From contig JAVBMX010000010.1 of NCBI GenBank assembly GCA_031551885.1, positions 1,083-65,082 of the forward strand: 64,000 nt of DNA. Direction: 5' to 3'. Each line of letters starts with the position of its first letter. The first letter of the stretch is position 1. The notes under the pieces are model-generated. The model saw nothing but the letters and a program-made list of their open reading frames with translations. It was not told the DNA's origin and did not search any database. Position numbers and translations under genes: made by a program. Positions 1-64,000 of the stretch are shown here, in pieces. The stretch comes from Desulfovibrio sp. (GTDB lineage: Bacteria; Desulfobacterota; Desulfovibrionia; Desulfovibrionales; Desulfovibrionaceae).

Positions 1-472
1 GTGAAGGTTTTCCGGCGGGTGAGGGGGCTGAGGGAGAGCGGACGGCTGGCGAAGGCGCCGGCTTGGAAGCCGTGCCGGGAGGGGCGGTCGGCGCGCTCTT
101 GGCCGTCCCGGCGGTTGGTTTCACCGGAGGCGCTGCGGGCTTGGCTGTGATGGGCGGTTTGGCCGGCGTAGCGGCCGGTTTGGGAACCGAGGTCTTTTTC
201 GGCGTGGAGGCGGCCGCGGCTTTTGTGGACGCGGGGCGGGCCGACGTCTTGCGGGCGGCGGGCACGGTGGCCGACTTGGACGTCGCGGGCCGCTTGGCGG
301 CCGTTTTCGCCGAAGAGGGGGCGGCTTTTGCCACGTCGGATGTGGCGGACTTCGCCGCCTGCGCCGCCCATGCTTCCATAAAAGGCACGGCCGCGCATAT
401 CGATGCGACGACGCCGATCACGCAGGCGTTCCGAAGCGCCATCCGGTAAAATTTTTCCCATTCGGACCGCAT
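1..472 (-). CDS. Secreted/membrane-anchored protein with Ala/Pro/Lys/Ser/Thr-rich linker (N-terminal part only; runs off the window edge)
   Basis: Hand translation from ATG at 472 with upstream GGAGG: MRSEWEKFYRMALRNACVIGVVASICAAVPFMEAWAAQAAKSATSDVAKAAPSSAKTAAKRP... No stop before base 1, so absent from the ORF track; the + strand ORF 63..449 is its antisense shadow. Confidence 0.7.
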   Translation of the reverse strand, partial: MRSEWEKFYRMALRNACVIGVVASICAAVPFMEAWAAQAAKSATSDVAKAAPSSAKTAAKRPATSKSATVPAARKTSARPASTKAAAASTPKKTSVPKPAATPAKPPITAKPAAPPVKPTAGTAKSAPTAPPGTASKPAPSPAVRSPSAPSPAGKPS

Positions 473-869
473 GCCGCCCCTCCGGTTATGCTGTACGGCC
501 GACCAACAGACTTTTTTAGTTGGAACAAGTCTAGACTTTTTTTTATTCCTCGGCAAGGGGGTTATGCAATGAGAGTATCTTGACGGGGCATTCGGCCGAA
601 ATGCGTCGGCTCGGCATGCACGCAAGCGGACCCGCAAACAGGAAAGCCCCCTGAACCATACCCGCGCGTTGCGGCAACTCCCTTTGAGGGAAACGCCGCG
701 CAAAATTTTTCTGAGGTGTTCGGGCGCGAAACGCCCGAACACGGGTCACTCCGAGACGGGCCGCTCTTCGCGCCTTGTTTCACGGCGGCCGACGTGCGAT
801 ACTCCAACGAACGGCCGGTCGACCGCACAGAGCCGCCGGGCCGCGAAATTTTTCCGGGAGCAACGATAT

Positions 870-2435
870 ATGCCGGCACTCATTATGTTTTTGAACGGTT
901 TGGCCATCATGGTCTTTGAAATGGTCGGGGCCAGATTGTTGGCCCCCTGGCTCGGCACCTCGGTGGTGGTCTGGACCAGCCTGATCGGGGTGATTCTGGC
1001 CGGCCTGAGCCTGGGATATTGGCTGGGCGGAAGATTTGCGGACTCCACCCTCAAAGCCGTTCCGGACAAAAAAAAGAACCGCGAGGAAGCCGACGCCGCG
1101 TTGCGACGGGCCTGGGCCCTGCTTTCCCGGATCCTTCTGGCGGCGGCGGCCTTTGTGGTCTGCGCGGCTCTGCTCCAGGACTCCCTCCTCCCTTACCTGA
1201 GCAAGGCGATTGCCTCCCTGCACATGGCCACCCTGGCCGCCGCGCTGCTGCTGTTCGCCGTGCCGAGCGTCCTGTGCGGCATGGTCTCGCCCTATGTGCT
1301 CCGGATTGCCATCCAAGACAACCCCCGCGCCGGCGGCACCATCGGCGCGCTCACGGCCCTTTCCACCATCGGCAGCATCGTGGGCACCTTTCTGGGCGGT
1401 TTCGTGCTGATTTCCTTTTTCGGCAGCCGGGAAATAACCTTGGGCGTGGCCGTCTGTCTGCTGACGGCGGCCTGCTGCGCCAAGGCCAGGCCCTTGGCTC
1501 CCAAGTTCATGATCGTCGGTCTGATCGTGGCCTGCGCCCTGCTCAGCCGAATTTCCACCATGGCCCAGGCCGAGGCGGGCATTCATATCCGCGAAAGCGC
1601 CTACAACACCATGCGCGTCAGCGGAGGCACCCTGGACGGCCGGCCGACGCGTTTTCTGCTGACCGACCCCGGCAGCAGCCAGTCCGGCATGTACCTGGAT
1701 GAACCCACGGATCTCGCCTTCAGCTATACCCGCTGGTACGCCCTGGCCACCCGCATGCATCCTTCGGCCAAACGCGTGCTGATGCTTGGCGGCGGCGGTT
1801 TTTCCATTCCAAAATGGATTCTCGCGGGAAAGTCCGGGCTTGATCCCGCCGGCGTGCTTATCGACACCGTGGAACTCGACCCCGGCATCACCGGCGTGGC
1901 CCGCGACTTCTTTCAGTTGCCCGTTGAGTCGCCCCATCTGCGCATCCATCACGAAGACGCCCGCATCTTTTTAAACAGGCAAGCGGCGGAGGTGAAGGGC
2001 GACGACGGCCCGTACGATCTCATTTTCGGCGACGTGTTCAACTCCTATTACACGGTTCCCTTTCACATGGGTACCGTGGAGGCGGCGCAGCGCATCCACG
2101 CCCTGCTGGCCAAAGACGGCATCTTTATGATGAACGTGATCGCCGCCGTCGAGGGCGACAACGGCAGACTGCTGCGCGGCATTCACGCGGCCTTTGCCGA
2201 GGTGTTCGACGAGGTCTACATCTTTCCCGTGCAGATGCCGGGCAGGCCCGACATCGTGCAGAACGTCATGCTTCTGGCGTTTCGCACCCCCCGCCCCCTG
2301 CCGGTGGACGACGTCAAACATCCCGAGTTGGCCCGCTTCTGGCCCAACCGGTATACCCATCCCCTGGAAACGGACGTTCCCGCCCTGCGTGACAACTTCG
2401 CTCCCGTGGAACGCTACACGCTGGGGTATCATTAA
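870..2435 (+). CDS. Fused membrane domain / spermidine synthase-like SAM-dependent transferase
   Basis: N-terminal TM block (EMVGARLLAPWLGTSVVVWTSLIGVIL) and C-terminal Rossmann motifs LMLGGGGFS, VELDP, DLIFGDVF, LRDNFAPVE. ATG 870 chosen within ORF 669..2435. Confidence 0.85.
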   Translation: MPALIMFLNGLAIMVFEMVGARLLAPWLGTSVVVWTSLIGVILAGLSLGYWLGGRFADSTLKAVPDKKKNREEADAALRRAWALLSRILLAAAAFVVCAALLQDSLLPYLSKAIASLHMATLAAALLLFAVPSVLCGMVSPYVLRIAIQDNPRAGGTIGALTALSTIGSIVGTFLGGFVLISFFGSREITLGVAVCLLTAACCAKARPLAPKFMIVGLIVACALLSRISTMAQAEAGIHIRESAYNTMRVSGGTLDGRPTRFLLTDPGSSQSGMYLDEPTDLAFSYTRWYALATRMHPSAKRVLMLGGGGFSIPKWILAGKSGLDPAGVLIDTVELDPGITGVARDFFQLPVESPHLRIHHEDARIFLNRQAAEVKGDDGPYDLIFGDVFNSYYTVPFHMGTVEAAQRIHALLAKDGIFMMNVIAAVEGDNGRLLRGIHAAFAEVFDEVYIFPVQMPGRPDIVQNVMLLAFRTPRPLPVDDVKHPELARFWPNRYTHPLETDVPALRDNFAPVERYTLGYH

Positions 2436-2573
2436 ATTCGTCCATCAGGAGACGCGCTATTTTCTAACTCTCTGGCCGGACGGGCAAAAAACGGCTAAGC
2501 AAAAAATGAGGGTTTTTTTTCGTCTCCACTTCCCGACGCGACACCACATCGCCCCCCACCCCGTGAGGCCCGC

Positions 2574-3989
2574 ATGGAAAATCGAATCCTGTCCCCACTT
2601 GAAGCCCGGATCCTGCCCTGGCTGGTGGCCGTGGCCTTTTTCATGGAAACCCTGGACGCGACCATCCTGAACACGGCCCTGCCCGCCATGGCCGAAAGTC
2701 TGGGGAACAACCCTCTGCAGATGCAGGCCGTGGTCATTTCCTATCTGCTCACCGTGGCCCTGCTGATTCCGGCCTCGGGCTGGATAACCGACCGTTTCGG
2801 CATCCGCCCGGTGTTTATCGCGGCCTTTCTCATTTTCGGCCTGGGGTCGCTGTTGTGCGCCCTCTCGCCTTCTCTGCCCTTGATTACCGCAGCTCGGGTG
2901 CTCCAGGGCATCGGCGGATCTCTGCTCGCGCCCGTGGGCAGATTGAGCGTGCTCAAAGCCTACCCGCGAGAAGACCTGGTCGCGGTCTTGAGTTTCATCA
3001 CCATTCCCGGCCTGATCGGGCCGCTGCTCGGCCCCACCTTGGGCGGATTTCTGGTCAAGTATGCCACCTGGCATTGGATTTTCCTGATCAATATTCCCGT
3101 CGGCATCCTCGGCGCGGTTGCGGCCCTGCGCTTTATGCCCAACCTGCCCAAGCCGGAGAAGCCCGAACCGTTCGATCGCTGGGGTTTCGTGCTTTTTGGC
3201 ATCGCGATGATCGCCATCACCATGGCCTTTGAAGGCGTGGGCGAACTGCACCTGGCGATTACCCCCATGGTGCTGCTGTTCTTTTTCGGCCTGACCTGCC
3301 TTATCGTCTACTGCCTGCACGCCCTGCGAGCCCCGCATCCGCTGTTCAGCCCCGAACTGTTCCACACCCGCAACTTCACCGTGGGCATACTCGGCAACCT
3401 GTTCGCCCGGCTGGGAAACGGAGCCATGCCCTTTCTCACCCCCCTGCTGCTGCAGCTGGGCCTTGGGTTTTCTCCCCTGAAGGCCGGTCTGACCATGATC
3501 CCCATGACCATATCCGCCATGCTGGCCAAGCAACTCATTCAGCCCCTGCTCGACAGGCTCGGCTACCGCAAACTGCTGATCGGCAACACCCTGTGCCTCG
3601 GCGCGCTCATCGCCTGCTTTTCCTTCATCGATAAGGAAACGCCCTACCTGGAAATCATCCTTCTGTTCAGCGTCTTCGGCGTGGTCAATTCCATGCAGTT
3701 CACGGCCATGAACACCTTGACCCTGATCGACGTTCCCGGCCGATACGCCGCCGCCGGCAACGGGATGCTCTCGGTGGTCATGCAGGTTTCCATGGGGATG
3801 GGCGTGGCCTGCGCGGCCGCGATCCTTGGAGAGTTTTCCGGGTTGCGCACCGCCGCGCCTCCGCTGGACGTTCTCGACGCCTTCCACAAGACCTACCTGT
3901 GCCTCGGCGTTATGGCGGCAATTTCAGCGGCGATATTCTCGCACGCCCGGCGCATGGACAAAAAAAATCCGGAAGCCCCGGCCCATTAG
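2574..3989 (+). CDS. DHA2 family 14-TM MFS drug efflux transporter (MdtD/HsrA-like)
   Basis: FMETLDATILNTALP motif, GWITDRFGIR, GPLLGPTLGG, WHWIFLINIPVG. Confidence 0.9.
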   Translation: MENRILSPLEARILPWLVAVAFFMETLDATILNTALPAMAESLGNNPLQMQAVVISYLLTVALLIPASGWITDRFGIRPVFIAAFLIFGLGSLLCALSPSLPLITAARVLQGIGGSLLAPVGRLSVLKAYPREDLVAVLSFITIPGLIGPLLGPTLGGFLVKYATWHWIFLINIPVGILGAVAALRFMPNLPKPEKPEPFDRWGFVLFGIAMIAITMAFEGVGELHLAITPMVLLFFFGLTCLIVYCLHALRAPHPLFSPELFHTRNFTVGILGNLFARLGNGAMPFLTPLLLQLGLGFSPLKAGLTMIPMTISAMLAKQLIQPLLDRLGYRKLLIGNTLCLGALIACFSFIDKETPYLEIILLFSVFGVVNSMQFTAMNTLTLIDVPGRYAAAGNGMLSVVMQVSMGMGVACAAAILGEFSGLRTAAPPLDVLDAFHKTYLCLGVMAAISAAIFSHARRMDKKNPEAPAH

Positions 3990-4093
3990 CCCCCCATTAA
4001 GCCGGGAGACTCAAACAGGGCTGCATAGGTTTACCGGCCGGAAACTCCCGCAATGTGACAAGGTCGTCTTGCAACAACGCGTACGGCATCCCA

Positions 4094-4157
4094 ATCCCCC
4101 TTGGCAGGGGATTGAATCCCCCTGTCCCCCACTGTCGGCAAACCCGTGCTTTGCACG
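4094..4157. repeat. Composite palindromic repeat: GGGGATTGAATCCCC hairpin plus partial family-B element
   Basis: AGGGGATTGAATCCCC is shared with 59003..59018. CCCCTGTCCCCCACTGTCGGCAAACCCGTGCTTTGCACG matches the reverse complement of the copy at 51758..51822. Confidence 0.7.
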
Positions 4158-4379
4158 CCCGCGAAAACACCCCACCTCTTCAGGAATGCCTCCGCTTCAG
4201 GCGGCATCTTTCCTCGTTCCATGCGTTCCCCGCGCGGCGACTACCAACGATGCGCCCATGCGCCGCTTCGCTTACGCCTCCAGAGACAACCGAGGCTCCG
4301 GCCCTCGTTCTTGCCTTCTCCGCCCGGCCACTATACTATAATGCCAATATTCACCCCGGCGATTTAGGGAAGTACCCGC

Positions 4380-6500
4380 ATGCTCATCCGCTGCCCTCAC
4401 TGCGAATACGCGCGCACCATAAGCGCGACCAAAATTCCCAACACGGCGGAAGTGGCCACCTGCCCCAAGTGCAAGTCCCGCTTCCGTTTCCGTACGCTCG
4501 ATCCGGATGAGAAGCCTACCCACACGCCGCCGGAGGCCCCCAAAGAAAAAGCTCCGGCCGATATCTGGGAAGCGGTGGACGCCCTTTCACGCTCTCTGCC
4601 ACCGCCGGCAGGCAAGGGGCAAGCTGCTCCCGACAACAATCGCGGGCGGAAGCGCGATGCCGGCAGGGAAGCGCCGATCCGCGAACCTCAGCGCAGGCGC
4701 AGCGATTACCCCGACTACCAACCCGAGCAATCCGGAGAACCGAAGCGCAGATGCGGCGACACACCCGCGCCCGGAACGCCGAGACGCCGCCGGGAAGACC
4801 AGCCCGCCCCTGCCGAAGGTCCGAGACGCCGGCGGGATGATTGGGTTCCCCCTGCCGAACCGACCGGGTACCAAAACGAAAATCGTTTTTCCACCGCGCG
4901 GGACCCGGATCCCGCCCCGGACCATGAGGCGTCCGCCTTTTCCGACGAAGCGCGTCCTGCGCGTGAAGACCATCCCGCGCAGGACGCCGAGCCGAGACGC
5001 CGTCACGACGATCCGATCGAATTGGCCGACGAGTCGCGGCGCAGACGTGAAGAAGAACGCGCGACCCGCCGCGCGGCCGAACAGGGACCCAACCTGTTGG
5101 CCAAAGGCGCGACGGCGGCCGCAGCAGCCGTCAAAGCTCCCCTGGCCTGGGCCATACGCAAATTTACCCAGCCCCCGGCGGAATCCGCCGCGGAACCCGT
5201 CGAGGACGCGCCGCACCAGCGACATAGGCCACTCGAAGTCGAACGCGGCAGCGAATACATGCCCGCCGGCGTCGAACCTGCCGCACAGCCTTCCGCCGTC
5301 ATTCCCGCCGAATCTGCGGAACCGGAAGCGCTGATCGTGACGCGAATGCCCCTCGCTCCACCGGTGGCCGACCCGGCCCCCTTTGAGGCGGAACAGGCCG
5401 GTCCGAGCTGGGAGCCCCAAGAGCAGGCCGCCCCGTCCATGCCCCACACCGAGGCGAAGCCCGCCGCGCATAAGGCTGTGGAGGAGCCGACCGAAAGCGA
5501 AGAACAGCCTTTGGCGGAAGAATCCACGCAAACCCACGCCGAAGCCGAGGAACAGCCGGCGGCACGGGAGGCCCAACCGACCGAAGAAGCTGAAAAAGCC
5601 GAAGCGGCCGAGATGGAGGAGATTGGCGAGAGTCGGGCAGCCGAAACAGCGACCGAAACCGAGGAGCGGCTCCTCGAGTCGGAGGCCGCTCAAGCCCAGG
5701 ACCCCGGTGTTCTCCCCCAAGCCTTGGGGATTCCCAGGGGACGGGCGACCCCTCCGGCATCCTCCGCCGGCCCCGCCGTGTTTCCTTACTCCGCCGACGA
5801 CACCGCTTCCCCCGAAGAACGAGTTGCCCGCGATATGCTCCTTCTGCGCGAAGAGGGGGAACGCCCCACCCGCGATCTGGGCCATATCGACCAGTGGGCG
5901 CACGACGCTGACGGCGATCCGGAGGGGTACACCGACATTCCCTGGGAAAACCAGGAAGCGCACGGACGTTTCGGCGGCTTTGTCGCCACCGTGCGGGGGA
6001 TGCTCCTGCGCCCGACATCCTTTTTCTCCGGCATGCCCGCTTACGGGTCCCTTGCTCCGGCCTACCTGTTTTTCATCATTCAGTCGTATATCGCCCTGCT
6101 GTGTACGCTGCTGTGGCGGCTGGCCGTTTCCACCGCGCTCAACGACGCCGATCTGTTCCCCCCCACCCGACTGGGGTTGCCCATTTTGCTGCTGCTCACC
6201 CCGCTGTTCATGGGCCTTATGCTTATGTTCTGCACGGGGGTCATCAGAACCTTCCTGCGAATCATGGCTCCGGAGCAGGCGGACTTCCCCGCCGCGTTCA
6301 AAGTCATCTGCTACGCGTCGTCGGCGTTCGTCTTCTGCGTCATTCCCCTCCTCGGCCCGGCGGTCGGATGGGTCTGGTTCGCCACCACGATGGTCTGCGG
6401 TTTTCGTAACGCCCTCGGCCTTTCCTGGTCCATGGCGGGCCTGACCGCGCTGCTGCCGGCGGTGCTGCTGCCCGGTTCCATGGCCGCGCTTTTCTTCTGA
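4380..6500 (+). CDS. Zinc-ribbon / long disordered linker / Yip1-like membrane protein
   Basis: N-terminal CPHC...CPKC ribbon, ~450 aa acidic/Arg-rich low-complexity linker, C-terminal IPWE...P..FF followed by about five TM helices (Yip1-like). Confidence 0.8.
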   Translation: MLIRCPHCEYARTISATKIPNTAEVATCPKCKSRFRFRTLDPDEKPTHTPPEAPKEKAPADIWEAVDALSRSLPPPAGKGQAAPDNNRGRKRDAGREAPIREPQRRRSDYPDYQPEQSGEPKRRCGDTPAPGTPRRRREDQPAPAEGPRRRRDDWVPPAEPTGYQNENRFSTARDPDPAPDHEASAFSDEARPAREDHPAQDAEPRRRHDDPIELADESRRRREEERATRRAAEQGPNLLAKGATAAAAAVKAPLAWAIRKFTQPPAESAAEPVEDAPHQRHRPLEVERGSEYMPAGVEPAAQPSAVIPAESAEPEALIVTRMPLAPPVADPAPFEAEQAGPSWEPQEQAAPSMPHTEAKPAAHKAVEEPTESEEQPLAEESTQTHAEAEEQPAAREAQPTEEAEKAEAAEMEEIGESRAAETATETEERLLESEAAQAQDPGVLPQALGIPRGRATPPASSAGPAVFPYSADDTASPEERVARDMLLLREEGERPTRDLGHIDQWAHDADGDPEGYTDIPWENQEAHGRFGGFVATVRGMLLRPTSFFSGMPAYGSLAPAYLFFIIQSYIALLCTLLWRLAVSTALNDADLFPPTRLGLPILLLLTPLFMGLMLMFCTGVIRTFLRIMAPEQADFPAAFKVICYASSAFVFCVIPLLGPAVGWVWFATTMVCGFRNALGLSWSMAGLTALLPAVLLPGSMAALFF

Positions 6501-6524
6501 CGCGAATCCCCCTCACCCGTACCC

Positions 6525-6558
6525 CGCGCCGCCGGCCTGTCCGACGGCGCGTTTTTTT
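6525..6558 (+). terminator. Rho-independent terminator
   Basis: CGCGCCGCCGG / CCGACGGCGCG stem followed by T7, just after the stop at 6500. Confidence 0.7.
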
Positions 6559-6606
6559 GTCGGCGCACTTCGTAAGACCCACCAACCTTTCCGCTGTGTT
6601 TTCACA

Positions 6607-6734
6607 TAGGGTATCTTCACTTTGAAAATGTTTGTGAAACCATAGTTCAAAAGACTTCCGAACGAACCCGCAAGCGAGTGTCAGCTTACGCTGCCACTGG
6701 AGCAAATCAACTTTTCAAAGTTGATTTGCTCCAG
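6607..6734. mobile_element. MITE-like element, family D (copy 1)
   Basis: Internal CTTCCGAACGA.CCCGCAAGC..GTGTC.GCTTACGC is shared with 9582..9711. Ends resemble (C)TAGAGCA...TTGAAA TIRs; the right end is a near-perfect palindrome CTGGAGCAAATCAACTT-TTC-AAAGTTGATTTGCTCCAG. Confidence 0.7.
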
Positions 6735-6870
6735 CCATCAAAAAACCGGCCGGCTCCCCGCTCCACCTATTGGCGTTTTTTTTGCAAAGACTCTTCGCGG
6801 GCCTTCCGAAACGGCACTTTTTTGACGTCGTTCTTGCGAAAGGTTCGATCTTCATCGCCAAGAGGTTGCC

Positions 6871-7638
6871 ATGCAGCGTTTCCTGCTTCTTCTCTTCCTT
6901 GTGCTCGTGAGCGGCTGCGCCACGGGGCGAGGCGTCGACGAGTACGTGGAGTTCAGCCCCGCGACCAAGTCAAAAATCTACCGCGACCAATGGGTGCACC
7001 GCTCGCCGCCGGAAGTGCACGTCCGCCCGGCGCACGCGGCCGGAAGCTCCTACAAGGTCCTGTTCATCCCGTTTCGGGTGACCCAGCCCTCAGCCGATCC
7101 CAACATCATGGGCTACACCGTGGCTCGGGTGGTCTGGCAAACGTGGCTCTCCATGCAATTGTTCCCGGCCATGGAATTTTCCGGCGAACCCACCCCTTAC
7201 CGCCGGGATCTCGCCGTGGCCTTGGCCCGGCAACGCGGCGCGGACATCGTGGTGGGCGGTTTCGTCACCTACCTCTACGCCGGCGGAACGGCGGGGGATT
7301 CCCAACTCGCCTTGCAAATTGAAGCTCTTGACGCCAACTCCGGGCAAGTGATTTGGTCCTTTGCCCAAAGCGGTCTTATGCCCGCCTCGCGCACGCAGGA
7401 TTATTTTTTGTTCTCGGTCAAAACCCGCCTGCCCTCCGATCCCATCCAGGCCATCGCCAGAGCCATCGCCGGCGACACGGGAACGGTCATTCAGGACTGG
7501 CTCAGCGAACCCACGCCGGAATCGCAAACACAACGTCTTGACCGCCAAACCCGCGACGCCCTCTTTTCTCCGCCCGACCCGGTGCCGGCCCCTCGTGTCG
7601 CGCCGCAAGTTCCGGTACGCGACGACCGAGCTTTCTAG
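6871..7638 (+). CDS. Conserved hypothetical lipoprotein
   Basis: Signal peptide with lipobox LVSG-C; alpha/beta body. Confidence 0.8.
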   Translation: MQRFLLLLFLVLVSGCATGRGVDEYVEFSPATKSKIYRDQWVHRSPPEVHVRPAHAAGSSYKVLFIPFRVTQPSADPNIMGYTVARVVWQTWLSMQLFPAMEFSGEPTPYRRDLAVALARQRGADIVVGGFVTYLYAGGTAGDSQLALQIEALDANSGQVIWSFAQSGLMPASRTQDYFLFSVKTRLPSDPIQAIARAIAGDTGTVIQDWLSEPTPESQTQRLDRQTRDALFSPPDPVPAPRVAPQVPVRDDRAF

Positions 7639-7792
7639 AACAGGACCATATTGATTTGGGGTGGGGCCATCGCGCCCAAACCCGACGGTTGCGCACACCG
7701 AGCGTTCACAGCCTGTTCGTACTTTATTCAACAGTTTTCGCTGGTTGGTTGAGTTGCGCACAATGTTCCAAATCGACACAGCGCCTTGGGAA

Positions 7793-7830
7793 CAAAAATA
7801 AACCGCCCTTTTAGGGGCGGTTTATTTTTG
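7793..7830. terminator. Bidirectional terminator
   Basis: CAAAAATAAACCGCCC...GGGCGGTTTATTTTTG inverted repeat between convergent genes. Confidence 0.8.
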
Positions 7831-7911
7831 CGCGTGAGCCGGGATTGCAGACGGCTTCATGCGTTCGCTTCAATCAAAGATCCGGGCCGCCCACAGGACG
7901 ACCCGGATCTT

Positions 7912-7951
7912 AAAAAGCCGACGGGGCACCTCAAAGCGCCCCGTCGAAAAA
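7912..7951 (-). terminator. rpsT terminator
   Basis: CGACGGGGC/GCCCCGTCG stem flanked by A/T tracts, 14 nt past the rpsT stop. Confidence 0.7.
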
Positions 7952-7964
7952 CACTCAGCGTGCT

Positions 7965-8237
7965 TTATTCGGCAGCTTTGGCCGCGTTCACGGCCTTGGT
8001 CAGCCGGGAAACTTTGCGGGCGGCATTTTTCCAATGGATCACGCCTTTACCGGCGGTTTTATCCAGAACGGAAACGGCCGCGGCCAGAGCTTCGGAAGCT
8101 TTGGCGGGGTTGTTTTCCAAAAGAGCCGAGCGCACGGACTTGACCACGTTTTTCACGCGGGTACGGGCGGCACGGTTGCGGGCGGCCTTCTTCAGGCTCT
8201 GCTTATGACGCTTGAGGGCGGATTTGTGGTTGGCCAA
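7965..8237 (-). CDS. rpsT: 30S ribosomal protein S20
   Basis: [14 protein letters not shown]...[13 protein letters not shown]; TTG start with GGAGG RBS. Confidence 0.97.
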
Positions 8238-8484
8238 GGGATTCCTCCGAATCTTTTCCGAACGTTTTCAATAAATTACGGCTTTACATCCGCCCTGGGC
8301 GAAAGGCTGCCGGATGAATGTCAAGCGCCTTGTGTAGTCTTTTAGGGAGTCACTGTCAATAGAAAAGACCAAGACCACGGTTCCATTTAAAAAGAGCCGC
8401 AAGCGCCGCCCCGCCGGGGATCGCGGCCAAGCATGCCGCAGACGCTTTCCTAAAATCTCCGGCGGGCGGGTCCGCCCAAACATC

Positions 8485-8519
8485 GGAAAAGGGGAGGTCA
8501 AAGCGACCTCCCCTTTTCC
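8485..8519 (-). terminator. adk terminator
   Basis: GGAAAAGGGGAGGTC-AAAGC-GACCTCCCCTTTTCC perfect inverted repeat downstream of adk. Confidence 0.8.
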
Positions 8520-8565
8520 CGTTATGCTTCAAGGAACAGGAGAGCAATTTCAAGGTTTCTTTGAT

Positions 8566-9237
8566 CTAAGCAAGCTGGGCGAGCAGCGTGTCTTTGATCG
8601 AATCGATACTGCCTTCGCCGTTCAGCTCAATATATTTGGTCTTTCCCTTGGCGGCGAGATCTTTATAGAAGTACGCGGCGGCCAGGGTACCGGTCTTGGT
8701 GTCGTAGTAAATATCATGGCGCTTGTTGATGGCGGCCTCGTCCTGGTCGTCACCGCGGCAGGAAAGGTCGCCGCCGCAGACGCGACATCTGTCGCCGCAC
8801 GGCACGATCATATCAATGAAGATGTTGTTGGGGTGGTTGTTGTCGTTCGCGCACAGCCGCCGACCCATGATCCGGTTTTTGGCGATTTCGCGCGGCAGCA
8901 AAATTTCGATCGTATAGTCCAGCTTCATGTCTGCGGCCTGGAGGGCGTCCCACAGTTTCTGGGCCTGAACCATGTTGCGGGGAAAGCCGTCAAGCAGCCA
9001 GCCGTTGGAACCTTTGGTCTTCAGGGTTTCCAGAACCATGGGGATGGTGATGTCGTCCGGCACCAGATCGCCGCGATCAATGTATTCCTTGGCCTTTTTG
9101 CCGAGTTCGGTGCCGCCGCCGATGTGCTCGCGGAAAATGGCGCCCGACTCGATGTGAGCCAGACTGTACTTCTGCTTCACCAGAGCCCCTTGGGTGCCCT
9201 TGCCGCTGCCGTTGGGGCCGAAAATAAGAATATTCAC
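8566..9237 (-). CDS. adk: Adenylate kinase (Desulfovibrio-type metal-binding LID)
   Basis: P-loop GPNGSGKGTQ, LLDGFPR, LID C-X5-H-X15-C-X2-C; GTG start. Confidence 0.97.
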   Translation of the reverse strand: MNILIFGPNGSGKGTQGALVKQKYSLAHIESGAIFREHIGGGTELGKKAKEYIDRGDLVPDDITIPMVLETLKTKGSNGWLLDGFPRNMVQAQKLWDALQAADMKLDYTIEILLPREIAKNRIMGRRLCANDNNHPNNIFIDMIVPCGDRCRVCGGDLSCRGDDQDEAAINKRHDIYYDTKTGTLAAAYFYKDLAAKGKTKYIELNGEGSIDSIKDTLLAQLA

Positions 9238-9581
9238 GCGACGTCCTCCTCGTTAAATTGTTCACAAGCCATTAGCGCGAGCGGGCGGACCTGTCAATGC
9301 CGCAAGCCGGGATACTCCTCAGCGCTTCGCGCAGGCCTTCTCCGACCAATTCGGCATCGCGCAGAACACCGATAAAACAGAGGGATTCCCCATTGCGCGA
9401 TCACGGTCGTTGCGCGATCACCTCGCGAATCAGGTAAAGAGGCGCCTCTCGGCGCTTCTTCGCTCTTCCCAGGCACTGCGGGCCTCGTCCGTTTGCGCGA
9501 AGCACACGTACCGGGCAAACTATTATATACACCACGCATACCGCCGCCCAGGAATTATTTTCTTCCCGAACGCTTTCTTTT

Positions 9582-9711
9582 TAGAGCAATTTCACTTTGA
9601 AATTGTCTATGGAACCATATTGCCGACAGGCTTCCGAACGAGCCCGCAAGCTGGTGTCCGCTTACGCGTCCACCAGCGCGGATGAACATTTTCAATGTCA
9701 ATCTGCTCTAG
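9582..9711. mobile_element. MITE-like element, family D (copy 2)
   Basis: TIRs TAGAGCAATTTCACTTTGAAATTG ... CATTTTCAATGTCAATCTGCTCTAG; internal homology to 6607..6734; no ORF. Confidence 0.75.
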
Positions 9712-9741
9712 AGGTATCGGGCGGCGATGTGGCGAGAGCCC

Positions 9742-12318
9742 TCACTGATAGCGGCCGTTCCTGAAGTCTTCGCGAAATTGATGCACCGCGCCCTCGGAGG
9801 TCATGAGCATGTCCATCTGCCGGGTGACCTGCAGCAGCCGGCCGAGTTGATCCAAGCATTCCATGGTTCGCTCACGGGGGTATTTTTGGAAACGGGACTT
9901 TACCCTGTCGCCGCGCACGTCCACGTTGAACCCCAGGTCTTCCAACACCAGGCCGATGGCCCGGCAGCGCCTGGCCCGGCGCTCCTCGCCCGCGGCCCCG
10001 CCTTGGAAGCTGAACGAGACGTAATTCTTACTCATTGTATTGCCGCAGTAAGCATCCAATACACTGTAGTGATAACCGACGCGCGAACTGAAGTTCACCC
10101 AGCGATCGGAGATGATCGCGTAACTTTTGTCGCCGAAACGCCCATCGCCGTCCTGCGGGTTGATCAACTGCCGCCCCATGACCGACATGAACCCGCCCAT
10201 GTTCACCGGGCGGGGCCTGCGAAAAACCACGTCCGGGTGCAGCATGCCGCTCAACAAGGCTTTGAGCGGGGTGCAGACGATCTGCTCCGGGGTCACGGTC
10301 GAACTGCCCGGCTCGACCGTGGTGCCGTTGTCCAGATCGATGATGTGGAGATCGATGGGCAACGGAGCCTTGAGTTTCAAGGCGACCCCCCCGGCATCTG
10401 CGGCGGTGTCGCTGATCGAAAACATTTCGTGATAGGAAAGCTCGTGGGCGTAGCGCATCACATCATGCAGGCTTTTGCAGCCCGAAGGCGCGAACGAAGC
10501 CGCCTGCGGGTCGGTGAGATGCAGCGGCAGAATCAACTCGGCCACGTCGCTCAACAGTTTGTATACCGGCGTGTTGTGCAGGCGCACGGGGTCCAAGTTC
10601 AGGCGCAGGGGGAGCAGTTCTTCCACCACGCCGTCGTAAACCCTGCCGGAGAACGCGTCCACGGTAACGACCCGGCCCGGCTGCAGGGTATCGAGAATGC
10701 CGGGCAGATTCAACACGGTGGGTACCCGATACTCCCGGCAGATGGTGGCCATGTGCCCGCTGATGCCGCCGGTTTCGGTCAGCACCGCCTGAGCGCGGTC
10801 CAGGACGACGGCGTATTCGGCGGACGAATGACGCGCCGCCAAAATGCCGCCCTTGGGGAAGTTCAGGAGGTCTTCCGTTGAGTGGGGCACAACCACGGGA
10901 CCGTGCCCCACGCCGGGGTAGGCCACGTCGCCGCCCTCCAGAAGCAACGGATACCCTTCAAGCAACGGCGGCTTGGGGGCCGGGCCTCCGGCGGAAAGTA
11001 CATCCAGGGGGCGGGACTGCAAGAGCACGAGAGCTCCGTCCTCGTCCTTGGCCCACTCGACGTCCTGGTGGCCGCCGTAATGCTTTTCCAGGTGCATAAC
11101 CACCCGAGCCAACTCGGCCACTTCGGCGTCCGACAGGCAGAAGGCCTTCCGCTCTTCTTCGGGAACCGGATCGTCGTACATAGAGCCGTCAGGGCCGAGA
11201 ATCAACCGGCGATCTTTCATGCCCGCGCGCCGGCGCAGCGGCATGGGCGGGTTCCCACGGGTGAACACCCAGAGGTCCGGCGTGACCACGCCGTCCACCG
11301 CGTATTTGCCCAGGCCCCAGACTCCGTTGATCAGCATGGTGTCCGAGAGCAGGTTCACGGGATCATGAGAATAAGCCACGCCGCTGCTGCCGGCGTTGAT
11401 CATCTCCAGGCAACCCACGGCCATGGCGCTTTCGCTGAGGGGAATGCCCTGGTGCAGCCGATACAGGGTCGCCGAAGGCGTGAACAGGCCCGCCACCACC
11501 CTGCGCCAGCTTGCGGGAAGGTCTTCGCGCGGCACGTTGAGTTCCGTCTGGAACTGCCCGGCGAAACTTTTGTCGCCGTCTTCGGACCGCGCACTGCTGC
11601 GCACCGCCAAATGCAGAGGCTCATCACCGAAAACCGCGGTGCAGGTTTCCCGAAGGGCCTCCTCCAATTCCGGCGGCATGGGCGCCTGCTCCACAAGCGC
11701 ACGCACCTCGGCAAGAATCACGGCCAACGCTTCCCGGTCTTCGGAATCGACCCGCAGGAGCAGCTTTTCCACTTTCTCGCCCAGACCGTCATATTCCATA
11801 AACCGGTGAAAGGCCGCAATGGTCACGGCAAAACCGCGCGGAATCGGCACACCGGCCATGCTGGCCATTTCCCCCAAGCCGGCGCACTTGCCCCCGACCC
11901 AGTCCACCATGGAAAGGTCCACTTCCGTGAGGGGGATGGTGTACCTGCGGCAGGCGTCGCCACATTCGGCCGCTTGGCCGATGAGCTTGTCGAGGCCGCT
12001 TTCGATGTCGTCCACAGTCCGGTTCAGTCCCCGGTGCGCCCCGGGGCGCATGGATTCCAGGCTCTCGGCCATGCGTCGGGTCAGACGCACGGCCTGCCTG
12101 GCCGTATGCCGCACATACACCGCGCCGAACAGACTTTTGCCGGTGAGTTTTTCTTCCAAATCCCCCAGCAGCTCACCCAAGGCGGCGTTGGCGTCGATGA
12201 GCTTGCGGAAGCGGGCGTAGCGCTTGCGAAACCCCTTCACCACGGCGACGTCGTTCTGCGAAACCGTATCCACGGGCCTGCGCGGCGAGAGCATACGTAC
12301 GATCTTGTCCCACAGCAT
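9742..12318 (-). CDS. PEP synthase / PPDK-like protein (ATP-grasp + His swivel + non-canonical C-terminal domain)
   Basis: VGGKCAGLGE, AVRSSARSEDG..SFAGQF, QDVEWA, LQSRP, and swivel motif GGISGHMATICREYRVP. The C-terminus is not the pyruvate-binding barrel. Confidence 0.85.
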   Translation of the reverse strand: MLWDKIVRMLSPRRPVDTVSQNDVAVVKGFRKRYARFRKLIDANAALGELLGDLEEKLTGKSLFGAVYVRHTARQAVRLTRRMAESLESMRPGAHRGLNRTVDDIESGLDKLIGQAAECGDACRRYTIPLTEVDLSMVDWVGGKCAGLGEMASMAGVPIPRGFAVTIAAFHRFMEYDGLGEKVEKLLLRVDSEDREALAVILAEVRALVEQAPMPPELEEALRETCTAVFGDEPLHLAVRSSARSEDGDKSFAGQFQTELNVPREDLPASWRRVVAGLFTPSATLYRLHQGIPLSESAMAVGCLEMINAGSSGVAYSHDPVNLLSDTMLINGVWGLGKYAVDGVVTPDLWVFTRGNPPMPLRRRAGMKDRRLILGPDGSMYDDPVPEEERKAFCLSDAEVAELARVVMHLEKHYGGHQDVEWAKDEDGALVLLQSRPLDVLSAGGPAPKPPLLEGYPLLLEGGDVAYPGVGHGPVVVPHSTEDLLNFPKGGILAARHSSAEYAVVLDRAQAVLTETGGISGHMATICREYRVPTVLNLPGILDTLQPGRVVTVDAFSGRVYDGVVEELLPLRLNLDPVRLHNTPVYKLLSDVAELILPLHLTDPQAASFAPSGCKSLHDVMRYAHELSYHEMFSISDTAADAGGVALKLKAPLPIDLHIIDLDNGTTVEPGSSTVTPEQIVCTPLKALLSGMLHPDVVFRRPRPVNMGGFMSVMGRQLINPQDGDGRFGDKSYAIISDRWVNFSSRVGYHYSVLDAYCGNTMSKNYVSFSFQGGAAGEERRARRCRAIGLVLEDLGFNVDVRGDRVKSRFQKYPRERTMECLDQLGRLLQVTRQMDMLMTSEGAVHQFREDFRNGRYQ

Positions 12319-12322
12319 ATGC

Positions 12323-14779
12323 CTACCTCGCCCCTTGCAGGATGTATCTGGTGCCCGGCCCGGCGCCTGTCTTTTTCAAAATGCCCAACTCCACCAATTC
12401 ACGCAAATCATTTTGCGCCGTGCGCGACGATACCCCGCCGCCGGCGGCGGCTTCATACTCCGCCCTGCTGAACCCTCCGCGCCCGTTCAGCGCGGCCAAC
12501 ACCCTGGCTTGGCGCTCGTTCAGGCGTTCCCGGTCCACATCCGCCGCGGGGGGGGGGGCGGCGACCTCGTCTTCCGCCTTCCCGGCAACACTCACACGTG
12601 CTTTTTCCACGCCGCCGGGGGCGAAGTCCGGCGTTTCCTGTTCCAGCGTGATGTGCCGACGCAACAGGGTGTCCCCTTCGGCAAAGGCGACGGCTCGGGT
12701 CAGGCAGTTTTTGAACTCACGCACGTTGCCCGGCCAGTCATGGGCGGCCATGAGTTCAAGGGCGCCCCGAGAAAGACGCATCTCGGTCCGGTTCATGCTT
12801 TGGGCGGCCTCGTGCAGGCAATAGGCCGCCAACTCGGGAAGATCTTCCTTGCGCTCCCGCAACGGGGGCGTCTCGATGGTGATGATGGCCAAGCGGTAAA
12901 ACAAATCCTCACGGAAGCTGCCTTCTTTCACGCAATCGCGCAAATCCACGTTGGTCGCGGCCACCACCCGAGTGTTGAAGGGAATTTCCCGGTCCGTGCC
13001 CAACGGACGGATGCGCCGCACCGCCAAGGCCCGCAAGAGGGTTTGCTGCACTTTGAGGGAGGCGTTGGCGATTTCATCCAGCAGCAGCGTGCCGCCGTCG
13101 GCGGCCAGGAACGCGCCTTTGCGGTCGGTTTTGGCTTCGGTGAACGCGCCCTTGATGTGGCCGAAAAGCGAGTCCATCAGCAGGTTTTCGTCCAACGCGC
13201 CGCAATTGATGGAGACAAACGGCCCGCCGGCGCGCGGCCCGGCGTTGTGAATCGCCTCGGCCACCAGCTCTTTTCCCGTGCCGGTTTCACCGAAAATCAA
13301 CACATCCGTGCCCGCCTTCGCCGCCTTACGGACCTGCTCGCGCACCTCGCGCATCAGCCGCCCCGAACCGACCAGGCCGAACTCCTCCGTCACTTTCGGG
13401 CGCAGGGCCGTCTGCTGCAGATCCACGGGCAGGTTCGCCGTGGCGCTGTGCATGGCTTTGTTCATGCGCTCCAAATCGCTTTGCAAAACCATGGCCCGGG
13501 TCACCACGGAATTGGCCGCGGCCTGCAGCATCTGGTGTTCTTCACAGGTCGGACTCACGTGCAGGGCGGTCAGATCCCCGCCCGCGCCCATGTCCTCCAG
13601 TTGTAGGGCGACATCGCGCAACGGCCGGGAAATCCGCCGGCCCGCCCACACAACGACGCCCGCCAAAATCACCAAAGCCGTCGGGAGAAAAATGATAAAA
13701 GCGTTGGCTCCGCGTAAAAATATCGACAGCAGCAGCGACGAGGTCTCAAAAAAAGCAATGCCGGCCACCGGAACGGCCGGCTGCCCCTCGGCCGGGGCGA
13801 ACCGCACCGGCGCCCAGCAGAGAAAGGCCGGGTACCCGGAATAGTCTTGCGAGTAGTGGGCGGCGGAGGTTTCCGATCCGCCGCTTTTGTCGTCGCGGAT
13901 GTCGATGACCATGCGCCAGTAATCTTCATGCACGGCCCAGGGGCGGAAGGCGGCATCGTAGCCGGGGCGGGCGAAGTCGCCGGAATACCCGCCGCGTACG
14001 CTGCTGGGGAAGAAATCCTGCCCACCCGCTTCAAACAGAATCCACCCGCGCAGATCGAAAAAATAGGAGAGACGGCGATCTTCGTTGCGGGCCAACGCCT
14101 GAAGCGGCGAAGATGTATCGCCGGCCCCGTAGAGCGTTTTATACAACGCGAACAAATCGACGCCCACGATCAGCACCCCGGCGCCGTCCTTCAAGGGAAG
14201 AGCCATACGGATGAGCGCTTTGCGCACCGGCTTGGGCGCCGGCTTGCCGGAGGGGTAATGCACCACAACGGCGGGCAGCAGCATGGCCCTGCTCGGGGTC
14301 AAACTCACGGAAGCCTGCTGCTGTAGACCGGCATACGGACCGGCAAGAGCTTCCTCGGCCGGAACCTCCCACATCTCTCCGCCATCGCGCAACAGGAGAA
14401 AACCGCCCGAATTCTCATACGCTACACCAATTTCAGCCACATAGGGCAAGCTTTCGCGAAATGCGTCATCCAGACTTTCGCGAACCTGTTGCACGGTTGG
14501 ACTACCCAGATTCGCGATCCGAAAAAGCCCGTTCCGCACCCCGGAAAAAACCTCTTCCACCTTGGATGCCTGGAGTCTGGCTTCTGCTTGCGGGAGAAGG
14601 GAAACAGCCTCACGCAACGAGTCAGCCGCCACATGGTGCCCAAGCCAGATTCCGATCACTGCAAGGCATATTCCCACGGGCACAAAGAGCAGAGCCAGAC
14701 GAAAACTCAAGCCGCGATCCCTGAGGGGTCTGCCGAAGCTGGTACCCAAACGAGGGCGAAAATCCAAGCCCAGAGCCAT
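12323..14779 (-). CDS. Membrane-bound sigma54-dependent activator (sensor/HAMP-like + AAA+ + winged HTH)
   Basis: Two TM helices, GETGTGKE, SLFGHIKGAFTEA (GAFTGA variant), FREDLFYRL, WPGNVRE, and C-terminal wHTH (SRAEYE...VSSRTAQNDLRELVELG). No receiver domain. Confidence 0.92.
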   Translation of the reverse strand: MALGLDFRPRLGTSFGRPLRDRGLSFRLALLFVPVGICLAVIGIWLGHHVAADSLREAVSLLPQAEARLQASKVEEVFSGVRNGLFRIANLGSPTVQQVRESLDDAFRESLPYVAEIGVAYENSGGFLLLRDGGEMWEVPAEEALAGPYAGLQQQASVSLTPSRAMLLPAVVVHYPSGKPAPKPVRKALIRMALPLKDGAGVLIVGVDLFALYKTLYGAGDTSSPLQALARNEDRRLSYFFDLRGWILFEAGGQDFFPSSVRGGYSGDFARPGYDAAFRPWAVHEDYWRMVIDIRDDKSGGSETSAAHYSQDYSGYPAFLCWAPVRFAPAEGQPAVPVAGIAFFETSSLLLSIFLRGANAFIIFLPTALVILAGVVVWAGRRISRPLRDVALQLEDMGAGGDLTALHVSPTCEEHQMLQAAANSVVTRAMVLQSDLERMNKAMHSATANLPVDLQQTALRPKVTEEFGLVGSGRLMREVREQVRKAAKAGTDVLIFGETGTGKELVAEAIHNAGPRAGGPFVSINCGALDENLLMDSLFGHIKGAFTEAKTDRKGAFLAADGGTLLLDEIANASLKVQQTLLRALAVRRIRPLGTDREIPFNTRVVAATNVDLRDCVKEGSFREDLFYRLAIITIETPPLRERKEDLPELAAYCLHEAAQSMNRTEMRLSRGALELMAAHDWPGNVREFKNCLTRAVAFAEGDTLLRRHITLEQETPDFAPGGVEKARVSVAGKAEDEVAAPPPAADVDRERLNERQARVLAALNGRGGFSRAEYEAAAGGGVSSRTAQNDLRELVELGILKKTGAGPGTRYILQGAR

Positions 14780-14890
14780 ATTTCCTCCGTTGCACGATAA
14801 ACGGGCCTTTTCACGAAGTCACGCAAACAATATCGGCTTGTTAGAAAAATCACAAGTAAAAATATCCGGTTGGTTATCGCGCAGACACGG

Positions 14891-14907
14891 CCGGCACGAA
14901 GTGTGCT
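14891..14907 (+). promoter_or_regulatory. sigma54 (-24/-12) promoter of the TauE operon
   Basis: CCGGCACGAAGTGTGCT: GG at 14893-94, N10, GC at 14905-06. Lies 72 nt upstream of ATG 14979 and divergent from a sigma54 activator. Confidence 0.7.
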
Positions 14908-14978
14908 TTCCCTATCGACAACAAACGACGCGCAGGGCGTCGACGACGAGACAACTTTGTGACGCAACGGAGGAACGT

Positions 14979-15278
14979 ATGAAACGGTTTAAGCGGCTCT
15001 TGCTTTTACTCACGACCACGTGTCTGTGGGTATTGCCCGCCATGACGGCTTCCGCCGCCGGCGGGGGAGGCTCCCCCATCGTCATCGTGGCCGACACCAG
15101 AAAGCTCTCCGGAGTCATGCATTGGTGGGCAAGCCAATACAACGACAGCCACATGATGTTCACCGTCATGACGGTCATCCTCATTCCCCTGGTGGGCTGT
15201 CTGTTCGGCCTGATCGCGGATGTGGTGATGAACTGGATCGGCATCGACCTTAAGAAGCGTTCCATTTCCGAACACTAA
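14979..15278 (+). CDS. Small membrane protein, DVU0150-like
   Basis: GGAGGA RBS; signal peptide then IVIVADTR...W.ASQYNDSH..TM..WIGIDLKKR..EH. Confidence 0.8.
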   Translation: MKRFKRLLLLLTTTCLWVLPAMTASAAGGGGSPIVIVADTRKLSGVMHWWASQYNDSHMMFTVMTVILIPLVGCLFGLIADVVMNWIGIDLKKRSISEH

Positions 15279-15307
15279 TCGGGCAATAAGGATAAGGAGG
15301 AGACCTC

Positions 15308-16363
15308 ATGGATTGGCTCTATATCTTGATGCCCATCGCGGGCGTAAAAATTTTCTGGCCCGGCCTGATCATTCTCGGGGTCGGCGTCGGCATCATCGGC
15401 GGCTTTTTCGGCATGGGCGGGGCCTGGATGGTCACACCCGGCCTGAACATTCTGGGCTTTCCCATGGCGTTCGCCATCGGCACCGACATCGCCCACATGG
15501 CCGGAAAATCGTTGATTTCCACCATGCGTCACGGCAAGTTCGGCAACGTGGACTACAAACTCGGCATGATCATGCTCGTGGGCACGGTTGTCGGCTTCGA
15601 GGTCGGCGCCCAGATGGTCATGTGGCTTGAACGAATAGGAAGCGTTGAAAAAGTGGTGCGCTGGATCTACATCGCCCTGCTGATCTTCATTTCCTGGATG
15701 GTCTTTTATGATGTGCACAAGCGCCGGCAAAAAGACAAGGCCGCCGCGGCCGCCGGCAAGACGCTCGACGGCAACGTCACGGGCGTAAACTGGGCAGCCG
15801 CTCTGCACAAGATCCACATTCCGCCCATGGTGCACCTGACCGTTTCGGGCATCTACTGCTCCTTCTGGCTGCCGGTGTTCGTGAGCTTCTTCACCGGTTG
15901 GTTGGCGGGCATTCTGGGTATCGGCGGCGGCCTGATCCGCATGCCGGCCCTCATCTACATGGTCGGCTGCCCCACCCACGTGGCCGTGGGCACGGACCTG
16001 TTCGAAGTGATGATCTCCGGCCTCTACGGCGCGGCCACCTATACCTACAAGGGACGCACCGAGTTGGTCGCGGCCATGGTCATGCTGGTCGGCGCCTCCA
16101 TCGGCGCGCAGGTCGGCGCCGTGGCGACCAAGTACATCAAGGGTTACGGCATCCGTATCGCCTTCGGCATCTGCGTCGTGGGCTGCATGGTCTCCATCCT
16201 CATGAAGCTGGTCCAGCCCTGGGTTCCGGACCTCAAGCCCTTCCTCGACGCTTCCGCGACCGTGCTGATTCTGGGTCTGGTTTCCGGTATGTCCATTTAC
16301 ATCTTCATCCGCATGGTCGCCGGTGTGCGCGACGAACTTGCGGCCAAGAAGGCCCGCGCTTAA
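15308..16363 (+). CDS. Sulfite exporter TauE/SafE family protein
   Basis: GVGIIGGFFGMGGAWMVTP, AIGTD, GILGIGGGLIRMPAL, AVGTDL duplicated half-motifs. Confidence 0.9.
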   Translation: MDWLYILMPIAGVKIFWPGLIILGVGVGIIGGFFGMGGAWMVTPGLNILGFPMAFAIGTDIAHMAGKSLISTMRHGKFGNVDYKLGMIMLVGTVVGFEVGAQMVMWLERIGSVEKVVRWIYIALLIFISWMVFYDVHKRRQKDKAAAAAGKTLDGNVTGVNWAAALHKIHIPPMVHLTVSGIYCSFWLPVFVSFFTGWLAGILGIGGGLIRMPALIYMVGCPTHVAVGTDLFEVMISGLYGAATYTYKGRTELVAAMVMLVGASIGAQVGAVATKYIKGYGIRIAFGICVVGCMVSILMKLVQPWVPDLKPFLDASATVLILGLVSGMSIYIFIRMVAGVRDELAAKKARA

Positions 16364-16384
16364 GCGGCATAAAAGGAGGAATAC

Positions 16385-16987
16385 ATGTTCCGCAAACTGC
16401 TGCTTACCCTCCTGGCGCCGGTGGCCCTTTTCGCCCTGACCGCCTGTTCGGACTACGGTCAGGTCATCCAGGGGCGCACCGTGGCCTTTAAAGACGAGGG
16501 CGCGGTGAAGACCGTCACCTTCATCAAAGACTCCGGCATCGACGACAAAAACCCCCACTACACCGAGCTGCCCGCCGTCAACTTCACCCTGCCCACCGAT
16601 CCGGCTGAAACCGGGCAGCTGCCCAAGGCCGGGTTGCGCATGAAGTTGGATCTGGAGAAAAAGATCATTACGATGTACAATCCGGAAAAGGGCGCTTTTG
16701 AAGATCTGCCGTTCGAACTGCTCCAGAACGACACGGGCGTCAACGCCCAACACCCCCTGGTGCAGAACAAGAAGTTCCCGGAAGTCAGCGCCGCGGAATA
16801 CACCATCACCATCTTCTCGCGCCGCCAGGGTACGCTCTCGGTGATCAAGCTCGCCGCGGACGACTTCAATCGCTATAAGGAAGCGGATTGGGACGCCGGC
16901 GACGAAGTGCGCATCTACTACAAGGAAATGGGCAAGTCTTTGCGCTACATGAACGTAACCCGCACCGACCTGACAAAGAGCAAGTAA
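16385..16987 (+). CDS. Lipoprotein of the TauE cluster (DUF4881-like)
   Basis: Lipobox LTA-C, YGQVIQGRTVAF, C-terminal YMNVTRTD. Confidence 0.8.
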   Translation: MFRKLLLTLLAPVALFALTACSDYGQVIQGRTVAFKDEGAVKTVTFIKDSGIDDKNPHYTELPAVNFTLPTDPAETGQLPKAGLRMKLDLEKKIITMYNPEKGAFEDLPFELLQNDTGVNAQHPLVQNKKFPEVSAAEYTITIFSRRQGTLSVIKLAADDFNRYKEADWDAGDEVRIYYKEMGKSLRYMNVTRTDLTKSK

Positions 16988-16992
16988 CCGTC

Positions 16993-17022
16993 AACCCGGC
17001 GCGGCCCGTGCCGCGCCGGGTT
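16993..17022 (+). other. Intra-operon 13-bp GC hairpin (possible mRNA stabiliser or weak terminator)
   Basis: AACCCGGCGCGGC-CCGT-GCCGCGCCGGGTT with no long U tract. Confidence 0.5.
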
Positions 17023-17102
17023 CCTCATCCCCAGGCGCCGGAAGACCTTCTTGCGGCGCCGAGCGGAAAAGGAACCCACAACACAGAGCAGGAGGCGCCG
17101 GC

Positions 17103-17381
17103 ATGCGCGACACAACGACTTCATCCAACTACAACGCCCCGCAGCCCGCCATGGGCGAAGCCGAAGGCGTGGAGATCGCTTCCGGCCTCCACCGGCGCAT
17201 TCTGACCGTTGTCGTCAATCTGCTGGTGCTGGTGGAGCTCTTTGTGGCCATGTATTTCGCCGCCAAAGACATGGACACCCTCACCCCGGTCTTCTTCAAA
17301 GTCTTTTTCAGCCTGCTCGTGCCCACCCTGATGGGGGCATGGGCGGCCCGGCGCTTCCTTTCCCGCCGGGAAAAAGCATGA
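17103..17381 (+). CDS. Small 2-TM hypothetical protein
   Basis: AGGAGG RBS; two hydrophobic helices; ATGA overlap with the next gene. Confidence 0.75.
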   Translation: MRDTTTSSNYNAPQPAMGEAEGVEIASGLHRRILTVVVNLLVLVELFVAMYFAAKDMDTLTPVFFKVFFSLLVPTLMGAWAARRFLSRREKA

Positions 17382-18283
17382 GCCCAGCGCCGGAAGACGC
17401 GGCCGAGCGGAAACGCGCGGCCGCCCTTCTCGCCCGCGCGCGGTTTTACGGCATTCTCTGCGCCGTGCTGTTCGGGTTGGCCGCCCTGACCGTTTTGGAC
17501 GGCCTGCAAACGCTCATGCGGCATGACTTCAATCGGCTCGACCTGATTCCCGGAGAGACGCTCGCCGTCTCCGGCTCTCTACCCCAAGGGGCGGAAACAT
17601 ACGCGGATCTCACGTTCACCCTGAAAGGCTCATCGGCTCTGCGTTTCACTCCTCTGGAGTCTTTTAAAGGATTTTGGTTCGGCGGCCTGATGTGGCGGGG
17701 GCAAGTGACGGCCGCGCCGGATGCCGCGCCCGGCCGGGCGACGCTGACCATCATCGATCTTGTGCCCGCGAAGAAGGTTGCACCGGCGGATGCGAACGGC
17801 ACCGGAGGCGACGCCCCCACGCCGCCGGACGCACCGACCGAATCGACCTTGGTGCAAAACCCCATGCTGGTCCATCACATTTATATCCACGCGGATGAAG
17901 CGGCCCGGCGAAGCTCCGAGCTCTCTCTGCTGTTGCGTTTTACGGGTGTTCAGCCGTTCACCGCGGCCGTGTTCTTCTTTGTTTGCGCTGTGGTCGCCGG
18001 TTTCGCGCACTGGCGGATCTTCGGGCTGGCGGAACGGGCCCTCGCGACATTCGGAATTTTCTTCGTTCACGGCGTCAAGACGGAGACGCGGGGCACGGTC
18101 GCCGCTTTTTCCCTCTCCGGAAGGGACGACGTCGCCCCCGGGCAAAAGGTGCGGCTGCTTGACGTTTCGGGACAAGCGGTGGGCAGCGGAACCATCACGG
18201 AGATCTCCCGCAACAGGGGATTTGCCCTCTTCCCGCCCACCGGTCGGCCGCCCCGCTACGGCCGCCTCGTGACCCTTGAGTGA
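17378..18283 (+). CDS. Hypothetical membrane protein (TM - Ig-like periplasmic domain - TM)
   Basis: ATG 17378 overlaps the upstream TGA; part of ORF 17051..18283. Confidence 0.75.
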   Translation: MSPAPEDAAERKRAAALLARARFYGILCAVLFGLAALTVLDGLQTLMRHDFNRLDLIPGETLAVSGSLPQGAETYADLTFTLKGSSALRFTPLESFKGFWFGGLMWRGQVTAAPDAAPGRATLTIIDLVPAKKVAPADANGTGGDAPTPPDAPTESTLVQNPMLVHHIYIHADEAARRSSELSLLLRFTGVQPFTAAVFFFVCAVVAGFAHWRIFGLAERALATFGIFFVHGVKTETRGTVAAFSLSGRDDVAPGQKVRLLDVSGQAVGSGTITEISRNRGFALFPPTGRPPRYGRLVTLE

Positions 18284-18323
18284 ACCACTGGCCAATCTAC
18301 CGCCGGACCGGCAGGAGCGCGCC

Positions 18324-19982
18324 ATGAGACTGGACCCCAAGTACGCACGTCTGCGGAACACCATCTTCGCGGCAACCCTGTGCTTCGCCCTGCTGCCCCT
18401 GCTTCTTGTGGGCATCATCATTCCCACCCAGTTTACCGGGCTCTACAACGACAAGACCCTCCGGGAAGTGGAAAACGTCGCCAAAGCCAAGAGCCGCACC
18501 ATCGACATGTTCTTTGAGGAACGCATCGCCCAGTTGCGCATCCTGTCCACAATGAACAGCTTCGAGGAACTCACCAAGGCGGGCAAACTCCAGGACGTGC
18601 TGCGCACCTTGAAGAACGCGTCGCCCTCATATGTGGACCTGGGGGTCATCGACATGGACGGCAACCACGCCGCCTACGCCGGCTCCTACGACGTGCGGAA
18701 CGCGAACTACAAGAATGAATTGTGGTTCAGCGAAACCAAGCGCAAGGGCATCTTCATCAGCGACGTGTTTCTCGGGTTCCGGCACTTTCCGCACATCATC
18801 ATCGCCGTATTGCGCGAAGACGGCGACAAAGCCTGGATTCTGCGCGCCACCATCGACTCGGCGCTGTTCACCTCGGTGGTCCAGTCGTCGCAGCTCAGCC
18901 CCGAAGGCGACGCCTTTGTGGTCGGCCGCACCGGAGAGTTGCAAACCGACTCATACCTGGCCGGCCAAACCATGAGCAAAGTTCCCGTGGAATGGCCCCG
19001 CAGCGGCAGTTCCGTTTCCGAAGAACAGCTCCGGGGCAGGAACATGCTTCTGGCCAAAGTTCCTCTCACGCAGGTGCCTTGGCTTTTGGTCGTGGCCGAA
19101 GACCCCGCCCAGGAGTTTTCCCTGCTCTTTCAGACCCGTTCCCTGGCCGCCGTGCTCATTCTTTTTGGGGTGACCGCCCTGGGCCTGGGCACCTGGCTGG
19201 TGACCCGGATGATCGTCAACCGTCTTATGGAGGCGGATCGAGAAAAAGCCTCGTACGACTCATCCCTGCTCCAGTCGAGCAAGATGGCCTCGCTCGGCAA
19301 AATGGCCGCCGGCGTGGCCCACGAAATCAACAACCCGCTCATGCTCATTCGCGAAAACGCCGGCTGGATTCGCGATCTGCTGGAAGACGAAAGCGCCCGC
19401 ACCATGCAGCATCACGCGGATATCCAAAAAGCCGCCCTGAAGGTGGAGCAGCACGTGGACCGGGCCAGAGACATCACCCATCGTCTGCTGGGTTTTGCCC
19501 GCCGGATGGACCCGTCTTCCGAAAGTCTGCCGGTGAACCCCATCGTGGACCAAGCCATCGCATTCCTGGCCGGCGAGGCGACGTTCCGAGGCATCACCAT
19601 CAAACGCGACTTCACCCAAGATGAACTGCGCGTGTCCACCGACGTGGGGCGGCTGCAACAGGTCATCCTCAACGTCATCGACAACGCCATCGACGCCTTG
19701 GGCGGTACGGTTGAAAAGGGCCTTGGGCATGTCATCGTCAAAACCGAAAAACAGGGCGATGCGGCGGTCATTACCATCCGAGACAACGGCCCCGGCATTC
19801 CTCCGGATAAAATCGGCAGCATTTTCGACCCGTTTTTCACCACCAAAGCCCCCGGCGAAGGCACCGGCCTCGGTCTGTCCATCTGCTGGTCGATCATGGA
19901 AAGCTTGGGCGGAACAATCGCGGCCGAAAATCCGCCCGACGGCGGGGCCATGTTCACCATCGTCTTGCCGACCGGGTCGTAG
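18324..19982 (+). CDS. Sensor histidine kinase (Cache-like sensor, HisKA, HATPase)
   Basis: GVAHEINNPL H-box, QVILNVIDNAIDA, DNGPGI, FDPFFTTK, GTGLGLS. ATG 18324 with AGGAG RBS (alternative TTG 18276). Confidence 0.92.
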   Translation: MRLDPKYARLRNTIFAATLCFALLPLLLVGIIIPTQFTGLYNDKTLREVENVAKAKSRTIDMFFEERIAQLRILSTMNSFEELTKAGKLQDVLRTLKNASPSYVDLGVIDMDGNHAAYAGSYDVRNANYKNELWFSETKRKGIFISDVFLGFRHFPHIIIAVLREDGDKAWILRATIDSALFTSVVQSSQLSPEGDAFVVGRTGELQTDSYLAGQTMSKVPVEWPRSGSSVSEEQLRGRNMLLAKVPLTQVPWLLVVAEDPAQEFSLLFQTRSLAAVLILFGVTALGLGTWLVTRMIVNRLMEADREKASYDSSLLQSSKMASLGKMAAGVAHEINNPLMLIRENAGWIRDLLEDESARTMQHHADIQKAALKVEQHVDRARDITHRLLGFARRMDPSSESLPVNPIVDQAIAFLAGEATFRGITIKRDFTQDELRVSTDVGRLQQVILNVIDNAIDALGGTVEKGLGHVIVKTEKQGDAAVITIRDNGPGIPPDKIGSIFDPFFTTKAPGEGTGLGLSICWSIMESLGGTIAAENPPDGGAMFTIVLPTGS

Positions 19983-20022
19983 GTAGATAAATACATTGAC
20001 GATTTTCATCTGGGGGGAATGA

Positions 20023-20160
20023 TTGACTCGGCGCATCATGCGCCTCGCCCTTCGGGCACCGTCGGAAGACCTCCGGCGTCCATCCGGCTTCCTGCCGGAT
20101 GAGCCCCCCAGACCCCCTCATGTGTCGGCAAGCCCATGCAAAGGCGTGTTTGCCGGCAAT
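20023..20160 (-). repeat. Family-A multi-hairpin repeat (20023..20105) abutting a family-B palindrome (20113..20160)
   Basis: The reverse complement aligns closely with 25438..25519 and 45995..46079; the TGTCGGCAA...TTGCCGGCA part aligns with 51758..51822. Confidence 0.85.
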
Positions 20161-20337
20161 TTGCATCACGAAAATATTGCCGATCGATACTCTTCCCCCC
20201 TTCCTTCCGACTCGCAGAGCACGATTGCAGTCCCCGACCGGTTCGGGTAGTCGATTCCTCTGGAGCCCACTTCCCGCCCGGACAGGCGCAGGCAAAGGGC
20301 ATTCCTGACTTTGCGCCTCGCGCGGAACAAAATCTGC

Positions 20338-20367
20338 TTGACGCCCCCCGGAAACGGAACGTATATA
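20338..20367 (+). promoter_or_regulatory. Putative sigma70 promoter
   Basis: TTGACG-N18-TATATA upstream of the small ORF at 20432. Confidence 0.5.
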
Positions 20368-20431
20368 TTGACGGGAAGTTCTTTTGGGAAAACCCTTCCC
20401 ACTCCCTGCAACGCAATTCAAAGGAGACGGA

Positions 20432-20536
20432 ATGAGCGCCAAAGACATCATTACCGTCGGCATGATTCGACGGGTCAACGAACGCCTCATGGAAAAAGGG
20501 GGCGAAGGCGGCGGACGCCGGCCGGTACGCTCCTAA
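20432..20536 (+). CDS. Putative 34-aa small protein
   Basis: AAGGAG RBS 5 nt upstream of the ATG; MSAKDIITVGMIRRVNERLMEKGGEGGGRRPVRS*. Below the ORF-track cutoff. Confidence 0.5.
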   Translation: MSAKDIITVGMIRRVNERLMEKGGEGGGRRPVRS

Positions 20537-20624
20537 TTCCTGGGTCGAGAGCTCTCCAACCCGGTGCAAATCGACGCGGAGTTCATCAATTCCACGTGGG
20601 CGAAAGTCCAGAAGCGATCGCTCT

Positions 20625-21077
20625 GTGGCTAGGTTCAACTATATCTATTCAGAGCTTGTCAAGAAGCCCGGCGATCTTGTCGGGCTTCTTGCCTATAGTA
20701 TCTATAAGCAGGAAAAAATCGACTACCTCACCAGCTTCACAGAAGAAAGAGGCTCCCCGCCCGAGCCGCACGAGCTGGACGAATTCCACCGGATGAGCAT
20801 GAGCCGTTGCCCGCAGTATCGCGTCATCGCGGAGCAATTGATGGAAGAGTTCCAGGCCGAAATTTTTGAGGGCGCGGTGGAAGTTCTCGATACGCAGTAT
20901 AAAAACGAAATGCTGCGCAAACTCACCAACGCGAAGTGGGTCGGCATCTGGCAAAGCTTGGCCGGCTCGGCGCTCTATACGCTGATCATCGGTGCGATTG
21001 TGGTGATTGTCCTGGGCATACGATACGGCGTTTCCGGGGTGCTCACGGAAGCCATGAAAGTTATCGGCGCGCAATAG
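20625..21077 (+). CDS. Hypothetical protein with C-terminal TM helix (lower GC)
   Basis: GTG start; YIYSELV...DLVGLLAYSIYKQEKIDY; hydrophobic C-terminus; followed by a terminator. Confidence 0.75.
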   Translation: MARFNYIYSELVKKPGDLVGLLAYSIYKQEKIDYLTSFTEERGSPPEPHELDEFHRMSMSRCPQYRVIAEQLMEEFQAEIFEGAVEVLDTQYKNEMLRKLTNAKWVGIWQSLAGSALYTLIIGAIVVIVLGIRYGVSGVLTEAMKVIGAQ

Positions 21078-21081
21078 CCCA

Positions 21082-21109
21082 GTCCCCCGGCCGGGGATTT
21101 TTTGTTTTT
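21082..21109 (+). terminator. Rho-independent terminator
   Basis: TCCCC-CGGCC-GGGGA followed by TTTTTTGTTTTT. Confidence 0.65.
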
Positions 21110-21555
21110 CTCCCCATATCCGCCGAGGATGAATATTCCCTCCTCCCAAAGCCACACCGCAAGGGACAATCGTTGCTCCCCAGCAAGCGCGGCCTTGAGC
21201 TCCTCCGACGGGCGGCGTTATCGCGCCGTAGCGAGAAATCTCGCCATCCCCCACTCCATCAGGCAAACGGAAAAACGTTTCGAGCGACGCTTCGGATTCC
21301 ATGGCGTCATGCTCGAACTTTTTGAACGCATCGCTGCAAATGCTTCCGACCGTTGTGACGCCGGTCACCCTTGCCGAAAACGGCCGCCCCGTCCAGGCGG
21401 ATACCCGCTGAAATGTATTGACGGAACTCTATTTCTGTAGATACTTGAACCGGAACGGAAACGACACGATGTCTCGTCGATGCGTCATTCCAAACCAACA
21501 TCATAATACCCCTCGTTACAAACAAAAAAGTTCCTATTATGCGGAAACAGAAAGG

Positions 21556-23697
21556 ATGAAGACGGGACTGAGAACTCGGGTGCTGTGCCTGCCGGGCATT
21601 GTGCTGTTCCTGGCGCTTGGGGGGTTGTGCGCCTTTTTCGCGTTCGTCCCGCGCAATCAGGCCGACGTTGCGTATATACAAACCGTTTCAGCGGAACTGA
21701 ATGCGCATGCCGCAGTCATTCAAAAGAAAACCGACTACGCTTTCGCCCTGATTCGGGCCTTTTCCTCGCAGTTGCAGGGGAGTGCCGGCGTCCCCGCGGT
21801 CATCCGGCGTTCCGTCGCGCTCGCGCAAATGGAACAGCTATACCACGACAACAGGGACGAGTTGGCCGATCTGTGGGTCGTCTGGGAGCCGAACGCCTTT
21901 GACGGCAGGGACGAAGAGTTCATCGACGACAAACCCGCCCACGATCATACCGGCCGATTTATTCCGGTGGTTTCCCGAGGCGGTGTGGAAGCCGTGGCCG
22001 GCTACAACATACCCGGTAAAGACGGTTGGTATATTGAACCGCTGAGAAGCCGGCGCGACTTCGCTTCCGAACCCTACACGTTCACGTATGGCGGCAACGG
22101 CCCCACCGCAACCATGATGACCTTGAGCACCCCGATCGTTCGCGAGGGCGAATCCGTCGGGGTCGCCGGCGTGGACCTCGACCTCACCGAGCTGACGAAT
22201 ACGGTTCGCGGCATGTACACCGACGGCTCCAAAGCGGTGCTGCTGACCGGGGAAGGCACTTTTTTAGTCGCCCCGACCGACGATGCGTCCGGCAAAAACG
22301 TGACCGATATGCCGCAACCCATGCGCGACGTGTTCCTAAAGGCCGCCCGAGGCCAAACCGCCCATGGGGAAATGAAGGACGCGACCTCCGGCGAAACCGT
22401 CTACCTTGTCTATACCCCCGTCGCCATCGGCGATACGGGCAAACCGTGGGTGTTCGGGGTACACATCCCCGCCTCTCGTATTTTTGCCGAGGCCGACGCG
22501 TCTCTGCTGCGGGTCGGCATCGCGGGCGGCGCGGCCTTCCTGCTCGTGCTGCTTGTCCTCTTTTACGCCGTCGGCACGGTGACTCGTCCTCTCCGCACGA
22601 TCGGCGCGACATTGGATGAAGCCGCGCGCGGCAACCTGGACGTCACCCCGAAAGAACTCGAACGCGGGGATGAAATAGGAAACATGACCCGCGCCCTGAA
22701 CGGCCTGCTTACCAAGATACGAGAGCAAAGGGACGAAGCGGCGGAAGAGCACCGGCGGCTTACCCGGGAAGTGGAGCAGGCCCGCCGGGACGAGGAAAGG
22801 ACGCAGGCCGAACTCGCAACAGCCGAGGCGAACCGCGACGCTCTTCTGGACGCCGTCGGCAAAGTCGGCGAGGTGGCGCAACGGGCGGGCGCGGCGGTGG
22901 AAGAGGTCTCCGCCCTCATCGCCGCATCCGGCCGCAGCGCGGGAACCCAAGCCGACAAGCTTGGGGAAACATCTCATTCCCTGGCCGAGGTACGCTCGGC
23001 TGTGGAGGGCGTCACCATCGGAGCGCAAGAATCCTCTCAGGCCTCGACGCATGCGGCCAAGGCCGCCCGGGAAGGCGCGACCGTCGTACGCAGGTCTATG
23101 GAATCCATCGAAACGGCGCACGCCGGCATTGCGGAGCTGAAAGATACCATGCAGGAGCTGCGTCTGCGGACCCGCGCCATCGACAACATCGTCACGGCGA
23201 TCTCCGATATCGCGGACCAGACGAATCTTCTGGCCCTCAACGCGGCCATTGAGGCGGCCCGAGCGGGCGAATCCGGCCGAGGTTTCGCCATAGTGGCCGA
23301 TGAAGTGCGCAAACTGGCCGAAAAAACCGTGACCGCGACCAAAGAGGTCACCGGCACCGTCACGGCCATCAACCGAGGTATCGAAGAGGGACTAAAAGGG
23401 GTGGAGCGGACCGTGACCGGTATGACCGCTTCCACCACCCATGCCGAAGACTCCGGCAAGGCTCTGGATACCCTTGTGGGAGAGGTGGAAGGCATCGATG
23501 CCCGAATAGCCCGGATATCCGAAGCGGCGCAGGGACAACTCGCCGTCTGCGGACGAATCGAAACCGCCGTGGCCGAAATTTCCCGCATGGCCGAGGCGAC
23601 CGCCTCAAGCATGGATGAATCCGCCGCCGCCGTTCTCGAACTGGTCAGGGAAAGCAAAACGCTCCAAGAGCTTCTCCAGCGCATACCCACCGCGTAG
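21556..23697 (+). CDS. Methyl-accepting chemotaxis protein (Cache, HAMP, MCP signal domain)
   Basis: [40 protein letters not shown]; two TM helices; DEIGNM HAMP. Confidence 0.95.
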
Positions 23698-23977
23698 GCT
23701 TCTTCTTGCCATCGGTTCGAACCCGCATCACGGCGTGCGTCGCCGACGGGCAGGCCGCCCCCTCCGCTCACCCGCTACGCGCAACGACAATGCCGTCGGA
23801 AAATTACCGCGGCATTTACTCCGCTCATAAGGCGATTCCCGGCAAAAGACGAATCAACGTTTCAGTCCTGCGACCGGATGGAAAACAATGCCTGTCGTCG
23901 GCTCTCGGCAAAATACGTCGCTACCGAACGGTGGCGGGATTTGACTTTCGCCGAGAGAGGGGTCATCCTCAACGACC

Positions 23978-24310
23978 ATGATTATCAAAACCTTTTCTCT
24001 TTTCGTGCTGACCGCCATCGCGGAAATTGTCGGATGCTGGTTGCCCTATGTCTGGCTTCGCAAGGGCGGTTCCATCTGGCTTTTGCCGCCGGCCGCGCTC
24101 AGCCTGGCTATTTTCGCCTGGCTGCTGACCATGCACCCGGCGGCGAGCGGACGGGTGTACGCCGCTTACGGCTGCGTGTATGTCGTCACAGCGCTCGTGT
24201 GGCTCAGGGTTGTGGACAGGATTCCCCTGTCGACGACCGACCTCTTGGGCGGGGCCGTGGCTCTCGCCGGCATGCTGACTATCGTTTCCGGCTGGGGCAG
24301 AACCGTCTGA
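23978..24310 (+). CDS. ynfA: YnfA/UPF0060 family small membrane protein
   Basis: [30 protein letters not shown]. Confidence 0.92.
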
Positions 24311-24397
24311 GGCGGTCGCCATGCCCCCACCTCTTCTTTGGCTTTGCCGCTCAGCAGGCGTTGCCCGTGCAGGGTTACACGTTCCACGTGCGTCCGC

Positions 24398-25354
24398 TCA
24401 GCGGCGTCCCAGACTCCAGACCGCGCCGTTGGGAGCGTCGGCAAAAACCTTGGTCCCGTAGCTGATGGCGGTCTTTTGCACCCGCATTTCCGGCCAGGGG
24501 CCGAACTCCGCGCCCAAGGCCTTGAGCAGCGACAACGCCGTGGGGGTCACGGTCTCCCCCTCTCCCGCAAAACCGCGAACCGGCACACCTTCCAGCAGGC
24601 GGAGCACCGCCGGGGCGGGCGACGGCATAAGCCCGTGGGCGCAACGAATCGTTCCGTCCGCCAACGGCAGGGGGCTGCACACGAACCGGTCCGGCTTGAT
24701 CAGGGTGAAGATGCGGCAGGCCAGGCAGGTATCCAGAATGCTGTCCAGGGCACCCACTTCGTGAAAGGCGATCTCGGCCGGAGATGCGCCGTGCACGGCC
24801 GCTTCAGCTTCGGCCAGAATACGAAAAGCCCTGCCGGAAAACTCTTTGGCTTCGACGGGCATGTCCGAGGCTGCGATGATGCCTTCAATGTCCGCCAGGG
24901 TGCGGTGGACATGCTCGTGGGGCAGTTCGATCCGGCAGCCCCAGCCTTGTACGGCGTTGACCGCGCGTTCCTCCAACCGGAGGCTGTTCGTGAGGGCGGG
25001 CAGGCGCAGTTCGGCAACCAGCACCTCCAGCTCTTCGGAAGTCAGCTCCGCCATCCGGGCCAGACCGGCCAACATCATATCTCCCGACAGCCCGGCGACC
25101 GCGCGTACGGTCAAAACCGTACCGCCCGCCGGGGTCGCGCCGCCGCGTCCGTGCGCATACTTATGCCGCTCGGGCTCAGGCGCATGGGAATGACCGTGCT
25201 CATGATAATGTTTATGGTCATGGCCGAAGGCATTTTCGTGCTCGTGGAAGTGCGGATGCGTATGGAAATGCTCAAGCCCGTGGGCGGGATCATTACGGTC
25301 GGAGTGGTCGTGTTCGCCGCAATCGCAGGGGTGATGTTCGTGCTTATGGCTCAT
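24398..25354 (-). CDS. larC: LarC family nickel insertion protein (N-terminal domain type) with His-rich N-terminus
   Basis: GLSGDMMLAGL, HEHVHRTLADI, FHEVGALDSILD, AHGLMPSPAPAV, GETVTPTA; 22 His in the first 68 aa. Confidence 0.88.
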   Translation of the reverse strand: MSHKHEHHPCDCGEHDHSDRNDPAHGLEHFHTHPHFHEHENAFGHDHKHYHEHGHSHAPEPERHKYAHGRGGATPAGGTVLTVRAVAGLSGDMMLAGLARMAELTSEELEVLVAELRLPALTNSLRLEERAVNAVQGWGCRIELPHEHVHRTLADIEGIIAASDMPVEAKEFSGRAFRILAEAEAAVHGASPAEIAFHEVGALDSILDTCLACRIFTLIKPDRFVCSPLPLADGTIRCAHGLMPSPAPAVLRLLEGVPVRGFAGEGETVTPTALSLLKALGAEFGPWPEMRVQKTAISYGTKVFADAPNGAVWSLGRR

Positions 25355-25423
25355 GCCGCTCCTCTGGAAGGTGTTTTCTCAGATAAGCCGTCCCCCTCCG
25401 TAAAACGCAGAATTGTCGACTTC

Positions 25424-25555
25424 TGAGGGGGTTCGGGGGCTCATGCGGCAGGAGCCGCATGGACGCCGGAGGTCTTTCGACGGCGTCCGAAGGGCGAGGC
25501 GCACGATGCGCCGAGTCAAATCATTTCCCCTGCCGGGGGTGCGGGTGCCGCCCGC
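25424..25555 (+). repeat. Family-A multi-hairpin repeat embedded in a REP-like AATCATTTCCCCTGCCGGGGG frame
   Basis: Core 25438..25519 is homologous to 20023..20105 and 45995..46079; the tail is shared with 59089..59110. Lies between larB and larC. Confidence 0.85.
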
Positions 25556-25649
25556 TTAGCCCTGAGACCACAAGTATCTACAATGGTGGAAGCGTTGCCG
25601 GTGGGTGGCCTGCGTGGCCCTGTTTGAGCCCCCACCTTCAAATTTCATC

Positions 25650-26318
25650 TCAACCCAACAAATTCACGACTCTGGCGGCCGCGCAGGCCGCGCCGTAGCC
25701 ATTGTCGATATTGCAGACGGTGACCCCCGGCGCGCAGCTGACCAACATGCTCGCCAGGGCGGTTTCGCCTTTGCGGGCCGCGCCGTAGCCCACAGATGTG
25801 GGCACGCCGAACACCGGCTTGCCGGTGAGCCCACCCATCACCGAGGCCAAGGCCGCGTCCAGGCCTGCCACGACAATGACCACATCGTAGGCGTTCAGTT
25901 CGTCCAGGTTGGAGGTCAAGCGCCACAGGCCGGCCACGCCGTTGTCTTCATATACCTGGTGGGAAATGCCGAGGTATTCCAAGGTCCTGGCGGCCTCCCA
26001 TGTGGTGCGGCCGTCGGCCGTGCCGGCCGAGACCACGGCCACCCTCCCCTTGGGTCGCGCCGGCAGCACGGCGTTGAAGGCCGTGCCGGAAAGCTCGTGA
26101 AAGTCGTACCCTTGCCGCACCTGTTCCGGAAACGAGGCGAACAGGTCCGAAGCAAGACGAGTGAACAGCACGGGAGCATTGAGGGCGCGCAGGTGTTCTT
26201 CCAGCAGCGCCAAAAGGGCCGCGCGATCCTTGCCCTCACAAAACACCGCCTCGGGCAGACCGATACGGGCCGCGCGGGCGTGATCAAACAAGATGCCGTG
26301 CATGGGGCGCATGGTCAT
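25650..26318 (-). CDS. larB: Nickel-pincer cofactor biosynthesis protein LarB
   Basis: DHARAARIGLPEAVFCEGK, VVSAGTAD, DNGVAGLWRL, VAGLDAALASVMGG, VPTSVGYG, VCNIDNGYGAA. Confidence 0.92.
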   Translation of the reverse strand: MTMRPMHGILFDHARAARIGLPEAVFCEGKDRAALLALLEEHLRALNAPVLFTRLASDLFASFPEQVRQGYDFHELSGTAFNAVLPARPKGRVAVVSAGTADGRTTWEAARTLEYLGISHQVYEDNGVAGLWRLTSNLDELNAYDVVIVVAGLDAALASVMGGLTGKPVFGVPTSVGYGAARKGETALASMLVSCAPGVTVCNIDNGYGAACAAARVVNLLG

Positions 26319-26334
26319 GGATTTCTCCGTTCGG

Positions 26335-26916
26335 TCATCGGGACGCCGCTTCGTCCGGCATGCCGTTCCAACGCCGGAACAGCTCGTTTTCCACTCCCAT
26401 GGCGTCCAGAATCCGGCCGACCATCATGTCCACCATGTCTTTCAGGCTGCGCGGGTTGTGGTAAAAACCGGGAGACGCCGGCACAATGGACACCCCCAGG
26501 CGGGCCAGCTTGAGCATATTTTCCAGATGCACGGCATTGAGCGGCGTTTCGCGCACCGCCAAAACCAACGGCCTGCGCTCTTTCAGCATTACGTCGGCAG
26601 CCCGGCAAATCAGATTGTCGGCAAGACCGCCGGCCACGGCGGCCAAGGTGCGCATGCTGCACGGGACAACGACCATGACGTCGCAACGAAAGGAGCCGCT
26701 CGCCAAGGAAGCGCCGAGGTCGTCCTCTGCATGCAACGTGTGGACATGCCGACGAATCTCCTCGTCGCCCACGCCGCATTCATGGCGCAGCACCTTGCGC
26801 CCCCAAGCGCTGAGCACGGCGTGGACTTCGTGCCCGCCGAGCGCGTTCAGGGCGCGCAGCAATTCAAGGCCATAAACGGCCCCGCTCGCGCCGGTGAGTC
26901 CCACGATAATCCTCAT
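26335..26916 (-). CDS. ubiX: Flavin prenyltransferase UbiX
   Basis: IIVGLTGASGAVYG, SLASGSF, PCSMRTLAAVA, RAADVMLKERRPLVLAVRETPL, PASPGFYHNP; ATG 26916 with AAGGGAG RBS. Confidence 0.93.
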   Translation of the reverse strand: MRIIVGLTGASGAVYGLELLRALNALGGHEVHAVLSAWGRKVLRHECGVGDEEIRRHVHTLHAEDDLGASLASGSFRCDVMVVVPCSMRTLAAVAGGLADNLICRAADVMLKERRPLVLAVRETPLNAVHLENMLKLARLGVSIVPASPGFYHNPRSLKDMVDMMVGRILDAMGVENELFRRWNGMPDEAASR

Positions 26917-27227
26917 GCCGATCTCCCTTGTGGGCCGAACGGCCCGAAACCCTTCTTTTACGCCAAAGGCCGCCCACGCACAACGTCCCTGGCCGGCGGT
27001 CCGTACGAACCAGCCGACAAAGCCGCCGAGCCCTCTCCCCCGGCAACGCGCCCATAAGCCGATGTCGCCGCTTATCCGGCAGTGAGCATTTCGGTTGGAC
27101 GGCACCGGAGCCGGCTTGCCGCCAGGCAAGGGAAACGGCGCCCGGCGCCGCAGCGCGGTAAAATGAGCCCACGCCGCCTATCCCGGTATCTTTACACTTC
27201 CGGGGGAGCGCGGTATTCCATAACACT

Positions 27228-28124
27228 ATGCAGGCAGCTTTACTCGACCGGTTGCGCCGGATCCTTGCGGCTCTGCGCCGCCCCCTCATCGCCCTTTCCG
27301 GCGGACTGGACAGCCGCTTTCTGGCTCACGCGGCGCACATGGCGCGGGCCGACGGCGTCCCCCCCCTGCTCGTCCATTGCCGGGGACCGCACATTCCGGA
27401 AAGCGAAACCGCTTCGGCCCAAGCCTTTGCCGCCGCGCGCGGCCTTCCCCTGCACATCTTCGACTTTGATCCGCCGACAATTCCCGAAATCCGCGCCAAC
27501 GGCGTCAGGCGTTGCTATTTCTGCAAACGCGCCCTGTTTTCCGCTTTTCTCACGCTGCGGGGTTCCCTGTGGCCCGGCGACCCACCCCCCCTTTGCGACG
27601 GCACCAACACCTCCGATCTCGGACTCTACCGTCCGGGACTTCAGGCCCTCAAAGAATTGGGAATCCGCTCGCCTCTGGCCGAGGCGGGCTTCGGCAAACA
27701 GGACATTCGCGAAGCCGCCCGCGCCTGCGGTCTGGAAAACCCGGACCAGCAGGCCCGCCCCTGCCTGCTCACCCGTTTCGCCTATGATCTCGCCCCCACA
27801 AGCCCTGCCCTGGTCGCGGCGGGCAGGGCCGAGGCCGACATCGCCGCCCTTGTGGGCGAAGAAGAAAACTTTCGGCTGCGCCTGTTCCCCCCGGATGCGG
27901 CCGAACCCGGCACGCCTTTGCCTTTCGCGGCCGAACTGCACCTGGAACGAGACCTTTCGCCGGAAGAAGAAACCCGAGCCCGTAGCCTGATCTCCGCGCG
28001 GGGTTTTCACTGCCGCGCCGTGCGCGTGTTTGAGCGGGCTTCCGGCACCTATGACGCGGCGGCCGGGCTGAGCGCCGGCGGCTCCCGCCCGGATGCGCCG
28101 AAAGCCGAAGAGAGCCGCCCATGA
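27228..28124 (+). CDS. larE: LarE-like PP-loop ATP-dependent sulfur transferase
   Basis: ALSGGLDSRFL PP-loop, RRCYFCKR, DGTNTSDLGLYRPGLQALKE, SPLAEAGFGKQDIRE, PCLLTRFAY. Confidence 0.85.
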   Translation: MQAALLDRLRRILAALRRPLIALSGGLDSRFLAHAAHMARADGVPPLLVHCRGPHIPESETASAQAFAAARGLPLHIFDFDPPTIPEIRANGVRRCYFCKRALFSAFLTLRGSLWPGDPPPLCDGTNTSDLGLYRPGLQALKELGIRSPLAEAGFGKQDIREAARACGLENPDQQARPCLLTRFAYDLAPTSPALVAAGRAEADIAALVGEEENFRLRLFPPDAAEPGTPLPFAAELHLERDLSPEEETRARSLISARGFHCRAVRVFERASGTYDAAAGLSAGGSRPDAPKAEESRP

Positions 28125-28218
28125 GCCCGGACGTTTTTCCGAGTGACGCCGTGAGCCCGCCCGCTGTTGTCCGATCAGCCGCCGCTGCCGCCCTCACCTC
28201 TTTGCAAAGGAACACCCC

Positions 28219-29511
28219 GTGTACACCGGCCTAATGCTCGCCCTCGCCCTTTTTCTGGTGCTGCTCAACGGCTTTTTCGTGGCCGCCGAGTTCTCGTTCG
28301 TCAAAGTGCGCAGAACCCGCCTGGAAGTTCTGGCCCATGAAGGGAACGCTCTGGCCCGGGTCGCCTTGTTCGGCGTCGACAATCTCGACGCCTACCTGTC
28401 GGTCTGCCAGTTGGGCATCACCCTGGCCAGCCTTGGGCTCGGCTGGATAGGCGAACCGGCCGTCGCCGTTCTGGTGCATCCGTTTTTGCAGCTTTTCTCC
28501 ATCACCAACCCGGCCCTGCTCTCGTCCATTTCCATCACGATCGGGTTCACGGTGATCACCTTCATGCACGTCATCCTCGGCGAGCTGATGCCCAAATCCA
28601 TTTCCATCCAGCGGGCCGAGTCGACCGTGCTTCTCCTGGCCGTACCGCTTAAAATTTTCTATTACCTGAGCTTCCCTGTGGTCGGAATTATGAACGGGAT
28701 CTCCAACTTCCTCCTGCGCCGCATCGGTATGCATTCGGTCGGAGAAACCGAGGAATCCCACTCCCGCGAAGAGTTGCGCATGCTGATTATGAACTCCGGC
28801 AAGGAAGGGCTGATGAGCCCCTCGGAAGAACGCATGCTCGGCAACATCTTCAGCTTCTACCAGAAGAGCGCCAAGGACGTGATGATTCACCGCACCGACG
28901 TGATGATCCTGAATCTGCACGAAGGCACGCGGGTGGCCCGAGACAAGGCGCGGGACAGCGGACACACGCGCTTTCCCGTCTATGACGCCGATGAGGACGC
29001 CATCGTCGGCTTCCTGCACGCCAAGGATATGCTCTATCTCGACGACGCCTCGGACCTGCGCTCCATCTTGCGGACCGCGCTCTTCGTCCAAGAAACCACC
29101 CACCTGGACGGGGTGCTGCGCCTGATGCAGGAGCAGCGCGTGCAAATCTGCGTCGTTTTGGATGAATACGGGGCCTGGCAGGGCATCACGACCATGGAAG
29201 ACCTGATGGAAACCATTGTCGGCGACATTCAGGATGAGTTCGACAACGAAGCCCCCGACGTGGTTCCCCAGCCCGACGGCAGTCTGCTGGTTTCCGCCGA
29301 ACTGTCTTTGGAAGAGTTGGCGCGGCACACGGACATATCCTGCGACAAGCACGAGATCGACCTGTATAAGATTCTGGCGGCGCACATTCTGGATCAGCTG
29401 GGGCGCATCCCTTCGGTCGGGGACCAGGTGATCGTGTGCAACAAGGTGTTTACCGTGGCGACCATGGATCGTCGACGTATTCGGCGCATTCGGGTTTCGT
29501 CGCCCCGCTGA
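28219..29511 (+). CDS. Hemolysin/CNNM family protein (DUF21 + CBS + CorC)
   Basis: LNGFFVAAEFSFVKVRR, LGITLASLGLGWIGEP, GELMPKSI, HTRFPVY, LDEYG...GITTMEDLMETIVGDIQDEFD. Confidence 0.93.
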   Translation: MYTGLMLALALFLVLLNGFFVAAEFSFVKVRRTRLEVLAHEGNALARVALFGVDNLDAYLSVCQLGITLASLGLGWIGEPAVAVLVHPFLQLFSITNPALLSSISITIGFTVITFMHVILGELMPKSISIQRAESTVLLLAVPLKIFYYLSFPVVGIMNGISNFLLRRIGMHSVGETEESHSREELRMLIMNSGKEGLMSPSEERMLGNIFSFYQKSAKDVMIHRTDVMILNLHEGTRVARDKARDSGHTRFPVYDADEDAIVGFLHAKDMLYLDDASDLRSILRTALFVQETTHLDGVLRLMQEQRVQICVVLDEYGAWQGITTMEDLMETIVGDIQDEFDNEAPDVVPQPDGSLLVSAELSLEELARHTDISCDKHEIDLYKILAAHILDQLGRIPSVGDQVIVCNKVFTVATMDRRRIRRIRVSSPR

Positions 29512-29539
29512 CGGCGTGATGATTTCCGAGGTTTCATGC

Positions 29540-29577
29540 AAAAAAAGCCGCCCTCCGAGAGAAGGGCGGCTTTTTTT
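29540..29577. terminator. Bidirectional terminator
   Basis: A7-GCCGCCCT...AGGGCGGC-T7 between convergent genes. Confidence 0.8.
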
Positions 29578-29620
29578 GAACCGCAAGGACGGGGCTTATA
29601 CCCGTCTTATCATCACCCGC

Positions 29621-29965
29621 CTAAGCTCCGGCAATCGGAATCCGGCGCGGCTTCATGGCTTCGGCCTTGGGCAGGAAGAGATTCAACACACCGTCTTTCA
29701 GCGATGCGGTGATTTGATCCCGTTCCACCATGTCCGAAAGCGTGAACGTGCGCTGAAAATTCACGGCCTGGAACTCGGAATGCAGGGTGCGCCCGCCGTC
29801 CTGGGAGACATAGCGGCTTTCTCCCCGAATGGTCACCTCGTCCTCTTCCAGGTCGATGGAAAGGTTGTCGGCTCCCACACCGGGCAGGTCCATGAAAATG
29901 TGGACGCCGTCCTCCATTTCCACAATATCGGTAGCCGGAACAAAAAACTCGTTTTCGGCGCTCAT
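29621..29965 (-). CDS. Hsp20/alpha-crystallin family protein
   Basis: PATDIVE, DLPGV, FQRTFTLS, ASLKDGVLNLFLPK. Confidence 0.9.
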   Translation of the reverse strand: MSAENEFFVPATDIVEMEDGVHIFMDLPGVGADNLSIDLEEDEVTIRGESRYVSQDGGRTLHSEFQAVNFQRTFTLSDMVERDQITASLKDGVLNLFLPKAEAMKPRRIPIAGA

Positions 29966-29998
29966 ACTCGTTTCCTCCCTGTGCACACTCGGCATGTT

Positions 29999-30406
29999 CT
30001 ACACTCCGATGGATATTTTACGCGGACGCGTTTCCTGCGCCTTAGGCAAAACAACGCGCACGATGCCGTTCTCACTCTTGGCCGTGACCTTGTCGCGCTC
30101 CACGGGCACATTCAGCGACAGCACCCGTTGGAAAACTCCGGCCATGCGCTCCTGCCGAAAGTACCTGCCTTCAGGCGAGGTGCGCTCGCCCCGGATGATC
30201 AGATTCCTGGCGGTCAGGGTCAAATCAAGTTTGTCGGCAGGGACTCCGGGGATATTGATGTCCACCACGTAGTCGCCGTCGTTTTCCTGTATGTTCACCT
30301 GAGGGTACTGCGGGCGCCTGTACGACGAACCAAGGCGCATCATATCTTCAAACAAACGTTCGATGCTTTGGGGGGCATCATAAAGGGTACTGAAGTCAAT
30401 AACCAT
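29999..30406 (-). CDS. Hsp20/alpha-crystallin family protein
   Basis: YPQVNIQE, IPGV, RQERMAGVFQR, ENGIVRVVLPK; GGAGGAG RBS. Confidence 0.9.
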   Translation of the reverse strand: MVIDFSTLYDAPQSIERLFEDMMRLGSSYRRPQYPQVNIQENDGDYVVDINIPGVPADKLDLTLTARNLIIRGERTSPEGRYFRQERMAGVFQRVLSLNVPVERDKVTAKSENGIVRVVLPKAQETRPRKISIGV

Positions 30407-30478
30407 ACCGATCTCCTCCCGGCATTTTGTTCTTGCACTCGTATGTCGGCTCGCGGCTTCAGCCGCTGTTCTCATTCA

Positions 30479-30506
30479 AATGTAAGGCGACTCTTCCGGC
30501 AGTCAA
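30479..30506 (-). promoter_or_regulatory. Putative sigma70 promoter of the hsp20 pair
   Basis: Minus strand TTGACT-N16-TACATT. Confidence 0.5.
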
Positions 30507-30610
30507 GAGGCGTATCGCTCCTTTGCGGGAGTTCCCTCTCCAGGGCTTGCCGCCGGCCGGCCCCGTGGCTATACTGTTTTTTCGGCCGGAGGATCGGCCA
30601 AGGAGACGTC

Positions 30611-31030
30611 ATGAACGATCACGAACTGCGCGAACTCTTTCCGCGTATAAAGACCATTGCCGTCATCGGCGCCAAAGACAAACCCGGCCCGGTCGACCGC
30701 GTGGGCCGATATCTGATCGGCGCGGGCTACACCGTGTACCCGGTGCACCCGGTCAGAAAAGAGGTCTGGGGCCTGCCTGTTTATCCCACGCTTGCCGATA
30801 TCCCCATGCCGATCGATCTGGTCGACGTGTTTCGGGCTCCCGAATTCTGCCCGGCCCATGCCGAGGAATGCGCCGCGCTCGCGCACCGTCCCCTGGTGTT
30901 CTGGATGCAGTCGGGCATCAGCAACGAACAAGCCCGCGCCACGGCTCAGGCCGCCGGAATCGGGGTTGTCGAAGACGCCTGCCTGATGGTGGAACTGCAG
31001 CGCCTGTTCCCCCTGGGGCCCAAGCGATGA
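30611..31030 (+). CDS. CoA-binding protein (YccU-like)
   Basis: TIAVIGAKDKP, YPVHP, IDLVDVFRAPE, FWMQSGI. Confidence 0.9.
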   Translation: MNDHELRELFPRIKTIAVIGAKDKPGPVDRVGRYLIGAGYTVYPVHPVRKEVWGLPVYPTLADIPMPIDLVDVFRAPEFCPAHAEECAALAHRPLVFWMQSGISNEQARATAQAAGIGVVEDACLMVELQRLFPLGPKR

Positions 31031-31500
31031 GCGAACTTCGTCCCGCTTTTGACTGTCGCATGTGCGGCACCTGCTGCCTTGGCTCCGGCGGCATCGTGGT
31101 CGACTCTGAAGACCTGAAGCGCCTGTGCGCGTATATGGCGCTGTCGCCCCACGATTTTTCCGAGCGCCACGCCGAACGCCGCAACGGCAAACTCGTGATC
31201 CGCGCGGGCGACGACGGCCGATGCGTGTTCTTTGCCGTCGGAACCGGCTGCACGGTGCACCCGGCCAAGCCGAACATCTGCCGCGCCTGGCCGTTTTTTC
31301 GCGGCAATCTGGTCGACCCGGAAAGCTTGGCCCTGGCCAAAGAGTACTGTCCGGGCATTCGTCGGGACGTCGCCCCGGAGGAGTTCACCCGCCTGGGCTT
31401 GGACTATCTGCGGGAGGAAGGCCTTGTGGGCCGGGGGAGCTCCGACGAAGCGGCGGCGCTGCAGGTGGAAGACGTCGCGCTTTCTTTCGCGAAAAGATGA
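31027..31500 (+). CDS. YkgJ family cysteine-cluster (Fe-S) protein
   Basis: FDCRMCGTCC, CVFF...CTVHPAKPNICRAWPF, CPG. Confidence 0.88.
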   Translation: MSELRPAFDCRMCGTCCLGSGGIVVDSEDLKRLCAYMALSPHDFSERHAERRNGKLVIRAGDDGRCVFFAVGTGCTVHPAKPNICRAWPFFRGNLVDPESLALAKEYCPGIRRDVAPEEFTRLGLDYLREEGLVGRGSSDEAAALQVEDVALSFAKR

Positions 31501-31653
31501 CGGCCCGCTTGCAAAAAAGTATAAAAGCACCTATGAGCGAAGCCAGGATCCTTTTTCACATCCCCTGCGGCCGTACCGGTTTGTGAGAACCGACGACCGA
31601 GCCGCCGGGGGAATCTCTCCGTTTTTCATTCCGGCCCAAGCACAGGGAGCACC

Positions 31654-32433
31654 ATGACGCGCAAAGAATGCTACGCAGCTTTGGAACTGCCTGAAGGAGC
31701 GCCTGCGGCGGAAATCAAACGGGCATACCGACGTCTGGCCTTTGCGCTGCACCCGGATCTGAACCCCGATGTTCCCAACGCCTCGCGCCGATTCCAGCGC
31801 CTGAACGAGGCCTATGTTCTGCTGACCAAAGGCGGGGAAGGAGCTTCCGCTTCCAAGTCGGACTCGGAACCCGACGCGCGCGCCAGGGAGGAAGCCCATA
31901 AAGCTTACGCCAAAGCCGAAAAGAACCAGGCCGGGGCCAAAGCGAAAGAGACGAAATCTGAAGAGCCATCCAAGGAAAAACCGAAGGGAAAAACCAAAGA
32001 AGACGTCCTCAGCGACATTCTGGACGATCCCTTCGCTCGGCGCGTTTTCGAAGACATTTACAGCCACATCAGGCACGACGCCCGCCCCAAGGCCGCTTCC
32101 GGGGCTTCAAAGGCATCCGGCAAGCAGGCGCCGCCCATCCGCAAACCGAGCGTTCGTCGTGCGAAAAACGACAACGGCCTGATGACCAAAGTCTCCGGCT
32201 GGTTCCGCAAGCAAATCGACGACGAGCAAACCCTGCGCCTGCCGAGCGCCAACCTCGTGCCCGGAGCCAAGGTCCGCCTGGAAATCCGCCACGGCTTGGG
32301 CGGAGAATCGGAAGTTGTGGAAATCACTCTGCCGCCGGAGTTCATCCCCGGAAAATCCGTGCGCCTCAAGGGCATGGGCAGACGCCTCGGCAAATGGCGC
32401 GGCGATCTGTACGTGCGCATCGAAGGCCAGTAA
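31654..32433 (+). CDS. J-domain (DnaJ-like) protein
   Basis: EIKRAYRRLAFALHPD, FQRLNEAY; C-terminal LKGMG...GDLYV. Confidence 0.88.
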   Translation: MTRKECYAALELPEGAPAAEIKRAYRRLAFALHPDLNPDVPNASRRFQRLNEAYVLLTKGGEGASASKSDSEPDARAREEAHKAYAKAEKNQAGAKAKETKSEEPSKEKPKGKTKEDVLSDILDDPFARRVFEDIYSHIRHDARPKAASGASKASGKQAPPIRKPSVRRAKNDNGLMTKVSGWFRKQIDDEQTLRLPSANLVPGAKVRLEIRHGLGGESEVVEITLPPEFIPGKSVRLKGMGRRLGKWRGDLYVRIEGQ

Positions 32434-32555
32434 CCGCGAACAACCCGGACGGCACGGTCCGCCGAACGCCCTTGCCGCGACTCGGCCGGCGCATCCACAC
32501 GCGCTTTACGCAACAGGCCTGTAAGCCGTTCACCGGCAAAGCGGCGGCGGCCGGG

Positions 32556-33440
32556 TCAGCGCCCGACCCGCATTTCCGCTTTATCCCGTTCCGCGACAAT
32601 CAACAGCACGGCCGCGAGAATCAAGCCCGCGCCGATCCACCCGAAGAGCGTGAAGCGCTCATCCCAGACGATCCAGGCCATGATTACGGCGAAAATGGGC
32701 TCAAGGGTCGCCAAAACGACCGTGCGTACCGGCGACAGCCGCCGCAGTCCCGCGCAGTAGGCCAAGTAAGCCACATAGCTGCAGACCAAGCCCAAAAGAA
32801 AAGCCACCAGCCAGTCCATCGGCGTTTTGGCGGCGAACGGCACCAAAGGCAGCAGAACCACCGCGCCGACCGCCATACTCAGGCAGTAAATGGTCGCGGC
32901 CGAATACCGTGCCAGATAAATTTTGGAAAAAATGTAGTGAAACGAGTAGGCAAGCCCGGCCAGCAAGCCGCACAGCACCCCCAGCGGAGCCACGACCTCC
33001 GCCTGGCCGCCGCCGGAAAAACTTACGAAGGCCGTGCCGGCAAGGGCCGTGGCAATGGCCGCGACTTTCAAGGGAGTGACGGGTTCTTTGAACACGAGAC
33101 GAGAAAATACCGCCACCCAGGCCGGGGCCGTATACAACAGCACGGAGGTGACGGCCGCGCCGCTGTGGCGCACCGAATACTGGTAGGCGACAAAAAAGCC
33201 GGCGATGCAAAAAATGCCGAACAGCACAAACGCGCCGGCATCCGCTTTGCGTTGAATACGCAGCGTCCCCACGGCGAGGGAGTGCACCCCGAACAACGCC
33301 GCGCCGAAGGCCGCCCGCCAAAAAGCCGTTTCCAGCGGATGCAGCCCGCCGACAAGAAGAAATTTGGAAAGAATGCCCAAGAGGCCCCAAGACCAAGCCG
33401 CCAATAAGACGAAGAGATATCCAGAATGCCTTTGGATCAT
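32556..33440 (-). CDS. DMT/EamA family transporter
   Basis: Two EamA repeats, about ten TM helices, LATLEPIFAV. Confidence 0.9.
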   Translation of the reverse strand: MIQRHSGYLFVLLAAWSWGLLGILSKFLLVGGLHPLETAFWRAAFGAALFGVHSLAVGTLRIQRKADAGAFVLFGIFCIAGFFVAYQYSVRHSGAAVTSVLLYTAPAWVAVFSRLVFKEPVTPLKVAAIATALAGTAFVSFSGGGQAEVVAPLGVLCGLLAGLAYSFHYIFSKIYLARYSAATIYCLSMAVGAVVLLPLVPFAAKTPMDWLVAFLLGLVCSYVAYLAYCAGLRRLSPVRTVVLATLEPIFAVIMAWIVWDERFTLFGWIGAGLILAAVLLIVAERDKAEMRVGR

Positions 33441-33623
33441 AGATTTTCCTTATATCCCCACCAGCTTCTCCGCACTTTTACTTTCTCCCCCAACATTGTC
33501 AACGGTTTCTCCCCGCGCGTCGGATCTTTCTTTAAATGATTGCAGCCCGAACGACCTCGGTATATACTTGGCCTGCGCCGAGCAATGCAGCCGGATCCAA
33601 GCCGTCAAAACAGGCCGACTTAT

Positions 33624-34928
33624 ATGACTAAAAACAAGCCGTCCGTTGTTTCATATTTGGTTCTTCCCTTATCGCTCATCCTGCTGTTTTCTTCCGGGGT
33701 TGGGATTTACCAATGGGGCGTCAGCGACTATGCCCCGGAATCCGTTCGCGAATTTTTCGCTAAAATTTCCGGGACACCTTCCACACCAAGGAATCTAAAG
33801 GCCTCCACGCCGCCTTCTCAGACCGATACGCCGCCCCCCGTGCAATACAGCGAACCGGCCCCCAAAGACCCCCTGTTCGACCCGCCGGCCGCTCCAGAGT
33901 CCAACGCCGTGGCGGAAACCGACGCCCCCTGGGTGGAGCTGGAACAAGAGCAAGATCAAGAAGCGCGGCAGGCGCCTGTCGCCGTTTCTCGGTTCGAATA
34001 CAACAAAGCCGTTCCGGCCGCTGGGCTGAACCCCATCAGCGTGCGCGGAACGGTGCAGATCAAAGAGCCTGTCGATACCGACAACCTGTACGGTTCCTCT
34101 GAAAGCCGAACCGACGCGGAAGCCCCCCTGCCGGCCGTCAGAGGCGAAGACCCCATGGTCCGTCTCGACTTTGTCCAGGCCATGGCCCGGTATCTCGCCC
34201 GCAACTACTGGCCCTCGGACAGCCACCCCGCCGCTCGCGGGCGCGGCATCACCACGGCCGGAACCAAGTTGACCAATTTGACCTTCGGCGTTCCCATGCG
34301 CGGCTTCGGCGTATCGCCGGAAAGCGGCCCGGCCGGTCGCAAGCGGGTGCTTGACTACGCCATGAACAAAGAGATGCTCAATGCCTTGTACACCCTGTAC
34401 GGCAAGCGCTTCTTTTCGGCCTTGGCCAAAGCGGCCGACGAACGCCGCATTCCGGATGAAAACGGCCGCCCCCTGACCCCCGCCGAGCGTTCGGAAATGT
34501 ACACCATCTATGCCGAGCGCGCCCGCGCCCTGGCCGGGGTCATCCGAGCCTGTTGCGCCGCGCCGGATCTGGACGAACGCATTACAGCCTATACCGCAGC
34601 CGAAGAACAAGTCTACATGGTGTACGAGCAGCTTTTGAACCAGCCGAACGACGCGAACCGTTCCTCTCTGCAGGCGTCGTACCAGCAGGCCATCGTCAAA
34701 CGGGATCAGGCCAGAGAAATGGCCGCCTCATCCCTGCGCCGCGCCGGCGACACCAAAGGCATGGATACCGACTCGCTGGTCTACATCGCGGCGTGGCTCA
34801 ACCGTCGCGGCTTTGAGAAAAGCGATGCCTTCCAAGCCCTGGCCGACACCTTGGACCGCGTCGCCACGCAACTGGACAAGGACCGCGCCACGGCGCAGGA
34901 AAAGGGAACGCACACCGCCCTCCAATGA
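33624..34928 (+). CDS. Hypothetical membrane-anchored protein
   Basis: Single N-terminal TM, Pro-rich linker, helical C-terminus; ATGA overlap with cobU. Confidence 0.75.
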   Translation: MTKNKPSVVSYLVLPLSLILLFSSGVGIYQWGVSDYAPESVREFFAKISGTPSTPRNLKASTPPSQTDTPPPVQYSEPAPKDPLFDPPAAPESNAVAETDAPWVELEQEQDQEARQAPVAVSRFEYNKAVPAAGLNPISVRGTVQIKEPVDTDNLYGSSESRTDAEAPLPAVRGEDPMVRLDFVQAMARYLARNYWPSDSHPAARGRGITTAGTKLTNLTFGVPMRGFGVSPESGPAGRKRVLDYAMNKEMLNALYTLYGKRFFSALAKAADERRIPDENGRPLTPAERSEMYTIYAERARALAGVIRACCAAPDLDERITAYTAAEEQVYMVYEQLLNQPNDANRSSLQASYQQAIVKRDQAREMAASSLRRAGDTKGMDTDSLVYIAAWLNRRGFEKSDAFQALADTLDRVATQLDKDRATAQEKGTHTALQ

Positions 34929-35533
34929 GTACACGCGCCTTTCCTTTCATTCTGGTCGCCGGTGGTTGCCGTAGCGGCAAGAGCGCTTACGCCCAGAAAA
35001 TTTTGGAATCCCTGGCTCCCGTGCGGCTCTATGCCGCAACCGCCGAGGTTCGAGACCCGGACATGGCCCGCCGGGTCGCCGCGCATCAAGCCGCCCGAGG
35101 CGAAGGGTGGCATACCGTGGAAACACCCCTCGGTCGGCTTCCTCTCTTGCCCTCGCCCCTGCCGGAGCATTGCGGCGTGCTGTTTGACTGCCTGAGCGTA
35201 TGGACGGCCGGGCGGATGGAAAGCGGCCCGAGCGACGAAGGTGCCGTCATGGCCGATGTGCGCGCCTGCCTCAAATTTTTGTATGCCCTTCCCTGCCCGG
35301 TGGTGATTGTCGCCACCGAAACCGGCCTCGGGGTGATCCCCGCGGACCGGACAAGCCGTCGTTTCCGGGATTTTTCCGGCCTGGCGGCGCAGGAGGCGGC
35401 CCGAACGGCCCACGACGTGTATTTCATGCTCTGTGGCCTGCCCTTGTGTCTTAAGGGAACGCCGCCGCCCATCCCCCCTTCACACCTTTTCACCGACGGA
35501 GAATCTCTCCATGCCTCCGGCCAAACCGGGTGA
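34925..35533 (+). CDS. cobU: Adenosylcobinamide kinase / adenosylcobinamide-phosphate guanylyltransferase
   Basis: GGCRSGKS, ATAEVRDPDMARRVAAHQ, GWHTVE, VLFDCLSVW, ETGLGVIP, FRDFSG. Confidence 0.9.
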   Translation: MSTRAFPFILVAGGCRSGKSAYAQKILESLAPVRLYAATAEVRDPDMARRVAAHQAARGEGWHTVETPLGRLPLLPSPLPEHCGVLFDCLSVWTAGRMESGPSDEGAVMADVRACLKFLYALPCPVVIVATETGLGVIPADRTSRRFRDFSGLAAQEAARTAHDVYFMLCGLPLCLKGTPPPIPPSHLFTDGESLHASGQTG

Positions 35534-36005
35534 CTTTATCACCGCCAAGTGTTCCCGCTGCGACGACGTGACCGGCCATGTGGTCATGCTTGTTCTGGAC
35601 GGGCAAATCGCCAAAGTTGAGTGCAAGGCATGCGGCAGCGTGCACAAATACCGGGAATTCCGGCCGCCGAAAACCGCCGGGAAAACACCTTCCCTGCGCA
35701 GGGTTCGAAGCGGGCAAAGCCGTGAAACGGCTGTGGATCTTGACGCGCCGCGCAGATCGTCCACCGTTTCCCGCGCTCCGGCGGCCCCTAGAGGCGCGGC
35801 CAAGCTGCACAGCGCCTGGCAGGAATCCATGGTCCGGCTTGCGGTTCTCGAACCCAAGCCGTATTCCATGCAGGAAAGCTTTGAGGTCGACACCCTGCTG
35901 CTGCACCCCACCTTCGGCCGGGGTGTGGTTTTGAAAACCGTGCGCCCGGACAAAATCGAAGTCCTGTTTGAAGACGGCATAAAAATCCTACGCTGCAAAC
36001 TATAG
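35511..36005 (+). CDS. Hypothetical protein (Zn ribbon + C-terminal HPTFGRG beta domain)
   Basis: CSRC...CKAC ribbon; YSMQESFEV..LLHPTFGRGVV..KIEVLFEDG. Confidence 0.78.
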   Translation: MPPAKPGDFITAKCSRCDDVTGHVVMLVLDGQIAKVECKACGSVHKYREFRPPKTAGKTPSLRRVRSGQSRETAVDLDAPRRSSTVSRAPAAPRGAAKLHSAWQESMVRLAVLEPKPYSMQESFEVDTLLLHPTFGRGVVLKTVRPDKIEVLFEDGIKILRCKL

Positions 36006-36015
36006 AGCCACCGCT

Positions 36016-37635
36016 ATGCTCGAGCTTTTGCGCATCCGCGATCTTGCCCTGATTGAAGACCTGGAGATGGAATTTTCTCCAGGCATGAACGTGATCACCG
36101 GTGAGACCGGCGCGGGCAAAAGCTTTATTCTCAAGGCTCTGGACTTCGTCACCGGCGAAAAGGCCGGAGCCGACCTGGTGCGCCCCGGCAAAGAAAAAGC
36201 CGTGGTCGAGGCCTTGTTCGTCGTGGACGGTAAGGAATGCATTCTGCGCCGCGAATTGCCGGCCGAAAGCGGCCGCAGCCGGCTCTACATCGACGATACC
36301 CTGAGTTCCCTGGAGTCCGTGACGGAAATGCGCGGCAGGCTTTTGCTGCACACGGCGCAACACGGCCGGCAAAAGCTCTGCCGCCCGGCCTGGCAGGCCG
36401 CCGTACTGGACGGATTCATGCGCCGGCCGGATCTGCTTGAGGAAAAAGACCGCCTGGTCGGGCTTCTCGGGGCCTGCGCCGTCAAGCGGGCCGCGCTTGA
36501 GGACAAAGTACGCGAGCTGCGGGAAAAGCGGGACATGTTCGAGTTCCAGTTGGCGGAAATCGACGCCGTCAAACCCAAGGCCGGTGAAGAGGATGCCCTG
36601 GAGCAAGCCCGTACGGCCGCCCGGAACCAAACCGCAATCACCGAGAATGCCGTCGCCGGGCTGGCCGCGTTTGCCGGCGACGACGACGGCCCCGGCCTGT
36701 GGGACGCCCTGACCACCCTTGAACGCGCGGTCTCGGCCCTGGCCAAGGTCCACGATGGCTTTGAGGAAACGGCGGAAGCCCTGGGCGGCGCGCGCGATAC
36801 CCTGAAAGATCTGGAAAAGAACCTGCGCCGGGTGCGTTCCGAAGCGGCGGAAGAAGCGGACATCGATTCCATTGAAGAGCGACTTTTTGCTCTGGCGCAG
36901 CTCAAGCGTAAGCTCAAGCGGCCATTGGACGAGATTCTCGACCTGCATGCCGAGATTGCCGAGAACCTCAGCTTTCTCGACTCCTGCGACCTGGATCGAA
37001 AACACTTGGCCGCCGAAGAGGAAGAACTGGCCGGGCGACTGCGCGACCTACTGCAAATCTTGAACCCCGCCCGCAGACAGGCCGCCGAGGCGCTGGCCGA
37101 AGCCTTGGGGGTGGAACTTCGCGGGCTGGGATTTGCCGATGAAGCCGCGGCCATGTTCGAATTCAGCCCGCACCAGACGGTGCCCGGCCGCGACGATTTG
37201 GCCGAAGAACGTCCCCGCCTGCTCTGGCGGCCGAACCCCGGACAACCCGCTCAGCCCTTGGACCGCATCGCTTCGGGCGGGGAGCTTTCCCGCTTTCTCT
37301 TGGCCTTGGTCGGTATTCTGGGGCGCAGCCTTGAGGCCGAGCCGACCTTCATCTTTGACGAAGTGGATTCCGGCGTGGGCGGTCTGACCCTCAACCGGGT
37401 GGCCGAACGCCTGGAGGGCTTGAGCAAAGATCGGCAGATCATCCTGATCACCCACTGGCCGCAGCTTGCGGCCAAGGGAAAACGCCACTTTCTCGTGGAC
37501 AAACGGGTTGCCGACGGGCACACTTTTACCCGGTGCACCCGACTCACTCCCGAGGCGGTGGCCGCCGAGTTGGCCCGCATGGCGGGCGGCGGCAGACAGG
37601 GCGAGGCCTTGGCCCGCGAACTGGTGCAGGAATGA
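36016..37635 (+). CDS. recN: DNA repair protein RecN
   Basis: ITGETGAGKS Walker A, IASGGELSRF signature, FDEVDSGVGG, ITHWPQLAA. Confidence 0.95.
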   Translation: MLELLRIRDLALIEDLEMEFSPGMNVITGETGAGKSFILKALDFVTGEKAGADLVRPGKEKAVVEALFVVDGKECILRRELPAESGRSRLYIDDTLSSLESVTEMRGRLLLHTAQHGRQKLCRPAWQAAVLDGFMRRPDLLEEKDRLVGLLGACAVKRAALEDKVRELREKRDMFEFQLAEIDAVKPKAGEEDALEQARTAARNQTAITENAVAGLAAFAGDDDGPGLWDALTTLERAVSALAKVHDGFEETAEALGGARDTLKDLEKNLRRVRSEAAEEADIDSIEERLFALAQLKRKLKRPLDEILDLHAEIAENLSFLDSCDLDRKHLAAEEEELAGRLRDLLQILNPARRQAAEALAEALGVELRGLGFADEAAAMFEFSPHQTVPGRDDLAEERPRLLWRPNPGQPAQPLDRIASGGELSRFLLALVGILGRSLEAEPTFIFDEVDSGVGGLTLNRVAERLEGLSKDRQIILITHWPQLAAKGKRHFLVDKRVADGHTFTRCTRLTPEAVAAELARMAGGGRQGEALARELVQE

Positions 37636-38213
37636 ACAAAACCCTCATCGGCTTTCTGATTCTTCTTGGGCTGATCGCCTCGGCGGCGGTGGGCATCTAT
37701 CTGATGATTCCCCGTCAGGACAGGCTGGGCGAGCTTTTGTCCGCAGCCATGCAGGAGCCGGAGAAAATGCCGGAACTCATGGCTTACCTGGATCGGGAAA
37801 TCGAACGCGCCCCTGAAGATTTCTCTTTGCGGTCCACCCGAGCGGCCGTGTACGCCGAGTCGGGCAGAACGGCCGATGCCCTGAACGACATTGAAGCGCT
37901 CATCAGCCGGAACCCCGACAACCTGGGGCTGGCTTTTGTCCGCTGCACCTTGCTGGAAAGAATCGGCGGCCCCCCGCGCGACAAGCACCTGGTCTGCTAC
38001 CGGGAAGTGGCCGCGCGCTTTGAAGACACGCCCGAATCTCCCAAAAGCAAAAATCCGGACTACATCGTCGCCGCGCTCATGGCCGAGTTGCCGGAAGCCG
38101 ACGATTTGCGCCGAGAATATCTGTCCGGCCTGGGCGACTCCGCTCCCGACAAGCACCTGCGGGAAGTCTTCGCCAACTTCAAGCCCGAGAATCTGACGGG
38201 CATCCGCCCATGA
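37632..38213 (+). CDS. Membrane-anchored TPR-like protein
   Basis: N-terminal TM; RAAVYAESGRTADALNDIEALI TPR-like helix pair. Confidence 0.75.
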   Translation: MNKTLIGFLILLGLIASAAVGIYLMIPRQDRLGELLSAAMQEPEKMPELMAYLDREIERAPEDFSLRSTRAAVYAESGRTADALNDIEALISRNPDNLGLAFVRCTLLERIGGPPRDKHLVCYREVAARFEDTPESPKSKNPDYIVAALMAELPEADDLRREYLSGLGDSAPDKHLREVFANFKPENLTGIRP

Positions 38214-39268
38214 ACCCGGAATCCCTCTACCGGCGTCTGGCGCCGCTCCTGCGTCCCCTGGCCGCGCCCTATGCCCATATGATGGAACGGCGGCGGCAAG
38301 CCTATGCCTGCGGGCGGAAAGAAACCTACCGCCCCAAAGTTCCGTGTATCTCCCTCGGCAACATCGCCTGGGGCGGCAGCGGTAAAACGCCTTTGACCGG
38401 AGCCCTGCTGACCTGGGCGGCGGAGCGAAACCTTCGGGTTGTGGTGCTTTCGCGCGGTTACGGCGGCGCTCCCGGCGACCGCCCCCTGCTCGTCGCGCCC
38501 GACACTCCGCCGGAACGCTGCGGCGACGAACCCCTCATGCTGGCCCGCGCCCATCCGCAGGCTCGGGTGGTGGTTTTTCCGCGCCGGGCCGAGGCGGCCC
38601 GCTTTGCCGAAAACAACCTGACCCCGGATTTGTTCCTGCTCGACGACGGCATGCAGCATCTGGCCGTGGCCCGGGACCTCGATTTGGTTTTGCTGCGTCC
38701 CGCCGATGTGGCCGAAGAATGGGGACGGGTCATCCCGTCCGGCTCCTGGCGCGAAGGACCCAAAGCCCTGGCGGCCGCCTCGGCGTTTTTCCTGAAAACA
38801 AACGCCGAAACCTTCGATCGCCTGCGTCCCCTGATGGAAAAACGGTTGCGTTCCTTCAACGTTCCCGTGTTCTCGTTCGACCTTGCGCCTTCCGGGCTTG
38901 CGCCGCTCGGGGAAAACGCCTCCCCACCCGACGGGGATTACGCGCTCGCCACCGGCGTGGGTGACCCTGCCGGCGTGGAACGCACCGCCGCCCTTCTGCT
39001 CGGTCGGCCTCCGGCCGCCGTATTTCGCTTTGCGGATCACCACCCCTTCGGCCGGGCGGATGTCGAGCGCATCACCGCTCCCGGCCTGCCGGTCGTCTGC
39101 ACGGCCAAAGACGCGGTCAAGCTCGCCCCCTTCGCGGTCGCTGCGCCCGTTCCCTTTTTCAGCCTGAACGTCCGCCCGGTCTGGGGGCCCGCCCTGTTCA
39201 GCGGGCAACCTTTCCCGCAGTGGTGGGAAGAACGGCTGCACGCCCTCCGGCCGGAGTTTTTCCCATGA
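38210..39268 (+). CDS. lpxK: Tetraacyldisaccharide 4'-kinase
   Basis: ISLGNIAWGGSGKTP, LSRGYG, GDEPLMLA, LLDDGMQH, VCTAKDAVK. Confidence 0.95.
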   Translation: MNPESLYRRLAPLLRPLAAPYAHMMERRRQAYACGRKETYRPKVPCISLGNIAWGGSGKTPLTGALLTWAAERNLRVVVLSRGYGGAPGDRPLLVAPDTPPERCGDEPLMLARAHPQARVVVFPRRAEAARFAENNLTPDLFLLDDGMQHLAVARDLDLVLLRPADVAEEWGRVIPSGSWREGPKALAAASAFFLKTNAETFDRLRPLMEKRLRSFNVPVFSFDLAPSGLAPLGENASPPDGDYALATGVGDPAGVERTAALLLGRPPAAVFRFADHHPFGRADVERITAPGLPVVCTAKDAVKLAPFAVAAPVPFFSLNVRPVWGPALFSGQPFPQWWEERLHALRPEFFP

Positions 39269-41607
39269 GCAAACGTTTTTCGCCGGACGAAACGCCGGAC
39301 GACCTTTCCGCGCTGGTGCTGCGCTGCCTCAAGCAGACGGGCCGGCCGTTGGATCTGGATTCGGTATTGCGCATCCTGCATTTGCCCCGCAAGGCCAAGC
39401 GGGATGTTCAGGCTGTTTTGCGCGAACTGGCGGCGGCCGGTTCGGCGGTTCGGGCGGGCAACGGCTATGCGTTCGCGGGCAAGCTCAAAAGCGTGGAAGG
39501 CGTGGTTTCGGTGCAGCGTTCCGGCGCGGTGTTCCTGACCAGGACCGGTTCGGGCGGGCGGGACGTGTACCTGCACCCGGCGAACCTCGGCGACGCCCGG
39601 CACGGCGACACGGTGCGCGCGGTGATTCTGCCGGGTCGAACCGGCGCTTCGGTCGAAGGCAAGGTTGTGGAAGTGCTGCACCGAGGCATGGTGGAAGTTC
39701 CGGTCACGCCCGTGCGGGAGCAGGCCGACGGGCACTGGGTCTGCACGCCGACCTCGCCGCGCATTCAAACCCTGTTTGTGGTCGATGTTTCGGCCCTGCC
39801 CAAACCGCCGCACCCGGGTGGCACCCTGCTGGTCCGCCCCGGCGAAACGCTCGGGCCCGGCCTGTGCGCGGCCGTGGCCACGGCCGACTTGGGCAATGAA
39901 GACAGCCCGGAGGCCCAGGAACGCCTGACCAAAAGCCTGCACTCCGCGCCCGGCCCCTTCCCCTCCGACGCCCTGGCCCAAGCGGCCGAGGTCCCGGAAC
40001 ACCCGGCCGAAGCCGACTTCTCCGGACGTGAGGATCTGCGCGCCCTTTCGTTTGTGACCATCGACGGCGCCGACGCCAAAGACTTCGACGATGCCGTATA
40101 CGTGGAAGAAACCCCGGCCGGGTATCGCCTGTTGGTGGCCATCGCCGACGTCTCCCACTACGTGCCCGAGGGGTCGCCCCTGGACCGCGAAGCCCTGCGC
40201 CGGGGCAATTCCTGGTATTTTCCGCGTTCCGTGGAACCCATGTTGCCCCATGCCCTGTCCAACGGCCTGTGCAGCCTGAACCCGCAGGTGCCGCGCTTGG
40301 TGATGACGGCGGAACTGCATGTTTCCCCGGCCGGAGCCGTGGGGCGAACCGCGTTTTACCCGGCGGTGATCCACAGCGCGGCCCGGCTCACCTATGATCA
40401 AGTTCGGGACGGGCTGCTGCTGGATACGCCGAACCCCGACGCCCTGCCCGAGGCCGTGACCCCCATGTTGCGCTCGGCCCTGGCCCTGGCCCGCCTTTTG
40501 GCGGATATGCGCCGCCGGCGCGGTTCTCTGGACTTCGATCTGCCCGAGGCCGAATTTTTTTTCGATGCCGAAGGAAACATCGAGCGGATTCACCCCCGCG
40601 AACGCCACTGGGGGCACCGGCTGATCGAGGAATTCATGCTCGCCGCCAACGAAGCCGTGGCCCGTTTTCTGCGCGGCAAGAACCTGCCTTTCCCTTACCG
40701 CCTGCACCCCGCCCCGGACCCGGAAAAGCTGGAAACCCTCGGCGCGTACCTGGCCGGAACGGGCCTCTCGGAGCGACTTGGGCGGGAAAAAAGCAAGCCG
40801 GCAGGCCGGGGGAAGCGGCCGCGCCAAAACCCGGTTCCGGACGTGCGCGCCGTACTTCGGGCCGTGGCCGGAACCCCGGCCGAATACACGGTCAACCGGC
40901 TGGTCCTGCGGGCCATGATGCAGGCCCGCTACAGCCCGGAGGCCGAAGGGCACTTTGGGCTGGCTTCCGATTGCTATTGCCACTTCACGTCACCCATTCG
41001 GCGCTATGCGGACCTCATGGTCCACCGGGCGCTCAAACATACCCTGGCTCTGCCGGGCTATGGCCCGCCACCGTCTTTTGTCCGCCAGGAACGCATCTGC
41101 GAAGACCTCAACCTGTGCGAACGCGCGGCAACGGAAGCCGAACGCGAAATCCACAAGCGTCTGTCCATCCTGCATTTACGCGAACGGATCGGCGAAGAAC
41201 TTGATGGGGTGGTTTCTTCCGTCGCCGACTTCGGTATCTTCGTGGAACTGCCGGAGGTGCTCTGCGACGGGATGATCCGCCTGGGATTCCTGACGGACGA
41301 CTATTACGAATACATCCCTGAGCGCCAGGAACTGCGCGGCAAAAACACCCGGCGGACCTTCCGGCTGGGTATGCCTCTGCGCGTGCGCCTGGTGGAGGCA
41401 AGCCTCGCCCGTTTGGAAATCGATCTCGCTCCGGCGGATCTGGATGTGGACACGGCTTCCGCCTCTTCCCACCCGCCTATGCGCCCGGAGCAGCGCCCCC
41501 CGTCCCGCCGCAAGTCCTCAGCGCCGGAAGCCCGCCGCCCGCACACCCAAAGGAAACCGCGCCGAAACGCGCGCTCATCCCGGAAGACGGCTCGCGGGCG
41601 GAAGTAA
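39265..41607 (+). CDS. rnr: Ribonuclease R (RNB domain + S1, basic C-tail)
   Basis: FVTIDGADAKDFDDA, AIADVSHYV, RGNSWYFP, LIEEFMLAANEAVA, HFTSPIRRYADL, S1 domain. Confidence 0.93.
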   Translation: MSKRFSPDETPDDLSALVLRCLKQTGRPLDLDSVLRILHLPRKAKRDVQAVLRELAAAGSAVRAGNGYAFAGKLKSVEGVVSVQRSGAVFLTRTGSGGRDVYLHPANLGDARHGDTVRAVILPGRTGASVEGKVVEVLHRGMVEVPVTPVREQADGHWVCTPTSPRIQTLFVVDVSALPKPPHPGGTLLVRPGETLGPGLCAAVATADLGNEDSPEAQERLTKSLHSAPGPFPSDALAQAAEVPEHPAEADFSGREDLRALSFVTIDGADAKDFDDAVYVEETPAGYRLLVAIADVSHYVPEGSPLDREALRRGNSWYFPRSVEPMLPHALSNGLCSLNPQVPRLVMTAELHVSPAGAVGRTAFYPAVIHSAARLTYDQVRDGLLLDTPNPDALPEAVTPMLRSALALARLLADMRRRRGSLDFDLPEAEFFFDAEGNIERIHPRERHWGHRLIEEFMLAANEAVARFLRGKNLPFPYRLHPAPDPEKLETLGAYLAGTGLSERLGREKSKPAGRGKRPRQNPVPDVRAVLRAVAGTPAEYTVNRLVLRAMMQARYSPEAEGHFGLASDCYCHFTSPIRRYADLMVHRALKHTLALPGYGPPPSFVRQERICEDLNLCERAATEAEREIHKRLSILHLRERIGEELDGVVSSVADFGIFVELPEVLCDGMIRLGFLTDDYYEYIPERQELRGKNTRRTFRLGMPLRVRLVEASLARLEIDLAPADLDVDTASASSHPPMRPEQRPPSRRKSSAPEARRPHTQRKPRRNARSSRKTARGRK

Positions 41608-41624
41608 TTTATTTACGATATAAG

Positions 41625-41653
41625 TTTACTTATTATACGGATCGCGCTATGCT
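41625..41653 (+). promoter_or_regulatory. Putative sigma70 promoter giving a leaderless nuclease mRNA
   Basis: TTTACT-N17-TATGCT; the ATG at 41660 begins 7 nt after the -10 box; no SD. Confidence 0.5.
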
Positions 41654-41659
41654 TTCCGT

Positions 41660-42154
41660 ATGTTCCGATTTGTACCCGCCATAGCCTTTGCCCTCTGGCT
41701 CGCCCTCTTCCCCGCCGCAACGGGGAACCACGGTGCGCAGCCCGACGTCAAGGCCGTGGTCCTGCAGGTCATTGATGGAGACTCGTTGCTTGTGGACATC
41801 CCCGACTTCCCGCCCGTTGCGGGCAGACGAATCGGCATTCGCGTGGCCGGGTGCGATACGCCCGAGCTTTCCGACGCGAACCCCGAGGTGCGGCGGCGGG
41901 CGTATCAGGCCAAAAACCTGACCGCGCGCCTTGTTCCGCCGGGTTCACAGGTGACCCTGCGCAACATCCGGCGGGACAAGTACTTCCGGCTGCTCTGCGA
42001 GGTGGAAACACCCCAGGGCGATTTGACCACTCTGCTGATTGAGTCCGGCCTCGCTCTACCTTACAATGGCGGGAAAAAACCGCTGCACATGGCCGACGCT
42101 CCGCCCGACCCCGGCGTATCCACGCGCGCATTTCCCGCGCATCTTCCGCATTGA
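41660..42154 (+). CDS. Thermonuclease (SNase-like) family protein with signal/TM segment
   Basis: VIDGDSL, IRVAGCDTPE, RDKYFRLLCEV, LIESGLALPYNGG. Confidence 0.9.
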   Translation: MFRFVPAIAFALWLALFPAATGNHGAQPDVKAVVLQVIDGDSLLVDIPDFPPVAGRRIGIRVAGCDTPELSDANPEVRRRAYQAKNLTARLVPPGSQVTLRNIRRDKYFRLLCEVETPQGDLTTLLIESGLALPYNGGKKPLHMADAPPDPGVSTRAFPAHLPH

Positions 42155-42243
42155 CTTGGGGCTCCGCCCCAAAACCCCGCTGGGGGAAAGAAAACAGGAC
42201 CGTCAAAGTCGGCCGTTCGTCGATACTTCCGCGATGTAACGAG

Positions 42244-42366
42244 CCTGCCTCACACCGAGACGCGGGCGGCACCTGCACCCCCATTGTCGGCAAGTCGGCG
42301 TGAAATGCCGGCTTGCCGACATATGAGGGGGGGTGGGGTGCCGTCCGCGTCTCGGTGTGAGGCAGG
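42244..42366. repeat. 123-bp nested palindrome containing a family-B core
   Basis: 30-bp arms CCTGCCTCACACCGAGACGCGGGCGGCACC / GGTGCCGTCCGCGTCTCGGTGTGAGGCAGG (1 mismatch); inner TGTCGGCAAG...CTTGCCGACA. A GGGGCTCCGCCCC REP half also lies at ~42158..42170. Confidence 0.85.
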
Positions 42367-42430
42367 AGTTCTCACGTAGTGGGAGTAATACTCATCAGGC
42401 GACTTCGGCAGCCCTGCTTGAGCCCCTGGA

Positions 42431-42772
42431 TTATCCTTTGAATTGATCGTAGGCGTCCAAGATTCGCGAGGAGTAGACCAGGGCCGCCCCGGCGTTCAAC
42501 TCCACCGCCACGGTCAACGCTTCCAGAACTTCCTCGCGGGTGGCGCCCTGTTTCACGGCTTCAGCCACATGCACGGCGATGCAGGTGTCGCAACGCGTCG
42601 TGGCGGCGACCGCCAGAGCGATCAGCTCACGAACTTTGGGGCCCAGCACGTTCCGCGTAGCGGACCCTTTGCCCATGCCCACATAGCCCTGCATCAGCTC
42701 GGGGTTGCCTTTGGCCAGCGTGCCGATGGCGGCCGCTCCCTTGCCCAAAAAATCTTTCCAGTCTTGCAGCAT
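42431..42772 (-). CDS. Carboxymuconolactone decarboxylase / AhpD-like protein
   Basis: RELIALAVAATTRCDTCIAVH CxxC motif; GATREEVLEAL; GGAGGA RBS. Confidence 0.9.
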   Translation of the reverse strand: MLQDWKDFLGKGAAAIGTLAKGNPELMQGYVGMGKGSATRNVLGPKVRELIALAVAATTRCDTCIAVHVAEAVKQGATREEVLEALTVAVELNAGAALVYSSRILDAYDQFKG

Positions 42773-42978
42773 ACGATTCCTCCACGGTTGGGGTGCACGT
42801 TCGGCAAATCCATTCAGCCGTCTTGACCCCATCGACGGGCGAAGTCAAGCGCGTAAGACCACGCGGACAGGGTGTTTGCCTCATTGTCTTATTTTTTGCC
42901 AAGGCATTGATGCAGCACCTTCCGCCAAAGCCCGACACCTGTTGAGGCGATTGTTTCTGGCCGTGCTTTCGTCGCCGC

Positions 42979-43007
42979 AAAAAAGCCCGGCGGGCGCCGG
43001 GCTTTTT
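42979..43007 (-). terminator. Terminator closing the virion-gene operon
   Basis: A6-GCCCGGCG/CGCCGGGC-T5, 11 nt after the last module stop. Confidence 0.8.
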
Positions 43008-43017
43008 CCATTCATGT

Positions 43018-43353
43018 TCATTTTCCCCAATAAAACCAGCCACCAAGCCTTACACCCAGCCAGAAAACCCACGGCACATGCGCCCGAACCCACCAGGGAC
43101 GGCCTCGTTTGCGCAGGTTTGCCGCGATGCAACGGCGCAGGATGCCGTCCGCGAAGCACCGATCCCGCGCCTCTTCCCAGAGGTGGCGGAGGAAGGAGCG
43201 CCCGTTGCGCGCTCCGCCCTGCTCATAAAACAGATCGTGCTCGTCGCAGCAGCCGGTAAACGCGAGACGTCGGCCTTCCCCGGCCAGGCGGATATATTTG
43301 TTCCACCACCGGGCCAGGGAGTCCATGCCGCCGGAACAGCCATTTGCGCTCAT
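43018..43353 (-). CDS. Phospholipase A2-like small protein (putative)
   Basis: NGCSGG...GCCDEHDLFYEQGG...FADGILRRC...GVRLGG resembles the prokaryotic sPLA2 His-Asp signature; no signal peptide. Confidence 0.55.
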   Translation of the reverse strand: MSANGCSGGMDSLARWWNKYIRLAGEGRRLAFTGCCDEHDLFYEQGGARNGRSFLRHLWEEARDRCFADGILRRCIAANLRKRGRPWWVRAHVPWVFWLGVRLGGWFYWGK

Positions 43354-43985
43354 TACCATCCCTCCGGCACTTGGAAGGCCGTCGGGTATGCCGTTACCGC
43401 CTCGACGGTCGAAAGCGCCGAAACATCCGCATACATTTTCTGCTGTTGCCCGGTAAGGGAAGCATAAAGCAGCCGCCACTGCCCGGCGTTGGCCAACACC
43501 TTGGCGGCCATGTCGGCCACGGCTTCACCCCTGCCGCGAATCTGCACCAGCAGCGACAACACCGGGGCGAGCGCTTCCGAAGCGCCCCCCGGGTCGGCCA
43601 GAACCGCCCGGGCTTCGGCTTCCTGAATCGGCCAGCCTTCGCGTTCGGCCGCCGGGTAGACGGCTTCGATGGGAGCGAACGCGGCCTGATACGCGGCCAT
43701 CACGGCCGCAAGTTTGGCGGCTTTGGCCTCTTCCAGGGTGAGCGGCCGTTCGACCTTGGTTTCCAGACGCCTCTTTTCCGCTTCCCAGAGCGCGAGATAC
43801 GGCGCGACGACCTCGGTATATTCCTCGGCCGAGAGCGTGCGGTTGGGACAATCCGTAAACTCCATGTGCCCCGAGTCTCCACGCCACTGCAGGGCATGCA
43901 GGTTTTCCGGGGCGATAAAATCAACGTTCAGGCTTACACCGTCAACGATGACGGCCTTATCCTCGGGTATGACTGAGATGTGCAT
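43353..43985 (-). CDS. Tail fibre assembly/chaperone-like protein
   Basis: Directly after the fibre; ALQWRGDSGHMEF, and YPAAEREGWPIQEAEARA typical of fibre chaperones. Confidence 0.7.
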   Translation of the reverse strand: MHISVIPEDKAVIVDGVSLNVDFIAPENLHALQWRGDSGHMEFTDCPNRTLSAEEYTEVVAPYLALWEAEKRRLETKVERPLTLEEAKAAKLAAVMAAYQAAFAPIEAVYPAAEREGWPIQEAEARAVLADPGGASEALAPVLSLLVQIRGRGEAVADMAAKVLANAGQWRLLYASLTGQQQKMYADVSALSTVEAVTAYPTAFQVPEGW

Positions 43986-44009
43986 AAAATCTCCTCGGCG
44001 GCCGCCTGG

Positions 44010-45242
44010 TTACAGTTTCATAATGAAGCACAGGGCGTAGTACGACGGTGTAAGGTCGTGTTCGTGCGGCTGGGAACCGCCGACCGCCCCTGTGGTCGAT
44101 CCTGTGGCCCCGTTGTACCCCCCGCCGGTCGTGCCGCCGCCATACTGCGCACTGTACCCCGGCGCGGTATAGCCGTGCCCGTGGTTGGGCATCTGACTCA
44201 GCGTCAATGTCGTTGCCCCGGTTTTTTTCGAGCCGCCGGTTGTTCCCGGCGTGACCGTGCCGCCCGCGCCGAGAATAAACCGATCAACGAGATTCGGCGT
44301 GCCGTTCGTTCCGTCGCACAGCGCCCAACCGGACGGCACGGTCGCCGCCGCGCCGCTCCACATCACGATGCCGCCCGCGGGGAATCCGGCAGGAATGGCC
44401 CCGACGGCCGCGCCGATGGCCGCCTTCACCCCGGCCGGAGTCGTGGCCTTACCCGCCTCGGTTCCGGCCACGGTCTCCGCCGTTGAAGCAAAGCGCACTT
44501 CGGGAAAATTTTCCCACCCATAGGCGGTCCCGGCCGCGTTCGTTCGATACACCTGCCCGGCCGTGCCTCCTGCCGGAACCAAGCCCAAAGAAGCCGGGGA
44601 AGCGACACCCGCGCCGCCGGCGCTTTGAGCCGCTCGTTCCGCCCACTCCCGGGCGTTCGCCGCCTCCACGCCCGCCTGTTCGGCTGCCGATTCCGCCGCC
44701 GCGAGTTTCGCTTCCGCCTCTTCGACTTTTTCCTCCACCGCACCCCGAAGTGAGGCGGCGACGGCGGCTTCGTTCGCCGAGTCGGCGGCAGCCTTCACGG
44801 CGGTCGCGCGGGCATCAAGCAGGGTTTCGCGCAACTCTTCCGGGGTTCCCGCGTCGCCGTCGGCCAGTTGAATGCTCCGGCGCTGCCGCTCTTTCAGTTG
44901 CAGGCACATAAGGGTGAGCTTGTCCAGACAGTGTTCCAGCACTTCGGCATCCAGAACGCCGTTGTTGCGGAAATCCGTTTCCTGGGTAAAGGGCTGATCC
45001 GGGAAAATGGTCAGCCCCCAGTCTTCGGGCACAGCGGCGTGCACCGTGCCGCCGGCGTGTTCCGACGAGACGGTGACGGTGTAGTCCAGACCGCAGGTCA
45101 AACGATTTTCCGCACCCGACGGTTCGGTCACAACCACGCCCAGATCTTCGCCCTGCAGAAAAGGAAAGCCCACGGGCCAGTCCGTCTGCGCCCCGCCGCC
45201 GATATACCGTTCACGAATAATTTCTCCGGAACTGATGGTCAT
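44010..45242 (-). CDS. Tail fibre protein (T7 gp17-like N-terminus, coiled coil, collar domain, HxH tip)
   Basis: RYIGGGAQTDWPVGFPFL...GLDYTV anchor; PAGGIVMWSG...GWALCDGTNGTPNLVDRFILGAG collar; MPNHGH, PHEH; YYALCFIMKL. Confidence 0.85.
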   Translation of the reverse strand: MTISSGEIIRERYIGGGAQTDWPVGFPFLQGEDLGVVVTEPSGAENRLTCGLDYTVTVSSEHAGGTVHAAVPEDWGLTIFPDQPFTQETDFRNNGVLDAEVLEHCLDKLTLMCLQLKERQRRSIQLADGDAGTPEELRETLLDARATAVKAAADSANEAAVAASLRGAVEEKVEEAEAKLAAAESAAEQAGVEAANAREWAERAAQSAGGAGVASPASLGLVPAGGTAGQVYRTNAAGTAYGWENFPEVRFASTAETVAGTEAGKATTPAGVKAAIGAAVGAIPAGFPAGGIVMWSGAAATVPSGWALCDGTNGTPNLVDRFILGAGGTVTPGTTGGSKKTGATTLTLSQMPNHGHGYTAPGYSAQYGGGTTGGGYNGATGSTTGAVGGSQPHEHDLTPSYYALCFIMKL

Positions 45243-45795
45243 GCCGTTCCCCTTTGCGTGTTTGCGGAAAAATCGCCCGCCCCGCCCCGCGCCGCAAGGC
45301 CGCCCGCGCTTTTCCCAAAGATTGAAGCTGCGCCAACACCGCCTCGGCGGTCGCCTTGCGCAGTTCGGGTTTCGGATTCCCGGAAAGGATCCCGGTCAAC
45401 CGGGATATGTGCCCGGCAACATCCGCCTGTCGCCGCCGCAGGGTTTCTTCCCGCCGCGCCTCACGTTTTTGCGCCTCAAGCGCCTCGTGCTCCAAGGCAA
45501 AAGCCTCGACCGAGGCGCTCAGGTGTTCTTCGGCCTCGGCCCGGGTATCATCGTCCGGCGCTCCGGCCAGCACGGAGCGGAGAAAACCCGCGTCGGGCCG
45601 CCGGGGGACGCCGCCCCCGCCTTGCCCGGCCCCACCTGCGCCGGACTGTTCCAGAAAATGCTCCATGGCCGAATCAACCTTGTGCGCCAAATCCAGGGCT
45701 GTGGAATTCCGATCCCCGCGCGCCTTTTGAGAAGCGATGGTCGGGGCGCCCTGAAACAACGGCCTGCCTTCACCGGCCGGTATACGTATGGACAT
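45211..45795 (-). CDS. Short or truncated internal-virion (ejection)-like protein; possibly a gene remnant
   Basis: AGGAGG RBS; MSIRIP start; Ala/Gln/Glu-rich helical sequence; occupies the slot of the normally very large gp15/gp16-like genes; overlaps the fibre start by 32 nt. Confidence 0.5.
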   Translation of the reverse strand: MSIRIPAGEGRPLFQGAPTIASQKARGDRNSTALDLAHKVDSAMEHFLEQSGAGGAGQGGGGVPRRPDAGFLRSVLAGAPDDDTRAEAEEHLSASVEAFALEHEALEAQKREARREETLRRRQADVAGHISRLTGILSGNPKPELRKATAEAVLAQLQSLGKARAALRRGAGRAIFPQTRKGERHDHQFRRNYS

Positions 45796-45927
45796 GTCTC
45801 CTCCTGAGAACAATTTCACGTTGAAATTGCCTTTGAAGCCCTCTTGCCGGCGGACTTCTGAACGGGACCGCCTATTCATGCGGAGCCGTGGCTAAAACCG
45901 ACTCCGAACAGTGTTGACACGAGATGA

Positions 45928-46116
45928 TTTTTTTGTTCTCCGGCAAGGAGGATAAGCCTTTTATGGAGGGAGTGTACTTTGGCGGTACTCGACCGGCTCA
46001 TTCCCCAGGAGGGGAATCGACGCCGGAGGTTCCCCCGACGGCGCCCCGAAGGGGCGAGGCGCAAGAAGCGCCGAGTCAATAAAAGGCGAAGCCTGACGCC
46101 GCCGGGGGCAAAAAAA
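45928..46116 (+). repeat. Family-C palindromic element with a family-A element nested inside (45995..46079)
   Basis: Arms TTTTTTGTTCTCCGGCAAGGAGG ... CCTGACGCCGCCGGGGGCAAAAAAA and GCCTTTTAT/ATAAAAGGC; GTAC..GTAC palindrome. Confidence 0.8.
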
Positions 46117-46134
46117 CGCTCGTAGCGGCACCGT

Positions 46135-46656
46135 CTAGGAAAACAGGCCGGCAACACTGCCGATGGCGGGGGAAAAATGCTCAAAGGCGTCGAATCCTTT
46201 TTCAAGGGTCGTGCGCCGATCCCGGCCCGCCTCGGCCTGGGATTTCGCCTTGGACTGCAACAGCGAAGACTCGTAGCGCAGATTGCTGTTTTGGTATTGG
46301 GTTTCTTCATCCACGGCGAACAGGTCTTCGGCTCTGCGTCGGGCCGAATCCACCAGCACATCCAGGGCCGAGCCGGTGTCCAGTTCCACCCCGCGCGCCG
46401 CCAGAAGCGATCGCGAAGCCCCGTCGCGGGCCGCGTATTCGCGGGCGCGGTCGCGCTTGGCTTTGTCCGCATCGTAAGCATTTTTCCGAATCTGATGGTC
46501 TTTGAGCGCCGCCTGATGCTCGGTCATGGCCGCCGCGTTCTCCGCCTCACGCTGCGCGGCTTCGCGGTCCGCTTCCGCCCGGGTGAACTCGGTGACCGAA
46601 CGGGCGATGCCGAACGCCCCTCCCATAAGAGAGAGCGGATCAAAACTCATGCACAT
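46135..46656 (-). CDS. Internal virion protein (T7 gp14-like)
   Basis: MCMSFDPLSLMGGA, Ala/Gln/Arg-rich helix, LAARGVELDTGSALDVL; AAAAGGAGG RBS. Confidence 0.7.
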   Translation of the reverse strand: MCMSFDPLSLMGGAFGIARSVTEFTRAEADREAAQREAENAAAMTEHQAALKDHQIRKNAYDADKAKRDRAREYAARDGASRSLLAARGVELDTGSALDVLVDSARRRAEDLFAVDEETQYQNSNLRYESSLLQSKAKSQAEAGRDRRTTLEKGFDAFEHFSPAIGSVAGLFS

Positions 46657-47207
46657 GGAGACCTCCTTTTGTTGAAGTGGATAAAAAACAATCGCGCGTC
46701 GCCGTCCTCGCCGTTCGGCTCCGCCACCGGAAACGCGGCCGGTTTCAGGGTGAACCCCAAACGTTGCAGAAATCGGCTGTTGCGCCCGTCGCCCTCTTGT
46801 TCCAAGAGAAAGTTGGCCAAGCCCGAGAAACGCGCCCGCTGCAACGGCAACAGCAACCGCAGACACCACGCCGCCACGCGCGGAACCGCATCGAGGGCCG
46901 GCACGCCGACCATCCAAGGGCTCCCCCAGGGAAGAGCCTCGGGAACCGGCCGCGTCTCTTCCAACGCAACCACCCCGCCGACGGCCAGGGTTTCCCCCGT
47001 GACCTCATGAACCAAGGCGTACCGAAAATCGGACCGGGCAAAACTCCGCTCAAGGCGCTCCGCAACCGAGAGCCCTCCGCTGGTGAGGCGTTCGAGCGTC
47101 TCGGCTTCATGGCGATCGCTCGGCCGCAAATCACGACCGACGGCCGCAAGATGCTCAGGGCCGGCGGCGACCAGGGCGAACCCGTGGAAACGGGCGAGCG
47201 CGCTCAC
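46647..47207 (-). CDS. T7 gp13-like / GNAT-fold virion-associated protein
   Basis: DLRPSDRHEA, LAVGGV, GSPWMVG, SRFLQRLGF; located after tube B. Confidence 0.7.
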   Translation of the reverse strand: MSALARFHGFALVAAGPEHLAAVGRDLRPSDRHEAETLERLTSGGLSVAERLERSFARSDFRYALVHEVTGETLAVGGVVALEETRPVPEALPWGSPWMVGVPALDAVPRVAAWCLRLLLPLQRARFSGLANFLLEQEGDGRNSRFLQRLGFTLKPAAFPVAEPNGEDGDARLFFIHFNKRRSPCA

Positions 47208-49306
47208 AGTTCCCCCACTTCCAGTTCGTGAGCAACGGCCATCAAGGTGAAGGGCAAGGGATCATCCTGGCGGAAGTAGACCCCGCCTTCGATGGAGGCG
47301 TCGGAGTCGATGAGCATGGAGCAATCGCCGCTGAACAATGACAAAGCCTTGCCCATTTCGTGCGGAATGCGGCGGAAAAGCACGTCCCGCAAATGCTCCG
47401 CATCCGGGCCGACCTTGCAGCCGAGGGTCCGATACAGCCGGAACCGCACCCGGCCGACCCTGCGGGTCATGCCCAGGGCCGCGCCCTGGGCTTCGGCCAG
47501 CTCCGAGGCCATAGGCGCGATGTCGGAGACGTACCCCAAGCCAACATGGATGGCCGACGCCGGGGTCTTCAGGGCGACCGCGCCGTTTGTCACCACCTGG
47601 GGCGGGTGCACCCAGCCGTCGGCCAGAATCTGGACCTCCTTGCCTTCCAGATGCCCCAGACCGGAAAGCCGGGTGGTCGGCGGCCCCTGGTAGGAAAGGC
47701 CGGAATCCACAAAGAACGCCGCTTCGGCCTTGGGCACGCTCAAGGGCGCGTCAAAGGGCGGGTCCATGCGCTCCAGGGTACGGACGGTCTTCCAATTGCC
47801 GGTGAGGGGATCGCGGCAGTCGCGCCGCACCACGAACCAGGCTTCGTCATGTCCGGTTGACGGAATTACGGTCACGGACTCCACCCGCCCGGCCGTATCG
47901 TGCCGGTGCCAGGCCGCAACCTCGTGTTCCTTGATCAAGGTCAACGCGGCCAGGGTGCCGTCGTCGAGCACGCACCAAAGCACCGAATGCGGGCCTGCCT
48001 GCCAGGACCAATCCACAATGCGGCGCTCGCGAAAAATGTGCTCGGCCAGAATGGTCATGTCCGTACCGCTGAAACTGTCGGAATCCAGGAAGTAGCGAAA
48101 CTCCCGCACCACCTTGCCCCCGCGCTGCACGTAGAGGACCGTGTCGCCCACGGTCAGGGCGGGCAGATCGGCCGACCCCCAGGAGCTGTGGCGTTGCGCC
48201 TCGCACGAAAGAGCGGAAAACGGCTCGCCCCCCGCGCCGGAAAGGGTCCATTCGCCGTCTACCGTGCCGATCAACAGCTTGCCGGCCGGCATCATCCAGC
48301 GCACGGCGTTGACCCGGTCGGCCGCGAGGGTCACGGTGCAGGCGTCGTCGCTTTGCAACGGGTAGGAAACATTCAGGTTGTCGTAGTTGCCCGTGCGCCC
48401 GGCCCAGATGGTCTGTGGAGCCCTATCGGACGCCGCGAAACATAGACGCTGTTGATAGAACTGCACCGCGGCCGGGTAAGCCCCGTCGCCGTCGAAGGGG
48501 TCGCGGGCTTCAGGAACGCCGCAGGCGTAATCGGCCGTCTGGCCGCGATCCACATACGACATCCCCACGGATCGCCCGACCAGGCCGAAACTGCCCGACC
48601 CGCCGCCGCCGCGAAACACGCGGTATTCCCGCGCTTCCGGCACGGCCTGCCAGGTCAGGGTCACGTAATTGGACGTGTTCAGGGTCGCAGCCGCCGTGCA
48701 CAGGGCTTCCTGCGAAGGCAGGCTTTCCTCTTCCGAATCCGGAGCCACGGCGGTGACCACATAGGCGTAGCTTCGTTCGGCCGCGCCGGTGGGCGTGGCG
48801 ACCACGTTTTCAGGCGCGGCGACACAGGGACCGAAACGCATGGTTTCCAAGCGCCAGTCGGCGTGGCCGTAACGCATCAGCTTACAAGGCGGCATATTCC
48901 GGGACACCAGATACATGACGTCGCCGGAACGGCAGTGGCGCAGGTTCCAAATGTGCTCGCCGTCGAACGGAGTCGCCAGGGCAAACGGTTGAGCGGAGGC
49001 GTCCAAAACAAGGCCTCCGTTGTGCCAGACCCGCAGGCCGAGGTGGAAGAACTCCAGCACGTAGGCCTGTTCCTCATTGAACACGAACGGAACAAGGCGC
49101 ACCGGGCGGGCGGCCTCGCTCTGCACGGCCGCCTCGCCCATAAAGCGCAGGCCGGGACGCCGGAACACCGCGCCGTGGGGGGTGCAGAGCATGTTGCGCA
49201 GCACCCGACAGCCGGTGCCGTAGCGCCCCTGGTCCATGCGCGCGCCCATGAAGGGCGACAGCTCGCCGCTGTTGAAGCTTGTTTGAACGATGGTGGTGCG
49301 GGCCAT
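47204..49306 (-). CDS. Tail tubular protein B (T7 gp12-like nozzle)
   Basis: QTSFNSGELSP, G.VFRRPGLRF, YPAAVQFYQQRL, AWHRHDTAG, FVDSGLSY, GLGHLEGKEVQILADG; 700 aa, intact. Confidence 0.88.
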   Translation of the reverse strand: MARTTIVQTSFNSGELSPFMGARMDQGRYGTGCRVLRNMLCTPHGAVFRRPGLRFMGEAAVQSEAARPVRLVPFVFNEEQAYVLEFFHLGLRVWHNGGLVLDASAQPFALATPFDGEHIWNLRHCRSGDVMYLVSRNMPPCKLMRYGHADWRLETMRFGPCVAAPENVVATPTGAAERSYAYVVTAVAPDSEEESLPSQEALCTAAATLNTSNYVTLTWQAVPEAREYRVFRGGGGSGSFGLVGRSVGMSYVDRGQTADYACGVPEARDPFDGDGAYPAAVQFYQQRLCFAASDRAPQTIWAGRTGNYDNLNVSYPLQSDDACTVTLAADRVNAVRWMMPAGKLLIGTVDGEWTLSGAGGEPFSALSCEAQRHSSWGSADLPALTVGDTVLYVQRGGKVVREFRYFLDSDSFSGTDMTILAEHIFRERRIVDWSWQAGPHSVLWCVLDDGTLAALTLIKEHEVAAWHRHDTAGRVESVTVIPSTGHDEAWFVVRRDCRDPLTGNWKTVRTLERMDPPFDAPLSVPKAEAAFFVDSGLSYQGPPTTRLSGLGHLEGKEVQILADGWVHPPQVVTNGAVALKTPASAIHVGLGYVSDIAPMASELAEAQGAALGMTRRVGRVRFRLYRTLGCKVGPDAEHLRDVLFRRIPHEMGKALSLFSGDCSMLIDSDASIEGGVYFRQDDPLPFTLMAVAHELEVGEL

Positions 49307-49309
49307 ACG

Positions 49310-49912
49310 CTACCTCACCGCCAGCCAGGGGTCTTCGCCGTAGCGCGCGGATATCTCGGCCGAACCGTCCTCAACGGCGTCGGCCGTTTTGGCCGCTTCA
49401 AGAGCCTCCTGGGAACGCCGGGTCATGACGTCCTCCATGCGGGCGCTGTTCAGCAGGGGCACGGCCAGGGCCGCCGCCAGTCTGCGGGCCAGGGCTTCAG
49501 CGAAAAGCGGCGGGTAACGGGAGGGCTCGTCCAGGGCTACGGTCAGCAGGGCACAGGCGGGGGCCGCGTCGGTCAGAAGCACTCCCCCGGCCCGCAGGCT
49601 GTACGGCCTTTCCGGGTCAAGCCGGCGCACGGCCAGGCAATCAACGGGCAGGCGGTAGGCCAGGGCGAACGTTTCACCCTCTCCGGCCGGACCAAGGGGC
49701 GCGAGCGAGAGCCGTTTACAGGCAAAACTCCAAGCGTGGGAGGCAAGCAACTCATTGCGGGCCTCCGGGTAGGCCCTGGCGCACAATTCCGCCTCGCGCC
49801 CGGCCTGGGCGAACGAAAGGATCTGGGCCGCGCCGAGATGCCGCAGGGCCTTGTTGCAGATGGCGACCTTGCTTTGGATGCCGCCGCTGTGAATGGAAAA
49901 TGCGGAGCTCAT
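49310..49912 (-). CDS. Tail tubular protein A (T7 gp11-like adaptor)
   Basis: ICNKALRHLG, LLASHAWSFA, AYRLPVDCL, FAEALARRLAAALA, AKTADA. Confidence 0.88.
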   Translation of the reverse strand: MSSAFSIHSGGIQSKVAICNKALRHLGAAQILSFAQAGREAELCARAYPEARNELLASHAWSFACKRLSLAPLGPAGEGETFALAYRLPVDCLAVRRLDPERPYSLRAGGVLLTDAAPACALLTVALDEPSRYPPLFAEALARRLAAALAVPLLNSARMEDVMTRRSQEALEAAKTADAVEDGSAEISARYGEDPWLAVR

Positions 49913-50085
49913 TTCCCGCCTCCTTCCGGTTCAAGCGCTCGACGGGCGGTTTCGAGCAATTTATAAAGAACGGGCAGGGGCAAAGCCGGAGCGACGGCAA
50001 TGCCGAGGGCCGTGAGCGCCGCCGTTACGGCCGCCCGGCTGAAGCGTTGCTCTTCCCGCCGGAGGGCAATGGGATCATCGGCCAT
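49909..50085 (-). CDS. Small hypothetical protein (58 aa) with one hydrophobic segment
   Basis: GAAGGAG RBS; MADDPIALRREEQRFSRAAVTAALTALGIAVAPALPLPVLYKLL...; overlaps the tube A start. Confidence 0.55.
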   Translation of the reverse strand: MADDPIALRREEQRFSRAAVTAALTALGIAVAPALPLPVLYKLLETARRALEPEGGGK

Positions 50086-50201
50086 GGGTTCTCCTTCCGA
50101 GTCGGTTTCAAGGTGTAAGCGTCCGCGCGCATGCGCGCGGGCCGGCAGGTACATCGCACGGCCGCCGGGCTTTCCAAACGAGCGCGTCGAGCCCGCGCGG
50201 G

Positions 50202-50232
50202 GGGAGCGCCGGATTCCGAACCCGGCGCTCCC
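50202..50232 (-). other. 11-bp hairpin between head and tail genes (stabiliser or attenuator)
   Basis: GGGAGCGCCGG...CCGGCGCTCCC immediately after the cement gene stop. Confidence 0.45.
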
Positions 50233-50239
50233 TTGGCGA

Positions 50240-50641
50240 TTACCGGGGCAGGTATTGGAAGAACACGTCCACCGCGCCGGAGGCCGAGGCGTCATCCGTG
50301 CCGAGCACGACCCGCACGTAGCGGCGGCAGTCCGAAGGCAGCGGAATTCTGCCCAGGATCGCGCCGGTGTCGCGGGTGAGGACGGAGGCTCCGGCCATCA
50401 GTTTGAAGGTCAACGGCAGCGCCGTGAGGGCGGCGGCATCGTCGCCGTCTTCCAGAATTACGGTCAGGCTTTTGCCGGCCGCGATGGTCACGGGGGAAAC
50501 GGCTTTGACCACGGCTTCGGCCGCGCCCATCATGGAACCCGCCCGCTGGGGCCCGCCGTTGCCGGCGGTCTGCGTGTTTTTGGGCAGGGTCTGATTTTGG
50601 GCCAAGGCCTCACCGTGAATGCGAAGCTGATGATCGTACAT
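50240..50641 (-). CDS. Capsid cement/decoration protein (Bbp16-like)
   Basis: MYDHQL...ALAQ, RIPLP..CRRYVRV; follows the capsid gene. Confidence 0.75.
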   Translation of the reverse strand: MYDHQLRIHGEALAQNQTLPKNTQTAGNGGPQRAGSMMGAAEAVVKAVSPVTIAAGKSLTVILEDGDDAAALTALPLTFKLMAGASVLTRDTGAILGRIPLPSDCRRYVRVVLGTDDASASGAVDVFFQYLPR

Positions 50642-50663
50642 GCGCGTTCCTTTGCGGTTGCGG

Positions 50664-51578
50664 TTACAGGACGACCTTTTTCTCGGCGCCGTCTTTGAAG
50701 TTGTAGGAGGTGATGATCTCGATGCCGTTCCAGTGGCTGATGCGCCGGTCCAGTTCCTTGGAGTCCGGAGTGATGTGCAGGGCCGTCTGCTTGTAGCGGA
50801 ACAGCATGTTGCGCACCTTTTCGTGCATGAACAGGTAGGTGCTGCCGGAACCGGCCCGCACCGAGGCCAGCAGATCGTCGATCATGGCTTCCGTGGGCTG
50901 CTTCTGGGCGCTGATGTTGACCAGCGAGGCCACGGAGTTTCGGCCGGCGATCTGCAACCCGAGGTAGGCCTTCAGGCGCATGCCGTAGACCAGAATGCCC
51001 TGGTGCTTGCCCGAGGGGGCCTTGTACAGCGCGCCGTCGTTGATGCCTGCGGAATCCAGCAGCGTACCCTTGACGAAGCACTCGGGGGAGTAAAGGCCAC
51101 AGGTCTCACCCGAGATGAAGCGCACGGCCAGAATGCTGTAGCAGCCGTCGGCGGTCGCGCCGCAATCCACAGCCGTCTTGTTCTTCAGCGAGTAAGCTCG
51201 GAAGTTGTCGTACAGGATGCGCTCTTCCGCGCTCATGCCGGACTTGCGCAGCACCTTGGGCAGTTTGCGGGAAAAGTAGGATTCCTTGCCGCCGAAAAGC
51301 TTGGCCGTGTCTTCCGGGCATTCGATCTCCCCGCCGAGGATGGAAAGGTCCACCTTGCGCAGGTTGCCGGAAACATCCACGGCGGGCAGGGGGCCGTTCA
51401 TTTCCACCCAGCCGGCACCCTGGATTTCATCCACTTCCTCATACATGTTCCACAGGCCGTGGCTGGCCTTTTCAAAAGGGATGACGGCCAGGACGGGGGC
51501 CTCTTCGGTCAGTTGGTCCACCTGCTCCAGTTGCTGAACCGCGAACTTGGTGGACAGTTCCTTCAACGTGCTTCCCAT
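50664..51578 (-). CDS. Major capsid protein (HK97 fold, Bbp17-like)
   Basis: TLKEL...QLTEEAPVLAVIPFE, WVEMNGPLP, DLSILGGEIE, WNGIEIITS; position between scaffold and cement; AAGGAG RBS. Confidence 0.8.
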   Translation of the reverse strand: MGSTLKELSTKFAVQQLEQVDQLTEEAPVLAVIPFEKASHGLWNMYEEVDEIQGAGWVEMNGPLPAVDVSGNLRKVDLSILGGEIECPEDTAKLFGGKESYFSRKLPKVLRKSGMSAEERILYDNFRAYSLKNKTAVDCGATADGCYSILAVRFISGETCGLYSPECFVKGTLLDSAGINDGALYKAPSGKHQGILVYGMRLKAYLGLQIAGRNSVASLVNISAQKQPTEAMIDDLLASVRAGSGSTYLFMHEKVRNMLFRYKQTALHITPDSKELDRRISHWNGIEIITSYNFKDGAEKKVVL

Positions 51579-51613
51579 TGCTTTGCTTTCTCCTTGTTAC
51601 AGGTTGAGGTGGT

Positions 51614-51739
51614 TAAGGCGGTCCGGTTTGGCGTGATACTGCGTCAGGCCGCGCTTTTTGTTCCGGGGCAGGACCGAAGAGTCCAGCCCCATCGCAAAAA
51701 GCTTGCCTTCCTTGTCTGACGTCAAACTGAACCGCCCTA
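51614..51739 (-). repeat. Family-C palindromic element
   Basis: The reverse complement GGTTCAGTTTGACGTCAGACAAGGAAGG...GGGGCTGGAC..GTCCTGCCCC...CCTGACGCAGTATCACG aligns closely along its length with 55107..55224. Confidence 0.88.
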
Positions 51740-51757
51740 CTTAGGGACAGGCAGCTA

Positions 51758-51849
51758 CCCCCTCATCTGTCGGCAAATCCGTGCAAAGCACGGTTTTGCC
51801 GACAATGGGGGTGCAGGGGCCGCCCACCCTGAGCGAAGCGAGGGTGGGC
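51758..51849. repeat. Family-B palindrome plus GCCCACCCT hairpin
   Basis: CCCCTCATCTGTCGGCAAATCCGTGC-AAA-GCACGGTTTTGCCGACAATGGGGGTGCAGG; inverted homologue of 42268..42345. Confidence 0.85.
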
Positions 51850-51979
51850 AAAGTATCGTAAGCCCCCTGCCAGGGGGACTGGAGTGCGGCCCGCGTTGCG
51901 GCAAGACAGCCTTGTTTACACCGCGGGAGTGCTCCCGGCTGATAGACCGACGCAGTCCTGTTTGCGTCCCCCAACCCGT

Positions 51980-52558
51980 TCAACGATTCTTGAACACCAC
52001 TCGGCGGAGGTATTCCTCGGTGCTCATGGGAGCTTTGGGAGCCGCCGCGCCGGGGGCCGTGCCGATGCTGTCCTCGGCCATGTCCCGCCCGAGCAGGGCC
52101 ATGAGTTCGCCGAAGGCCGGGTGGTTGCCCAAGCCGGCGTTGACCAGGGGCATGAGCCGACCGCCCATGCGTTTGTCCAGGGCGAAACAGGTCCGTCGGG
52201 CCTTGGAAAGCTGTTCGTCGTAGCGGGAACCCCACTTGGCCCGCAGCTCGGCTTCGCAGCGCTCCTGCATCTGCTCGGCCAGACCGTTTTGCTCGGTCAT
52301 ATAAAAGCTCACGGCTTTGGCGGCCTGTTCGGGGCTCAAGCCCGCGCTGCCGCAAAACTGTTTGAAACGACCCAGCAGGGCCTGATCCACGTGTTCGGCG
52401 GGAAAACCTTCCGGAAGAACGGCATCATAGGCCTGCGGCTCGATTCCGCCGGCCGCGGAGGCAAGGCCGAGATCTTCCGATGCAAAGGGTCCGCCCGCCG
52501 CAGAGGACGGATTTTCCCCTCGGGCCGGCGACGCGGTCGCGTACATTTCCTGACTCAT
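51980..52558 (-). CDS. Capsid scaffolding protein
   Basis: AGGAGG RBS; YDAVLPEGF, AGLSPEQA, LRAKWG, GLGNHP...LLGRDMAED; located upstream of the capsid gene. Confidence 0.78.
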   Translation of the reverse strand: MSQEMYATASPARGENPSSAAGGPFASEDLGLASAAGGIEPQAYDAVLPEGFPAEHVDQALLGRFKQFCGSAGLSPEQAAKAVSFYMTEQNGLAEQMQERCEAELRAKWGSRYDEQLSKARRTCFALDKRMGGRLMPLVNAGLGNHPAFGELMALLGRDMAEDSIGTAPGAAAPKAPMSTEEYLRRVVFKNR

Positions 52559-52569
52559 GAAACCTCCTG

Positions 52570-52962
52570 TTACGGGTTGGGAGTGGATTGCCCGGCACAA
52601 CGCCGCATTCCGGCAAGGTGGATGCGTAAAAACCCCACCGGATCGGCGACGACCGCCTCGGCCATGCGTTCGCGCGCATAGTCGAAAAGAGCCGCCGCGG
52701 CATAAATTTGCGGAGCGGGAAGACTCACGGCCCCATAGGCCTGGGCCTCATCAAGCCAGCGGCGCAAAACCCGCAATCCCGCCCCGCCGGGCATGCGCAA
52801 GACCGCGCGCAGGTCTTCGAGGTACCGGGCGCGGATACGTTCCGGCGCGCCCTCTTCACCGCCCTTGTCTTCCTGGGCGGCGACGGATTCCGCCGACAAA
52901 TCAAGGGGAAGCAGCAGCTCCCGCAGGGCTTCCGTCGTTTCGCGGGCGTCGGAATCGGTCAT
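52570..52962 (-). CDS. Bbp19-like hypothetical virion morphogenesis protein
   Basis: DLRAVL..PGG..LRVLRRWL; position between portal and scaffold. Confidence 0.7.
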   Translation of the reverse strand: MTDSDARETTEALRELLLPLDLSAESVAAQEDKGGEEGAPERIRARYLEDLRAVLRMPGGAGLRVLRRWLDEAQAYGAVSLPAPQIYAAAALFDYARERMAEAVVADPVGFLRIHLAGMRRCAGQSTPNP

Positions 52963-54581
52963 GCCGGACCTCCTTGCGCGGCGTCGGGATCCGTGGCCCG
53001 CAGGAACCCTTGCAGGGCCTCGGCCAGATCCGTGCCGCCGGCTTCCCCCCCGGCCGGCCGCGCCGGGGCGCGCAGGGCCGCGACCTCGGCGTCGGACCGC
53101 ACCAGACGCGCGGGCACGCCGGAAATGGCTGCCAACTCGTCCACCGCTTGATCGAAGTCGATTTTATCGAGCACGCCGGGAGACACGGCGGCCATGGAGG
53201 AAACCTCGGCCGCGAGCCGGCGCACCGCCTCGGCCCCGCCCCGGCGCTGGGCCTGGGCCAGAGACGAGACGTATTCCACCTTCAGCTCGCCGCCCCGCAG
53301 GGCAAGCGGCGCCTCCGGCAACAGTCCGGCCCGCGAGGCCAGCCCGAAGACCCGAACCAAGAGCGGATCAAGAATCTCGGTCTGGTGCCGCTCGATGACC
53401 GGCCCCAGCAGGAGCATCTTTTCCTCGCCGCGTTCGGCGATTTCGGTGGCCGTGATGTTCGAGCGCCCTTCTCCGGTGAACATCATGAACAAATCGTTAA
53501 AGAACCCTTCACGCACGGCCCGGCGCACGTCCTCAACCGTGCGGGCCATGGCCGAAAGATCCGGCGAGATCTGATAAAGAGGCCCGATGCCTTCGGGCTG
53601 ATGCGGGTTGACGTAGTTGATCGCGCCGGGGATGAGCGAAAGCCGCTGCTTGAATCCGGCCGGCACGCGCATGGGCGGGTTGACCATCTTGTGCACGGCC
53701 AAAAGCCGGCTGCGGGTCATCTCCTGAAGCATGCGCACGTCGGGCAGAATCTCCATGGCCGGGGAACGGCCGTAGATGTCGGCTCCGAGCACGTCCCAGC
53801 GGGCGCAGAGGAAAGGGAACTCCTCAAAACCGCCTTCGTGGAGCAGGCCTTCGGCTTCCTTGGCCTCCCAGACCAGAGAGGCATAGGGCATGTGCAGGTT
53901 GCCGAAGGCGGCCGGGTTGCGTTCCGGCCTGGGCATGACCAGGTGCATGACTTCCAGGGGCGTGTCGGGCTTTTCGCGCAGCAGGCGCTTGGTTCCCCGG
54001 CTCAGGGCCTCCTCGCCGAAAGCCGAAGCCAGTTGGCGCGGCGTCATCAGAATGCGCCGCAGCACCGTGTCCACCCTGCCCGCCGTGTCGCAGGCCCAGG
54101 CGAATTCGCCGCAGGTCGGGCAGGCGAAGCGCAGGTGGCGGTCCGGGTCGCTTTCCACATACAGGCAGGCCGAGCCGAACAGGGCCAGTTCCATGTACAT
54201 GGAGTGAACGGCCTGGTAGAAGTTGGAACCCGCCAACAGGCTGTAGAGGTTCTGCTCGACCACATCGAGCCAACGGCGTTCCGGGCCGGACTCCGCGTCG
54301 GCGTCGCCGCCGCGTTGCAGGCGGAACCACGGACGCGCCGGGCTGGTCAGGCCGCTGTGCAGACCGGCGGCCAGCACCCGGAGCGCCCGGCCGGCCGTGC
54401 CGTCGAGAATACGCTCGCGGCTTTCGGCCTCGTCGTTGCCGGTGGTTGGGCCGGCGTCAAAGCGGCCGCGCCAGGGGGCGATCCACAAGGCCGCTTCGCG
54501 CCAACGCGGCACCCAGTCTTTTTTTCGTTCTTCCAGGAGCCCGGCCAAACGGCGGGCCTCACGCAGGCGTGCGTCTTCCAT
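52959..54581 (-). CDS. Portal (head-tail connector) protein, T7 gp8/Bbp21-like
   Basis: LAAGLHSGLTSPARPWFRL, SNFYQAVH, LFGSA, RWDVLGADIYGRSPA, ITATEI.ER.EEK..LLGPVIER, VEYVSSLAQAQ; 540 aa, intact. Confidence 0.93.
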   Translation of the reverse strand: MEDARLREARRLAGLLEERKKDWVPRWREAALWIAPWRGRFDAGPTTGNDEAESRERILDGTAGRALRVLAAGLHSGLTSPARPWFRLQRGGDADAESGPERRWLDVVEQNLYSLLAGSNFYQAVHSMYMELALFGSACLYVESDPDRHLRFACPTCGEFAWACDTAGRVDTVLRRILMTPRQLASAFGEEALSRGTKRLLREKPDTPLEVMHLVMPRPERNPAAFGNLHMPYASLVWEAKEAEGLLHEGGFEEFPFLCARWDVLGADIYGRSPAMEILPDVRMLQEMTRSRLLAVHKMVNPPMRVPAGFKQRLSLIPGAINYVNPHQPEGIGPLYQISPDLSAMARTVEDVRRAVREGFFNDLFMMFTGEGRSNITATEIAERGEEKMLLLGPVIERHQTEILDPLLVRVFGLASRAGLLPEAPLALRGGELKVEYVSSLAQAQRRGGAEAVRRLAAEVSSMAAVSPGVLDKIDFDQAVDELAAISGVPARLVRSDAEVAALRAPARPAGGEAGGTDLAEALQGFLRATDPDAAQGGPA

Positions 54582-54582
54582 A

Positions 54583-54813
54583 CTATTGCCCCAGCAGGGT
54601 TTTGCGGGAAACGTCCGCTTGCGTGGTGTCGCCCAGGGTGCCGGTCAAAATGGTGGACTTGCGCCCGCCGGCCAAGGCGGCCGCTTTTTTGGCTTTGTCC
54701 GACGCGCGACGTACGGCGTCGGCCTCTTCTTCGCGCAGGGTCTCCGGCTCGGCCGGCAAAGGTGGGGGGGTATACTTTTCAGGTTTGTAGGATTTTCCGC
54801 CGCCGCCTCCCAT
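54583..54813 (-). CDS. Small phage protein typically preceding the portal
   Basis: AAAGGAGG RBS; MGGGGG...GRKSTILTG...KTLLGQ. Confidence 0.75.
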   Translation of the reverse strand: MGGGGGKSYKPEKYTPPPLPAEPETLREEEADAVRRASDKAKKAAALAGGRKSTILTGTLGDTTQADVSRKTLLGQ

Positions 54814-55093
54814 GGAAGCCTCCTTTGGTTGTGGTTGACGCAATCGACAATGCCCTCGGCGGGTTGCCCCGGGCGTGTGGAAGGGTCATACACCCGGCCT
54901 TTTGGGCAAAAACGACGGGAAAGGGGTGGGAAGGGGGCGGGCGGGTTGTCCCGTGCATGCCGGGCATATGCGGGCCGCTTTTACCGGCGTGCGGGCAAAC
55001 GGCAAAACAACAATAAAATTGCACTGTTATAAAAGCGACATAAAATATTGACAAAACGATTCGCCCGAGGTTTTCCAACCGAACTTTCGGCAT

Positions 55094-55232
55094 ATGGGAC
55101 GGTACCGGGGTCAGTTTGTCGTCAGACAAGGAAGGTGAGTTTTTCTGATGGGGGCTGGACTTCTTTAGTCCTGCCCCCGGAGGAAAAATGAAGCCTGACG
55201 CGGTATCACGGCGAACCGACCCCGGTACCCAT
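55094..55232 (+). repeat. Family-C rod-like palindromic element
   Basis: GGTACCGGGGTC / GACCCCGGTACC arms; CAAGGAAG...CCTGACG core; inverted homologue of 51614..51739. Confidence 0.85.
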
Positions 55233-55289
55233 GGGTCGGATTGTTTGACAAGAAATTGAAAACAGGCCAACGTACCGCCACGAAAACCA

Positions 55290-57479
55290 ATGGGATACCC
55301 GCACGTGAGTAAACATATTCTGGAAAAGCGCCGTTTCGTTGAAAGTCTGAGCCCCGGCATGGAAGTCTCGGACCTGTTTCTCATCGCCGTCGCCCAGCAG
55401 GCGCAGGCCAAAAACGGCCCGTATTGGCGTCTGGAGTTCCGTGACGCCCACGGGAGCATCTCCGGCAAGATCTGGAGCCCGCAAAGTCAGAATTACCCGG
55501 AAATTTCCCCCGGCATCGCCCTGGTGACCGGACGGGTGACCAGCTACCGGGACCAGCCCGAGATCGCCGTGGATTCGATTCGGCCGCTCACGGCCGAGGA
55601 AAGCGCCGGCCTGGATCTTTCCCTGTTTATGCCGGCCGCCGCCCGTTCCCCTCACGATATGCTGAAAGACTTGGGCCGCCTCGCCGTCGGCGCTCTCTCG
55701 CATGACCCGTGGAAGCGCTTTGTGGCCGCCGTGCTGGCCGACCCGGAAATCGCCCAGGGCCTGCCCACGGCTCCGGCCGCGAAGGCCATGCATCACGCCT
55801 ACGTCGGCGGTCTGCTGGAGCACACGCTTTCGGTCTGTGGGCTGTGTATGCGCCTGTGCGACCACTACCCCGCCCTGGATCGGCAAACCCTGTTCGCCGG
55901 GGCGCTGTGTCATGATTTGGGCAAGATCTGGGAGCTGTCGCCCGGCCTGGTCGCGGAGTACACCACCCAAGGTCGGCTCATCGGGCATATGTCCATTGCC
56001 CTGGAACGCCTGGCCCCCCTGATGCGCGAAGCCGGACTTGAGCCGGAATACGCGGAGCATCTGCGCCACCTCATCTTGAGCCACCACGGCACGCGGGAGT
56101 TCGGTTCCCCGGTGTTGCCCGCCACGGCCGAGGCTTTGGCCCTGCACTATGCCGACAACGTGGACGCCAAGCTCAACCAGATTGAATCCACTCTGAACAC
56201 GGCGTTGGGTGAAGCCAAAACAGGCTGGTCGGCCTATGTGCCCGCCTTGGAACGCACCCTGTACCGCGCCCCCAAAAGCCCAGAGCCCGAAAGCGCGACG
56301 GAAGCCGAAACCGAGACCGAACCCGACTTTGAGTTCGGGCCGCTTTTGTACGACGACCGGCTCTGTGAAGAGTTCGACCCGAACTTTCATCTGAACGACG
56401 TTTCCGATTTCCCGGAATTCCTTTTTGACGATTCGGACACCTTGCCGGAAAAAACCTTCCTGCCGGCGGAAGCGTCTTCGAAATCTCAAACAACGACCTC
56501 GTCCACGTCCACGAAGTCGGCGGAACCCTCCCCGCTCACCGGTGAGGCTGCGGCCCCCCCCGCCCCCAAGGCGGACGAACCGGTACCCTCCCCTTTGCCC
56601 GCGGAAGCGCAAGCCTCCGACACAACCGATTCCGGCACGGAAGCGGCGGCGTCCACCTCCCCTGCCGAACAATCGGAAGAGGTCTCGCCTGAGACAGGAT
56701 CCTCTTCCGATACAGCGAAGTCCGCCGAGGCATCCGCTCCCACAATGGAGGAGCCGGATACCCGCGAGGCTCCGGTTGCCGTGGCGAAGCCCTCGACTTC
56801 CCCCGTTGAGGCTGTGGTCGACGTCCCCATGACGGACACAGCCCCGGAAAAGGTCTCTTCCCTTGAAGCGGTGGAAGTTCCCGAGCACGCTTCCTCTTCC
56901 GCATCTGAACCGATGGATGCCGTGCCTCAGGAGGCTCCGGCGATTCCGGTCGCCCCGCTTGATGCCCAATCGTCCGAGACAGGCACAGAACCTTCCGCCG
57001 CCCCGATTGAGGCACAGTCCGAGACCGGTGCGGAGCCTTCCGCCGCAGCAGCAGCCGAAACTCCCCCGACTTCCGACGCGCCGGCTCAGGCCTCCTCTGA
57101 GGCGGGATCCCCAGACACTCCTCCCGCGCCCAAGAAAAAAAGAGCGCCCCGGGGCTCCCGGGCCAAAGCCGCCGCTGCCGCGGCAGCTTCCGCGCCTGTT
57201 GCCGAGGAGAAGCCGGCCGAATCCGTATCTTCCGATGTCCCGCCGGGCGAAGCGCCTTCTCCCGAAATGCAGGCGGACAACGAACTCTCACCCGATGTGG
57301 CGGCTTCGGCGACGACGCTTTCTGAACCAGCTCCTTCCCAGGCGGAAGCGCCCGCGACTGCCGGCGCCCAGGCCGATGCCTCGGCTTCCTCCGAATCCGG
57401 CGAGGATCCGGCGGCTTCCCCCGCGCCGAAAAAAAAGAAGGCGGCCCCGAAAATTGAATCCTTATCCCTGCTTGGCTGA
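55290..57479 (+). CDS. YhaM-family OB-fold/HD 3'-5' exoribonuclease with ~400-aa disordered C-terminal tail
   Basis: AKNGPYWRLEFRDAHGSISGKIW OB fold; MHHAYVGGLLEHT, LCHDLGKIWE, LIGH, SHHG, HYADNVDAK HD motifs. The start could be GTG 55305. Confidence 0.88.
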   Translation: MGYPHVSKHILEKRRFVESLSPGMEVSDLFLIAVAQQAQAKNGPYWRLEFRDAHGSISGKIWSPQSQNYPEISPGIALVTGRVTSYRDQPEIAVDSIRPLTAEESAGLDLSLFMPAAARSPHDMLKDLGRLAVGALSHDPWKRFVAAVLADPEIAQGLPTAPAAKAMHHAYVGGLLEHTLSVCGLCMRLCDHYPALDRQTLFAGALCHDLGKIWELSPGLVAEYTTQGRLIGHMSIALERLAPLMREAGLEPEYAEHLRHLILSHHGTREFGSPVLPATAEALALHYADNVDAKLNQIESTLNTALGEAKTGWSAYVPALERTLYRAPKSPEPESATEAETETEPDFEFGPLLYDDRLCEEFDPNFHLNDVSDFPEFLFDDSDTLPEKTFLPAEASSKSQTTTSSTSTKSAEPSPLTGEAAAPPAPKADEPVPSPLPAEAQASDTTDSGTEAAASTSPAEQSEEVSPETGSSSDTAKSAEASAPTMEEPDTREAPVAVAKPSTSPVEAVVDVPMTDTAPEKVSSLEAVEVPEHASSSASEPMDAVPQEAPAIPVAPLDAQSSETGTEPSAAPIEAQSETGAEPSAAAAAETPPTSDAPAQASSEAGSPDTPPAPKKKRAPRGSRAKAAAAAAASAPVAEEKPAESVSSDVPPGEAPSPEMQADNELSPDVAASATTLSEPAPSQAEAPATAGAQADASASSESGEDPAASPAPKKKKAAPKIESLSLLG

Positions 57480-58129
57480 TGTTTATTTCGTTTGAAGGCA
57501 TAGAAGGTTCCGGCAAAGGCACCGTTCTCCGTTCCGTCTGTGAGCGGCTGACCGAGCGCGGCGTTCCGTTTTTGTCGACCCGTGAACCCGGCGGCAGCGA
57601 TCTGGGCGCGCCCTTGCGCGCTCTGCTTCTGGACGCCCGCCAAACCATTGTGCCCAAGGCCGAGCTCTTCCTGTACCTTGCCGACCGCGCCCAACACGTG
57701 GCCCAGGTAATTCGCCCGGCCCTCGCACGCGGCCGGCTTGTGTTGTCGGATCGCTACGCCGACTCGACCATCGTCTATCAAGGATTCGGACGCGGGCTGG
57801 ATGTTCAGGAGTTGTTTCGGCTCAACGAAACGGCCGTTGACGGCCTGTGGCCCGACATCACCTTTGTGCTGGACGTGGACCCGGAGGTCGGTCTGGAACG
57901 CGCCCGCCGCCGCAACACGGAGTTGGGCCTTTCCGTCTCCGAGGGAAGGTTTGAGGCCGAGGCCATGGAATTTCACCGGACCATCCGTCAAGGCTATCTC
58001 GACTGGGCGGCCCGGCACCCCGAACGGTTTCGGATCATCAACGGCGGTCTGCCGCCGGAAGCCGTTTTCCACGATGTCTGGAGCATTCTCTCCACCCGAT
58101 TCCCCGAACTCTCCATCGAAGCGAGGTAG
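57479..58129 (+). CDS. tmk: Thymidylate kinase
   Basis: FISFEGIEGSGKGT, TREPGG, ADRAQH, DRYADSTIVYQG. Confidence 0.96.
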   Translation: MFISFEGIEGSGKGTVLRSVCERLTERGVPFLSTREPGGSDLGAPLRALLLDARQTIVPKAELFLYLADRAQHVAQVIRPALARGRLVLSDRYADSTIVYQGFGRGLDVQELFRLNETAVDGLWPDITFVLDVDPEVGLERARRRNTELGLSVSEGRFEAEAMEFHRTIRQGYLDWAARHPERFRIINGGLPPEAVFHDVWSILSTRFPELSIEAR

Positions 58130-58131
58130 TT

Positions 58132-58947
58132 ATGACCGCCGTCGGCAAAAAGACCGCCGTGAAGAAAGCCCCCTCCCCAAGCGCCGCCAAAACCGCTCCG
58201 GCCCAAAAGGCCCCCGCCGCGAAGAAGGCTCCGGCAGCCAAAGCTGCCGCTCCGGCGGCCACGGCGACGCCCGCCCCGGTGAAAAAGGCCGGATTCCAAG
58301 CCGGACTTGAGAGCGTCTGGGAACTGCGTCTGGCCGAAACCGCCGCCGCCCTCACCAAGCGCGGCTATGAGGTTTCCATCGCGGCCGACTCCAAAGCGGC
58401 CGGCGAACTGGTGCTGCGCAAGATTCTGCCGGAGAGCAAAGCCCATTCCGTGGCCTTTGGTGGATCCATGACCGTTATGGGTACGGGTCTGTATGACGCT
58501 CTGAAAAAGACCAAAGGGCTTGAAGTATTTGACACCAACGACATGTCCAACGGGCCGGCCGCAATGATCGAAATGCGCCGCAAAGCTCTGAACTGCGACT
58601 TTTACCTGTGTTCGGTCAACGCCCTGACCCGTACCGGGGTGGCCATTCTTCTGGACGGCATCGGTAACCGGGGCGCGTCCGTGCAGTTCGGTCCGCTGAA
58701 AGTGGTGCTGCTCGTCGGCCGCAACAAAATCTGCGACGATGTCGAAAGCGGCATCGAACGGATCAGAACCATCGCCGCCCCGGCCAACACCATTCGTCTG
58801 GGCAAAAAGACCCCCTGCACCAAAACCGGCTACTGTATGGATTGCTCCTCGCCGGAGCGGATCTGCTCGGCCTGGACCATCCTGGAGCGCAGCGCCCCCA
58901 AAGGCCGGGTTCACGTGGTGCTGATCAACGAAGAAATTGGTTTTTAG
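58132..58947 (+). CDS. Lactate utilization (LUD/LutC/YkgG-like) domain protein with Lys/Ala/Pro-rich N-terminal extension
   Basis: VAFGGSMT, YLCSVNALT, DGIGNR, VGRNKI, PCTKTGYCMDCSSPERIC. Confidence 0.85.
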   Translation: MTAVGKKTAVKKAPSPSAAKTAPAQKAPAAKKAPAAKAAAPAATATPAPVKKAGFQAGLESVWELRLAETAAALTKRGYEVSIAADSKAAGELVLRKILPESKAHSVAFGGSMTVMGTGLYDALKKTKGLEVFDTNDMSNGPAAMIEMRRKALNCDFYLCSVNALTRTGVAILLDGIGNRGASVQFGPLKVVLLVGRNKICDDVESGIERIRTIAAPANTIRLGKKTPCTKTGYCMDCSSPERICSAWTILERSAPKGRVHVVLINEEIGF

Positions 58948-58970
58948 GATCAACTTTTCATTGTTTTCTT

Positions 58971-59128
58971 GGAGGGACGCTGCCCCTCCAAACCTCCCTG
59001 CAAGGGGATTGAATCCCCTTGACCCCCGTTGACTCGAAAGCCTGCCCGCTATGCGGGCAGGCTTTCGAGTCGTTGTGGGGTGCAGGGGAAATCATTTCCC
59101 CTGCCGGGGGTACGGGGGCGGAGCCCCC
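58971..59128. repeat. Composite REP-like hairpin cluster between convergent genes
   Basis: Perfect 19-bp inverted repeat GACTCGAAAGCCTGCCCGC-TAT-GCGGGCAGGCTTTCGAGTC (59031..59071), plus CAAGGGGATTGAATCCCCTTG, CAGGGGAAATCATTTCCCCTG and GGGGGCGGAGCCCCC. Confidence 0.85.
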
Positions 59129-59134
59129 ACTTGC

Positions 59135-61249
59135 TTAAAACTCATAGCTCAAAGCCAGAACGGCGTGGGTTCCGGGGTAGTAGTAATAATCGGGCTCATA
59201 TTCCTGATTGAAGACGTTCTTGACGGACAAGGTCGCCTTGAACTGCTGTTCTTCACCCAATTCCAGCCCGACGGTGAAATCGGCGGTCTGCCCGGCTTCG
59301 TGCTCGTACCAAATTTGATCGTCACCACCGTCGAATTTATAGGGAGCGGACATCCGATACGAAGCATCCGTAAACACGCGGCTGCGTTCGTCGATGGTGT
59401 GCTCCCAACGCAGGCCGATGGTCCCCCAGGCCGTGGGCACCCGGTTGGCTTCCGTGGTGTAGTCCTGATGCATAAGATGGGTCTGCATCAGGGTCACGTT
59501 GCCGTAGGGGGTGAAACCGGTATCCGTGATATGCCAGGCCGCGTCGAGCTCCCACCCGTACGACTCGTAGGTACCCGCGTTGACGGTCTCGTTGACGCTC
59601 CAGGTGGTGTTGGGGATGTACCCGATGACCCGGGTGGTCATCATGTCGTCAATCTTGTTGTAGAACAGCGAGGTATCCAGAATCAGGCTGCCGTTGTTGT
59701 AACGCGCGCCGATCTCGTAGTTGTACGAGCGTTCCGGCTTCAGGTTCGTATTGGGCACAAGGTACAACCCGGTCCCGGTCAGTTGCGAGGCCAAATCCGG
59801 GGTGCGGAAGCCTTGGGAATATTGCGCCCGCAGGGCCAGATTCTCGAACCCCGAGTAAACGATCCCCACGTTTCCCACCAGGCTGGAGTCGGAAACGGAG
59901 TCCTCCTTGGAGGGATCCTGCTCAAAACGTTGCAATGAAGTCCGTATCCAGCTCTGGCGCAGACCCATGGTCAGCTTGAGATCATCCATCAGGCTCCATT
60001 CGTCCTGAATAAACAGGGCCATGGTTCGTTGGGTGGCGTCAAAACTGTATTCGGGAGCGCCGGTGGAAGCGATGGAATGGTTGAGCAGCTTGTCGTACAG
60101 CACTTCCATGCCCACCGATACATAATGGGAATCAAAGAGCCGCCAGTCGCTCTGGATCGTCCCCCCGTAGGAATCCGAGATGTCCTGCAGCTTGTTGGAA
60201 GCCCAGGTCGCCCCGTTGGCGTCTTCGCCGCGCTGAATGACGTCGCGGGACTGATAATATGTGTTCACGCTCAGTTTCTTAAAGTTGTCGCTCAGGTCAT
60301 CAAGCGTAAGCGAGGCCGTGTAGGAGTCACGCCTGTTCCGAGGGAAGTCGGAAAGGTAATAGACCGCGGGATCGTCCTGATCATAGAGGATCATCTTCTT
60401 CTCGTCCCAGGAATAAATCGCGCTCATTTCCTGCACGTCGGAATCGTAATGCTGGGCGGTGACGTTCAGGCTGCCGCCGTCCCAGGCATACCCCATCTGG
60501 CCGAAGAAACTTTCGGCGTGGTACGAACTGTGGTCGGCCGTGCCGCCTGCCGCAAGCTTGCGGTCGTTGGCGTTTACATAGTTGCCGGAAAGCCGGTAGG
60601 AAAACCCGTCTTTGTCGCCGTAGATCGCCATACGCGGAGCAACACCGGTCGTGGACCCGTCGAGAATGACCTTGGCCTTGCCGGCCACGGGTTTGCCGTT
60701 GCCGCCCTTCTTGGTGATGATGTTCACCACCCCGCCGATGGCGTCCGAACCATACAAAGCGGAAGCCGGCCCTTTGATGATTTCGACCCGTTCGATGTCG
60801 TCGGGGTCGATGTTCATCAGGCCCTTGTTCATATCCTCCTTGAAGATGGAGTTCTGGCGCACCCCGTCGATGAGGTACAACACCCGCCCTGCCTCAAGAC
60901 CCCGGATGGAAACCATCGCGTTGTTGCCCGCCCCGGTCTTGCCGGCCGTATAGGTCACGCCGGGGGCGCGCACGAGCTGCTCGGCCACATCCGTGCTCGG
61001 GTGCTCTTCAATTTCCTGCTTTCCCACAACGGAGACGGACATGGGAATATCCTGCAGGTCTTCCTCAACGCGAGTTGCCGTAACCATGATTGCCGGCAAT
61101 AAGGTGCCCCCCGAGGGGTCTTCGCTTTTTTCAGCGGGCGCGAGATCGCCGCTTTCCTCCGGCTCTTCCGCCCAAACGGCTCCGACCGGACCGGTCCAAA
61201 AAATACCCGCGACAAGTATGCTCCCGACTGCCTTGCTCAATACACCCAT
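59135..61249 (-). CDS. TonB-dependent outer membrane receptor
   Basis: Signal peptide, IMVTATR TonB-box region, plug (SIRGLE, IDPDDIERVEIIKGPASALYGSDAIGGVVNIITK), GFRTPDL, NLKPE, C-terminal Phe. Confidence 0.92.
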   Translation of the reverse strand: MGVLSKAVGSILVAGIFWTGPVGAVWAEEPEESGDLAPAEKSEDPSGGTLLPAIMVTATRVEEDLQDIPMSVSVVGKQEIEEHPSTDVAEQLVRAPGVTYTAGKTGAGNNAMVSIRGLEAGRVLYLIDGVRQNSIFKEDMNKGLMNIDPDDIERVEIIKGPASALYGSDAIGGVVNIITKKGGNGKPVAGKAKVILDGSTTGVAPRMAIYGDKDGFSYRLSGNYVNANDRKLAAGGTADHSSYHAESFFGQMGYAWDGGSLNVTAQHYDSDVQEMSAIYSWDEKKMILYDQDDPAVYYLSDFPRNRRDSYTASLTLDDLSDNFKKLSVNTYYQSRDVIQRGEDANGATWASNKLQDISDSYGGTIQSDWRLFDSHYVSVGMEVLYDKLLNHSIASTGAPEYSFDATQRTMALFIQDEWSLMDDLKLTMGLRQSWIRTSLQRFEQDPSKEDSVSDSSLVGNVGIVYSGFENLALRAQYSQGFRTPDLASQLTGTGLYLVPNTNLKPERSYNYEIGARYNNGSLILDTSLFYNKIDDMMTTRVIGYIPNTTWSVNETVNAGTYESYGWELDAAWHITDTGFTPYGNVTLMQTHLMHQDYTTEANRVPTAWGTIGLRWEHTIDERSRVFTDASYRMSAPYKFDGGDDQIWYEHEAGQTADFTVGLELGEEQQFKATLSVKNVFNQEYEPDYYYYPGTHAVLALSYEF

Positions 61250-61340
61250 ACCAACCACCTTTTGCCCACCGCCCAACATGGGGCGGCTTCTAAAAATCAT
61301 AAAAAGCACCGACGCCGGACAATCTGAAATTTCTTGATGG

Positions 61341-61359
61341 TGAGACTCAAAATCAGTAT
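61341..61359 (-). promoter_or_regulatory. Possible Fur-like box overlapping a TATACT -10 element of the receptor promoter
   Basis: TGAGACTCAAAATCA (TGA-N9-TCA; 10 of 14 defined positions match TGATAATnATTATCA) abuts minus-strand TATACT. Confidence 0.3.
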
Positions 61360-61512
61360 AGTGAGGCGTCTCTTTGCAGATCCCGGCTTGCTTTGCAAGT
61401 TGTTTAGCAAGCCGACGACAAAAATTTATAAGGCAAATACGAAAAAATGTATCAAAGTGTTGCGGTGTACTGATTTTCTCCCGCAATACCGTCGTCGTGC
61501 GAGGTTCGTGGC

Positions 61513-62217
61513 GTGGGCACAAGGCAAAACGGAAAAATTCTGCTGATCGATGACGACAAACGGCTGCATGAAGGCATCCGCGACTATCTGGAACCGCACG
61601 GTTACCTCATTCGCTCACTTTACACCGGCCTGCACGCCGAGGCCGAGCTTGAGGCCTTCCGCCCGAACCTGATCCTGCTCGACGTCATGCTCCCGGACGG
61701 CAGAGACGGATTCGATCTGCTGCGGGAAATCCGCAAACGCTCCCGCCTGCCGGTCGTCATGCTGACGGCGCGGGGCGAGGAAAGCGATCGAATCGTCGGC
61801 CTGGAGATGGGCGCGGACGACTATCTGGCCAAGCCGTTCAGTCCGCGCGAGTTGCTGGCCAGAATCAAGGCCGTGCTGCGCCGGGTCGAGGGCGGCTTTG
61901 TCGAGGAAGCGGACACCCTCGCTTCCGGTTCCTTCACCTTGGACATGAAGCGCCATAACCTGTGCAGGCAAGGCAAAACCCTGCCGCTCTCCACTTCGGA
62001 GGCCCGTATTCTGCGGGTTTTTCTCAACCATGCCGGCGAGGTGCTCAGCCGGGATCAAATTCTTTCCCTGGCCTTCGGCACCGATCATTATGCCGGGGAC
62101 CGCAACGTCGACGTGCATGTCAGTCGTTTGCGGGGCCTGCTGCGCGGTTTCGCCGCCGACCTTGCGCCCATTCGCACCGTGTGGGGGACGGGCTATCGCT
62201 GGGTTGACGGTGCGTAA
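61513..62217 (+). CDS. OmpR family response regulator
   Basis: ILLIDDD, ILLDVMLP, MLTARG, GADDYLAKPFSPRELLARI, RNVDVHVSRLR, IRTVWGTGY. Confidence 0.95.
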   Translation: MGTRQNGKILLIDDDKRLHEGIRDYLEPHGYLIRSLYTGLHAEAELEAFRPNLILLDVMLPDGRDGFDLLREIRKRSRLPVVMLTARGEESDRIVGLEMGADDYLAKPFSPRELLARIKAVLRRVEGGFVEEADTLASGSFTLDMKRHNLCRQGKTLPLSTSEARILRVFLNHAGEVLSRDQILSLAFGTDHYAGDRNVDVHVSRLRGLLRGFAADLAPIRTVWGTGYRWVDGA

Positions 62218-63754
62218 GCCCCTCCGACTCCGCTGGGGTTCGCGTCTGTGGCAACGCATTTTCACCTACTCTCTGCTTTTGGTGCTGCTTTCCCAAGCCA
62301 CCCCGTTTCTTCTTTTCCTTCTTGGAACCGAAGACCGCGAAACCCGCCGGGACAACATGGCGGCCTTTTTCCACGACATCATCCTGGTCAATCTGAACGG
62401 GCGCGCCCAGGCCGACGCCAAAATGTATCTGGACTATTTCAACGGGTTGGGTCCGCAGTTGTGGTTCGAGCGCCCCGACGGCTCCGTGCTCTCGGGAACG
62501 CCCGTGGCCGGGCTGGACTCCGCGAGCCGACAACGCCTGCGCTCCCCGATTCCGTCAGGCAAGCCTTCCGTCGTTGTGTACGAAGCCGAAGGTCTGGCCT
62601 GGGAAACAGGGCCTTCCGAACCGTTGGGGCTTCTGGTCACCCCGGTGCGTTTTCGCGAAGGCGAGGCGGTCATGTGCTACACGTACTGGAACGGACGTTT
62701 TCCACACGTGCAGGATCACTTTTATTGGGGGGTCGGCGCGCTGGTTCTGGTGGGCGGGGCGCTGAGCCTGTGGATGGCCCGCCACGTGACCCTGCCGTTG
62801 CGCCGGTTGCGGGGTGAAGTCGCGGCAGTGGACGAACGCGACCCAGCCGGACGGGTGACCGTACAGGGGTATGTCGAAGTGACGGATGTGGCCGAAGCCG
62901 TCAACCGGCTTACGGCGAGCTTGTCCCGGCATATACGGGGAATGCGCGAACTCATGGCCAATGTTTCGCACGAATTGCGCTCGCCCTTGGCTCGAATGAC
63001 GTTTGCCGTGGACTTTATTGAAGAAGGCCTGACGGAAGCCGACGTTGCCCGCACCCCGGCCGATGCGAATGCCCGGCGCAAAACCGCCCTGGCCCGCAAG
63101 CATCTTGGCCTGCTTAAAGAAGAGCTTGCGGTGATGGACCAGCTTATCGGCTCATGCCTGCTGGCGGGCAAACTGGATCTGCAGCAGCGTCCGGCCGATC
63201 TGCGGCCTCTGGATCTGTCCCGTCTGTGCCGGGAGGCTTTCGCCGGGCAGGCCGGCATGGCCGAAGCTCGCGACATCCGCTTTCTCCAGGAAGTAACCGG
63301 CGATGTGCACATTCTCGGGGATGCCCTGCTCCTGCGCCAAGCCGTCGTCAACCTGCTGGACAACGCCCTGCGCTACACCCTACCGGGCGGACGAGTCATC
63401 GTGGCGCTTGACTTTGAAGCGGAACCCGCAATGAAGGAAGCCGCACCCGCCGAACCGGAAACGACCGCCCGACGAGTCCGACTGTTGGTGGCGAACACGC
63501 ACCCTCCCCTGTCCTCGGAGGCCCTCCAGCGAATCTTTGAGCCTTTTTACCGCGCGGCTTCGGGCGACAATGCCGACGGGTCGGGGCTCGGTCTTGCTTT
63601 GGTGCAACGGATTATCGCCCTGCATGGGGGAGAGGTGACGGCCCAGAATGCCGAATGCGCCGGCGAGTCCCTGTTTCAGATATCCGTCACGCTGCCCGCA
63701 TGGTCGGAAACTTCCGCCGAACAACCGACCAGAAGCCCGACGCAGGATGCGTAA
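62210..63754 (+). CDS. Sensor histidine kinase (HAMP, HisKA, HATPase)
   Basis: ANVSHELRSPLARM, AVVNLLDNALRY, IFEPFYR, GSGLGLALV; GTG start overlapping the regulator. Confidence 0.92.
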   Translation: MRKPLRLRWGSRLWQRIFTYSLLLVLLSQATPFLLFLLGTEDRETRRDNMAAFFHDIILVNLNGRAQADAKMYLDYFNGLGPQLWFERPDGSVLSGTPVAGLDSASRQRLRSPIPSGKPSVVVYEAEGLAWETGPSEPLGLLVTPVRFREGEAVMCYTYWNGRFPHVQDHFYWGVGALVLVGGALSLWMARHVTLPLRRLRGEVAAVDERDPAGRVTVQGYVEVTDVAEAVNRLTASLSRHIRGMRELMANVSHELRSPLARMTFAVDFIEEGLTEADVARTPADANARRKTALARKHLGLLKEELAVMDQLIGSCLLAGKLDLQQRPADLRPLDLSRLCREAFAGQAGMAEARDIRFLQEVTGDVHILGDALLLRQAVVNLLDNALRYTLPGGRVIVALDFEAEPAMKEAAPAEPETTARRVRLLVANTHPPLSSEALQRIFEPFYRAASGDNADGSGLGLALVQRIIALHGGEVTAQNAECAGESLFQISVTLPAWSETSAEQPTRSPTQDA

Positions 63755-64000
63755 GCGAAGCCACGTATACTTCCCGCCACAAGCGAACGACGCGGCATCC
63801 GACCTCGTCTTGGTCCGGCGAGGTGAACATTCTGCCCCACATAAGTCGGGGGGCCGGGGGGGGGGGCCGGGAAGCCCACCAACACGGGGGGCGGGGGGAC
63901 GAACACCACCCCGGGCGATAGGGGGGGACCCCAAAAATAAACAAAAAAAAAAAAGGCCACGGGGACGATTTGTAGATAAAGAAAAAACCCCCCAACCCCC

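Follow-up and report, generated by a model that had tools for sequence, protein, structure and literature searches.

Positions 43018-54813 of the window, the 64-kb stretch of gut Desulfovibrio DNA that was analysed, are occupied by a single 11.8-kb operon on the minus strand, set amid core genes. RNase R, SNase and CMD genes lie on one side and genes for an HD protein and tmk on the other, in agreement with the rnr/CMD and yhaM-tmk boundaries given in an earlier note on this DNA. All 15 ORFs of the module are intact and co-oriented, and those that the note had named as virion genes are supported by family matches (only a weak one for the cement protein) or, for the capsid, by a structural model (Table 1). 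Its description of the signals and composition also holds: Shine-Dalgarno motifs are visible upstream of most module genes, GC3 of the module is similar to that of the flanks, a terminator closes the operon, and host intergenic repeats lie within it (51680-51825 and 45806-46030). The terminator was not picked up by a simple scan, and the promoter-like site is absent from the output of a consensus scan.

Table 1. Features of the operon, listed along the minus strand (window positions)
Feature	Coordinates	Strand	Basis and remarks
Promoter-like site, TTGTCA-17 nt-TATAAC	55026..55054	-	~210 nt upstream of first gene; read by eye, inference only
76-aa protein, always before portal, function unknown	54583..54813	-	phrog_831
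Portal, 540 aa	52959..54581	-	PF12236 E=2e-172; phrog_332 E=8e-138
130-aa conserved protein, portal-scaffold interval, function unknown	52570..52962	-	Present in all related loci
Scaffold-like protein, 192 aa	51980..52558	-	phrog_3742 E=3e-15; phrog_458 E=3e-11
Intergenic gap, 400 bp	51579..51979	.	Host intergenic repeat copies 51680-51733 and 51780-51825
Major capsid protein, 304 aa, BPP-1/epsilon15-type HK97 fold	50664..51578	-	AF2 model and Foldseek
Cement/decoration candidate, Bbp16-like, 133 aa	50240..50641	-	PF21190 E=0.0026 (below Pfam cut-off); phrog_427 weak
58-aa ORF, BPP-1 bbp15 position	49909..50085	-	Called as 58-aa gene in L001 too
Tail tubular protein A, 200 aa	49310..49912	-	phrog_394 E=2e-38; tblastn match from BPP-1 bbp14
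Tail tubular protein B, 700 aa	47204..49306	-	phrog_376 E=7e-183
gp13-like internal virion protein, 186 aa	46647..47207	-	phrog_308 E=2e-9
gp14-like internal virion protein, 173 aa	46135..46656	-	PF24072 T7_gp14 E=5e-5; phrog_418 E=8e-10
Conserved pre-fibre protein, ~194-222 aa, function unknown	45211..45879	-	Probable start MSIRIP at 45795
Tail fibre, 410 aa	44010..45242	-	19 tail-fibre PHROGs; weak Collar domain match
Fibre-assembly/chaperone-like protein, 210 aa	43353..43985	-	phrog_2618 E=5e-16; phrog_4912 (tail fibre assembly) E=8e-4
Last gene, 113 aa, hydrophobic C-terminus, CC-x2-HD motif, function unknown	43018..43359	-	phrog_6098 E=3e-7
Intrinsic terminator	42979..43007	-	A5, 7-bp GC stem and 4-nt loop (GCCCGGC-GCCC-GCCGGGC), T6; direct sequence reading

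The repeats I2, I4 and I5 of the scaffold-capsid gap have partners at 55108, 4126 and 42264, and the gap measures only 166 bp in L001, a locus of a sister MAG, against 400 bp here. Contigs of the source metagenome cover the module and run across its junctions at ~35x, the single-copy depth of the chromosome, so there is no sign in the assembly or depth data of a collapsed prophage, an outcome that the earlier note had set out as a refutation of its reading. RNA evidence is limited to patchy contig coverage in one metatranscriptome, where DNA carry-over is possible.

The capsid protein has only a weak PHROG match. Its AlphaFold model (pLDDT 82) matched Carin1 8CJZ (E=4e-13), BPP-1 3J4U (E=5e-13, TM 0.64) and epsilon15 3J40 in Foldseek, with encapsulins also similar, at lower scores; capsid homologues carry PF20911. 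Upstream of the capsid gene, the scaffold-like protein occupies the position of BPP-1 bbp18, the 76-aa protein is 83-91% conserved in L001 and present also in L002 and L006, and the 130-aa protein, without a family match in Pfam and PHROG searches, has a homologue in the full viral contig L113 (phmmer E=4e-15). Downstream, the cement candidate is constant in length and position in all relatives (its L087 homologue is weakly flagged as PF21190), the 58-aa ORF is 72% identical to that of L001 with a dN/dS of 0.19, and tube B is 33.5% identical to BPP-1 bbp13 over 100% of the latter. The pre-fibre protein, again without a Pfam or PHROG match, aligns with proteins of 183-252 aa from L001, L002 and L088; we rejected it as a gp15/16 remnant because it does not resemble the large ejection proteins that full viral contigs encode. 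The last gene is 74% conserved in L001. From promoter to terminator, the operon encodes all the parts needed for a short-tailed virion shell, the formation of particles being only inferred.

The absences listed in the earlier note are likewise confirmed. No TerL, TerS or TerL companion was found by tblastn in the 64-kb window, which contains no tRNA, and the operon has no integrase, replication, lysogeny or lysis genes; neither lysis genes nor a regulator have been identified for the element. Ejection proteins of gp15/16 size are missing too, with no ORF longer than 461 aa within 7 kb after tube B. Related viral contigs of 41-45 kb (capsid identity ≤54%) retain proteins of 550-1214 aa after gp14, with internal-virion and endolysin PHROG matches.

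Distribution, selection and terminase loci in relatives

The reduced gene set recurs in about 30 loci (capsid identity ≥64%), mostly from Desulfovibrionaceae genera (titled Desulfovibrio, Nitratidesulfovibrio, Halodesulfovibrio and Oleidesulfovibrio, with one MAG titled only Pseudomonadota). These loci range in GC from 45 to 72%, and the capsid length is constant at 303-305 aa. IMG/VR entries of the reduced operon are regions of only 5-19 kb, except for one 32-kb contig, and no isolated phage with this capsid is found in GenBank.

The present locus and L001 have HD-tmk-LUD and SNase-RNase R flanks in common. Comparison of the two gives dN/dS of 0.10-0.35 at dS 0.5-1.5 for the module (0.13 for the portal and 0.095 for the capsid) and 0.15-0.28 at dS 0.8-1.2 for the host flanks. 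A second species pair, D. subterraneus and D. mangrovi, agrees, with 0.015-0.26 over all element genes and 0.03 for TerL. Judged by these substitution ratios, the operon evolves under purifying selection at the rate of its host flanks. Its inheritance is not simply vertical: the closest Desulfovibrio MAGs carry it at three different loci (this locus/L001, L006 and L007), so either the element or its neighbourhood moves. Some genomes, for example Desulfovibrio sp. X2, hold two copies. The fibre has a conserved N-terminal anchor and a divergent C-terminal half, its alignment with L001 covering no more than roughly the first 140 aa (76%); the tip is diverging rapidly, as it does in free phages.

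In the relatives, a conserved TerL and a companion of 190-230 aa adjoin the portal, or host genes intervene. A Na:Ala symporter lies between the pair and the portal in at least five genomes; the TerL-symporter-operon layout keeps TetR and chemoreceptor flanks in D. subterraneus, D. mangrovi and Halodesulfovibrio, and TerL-symporter-operon-TetR synteny spans species labelled as different genera. At L139 the intervening genes are MotAB, and at L020 a different TerL family adjoins the portal, a case of phage-like mosaicism. Three genomes with TerL-less operons have the pair as an orphan, on a separate contig or over 10 kb away, amid host genes: Nitratidesulfovibrio HK-II (operon L008, orphan pair L089), EPI_MAG_00239 (L006 and L138, the latter with rpsF-rpsR-rplI-dnaB upstream) and EPI_MAG_00148 (L007 and L140). 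All three orphan TerLs preserve the ATPase and nuclease motifs and group with TerLs encoded in linkage with this type of capsid. The orphan locus recurs in synteny in a second species, and its dN/dS equals that of the flanking genes. The distal terminase suggested in the earlier note is thus met with in three related genomes and not within this window; that the packaging motor (TerL and companion) of the present genome lies at another chromosomal locus is inferred by extrapolation from those three, there being no data beyond the 64 kb.

Comparison with known phages and gene transfer agents

The order portal, scaffold, capsid, cement, small ORF, tube A, tube B, internal proteins, fibre is that of the Bordetella phage BPP-1 (Rauchvirus). 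The capsid fold is that of podophages of the BPP-1/epsilon15/Carin1 type (3J4U), and the fibre of one relative bears an Mtd_N domain. BPP-1 is, however, a 42.5-kb temperate phage whose TerS and TerL genes adjoin the portal, and it has internal proteins of 721 and 2052 aa, an endolysin, an integrase, a repressor, a replication module and a DGR, all of which are lacking here.

Dd1 is reportedly the gene transfer agent (GTA) of Desulfovibrio desulfuricans ATCC 27774, an attribution said to go back to Rapp and Wall in 1987. The host family is the same, the genes present here lead one to expect a short-tailed particle, and a GTA-type lifestyle has been proposed for both. No homology link was found, there being no D. 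desulfuricans protein named among 112 capsid homologues. The label "Dd1-like" used in the earlier note is unsupported. The gene for the predicted Dd1 TerS, Ddes_0720, immediately precedes that for TerL (PMC6854486), a layout unlike that of this operon family. The matches found in D. desulfuricans MAGs belong to another capsid type, which is prophage-like and accompanied by endolysin. The Dd1 genes have never been experimentally assigned (PMC11841831).

RcGTA of Rhodobacter capsulatus (Rhodogtaviriformidae) resembles the operon in being a phage-derived chromosomal head-tail operon without replication or integration modules, in its purifying selection and co-divergence with host flanks, and in having essential functions scattered over other loci. 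A further likeness is that RcGTA has no full apparatus for injecting DNA into the cytoplasm. Homology is nevertheless lacking: RcGTA is of siphovirus type and carries TerS-TerL within the main cluster, whereas here the particle is podovirus-like and TerL displaced, and the RcGTA capsid ranks only 49th in the capsid fold search. Function has been demonstrated for RcGTA and not for this operon. The RcGTA "genome" is multi-locus (PMC5026251).

FpGTA of Faecalibacterium prausnitzii is a candidate GTA with packaging evidence from capsid DNA sequencing (PMC12946183). It shares the two-locus split, the predicted podovirus-like morphology and an occurrence outside the Alphaproteobacteria (PMC12946183), but belongs to another phylum; its loci include lysis genes, and this operon has neither these nor packaging evidence. 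There are no particle, packaged-DNA or transfer data for any member of this element family.

Origin and possible role

We favour, with moderate confidence, the view that the operon supplies the structural proteins of a domesticated particle system spread over several loci, which descends from a BPP-1/epsilon15-like podovirus and is maintained by Desulfovibrionaceae, and whose most likely role is that of a GTA (viriform). The recurring reduced gene set and order, the purifying selection (dN/dS ~0.1-0.35) and the multi-locus TerL, together with the interleaved host genes, point to a host-maintained GTA-like element rather than random prophage decay, as the earlier note had proposed.

Among the alternatives, the one that survives best, while still improbable, is a host-maintained particle with a role other than DNA transfer: a killer particle, a compartment, or an empty or protein-loaded capsid that acts as a decoy for phages or interferes with them. 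The missing gp15/16 ejectosome would cripple classical DNA injection, and both the lack of a TerL in the window and the lower-scoring likeness of the capsid to encapsulins suit such a role; the portal, tail tube, fibre and chaperone are, however, all conserved, which implies cell targeting and a DNA channel. DNA packaging is moreover implied by the co-occurrence of TerL and companion with the operon in relatives where both can be checked, and by the clustering of these TerLs with capsid-linked ones and their purifying selection even when unlinked.

Slightly weaker, and also unlikely, is a helper-dependent mobile element (a phage satellite or defective transducing phage) that makes its own virions, takes terminase, replication and lysis functions from a co-resident BPP-1-like prophage and preferentially packages itself. 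No integrase, excisionase, primase/replicase or att-like direct repeats occur within 10 kb in any annotated context, and the matching TerL stands outside any prophage, as an orphan among ribosomal/dnaB genes or other genes of the host. The differing loci of the 11.8-kb operon in close species, its duplication in some genomes, the diversifying fibre tip and the abundance of related TerL families in Desulfovibrionaceae prophages would suit such an element, but not the synteny across differently labelled genera or the chromosomal depth.

Least credible is a cryptic remnant without current function, left when a BPP-1-like prophage deleted its other modules and not yet decayed in its structural genes: terminase, integrase, replication and lysis genes are indeed absent, host repeats have invaded the intergenic gaps, and regions of this kind appear as short, degenerate elements in the output of prophage-prediction pipelines (PMC6006170), but every ORF is intact, dN/dS equals that of the host flanks at substantial dS, the orphan TerLs retain their catalytic motifs under purifying selection, and independent decay would not be expected to converge on one identical gene set, with a capsid of constant length, in some 30 loci of several genera.

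A domesticated, GTA-like particle system would operate as follows. Host-controlled expression would yield procapsids, which the distal TerL would fill by headful packaging; the DNA packaged would be that of the host, since no replication and packaging system is specific to the element. Tails and fibres would then join, and release would rely on lysis functions supplied from other loci. Particles would adsorb by the variable fibre tip; without a trans-envelope ejectosome, their DNA would get no further than the periplasm and would then need the host uptake machinery. DNA delivered by RcGTA likewise depends on host uptake machinery. Since the relatives keep the reduced gene set under purifying selection and have the motor at a separate host locus, we regard the operon as a strong, as yet untested, candidate for a new family of GTA-like particles.

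The virion operon and its chromosomal setting

The segment at 43018-54813 is a single minus-strand operon of 15 open reading frames, and the products recognised by sequence are listed in the table. Its gene order from portal to fibre is that of the Bordetella podophage BPP-1, and structurally it falls in the BPP-1/epsilon15 class of virion modules. The tail genes are those of tubular proteins A and B, with no gene for a tape measure, sheath or major tail tube, and on gene content alone a podovirus-like particle is predicted. Sequence recognition is weak for two products, the capsid protein (304 aa) and the 'cement' protein (133 aa). For the capsid, a profile search gave no match to PDB sequences, and fold comparison alone succeeded: an AlphaFold model made with 30 homologues (pLDDT 82) matched the capsids of phages Carin1, BPP-1 (3J4U; E=5e-13, TM 0.64) and epsilon15. 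PF20911 is present on homologues of this protein. Similarity of the model to the capsid of the Rhodobacter capsulatus gene transfer agent (RcGTA) is limited to the generic HK97 fold.

A strong intrinsic terminator lies 3' of the last gene, and a sigma-70-like TTGTCA-17-TATAAC was read by eye some 210 nt upstream of the first, at about 55026-55054; a consensus promoter/terminator scan detected neither, though both are visible by eye. The product of the last gene carries a FTGCCDEHDLFY motif, which resembles the CC-x2-HD catalytic site of secreted phospholipases A2, and its C-terminus is hydrophobic and rich in Trp. Conservation in the sister MAG is 74%, and there is no Pfam match; the protein could be an entry or lysis factor.

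Features of the operon, its surroundings and related loci
Feature	Sequence	Position	Strand	Match or remark
Virion operon	window	43018-54813	-	15 ORFs
Portal	window			PF12236, E=2e-172
Scaffold-like protein	window			phrog_3742/458
Tail tubular protein A	window			phrog_394, E=2e-38
Tail tubular protein B	window			phrog_376, E=7e-183
gp13-like internal protein	window			phrog_308
gp14-like internal protein	window			PF24072, phrog_418
Tail fibre	window			numerous fibre PHROGs, Collar domain
Fibre-assembly-like protein	window			phrog_2618/4912
76-aa protein ahead of portal	window			phrog_831
Small last gene, 113 aa	window	43018-43359	-	phrog_6098
Intrinsic terminator	window	42979-43007		
CMD-family gene	window	42431-42832	-	between operon terminator and SNase gene
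HD/OB-fold (YhaM-like) gene	window	55290-57479	+	729 aa
Short palindromic intergenic repeats, core CCCCCATTGTCGGCAA	window	4091-4157, 20103-20134, 42244-42366, 51780-51825, 58988-59042		
Further intergenic repeat pair	window	51680-51733 / 55108-55161		
Gap, gp14-like gene to next gene	window	45806-46030		two additional repeats, matching copies at 6607/9582 and 25438
TerL companion	L086	3702-4268		
TerL companion	L089	11739-12365		
TerL companion	L138	11675-12346		
Divergent operon, Nitratidesulfovibrio	L004	3143-9370		also L008-L010, L092-L096

Portal PF12236, a BPP-1-type HK97 capsid and tubes A and B qualify the operon as BPP-1/epsilon15-like. It fails as a complete virus of this type because it has no TerS/TerL (small and large terminase) adjoining the portal, no large ejection proteins, and no integrase, repressor, replication or lysis modules. 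Neither terminase subunit nor the companion protein that follows TerL in relatives is encoded within the 64-kb window, which also contains no tRNA; no direct repeats bracket the module, and the window has no large ORF downstream of tube B. A 222-aa protein encoded ahead of the fibre was considered as a truncated gp15/16, the large ejection proteins of the ejectosome, and rejected. When BPP-1 TerL, integrase, polymerase, primase, helicase and large internal proteins were used as tblastn queries on the window and related loci, no match was relevant to the window's clade.

Ordinary host genes surround the operon: those for LpxK, RNase R, an SNase-like nuclease and a CMD protein at one end, and an HD/OB-protein gene, tmk and a LUD-protein gene at the other. 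The GC3 of the module is that of its flanks, and two intergenic gaps within it hold host intergenic repeats. Family searches and inspection of the sequence thus bear out in every particular the operon that the earlier note described, with its open, co-oriented virion genes, its terminator, its missing functions and its flanks. The same note had allowed that a full prophage might have collapsed in assembly. Contigs from the source metagenome (invertebrate gut) cover the module and its two junctions at ~35x, the depth of the chromosome, so that neither collapse nor an induced, replicating prophage is likely. Two apparent metagenome joints (40824 to 53966 and 40283 to 50161) have sides of only 20 nt and were treated as chance. 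There is weak evidence of transcription in one metatranscriptome of the same study, where contigs cover the operon patchily at levels similar to the flanks; only 4-9% of capsid words were present in wastewater RNA runs.

The repeats with the CCCCCATTGTCGGCAA core, copies of which lie in the scaffold-capsid gap and upstream of the operon, look like REP/MITE-type host repeats. A contig depth spike of >1000x near 45928 coincides with the repeat copies that follow the gp14-like gene, and this repeat must therefore be very abundant in the community or the genome. The CMD-family gene is missing at the equivalent place in the sister MAG, reflecting either insertion in the window or deletion in the sister. 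The HD/OB gene product is 523 aa long in the sister MAG, and the region between this gene and the operon measures 477 bp in the window against 186 bp there, partly because of repeat insertion.

A reduced gene set and its terminase in relatives

Relatives of the portal are many in the Desulfovibrionaceae. The capsid family is narrow: its 112 proteins come almost entirely from Desulfovibrionaceae, as genomes or metagenomes, and there was no capsid match among 50,697 GenBank phage records. Contexts were compared across public assemblies, a scan of species-representative genomes and IMG/VR. Every locus with a capsid at least 64% identical to that of the window has the same reduced layout. A small protein comes first, then the portal, a protein of 130-180 aa and the scaffold; next are the capsid (303-305 aa), the cement protein (133 aa) and a small ORF, ahead of tube A, a ~700-aa tube B, two or three 150-220 aa proteins and the fibre, followed by host genes. 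These records, with GC from 45% to 72%, are titled Desulfovibrio, Nitratidesulfovibrio, Halodesulfovibrio and Oleidesulfovibrio, with one MAG titled only Pseudomonadota; the IMG/VR entries among them are regions of 5-19 kb, except for one 32-kb contig. Viral contigs of 41-45 kb, with capsid identities of 54% or less, retain after gp14 proteins of 550-1214 aa that bear 'internal virion protein with endolysin domain' signatures and resemble BPP-1 bbp10/11 and T7 gp15/16. We conclude that the window's clade has lost the ejectosome together with the replication, integration and lysis modules. No description of this family was found in the searchable literature; a survey of Desulfovibrio prophages remarks only that 'degenerate' elements might be GTAs (PMC6006170).

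The conserved TerL of the family (~500-580 aa, with a weak Terminase_6C match) is always followed by a companion of 190-230 aa. TerL lies directly upstream of the portal at one locus (L016), at another MotA/MotB stand between the pair and the portal (L139), and at a third an unrelated TerL of the Terminase_6N type adjoins the portal (L020). Over the 7-10 kb that precede the portal, no TerL was found in the window, the sister MAG, EPI_MAG_00239, EPI_MAG_00148, D. cuneatus or any Nitratidesulfovibrio locus. In three genomes with TerL-less operons, the missing pair was located elsewhere. In Nitratidesulfovibrio sp. HK-II (L089) it lies between DUF6627/peptidase C39 genes and those for DUF3298, a Na-Ca exchanger and HSP90; in EPI_MAG_00239 (L138) its neighbours are rpsF-rpsR-rplI-dnaB plus a ferredoxin gene at one end and genes for cytochrome P460/CinA/aconitase at the other; and in EPI_MAG_00148 (L140) it follows ABC-transporter and rubredoxin genes. 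The HK-II locus is syntenic in a second species, with TerL 79% identical and its dN/dS equal to that of the flanks. All three orphan TerLs keep the ATPase motifs (AREH[YG]KS, VYDDV, GTRYH) and the nuclease motifs; an apparent gap in L090 is probably an assembly artefact, the assembly containing 19 N. In a neighbour-joining tree the orphans join the clade formed by TerLs whose genes are linked to capsids of this type.

The nearest sister lineages, whose portals are 70-71% and capsids 75-78% identical to those of the window, thus demonstrably have a split, multi-locus organisation. A distal terminase, which the earlier note suggested, is seen in three related genomes; for the genome of the window, with no TerL in 64 kb, it is only inferred. 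The particle might alternatively carry no DNA at all, which is not excluded but is less likely, given that portal, tail and TerL are conserved.

The companion follows TerL in prophage-like relatives also and accompanies the orphaned TerLs. It matched nothing in Pfam, PHROG or PDB sequences, and hhalign gave no support to its being GNAT-like and resembling BPP-1 bbp24. In Nitratidesulfovibrio, a conserved divergent operon adjoins the portal and encodes a DUF3298-like protein, an esterase/lipase (phrog_789), a 330-aa protein, phrog_1544, an 87-aa protein and a Terminase_2 small terminase; the esterase and Terminase_2 genes are absent from the window. In this genus, the operon may serve the element in accessory roles or in lysis. 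The orphan TerL locus, too, is flanked by a DUF3298 paralogue.

The earlier note had further proposed a likeness to Dd1, the GTA of D. desulfuricans ATCC 27774. Dd1, reportedly described in 1987, is the one GTA reported from sulfate reducers, and its genes are said never to have been assigned. The label is unsupported, although a podovirus-like particle, predicted from gene content only, would agree with Dd1. None of the 112 capsid homologues is named as a D. desulfuricans entry (the ATCC 27774 genome itself was outside the search), and D. desulfuricans MAG matches have a different, prophage-like capsid type with an endolysin. Moreover, the predicted TerS of Dd1, Ddes_0720, lies directly upstream of its TerL (PMC6854486), and no such short TerS was seen immediately upstream of the orphan TerLs in the window's family. 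The upstream neighbour of the orphan TerL is an opposite-strand host gene in HK-II (DUF6627) and EPI_MAG_00239 (Fer4 protein), and in EPI_MAG_00148 an unannotated same-strand ORF of 503 aa, too large for a Dd1-like TerS; Nitratidesulfovibrio has instead its Terminase_2 gene near the portal. According to reviews, Dd1 has received only cursory characterisation to date (PMC11841831).

Selection and inheritance

In the closest genome, Desulfovibrio sp. EPI_MAG_00170 (the sister MAG), the operon occupies the equivalent locus, between HD-tmk-LUD and SNase-RNase R. Between the two genomes, dN/dS is about 0.10-0.35 for all 14 comparable operon genes at dS of 0.5-1.5 (capsid 0.095, portal 0.13 and tube B 0.15, with dS within this range), similar to the 0.15-0.28 of the flanking tmk, LUD, HD and SNase genes (dS 0.8-1.2). 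From the shared locus and the low ratios we conclude that the operon predates the split of these genomes and has been intact since; synteny and dN/dS, which the earlier note proposed as checks, support host maintenance. The fibre tip diverges fast between the window and relatives.

In D. subterraneus and D. mangrovi, dN/dS is 0.015-0.26 over all element genes (dS about 0.6-2.2) and 0.03 for TerL (dS 1.4). These two share with SZUA-473 (a MAG labelled Halodesulfovibrio) and two Halodesulfovibrio species an order that runs from TerL and companion through the Na:Ala symporter and a small protein to the portal-to-fibre genes and TetR; in some, a chemoreceptor gene precedes TetR. Synteny of the element thus spans species labelled as different genera. 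The host genes are about as similar (TetR 76%, symporter 75-76%) as TerL (72-73%) and capsid (81-82%): the element, with a host gene lying inside the cluster, has co-diverged over the long term. The symporter lies between the TerL-companion pair and the portal at L086, L087, L014, L015 and L018, and was also noted with L011 and L088; D. cuneatus has a 47%-identical symporter and alanine dehydrogenase upstream of the portal on the other strand. This neighbourhood may be the one into which the element ancestrally inserted.

Two properties expected of a viriform are therefore met: phage-derived virion genes reside in a host chromosome without replication, integration or lysogeny modules, and they are maintained by the host, as judged by purifying selection and co-divergence with the flanks. 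A caveat to the second is that close Desulfovibrio MAGs have the operon at three different loci (that of the window and its sister, and those of EPI_MAG_00239 and EPI_MAG_00148), as would suit a helper-dependent satellite. Such a satellite is contradicted by the lack of an integrase or replication gene, none being found within 10 kb of the relatives' operons in Pfam-annotated contexts, and by an orphan TerL set among ribosomal and dnaB genes; the hallmarks of PICIs and capsid-forming PICIs (integrase, att sites, own replication initiator) are likewise missing from the window and annotated relatives. Random prophage decay, which the earlier note had also discounted, is contradicted by the convergent gene set across loci, the intact ORFs and the low dN/dS.

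Proposed mechanism and significance

The best-supported reading, which rests on anatomy, distribution, selection, synteny and the orphan terminases of relatives, is that the operon belongs to a domesticated particle system of GTA/viriform type, descended from a podovirus; particles, DNA content, transfer and transcriptional control have not been shown. The host-maintained particle system inferred in the earlier note is to that extent supported by gene set, selection and synteny, its function remaining an inference. Shell, tail and fibres would be products of the host-embedded operon, DNA would be packaged by a TerL-companion pair from another locus, and lysis, regulation and possibly TerS would also be encoded elsewhere. 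RcGTA delivers DNA to the periplasm only and needs uptake functions of the recipient. Loss of the gp15/16-type ejectosome predicts the same limited delivery and dependence here. The fast-diverging fibre tip fits receptor tracking. Functionally, and by analogy, the element resembles RcGTA in its multi-locus arrangement (PMC5026251) and the recently described two-locus, podovirus-like GTA of Faecalibacterium prausnitzii (PMC12946183).

Taken whole, the fuller proposal is tentative, and we regard it as somewhat more apt to fail than to hold: that an independent podovirus-derived GTA family is widespread in the Desulfovibrionaceae, that the host has uncoupled operon and TerL-companion pair, that host DNA reaches only the periplasm and must be taken up by the recipient, and that the 11.8-kb operon might fit one headful. 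The last point could account for the varied location of the operon among close species.

The element is best classed as a new GTA/viriform variant of podovirus origin, its function not shown. Only a handful of GTA lineages are, to our knowledge, recognised, and nearly all the well-studied ones are alphaproteobacterial. The family displays hallmarks of domestication: all selfish modules are lost, an orphan terminase sits among housekeeping genes, host genes are interleaved in the cluster, and the element co-diverges with its host flanks. It is a natural experiment in what a podovirus can shed, the ejectosome included, and still be kept by its host. Carriers in Nitratidesulfovibrio, Halodesulfovibrio and Desulfovibrio include cultured strains that are genetically tractable, so whether podovirus-like GTAs are used by sulfate reducers, and from which genes they are made, can be tested directly. 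The family also has relevance to gene flow among the sulfate reducers of gut and sediment.
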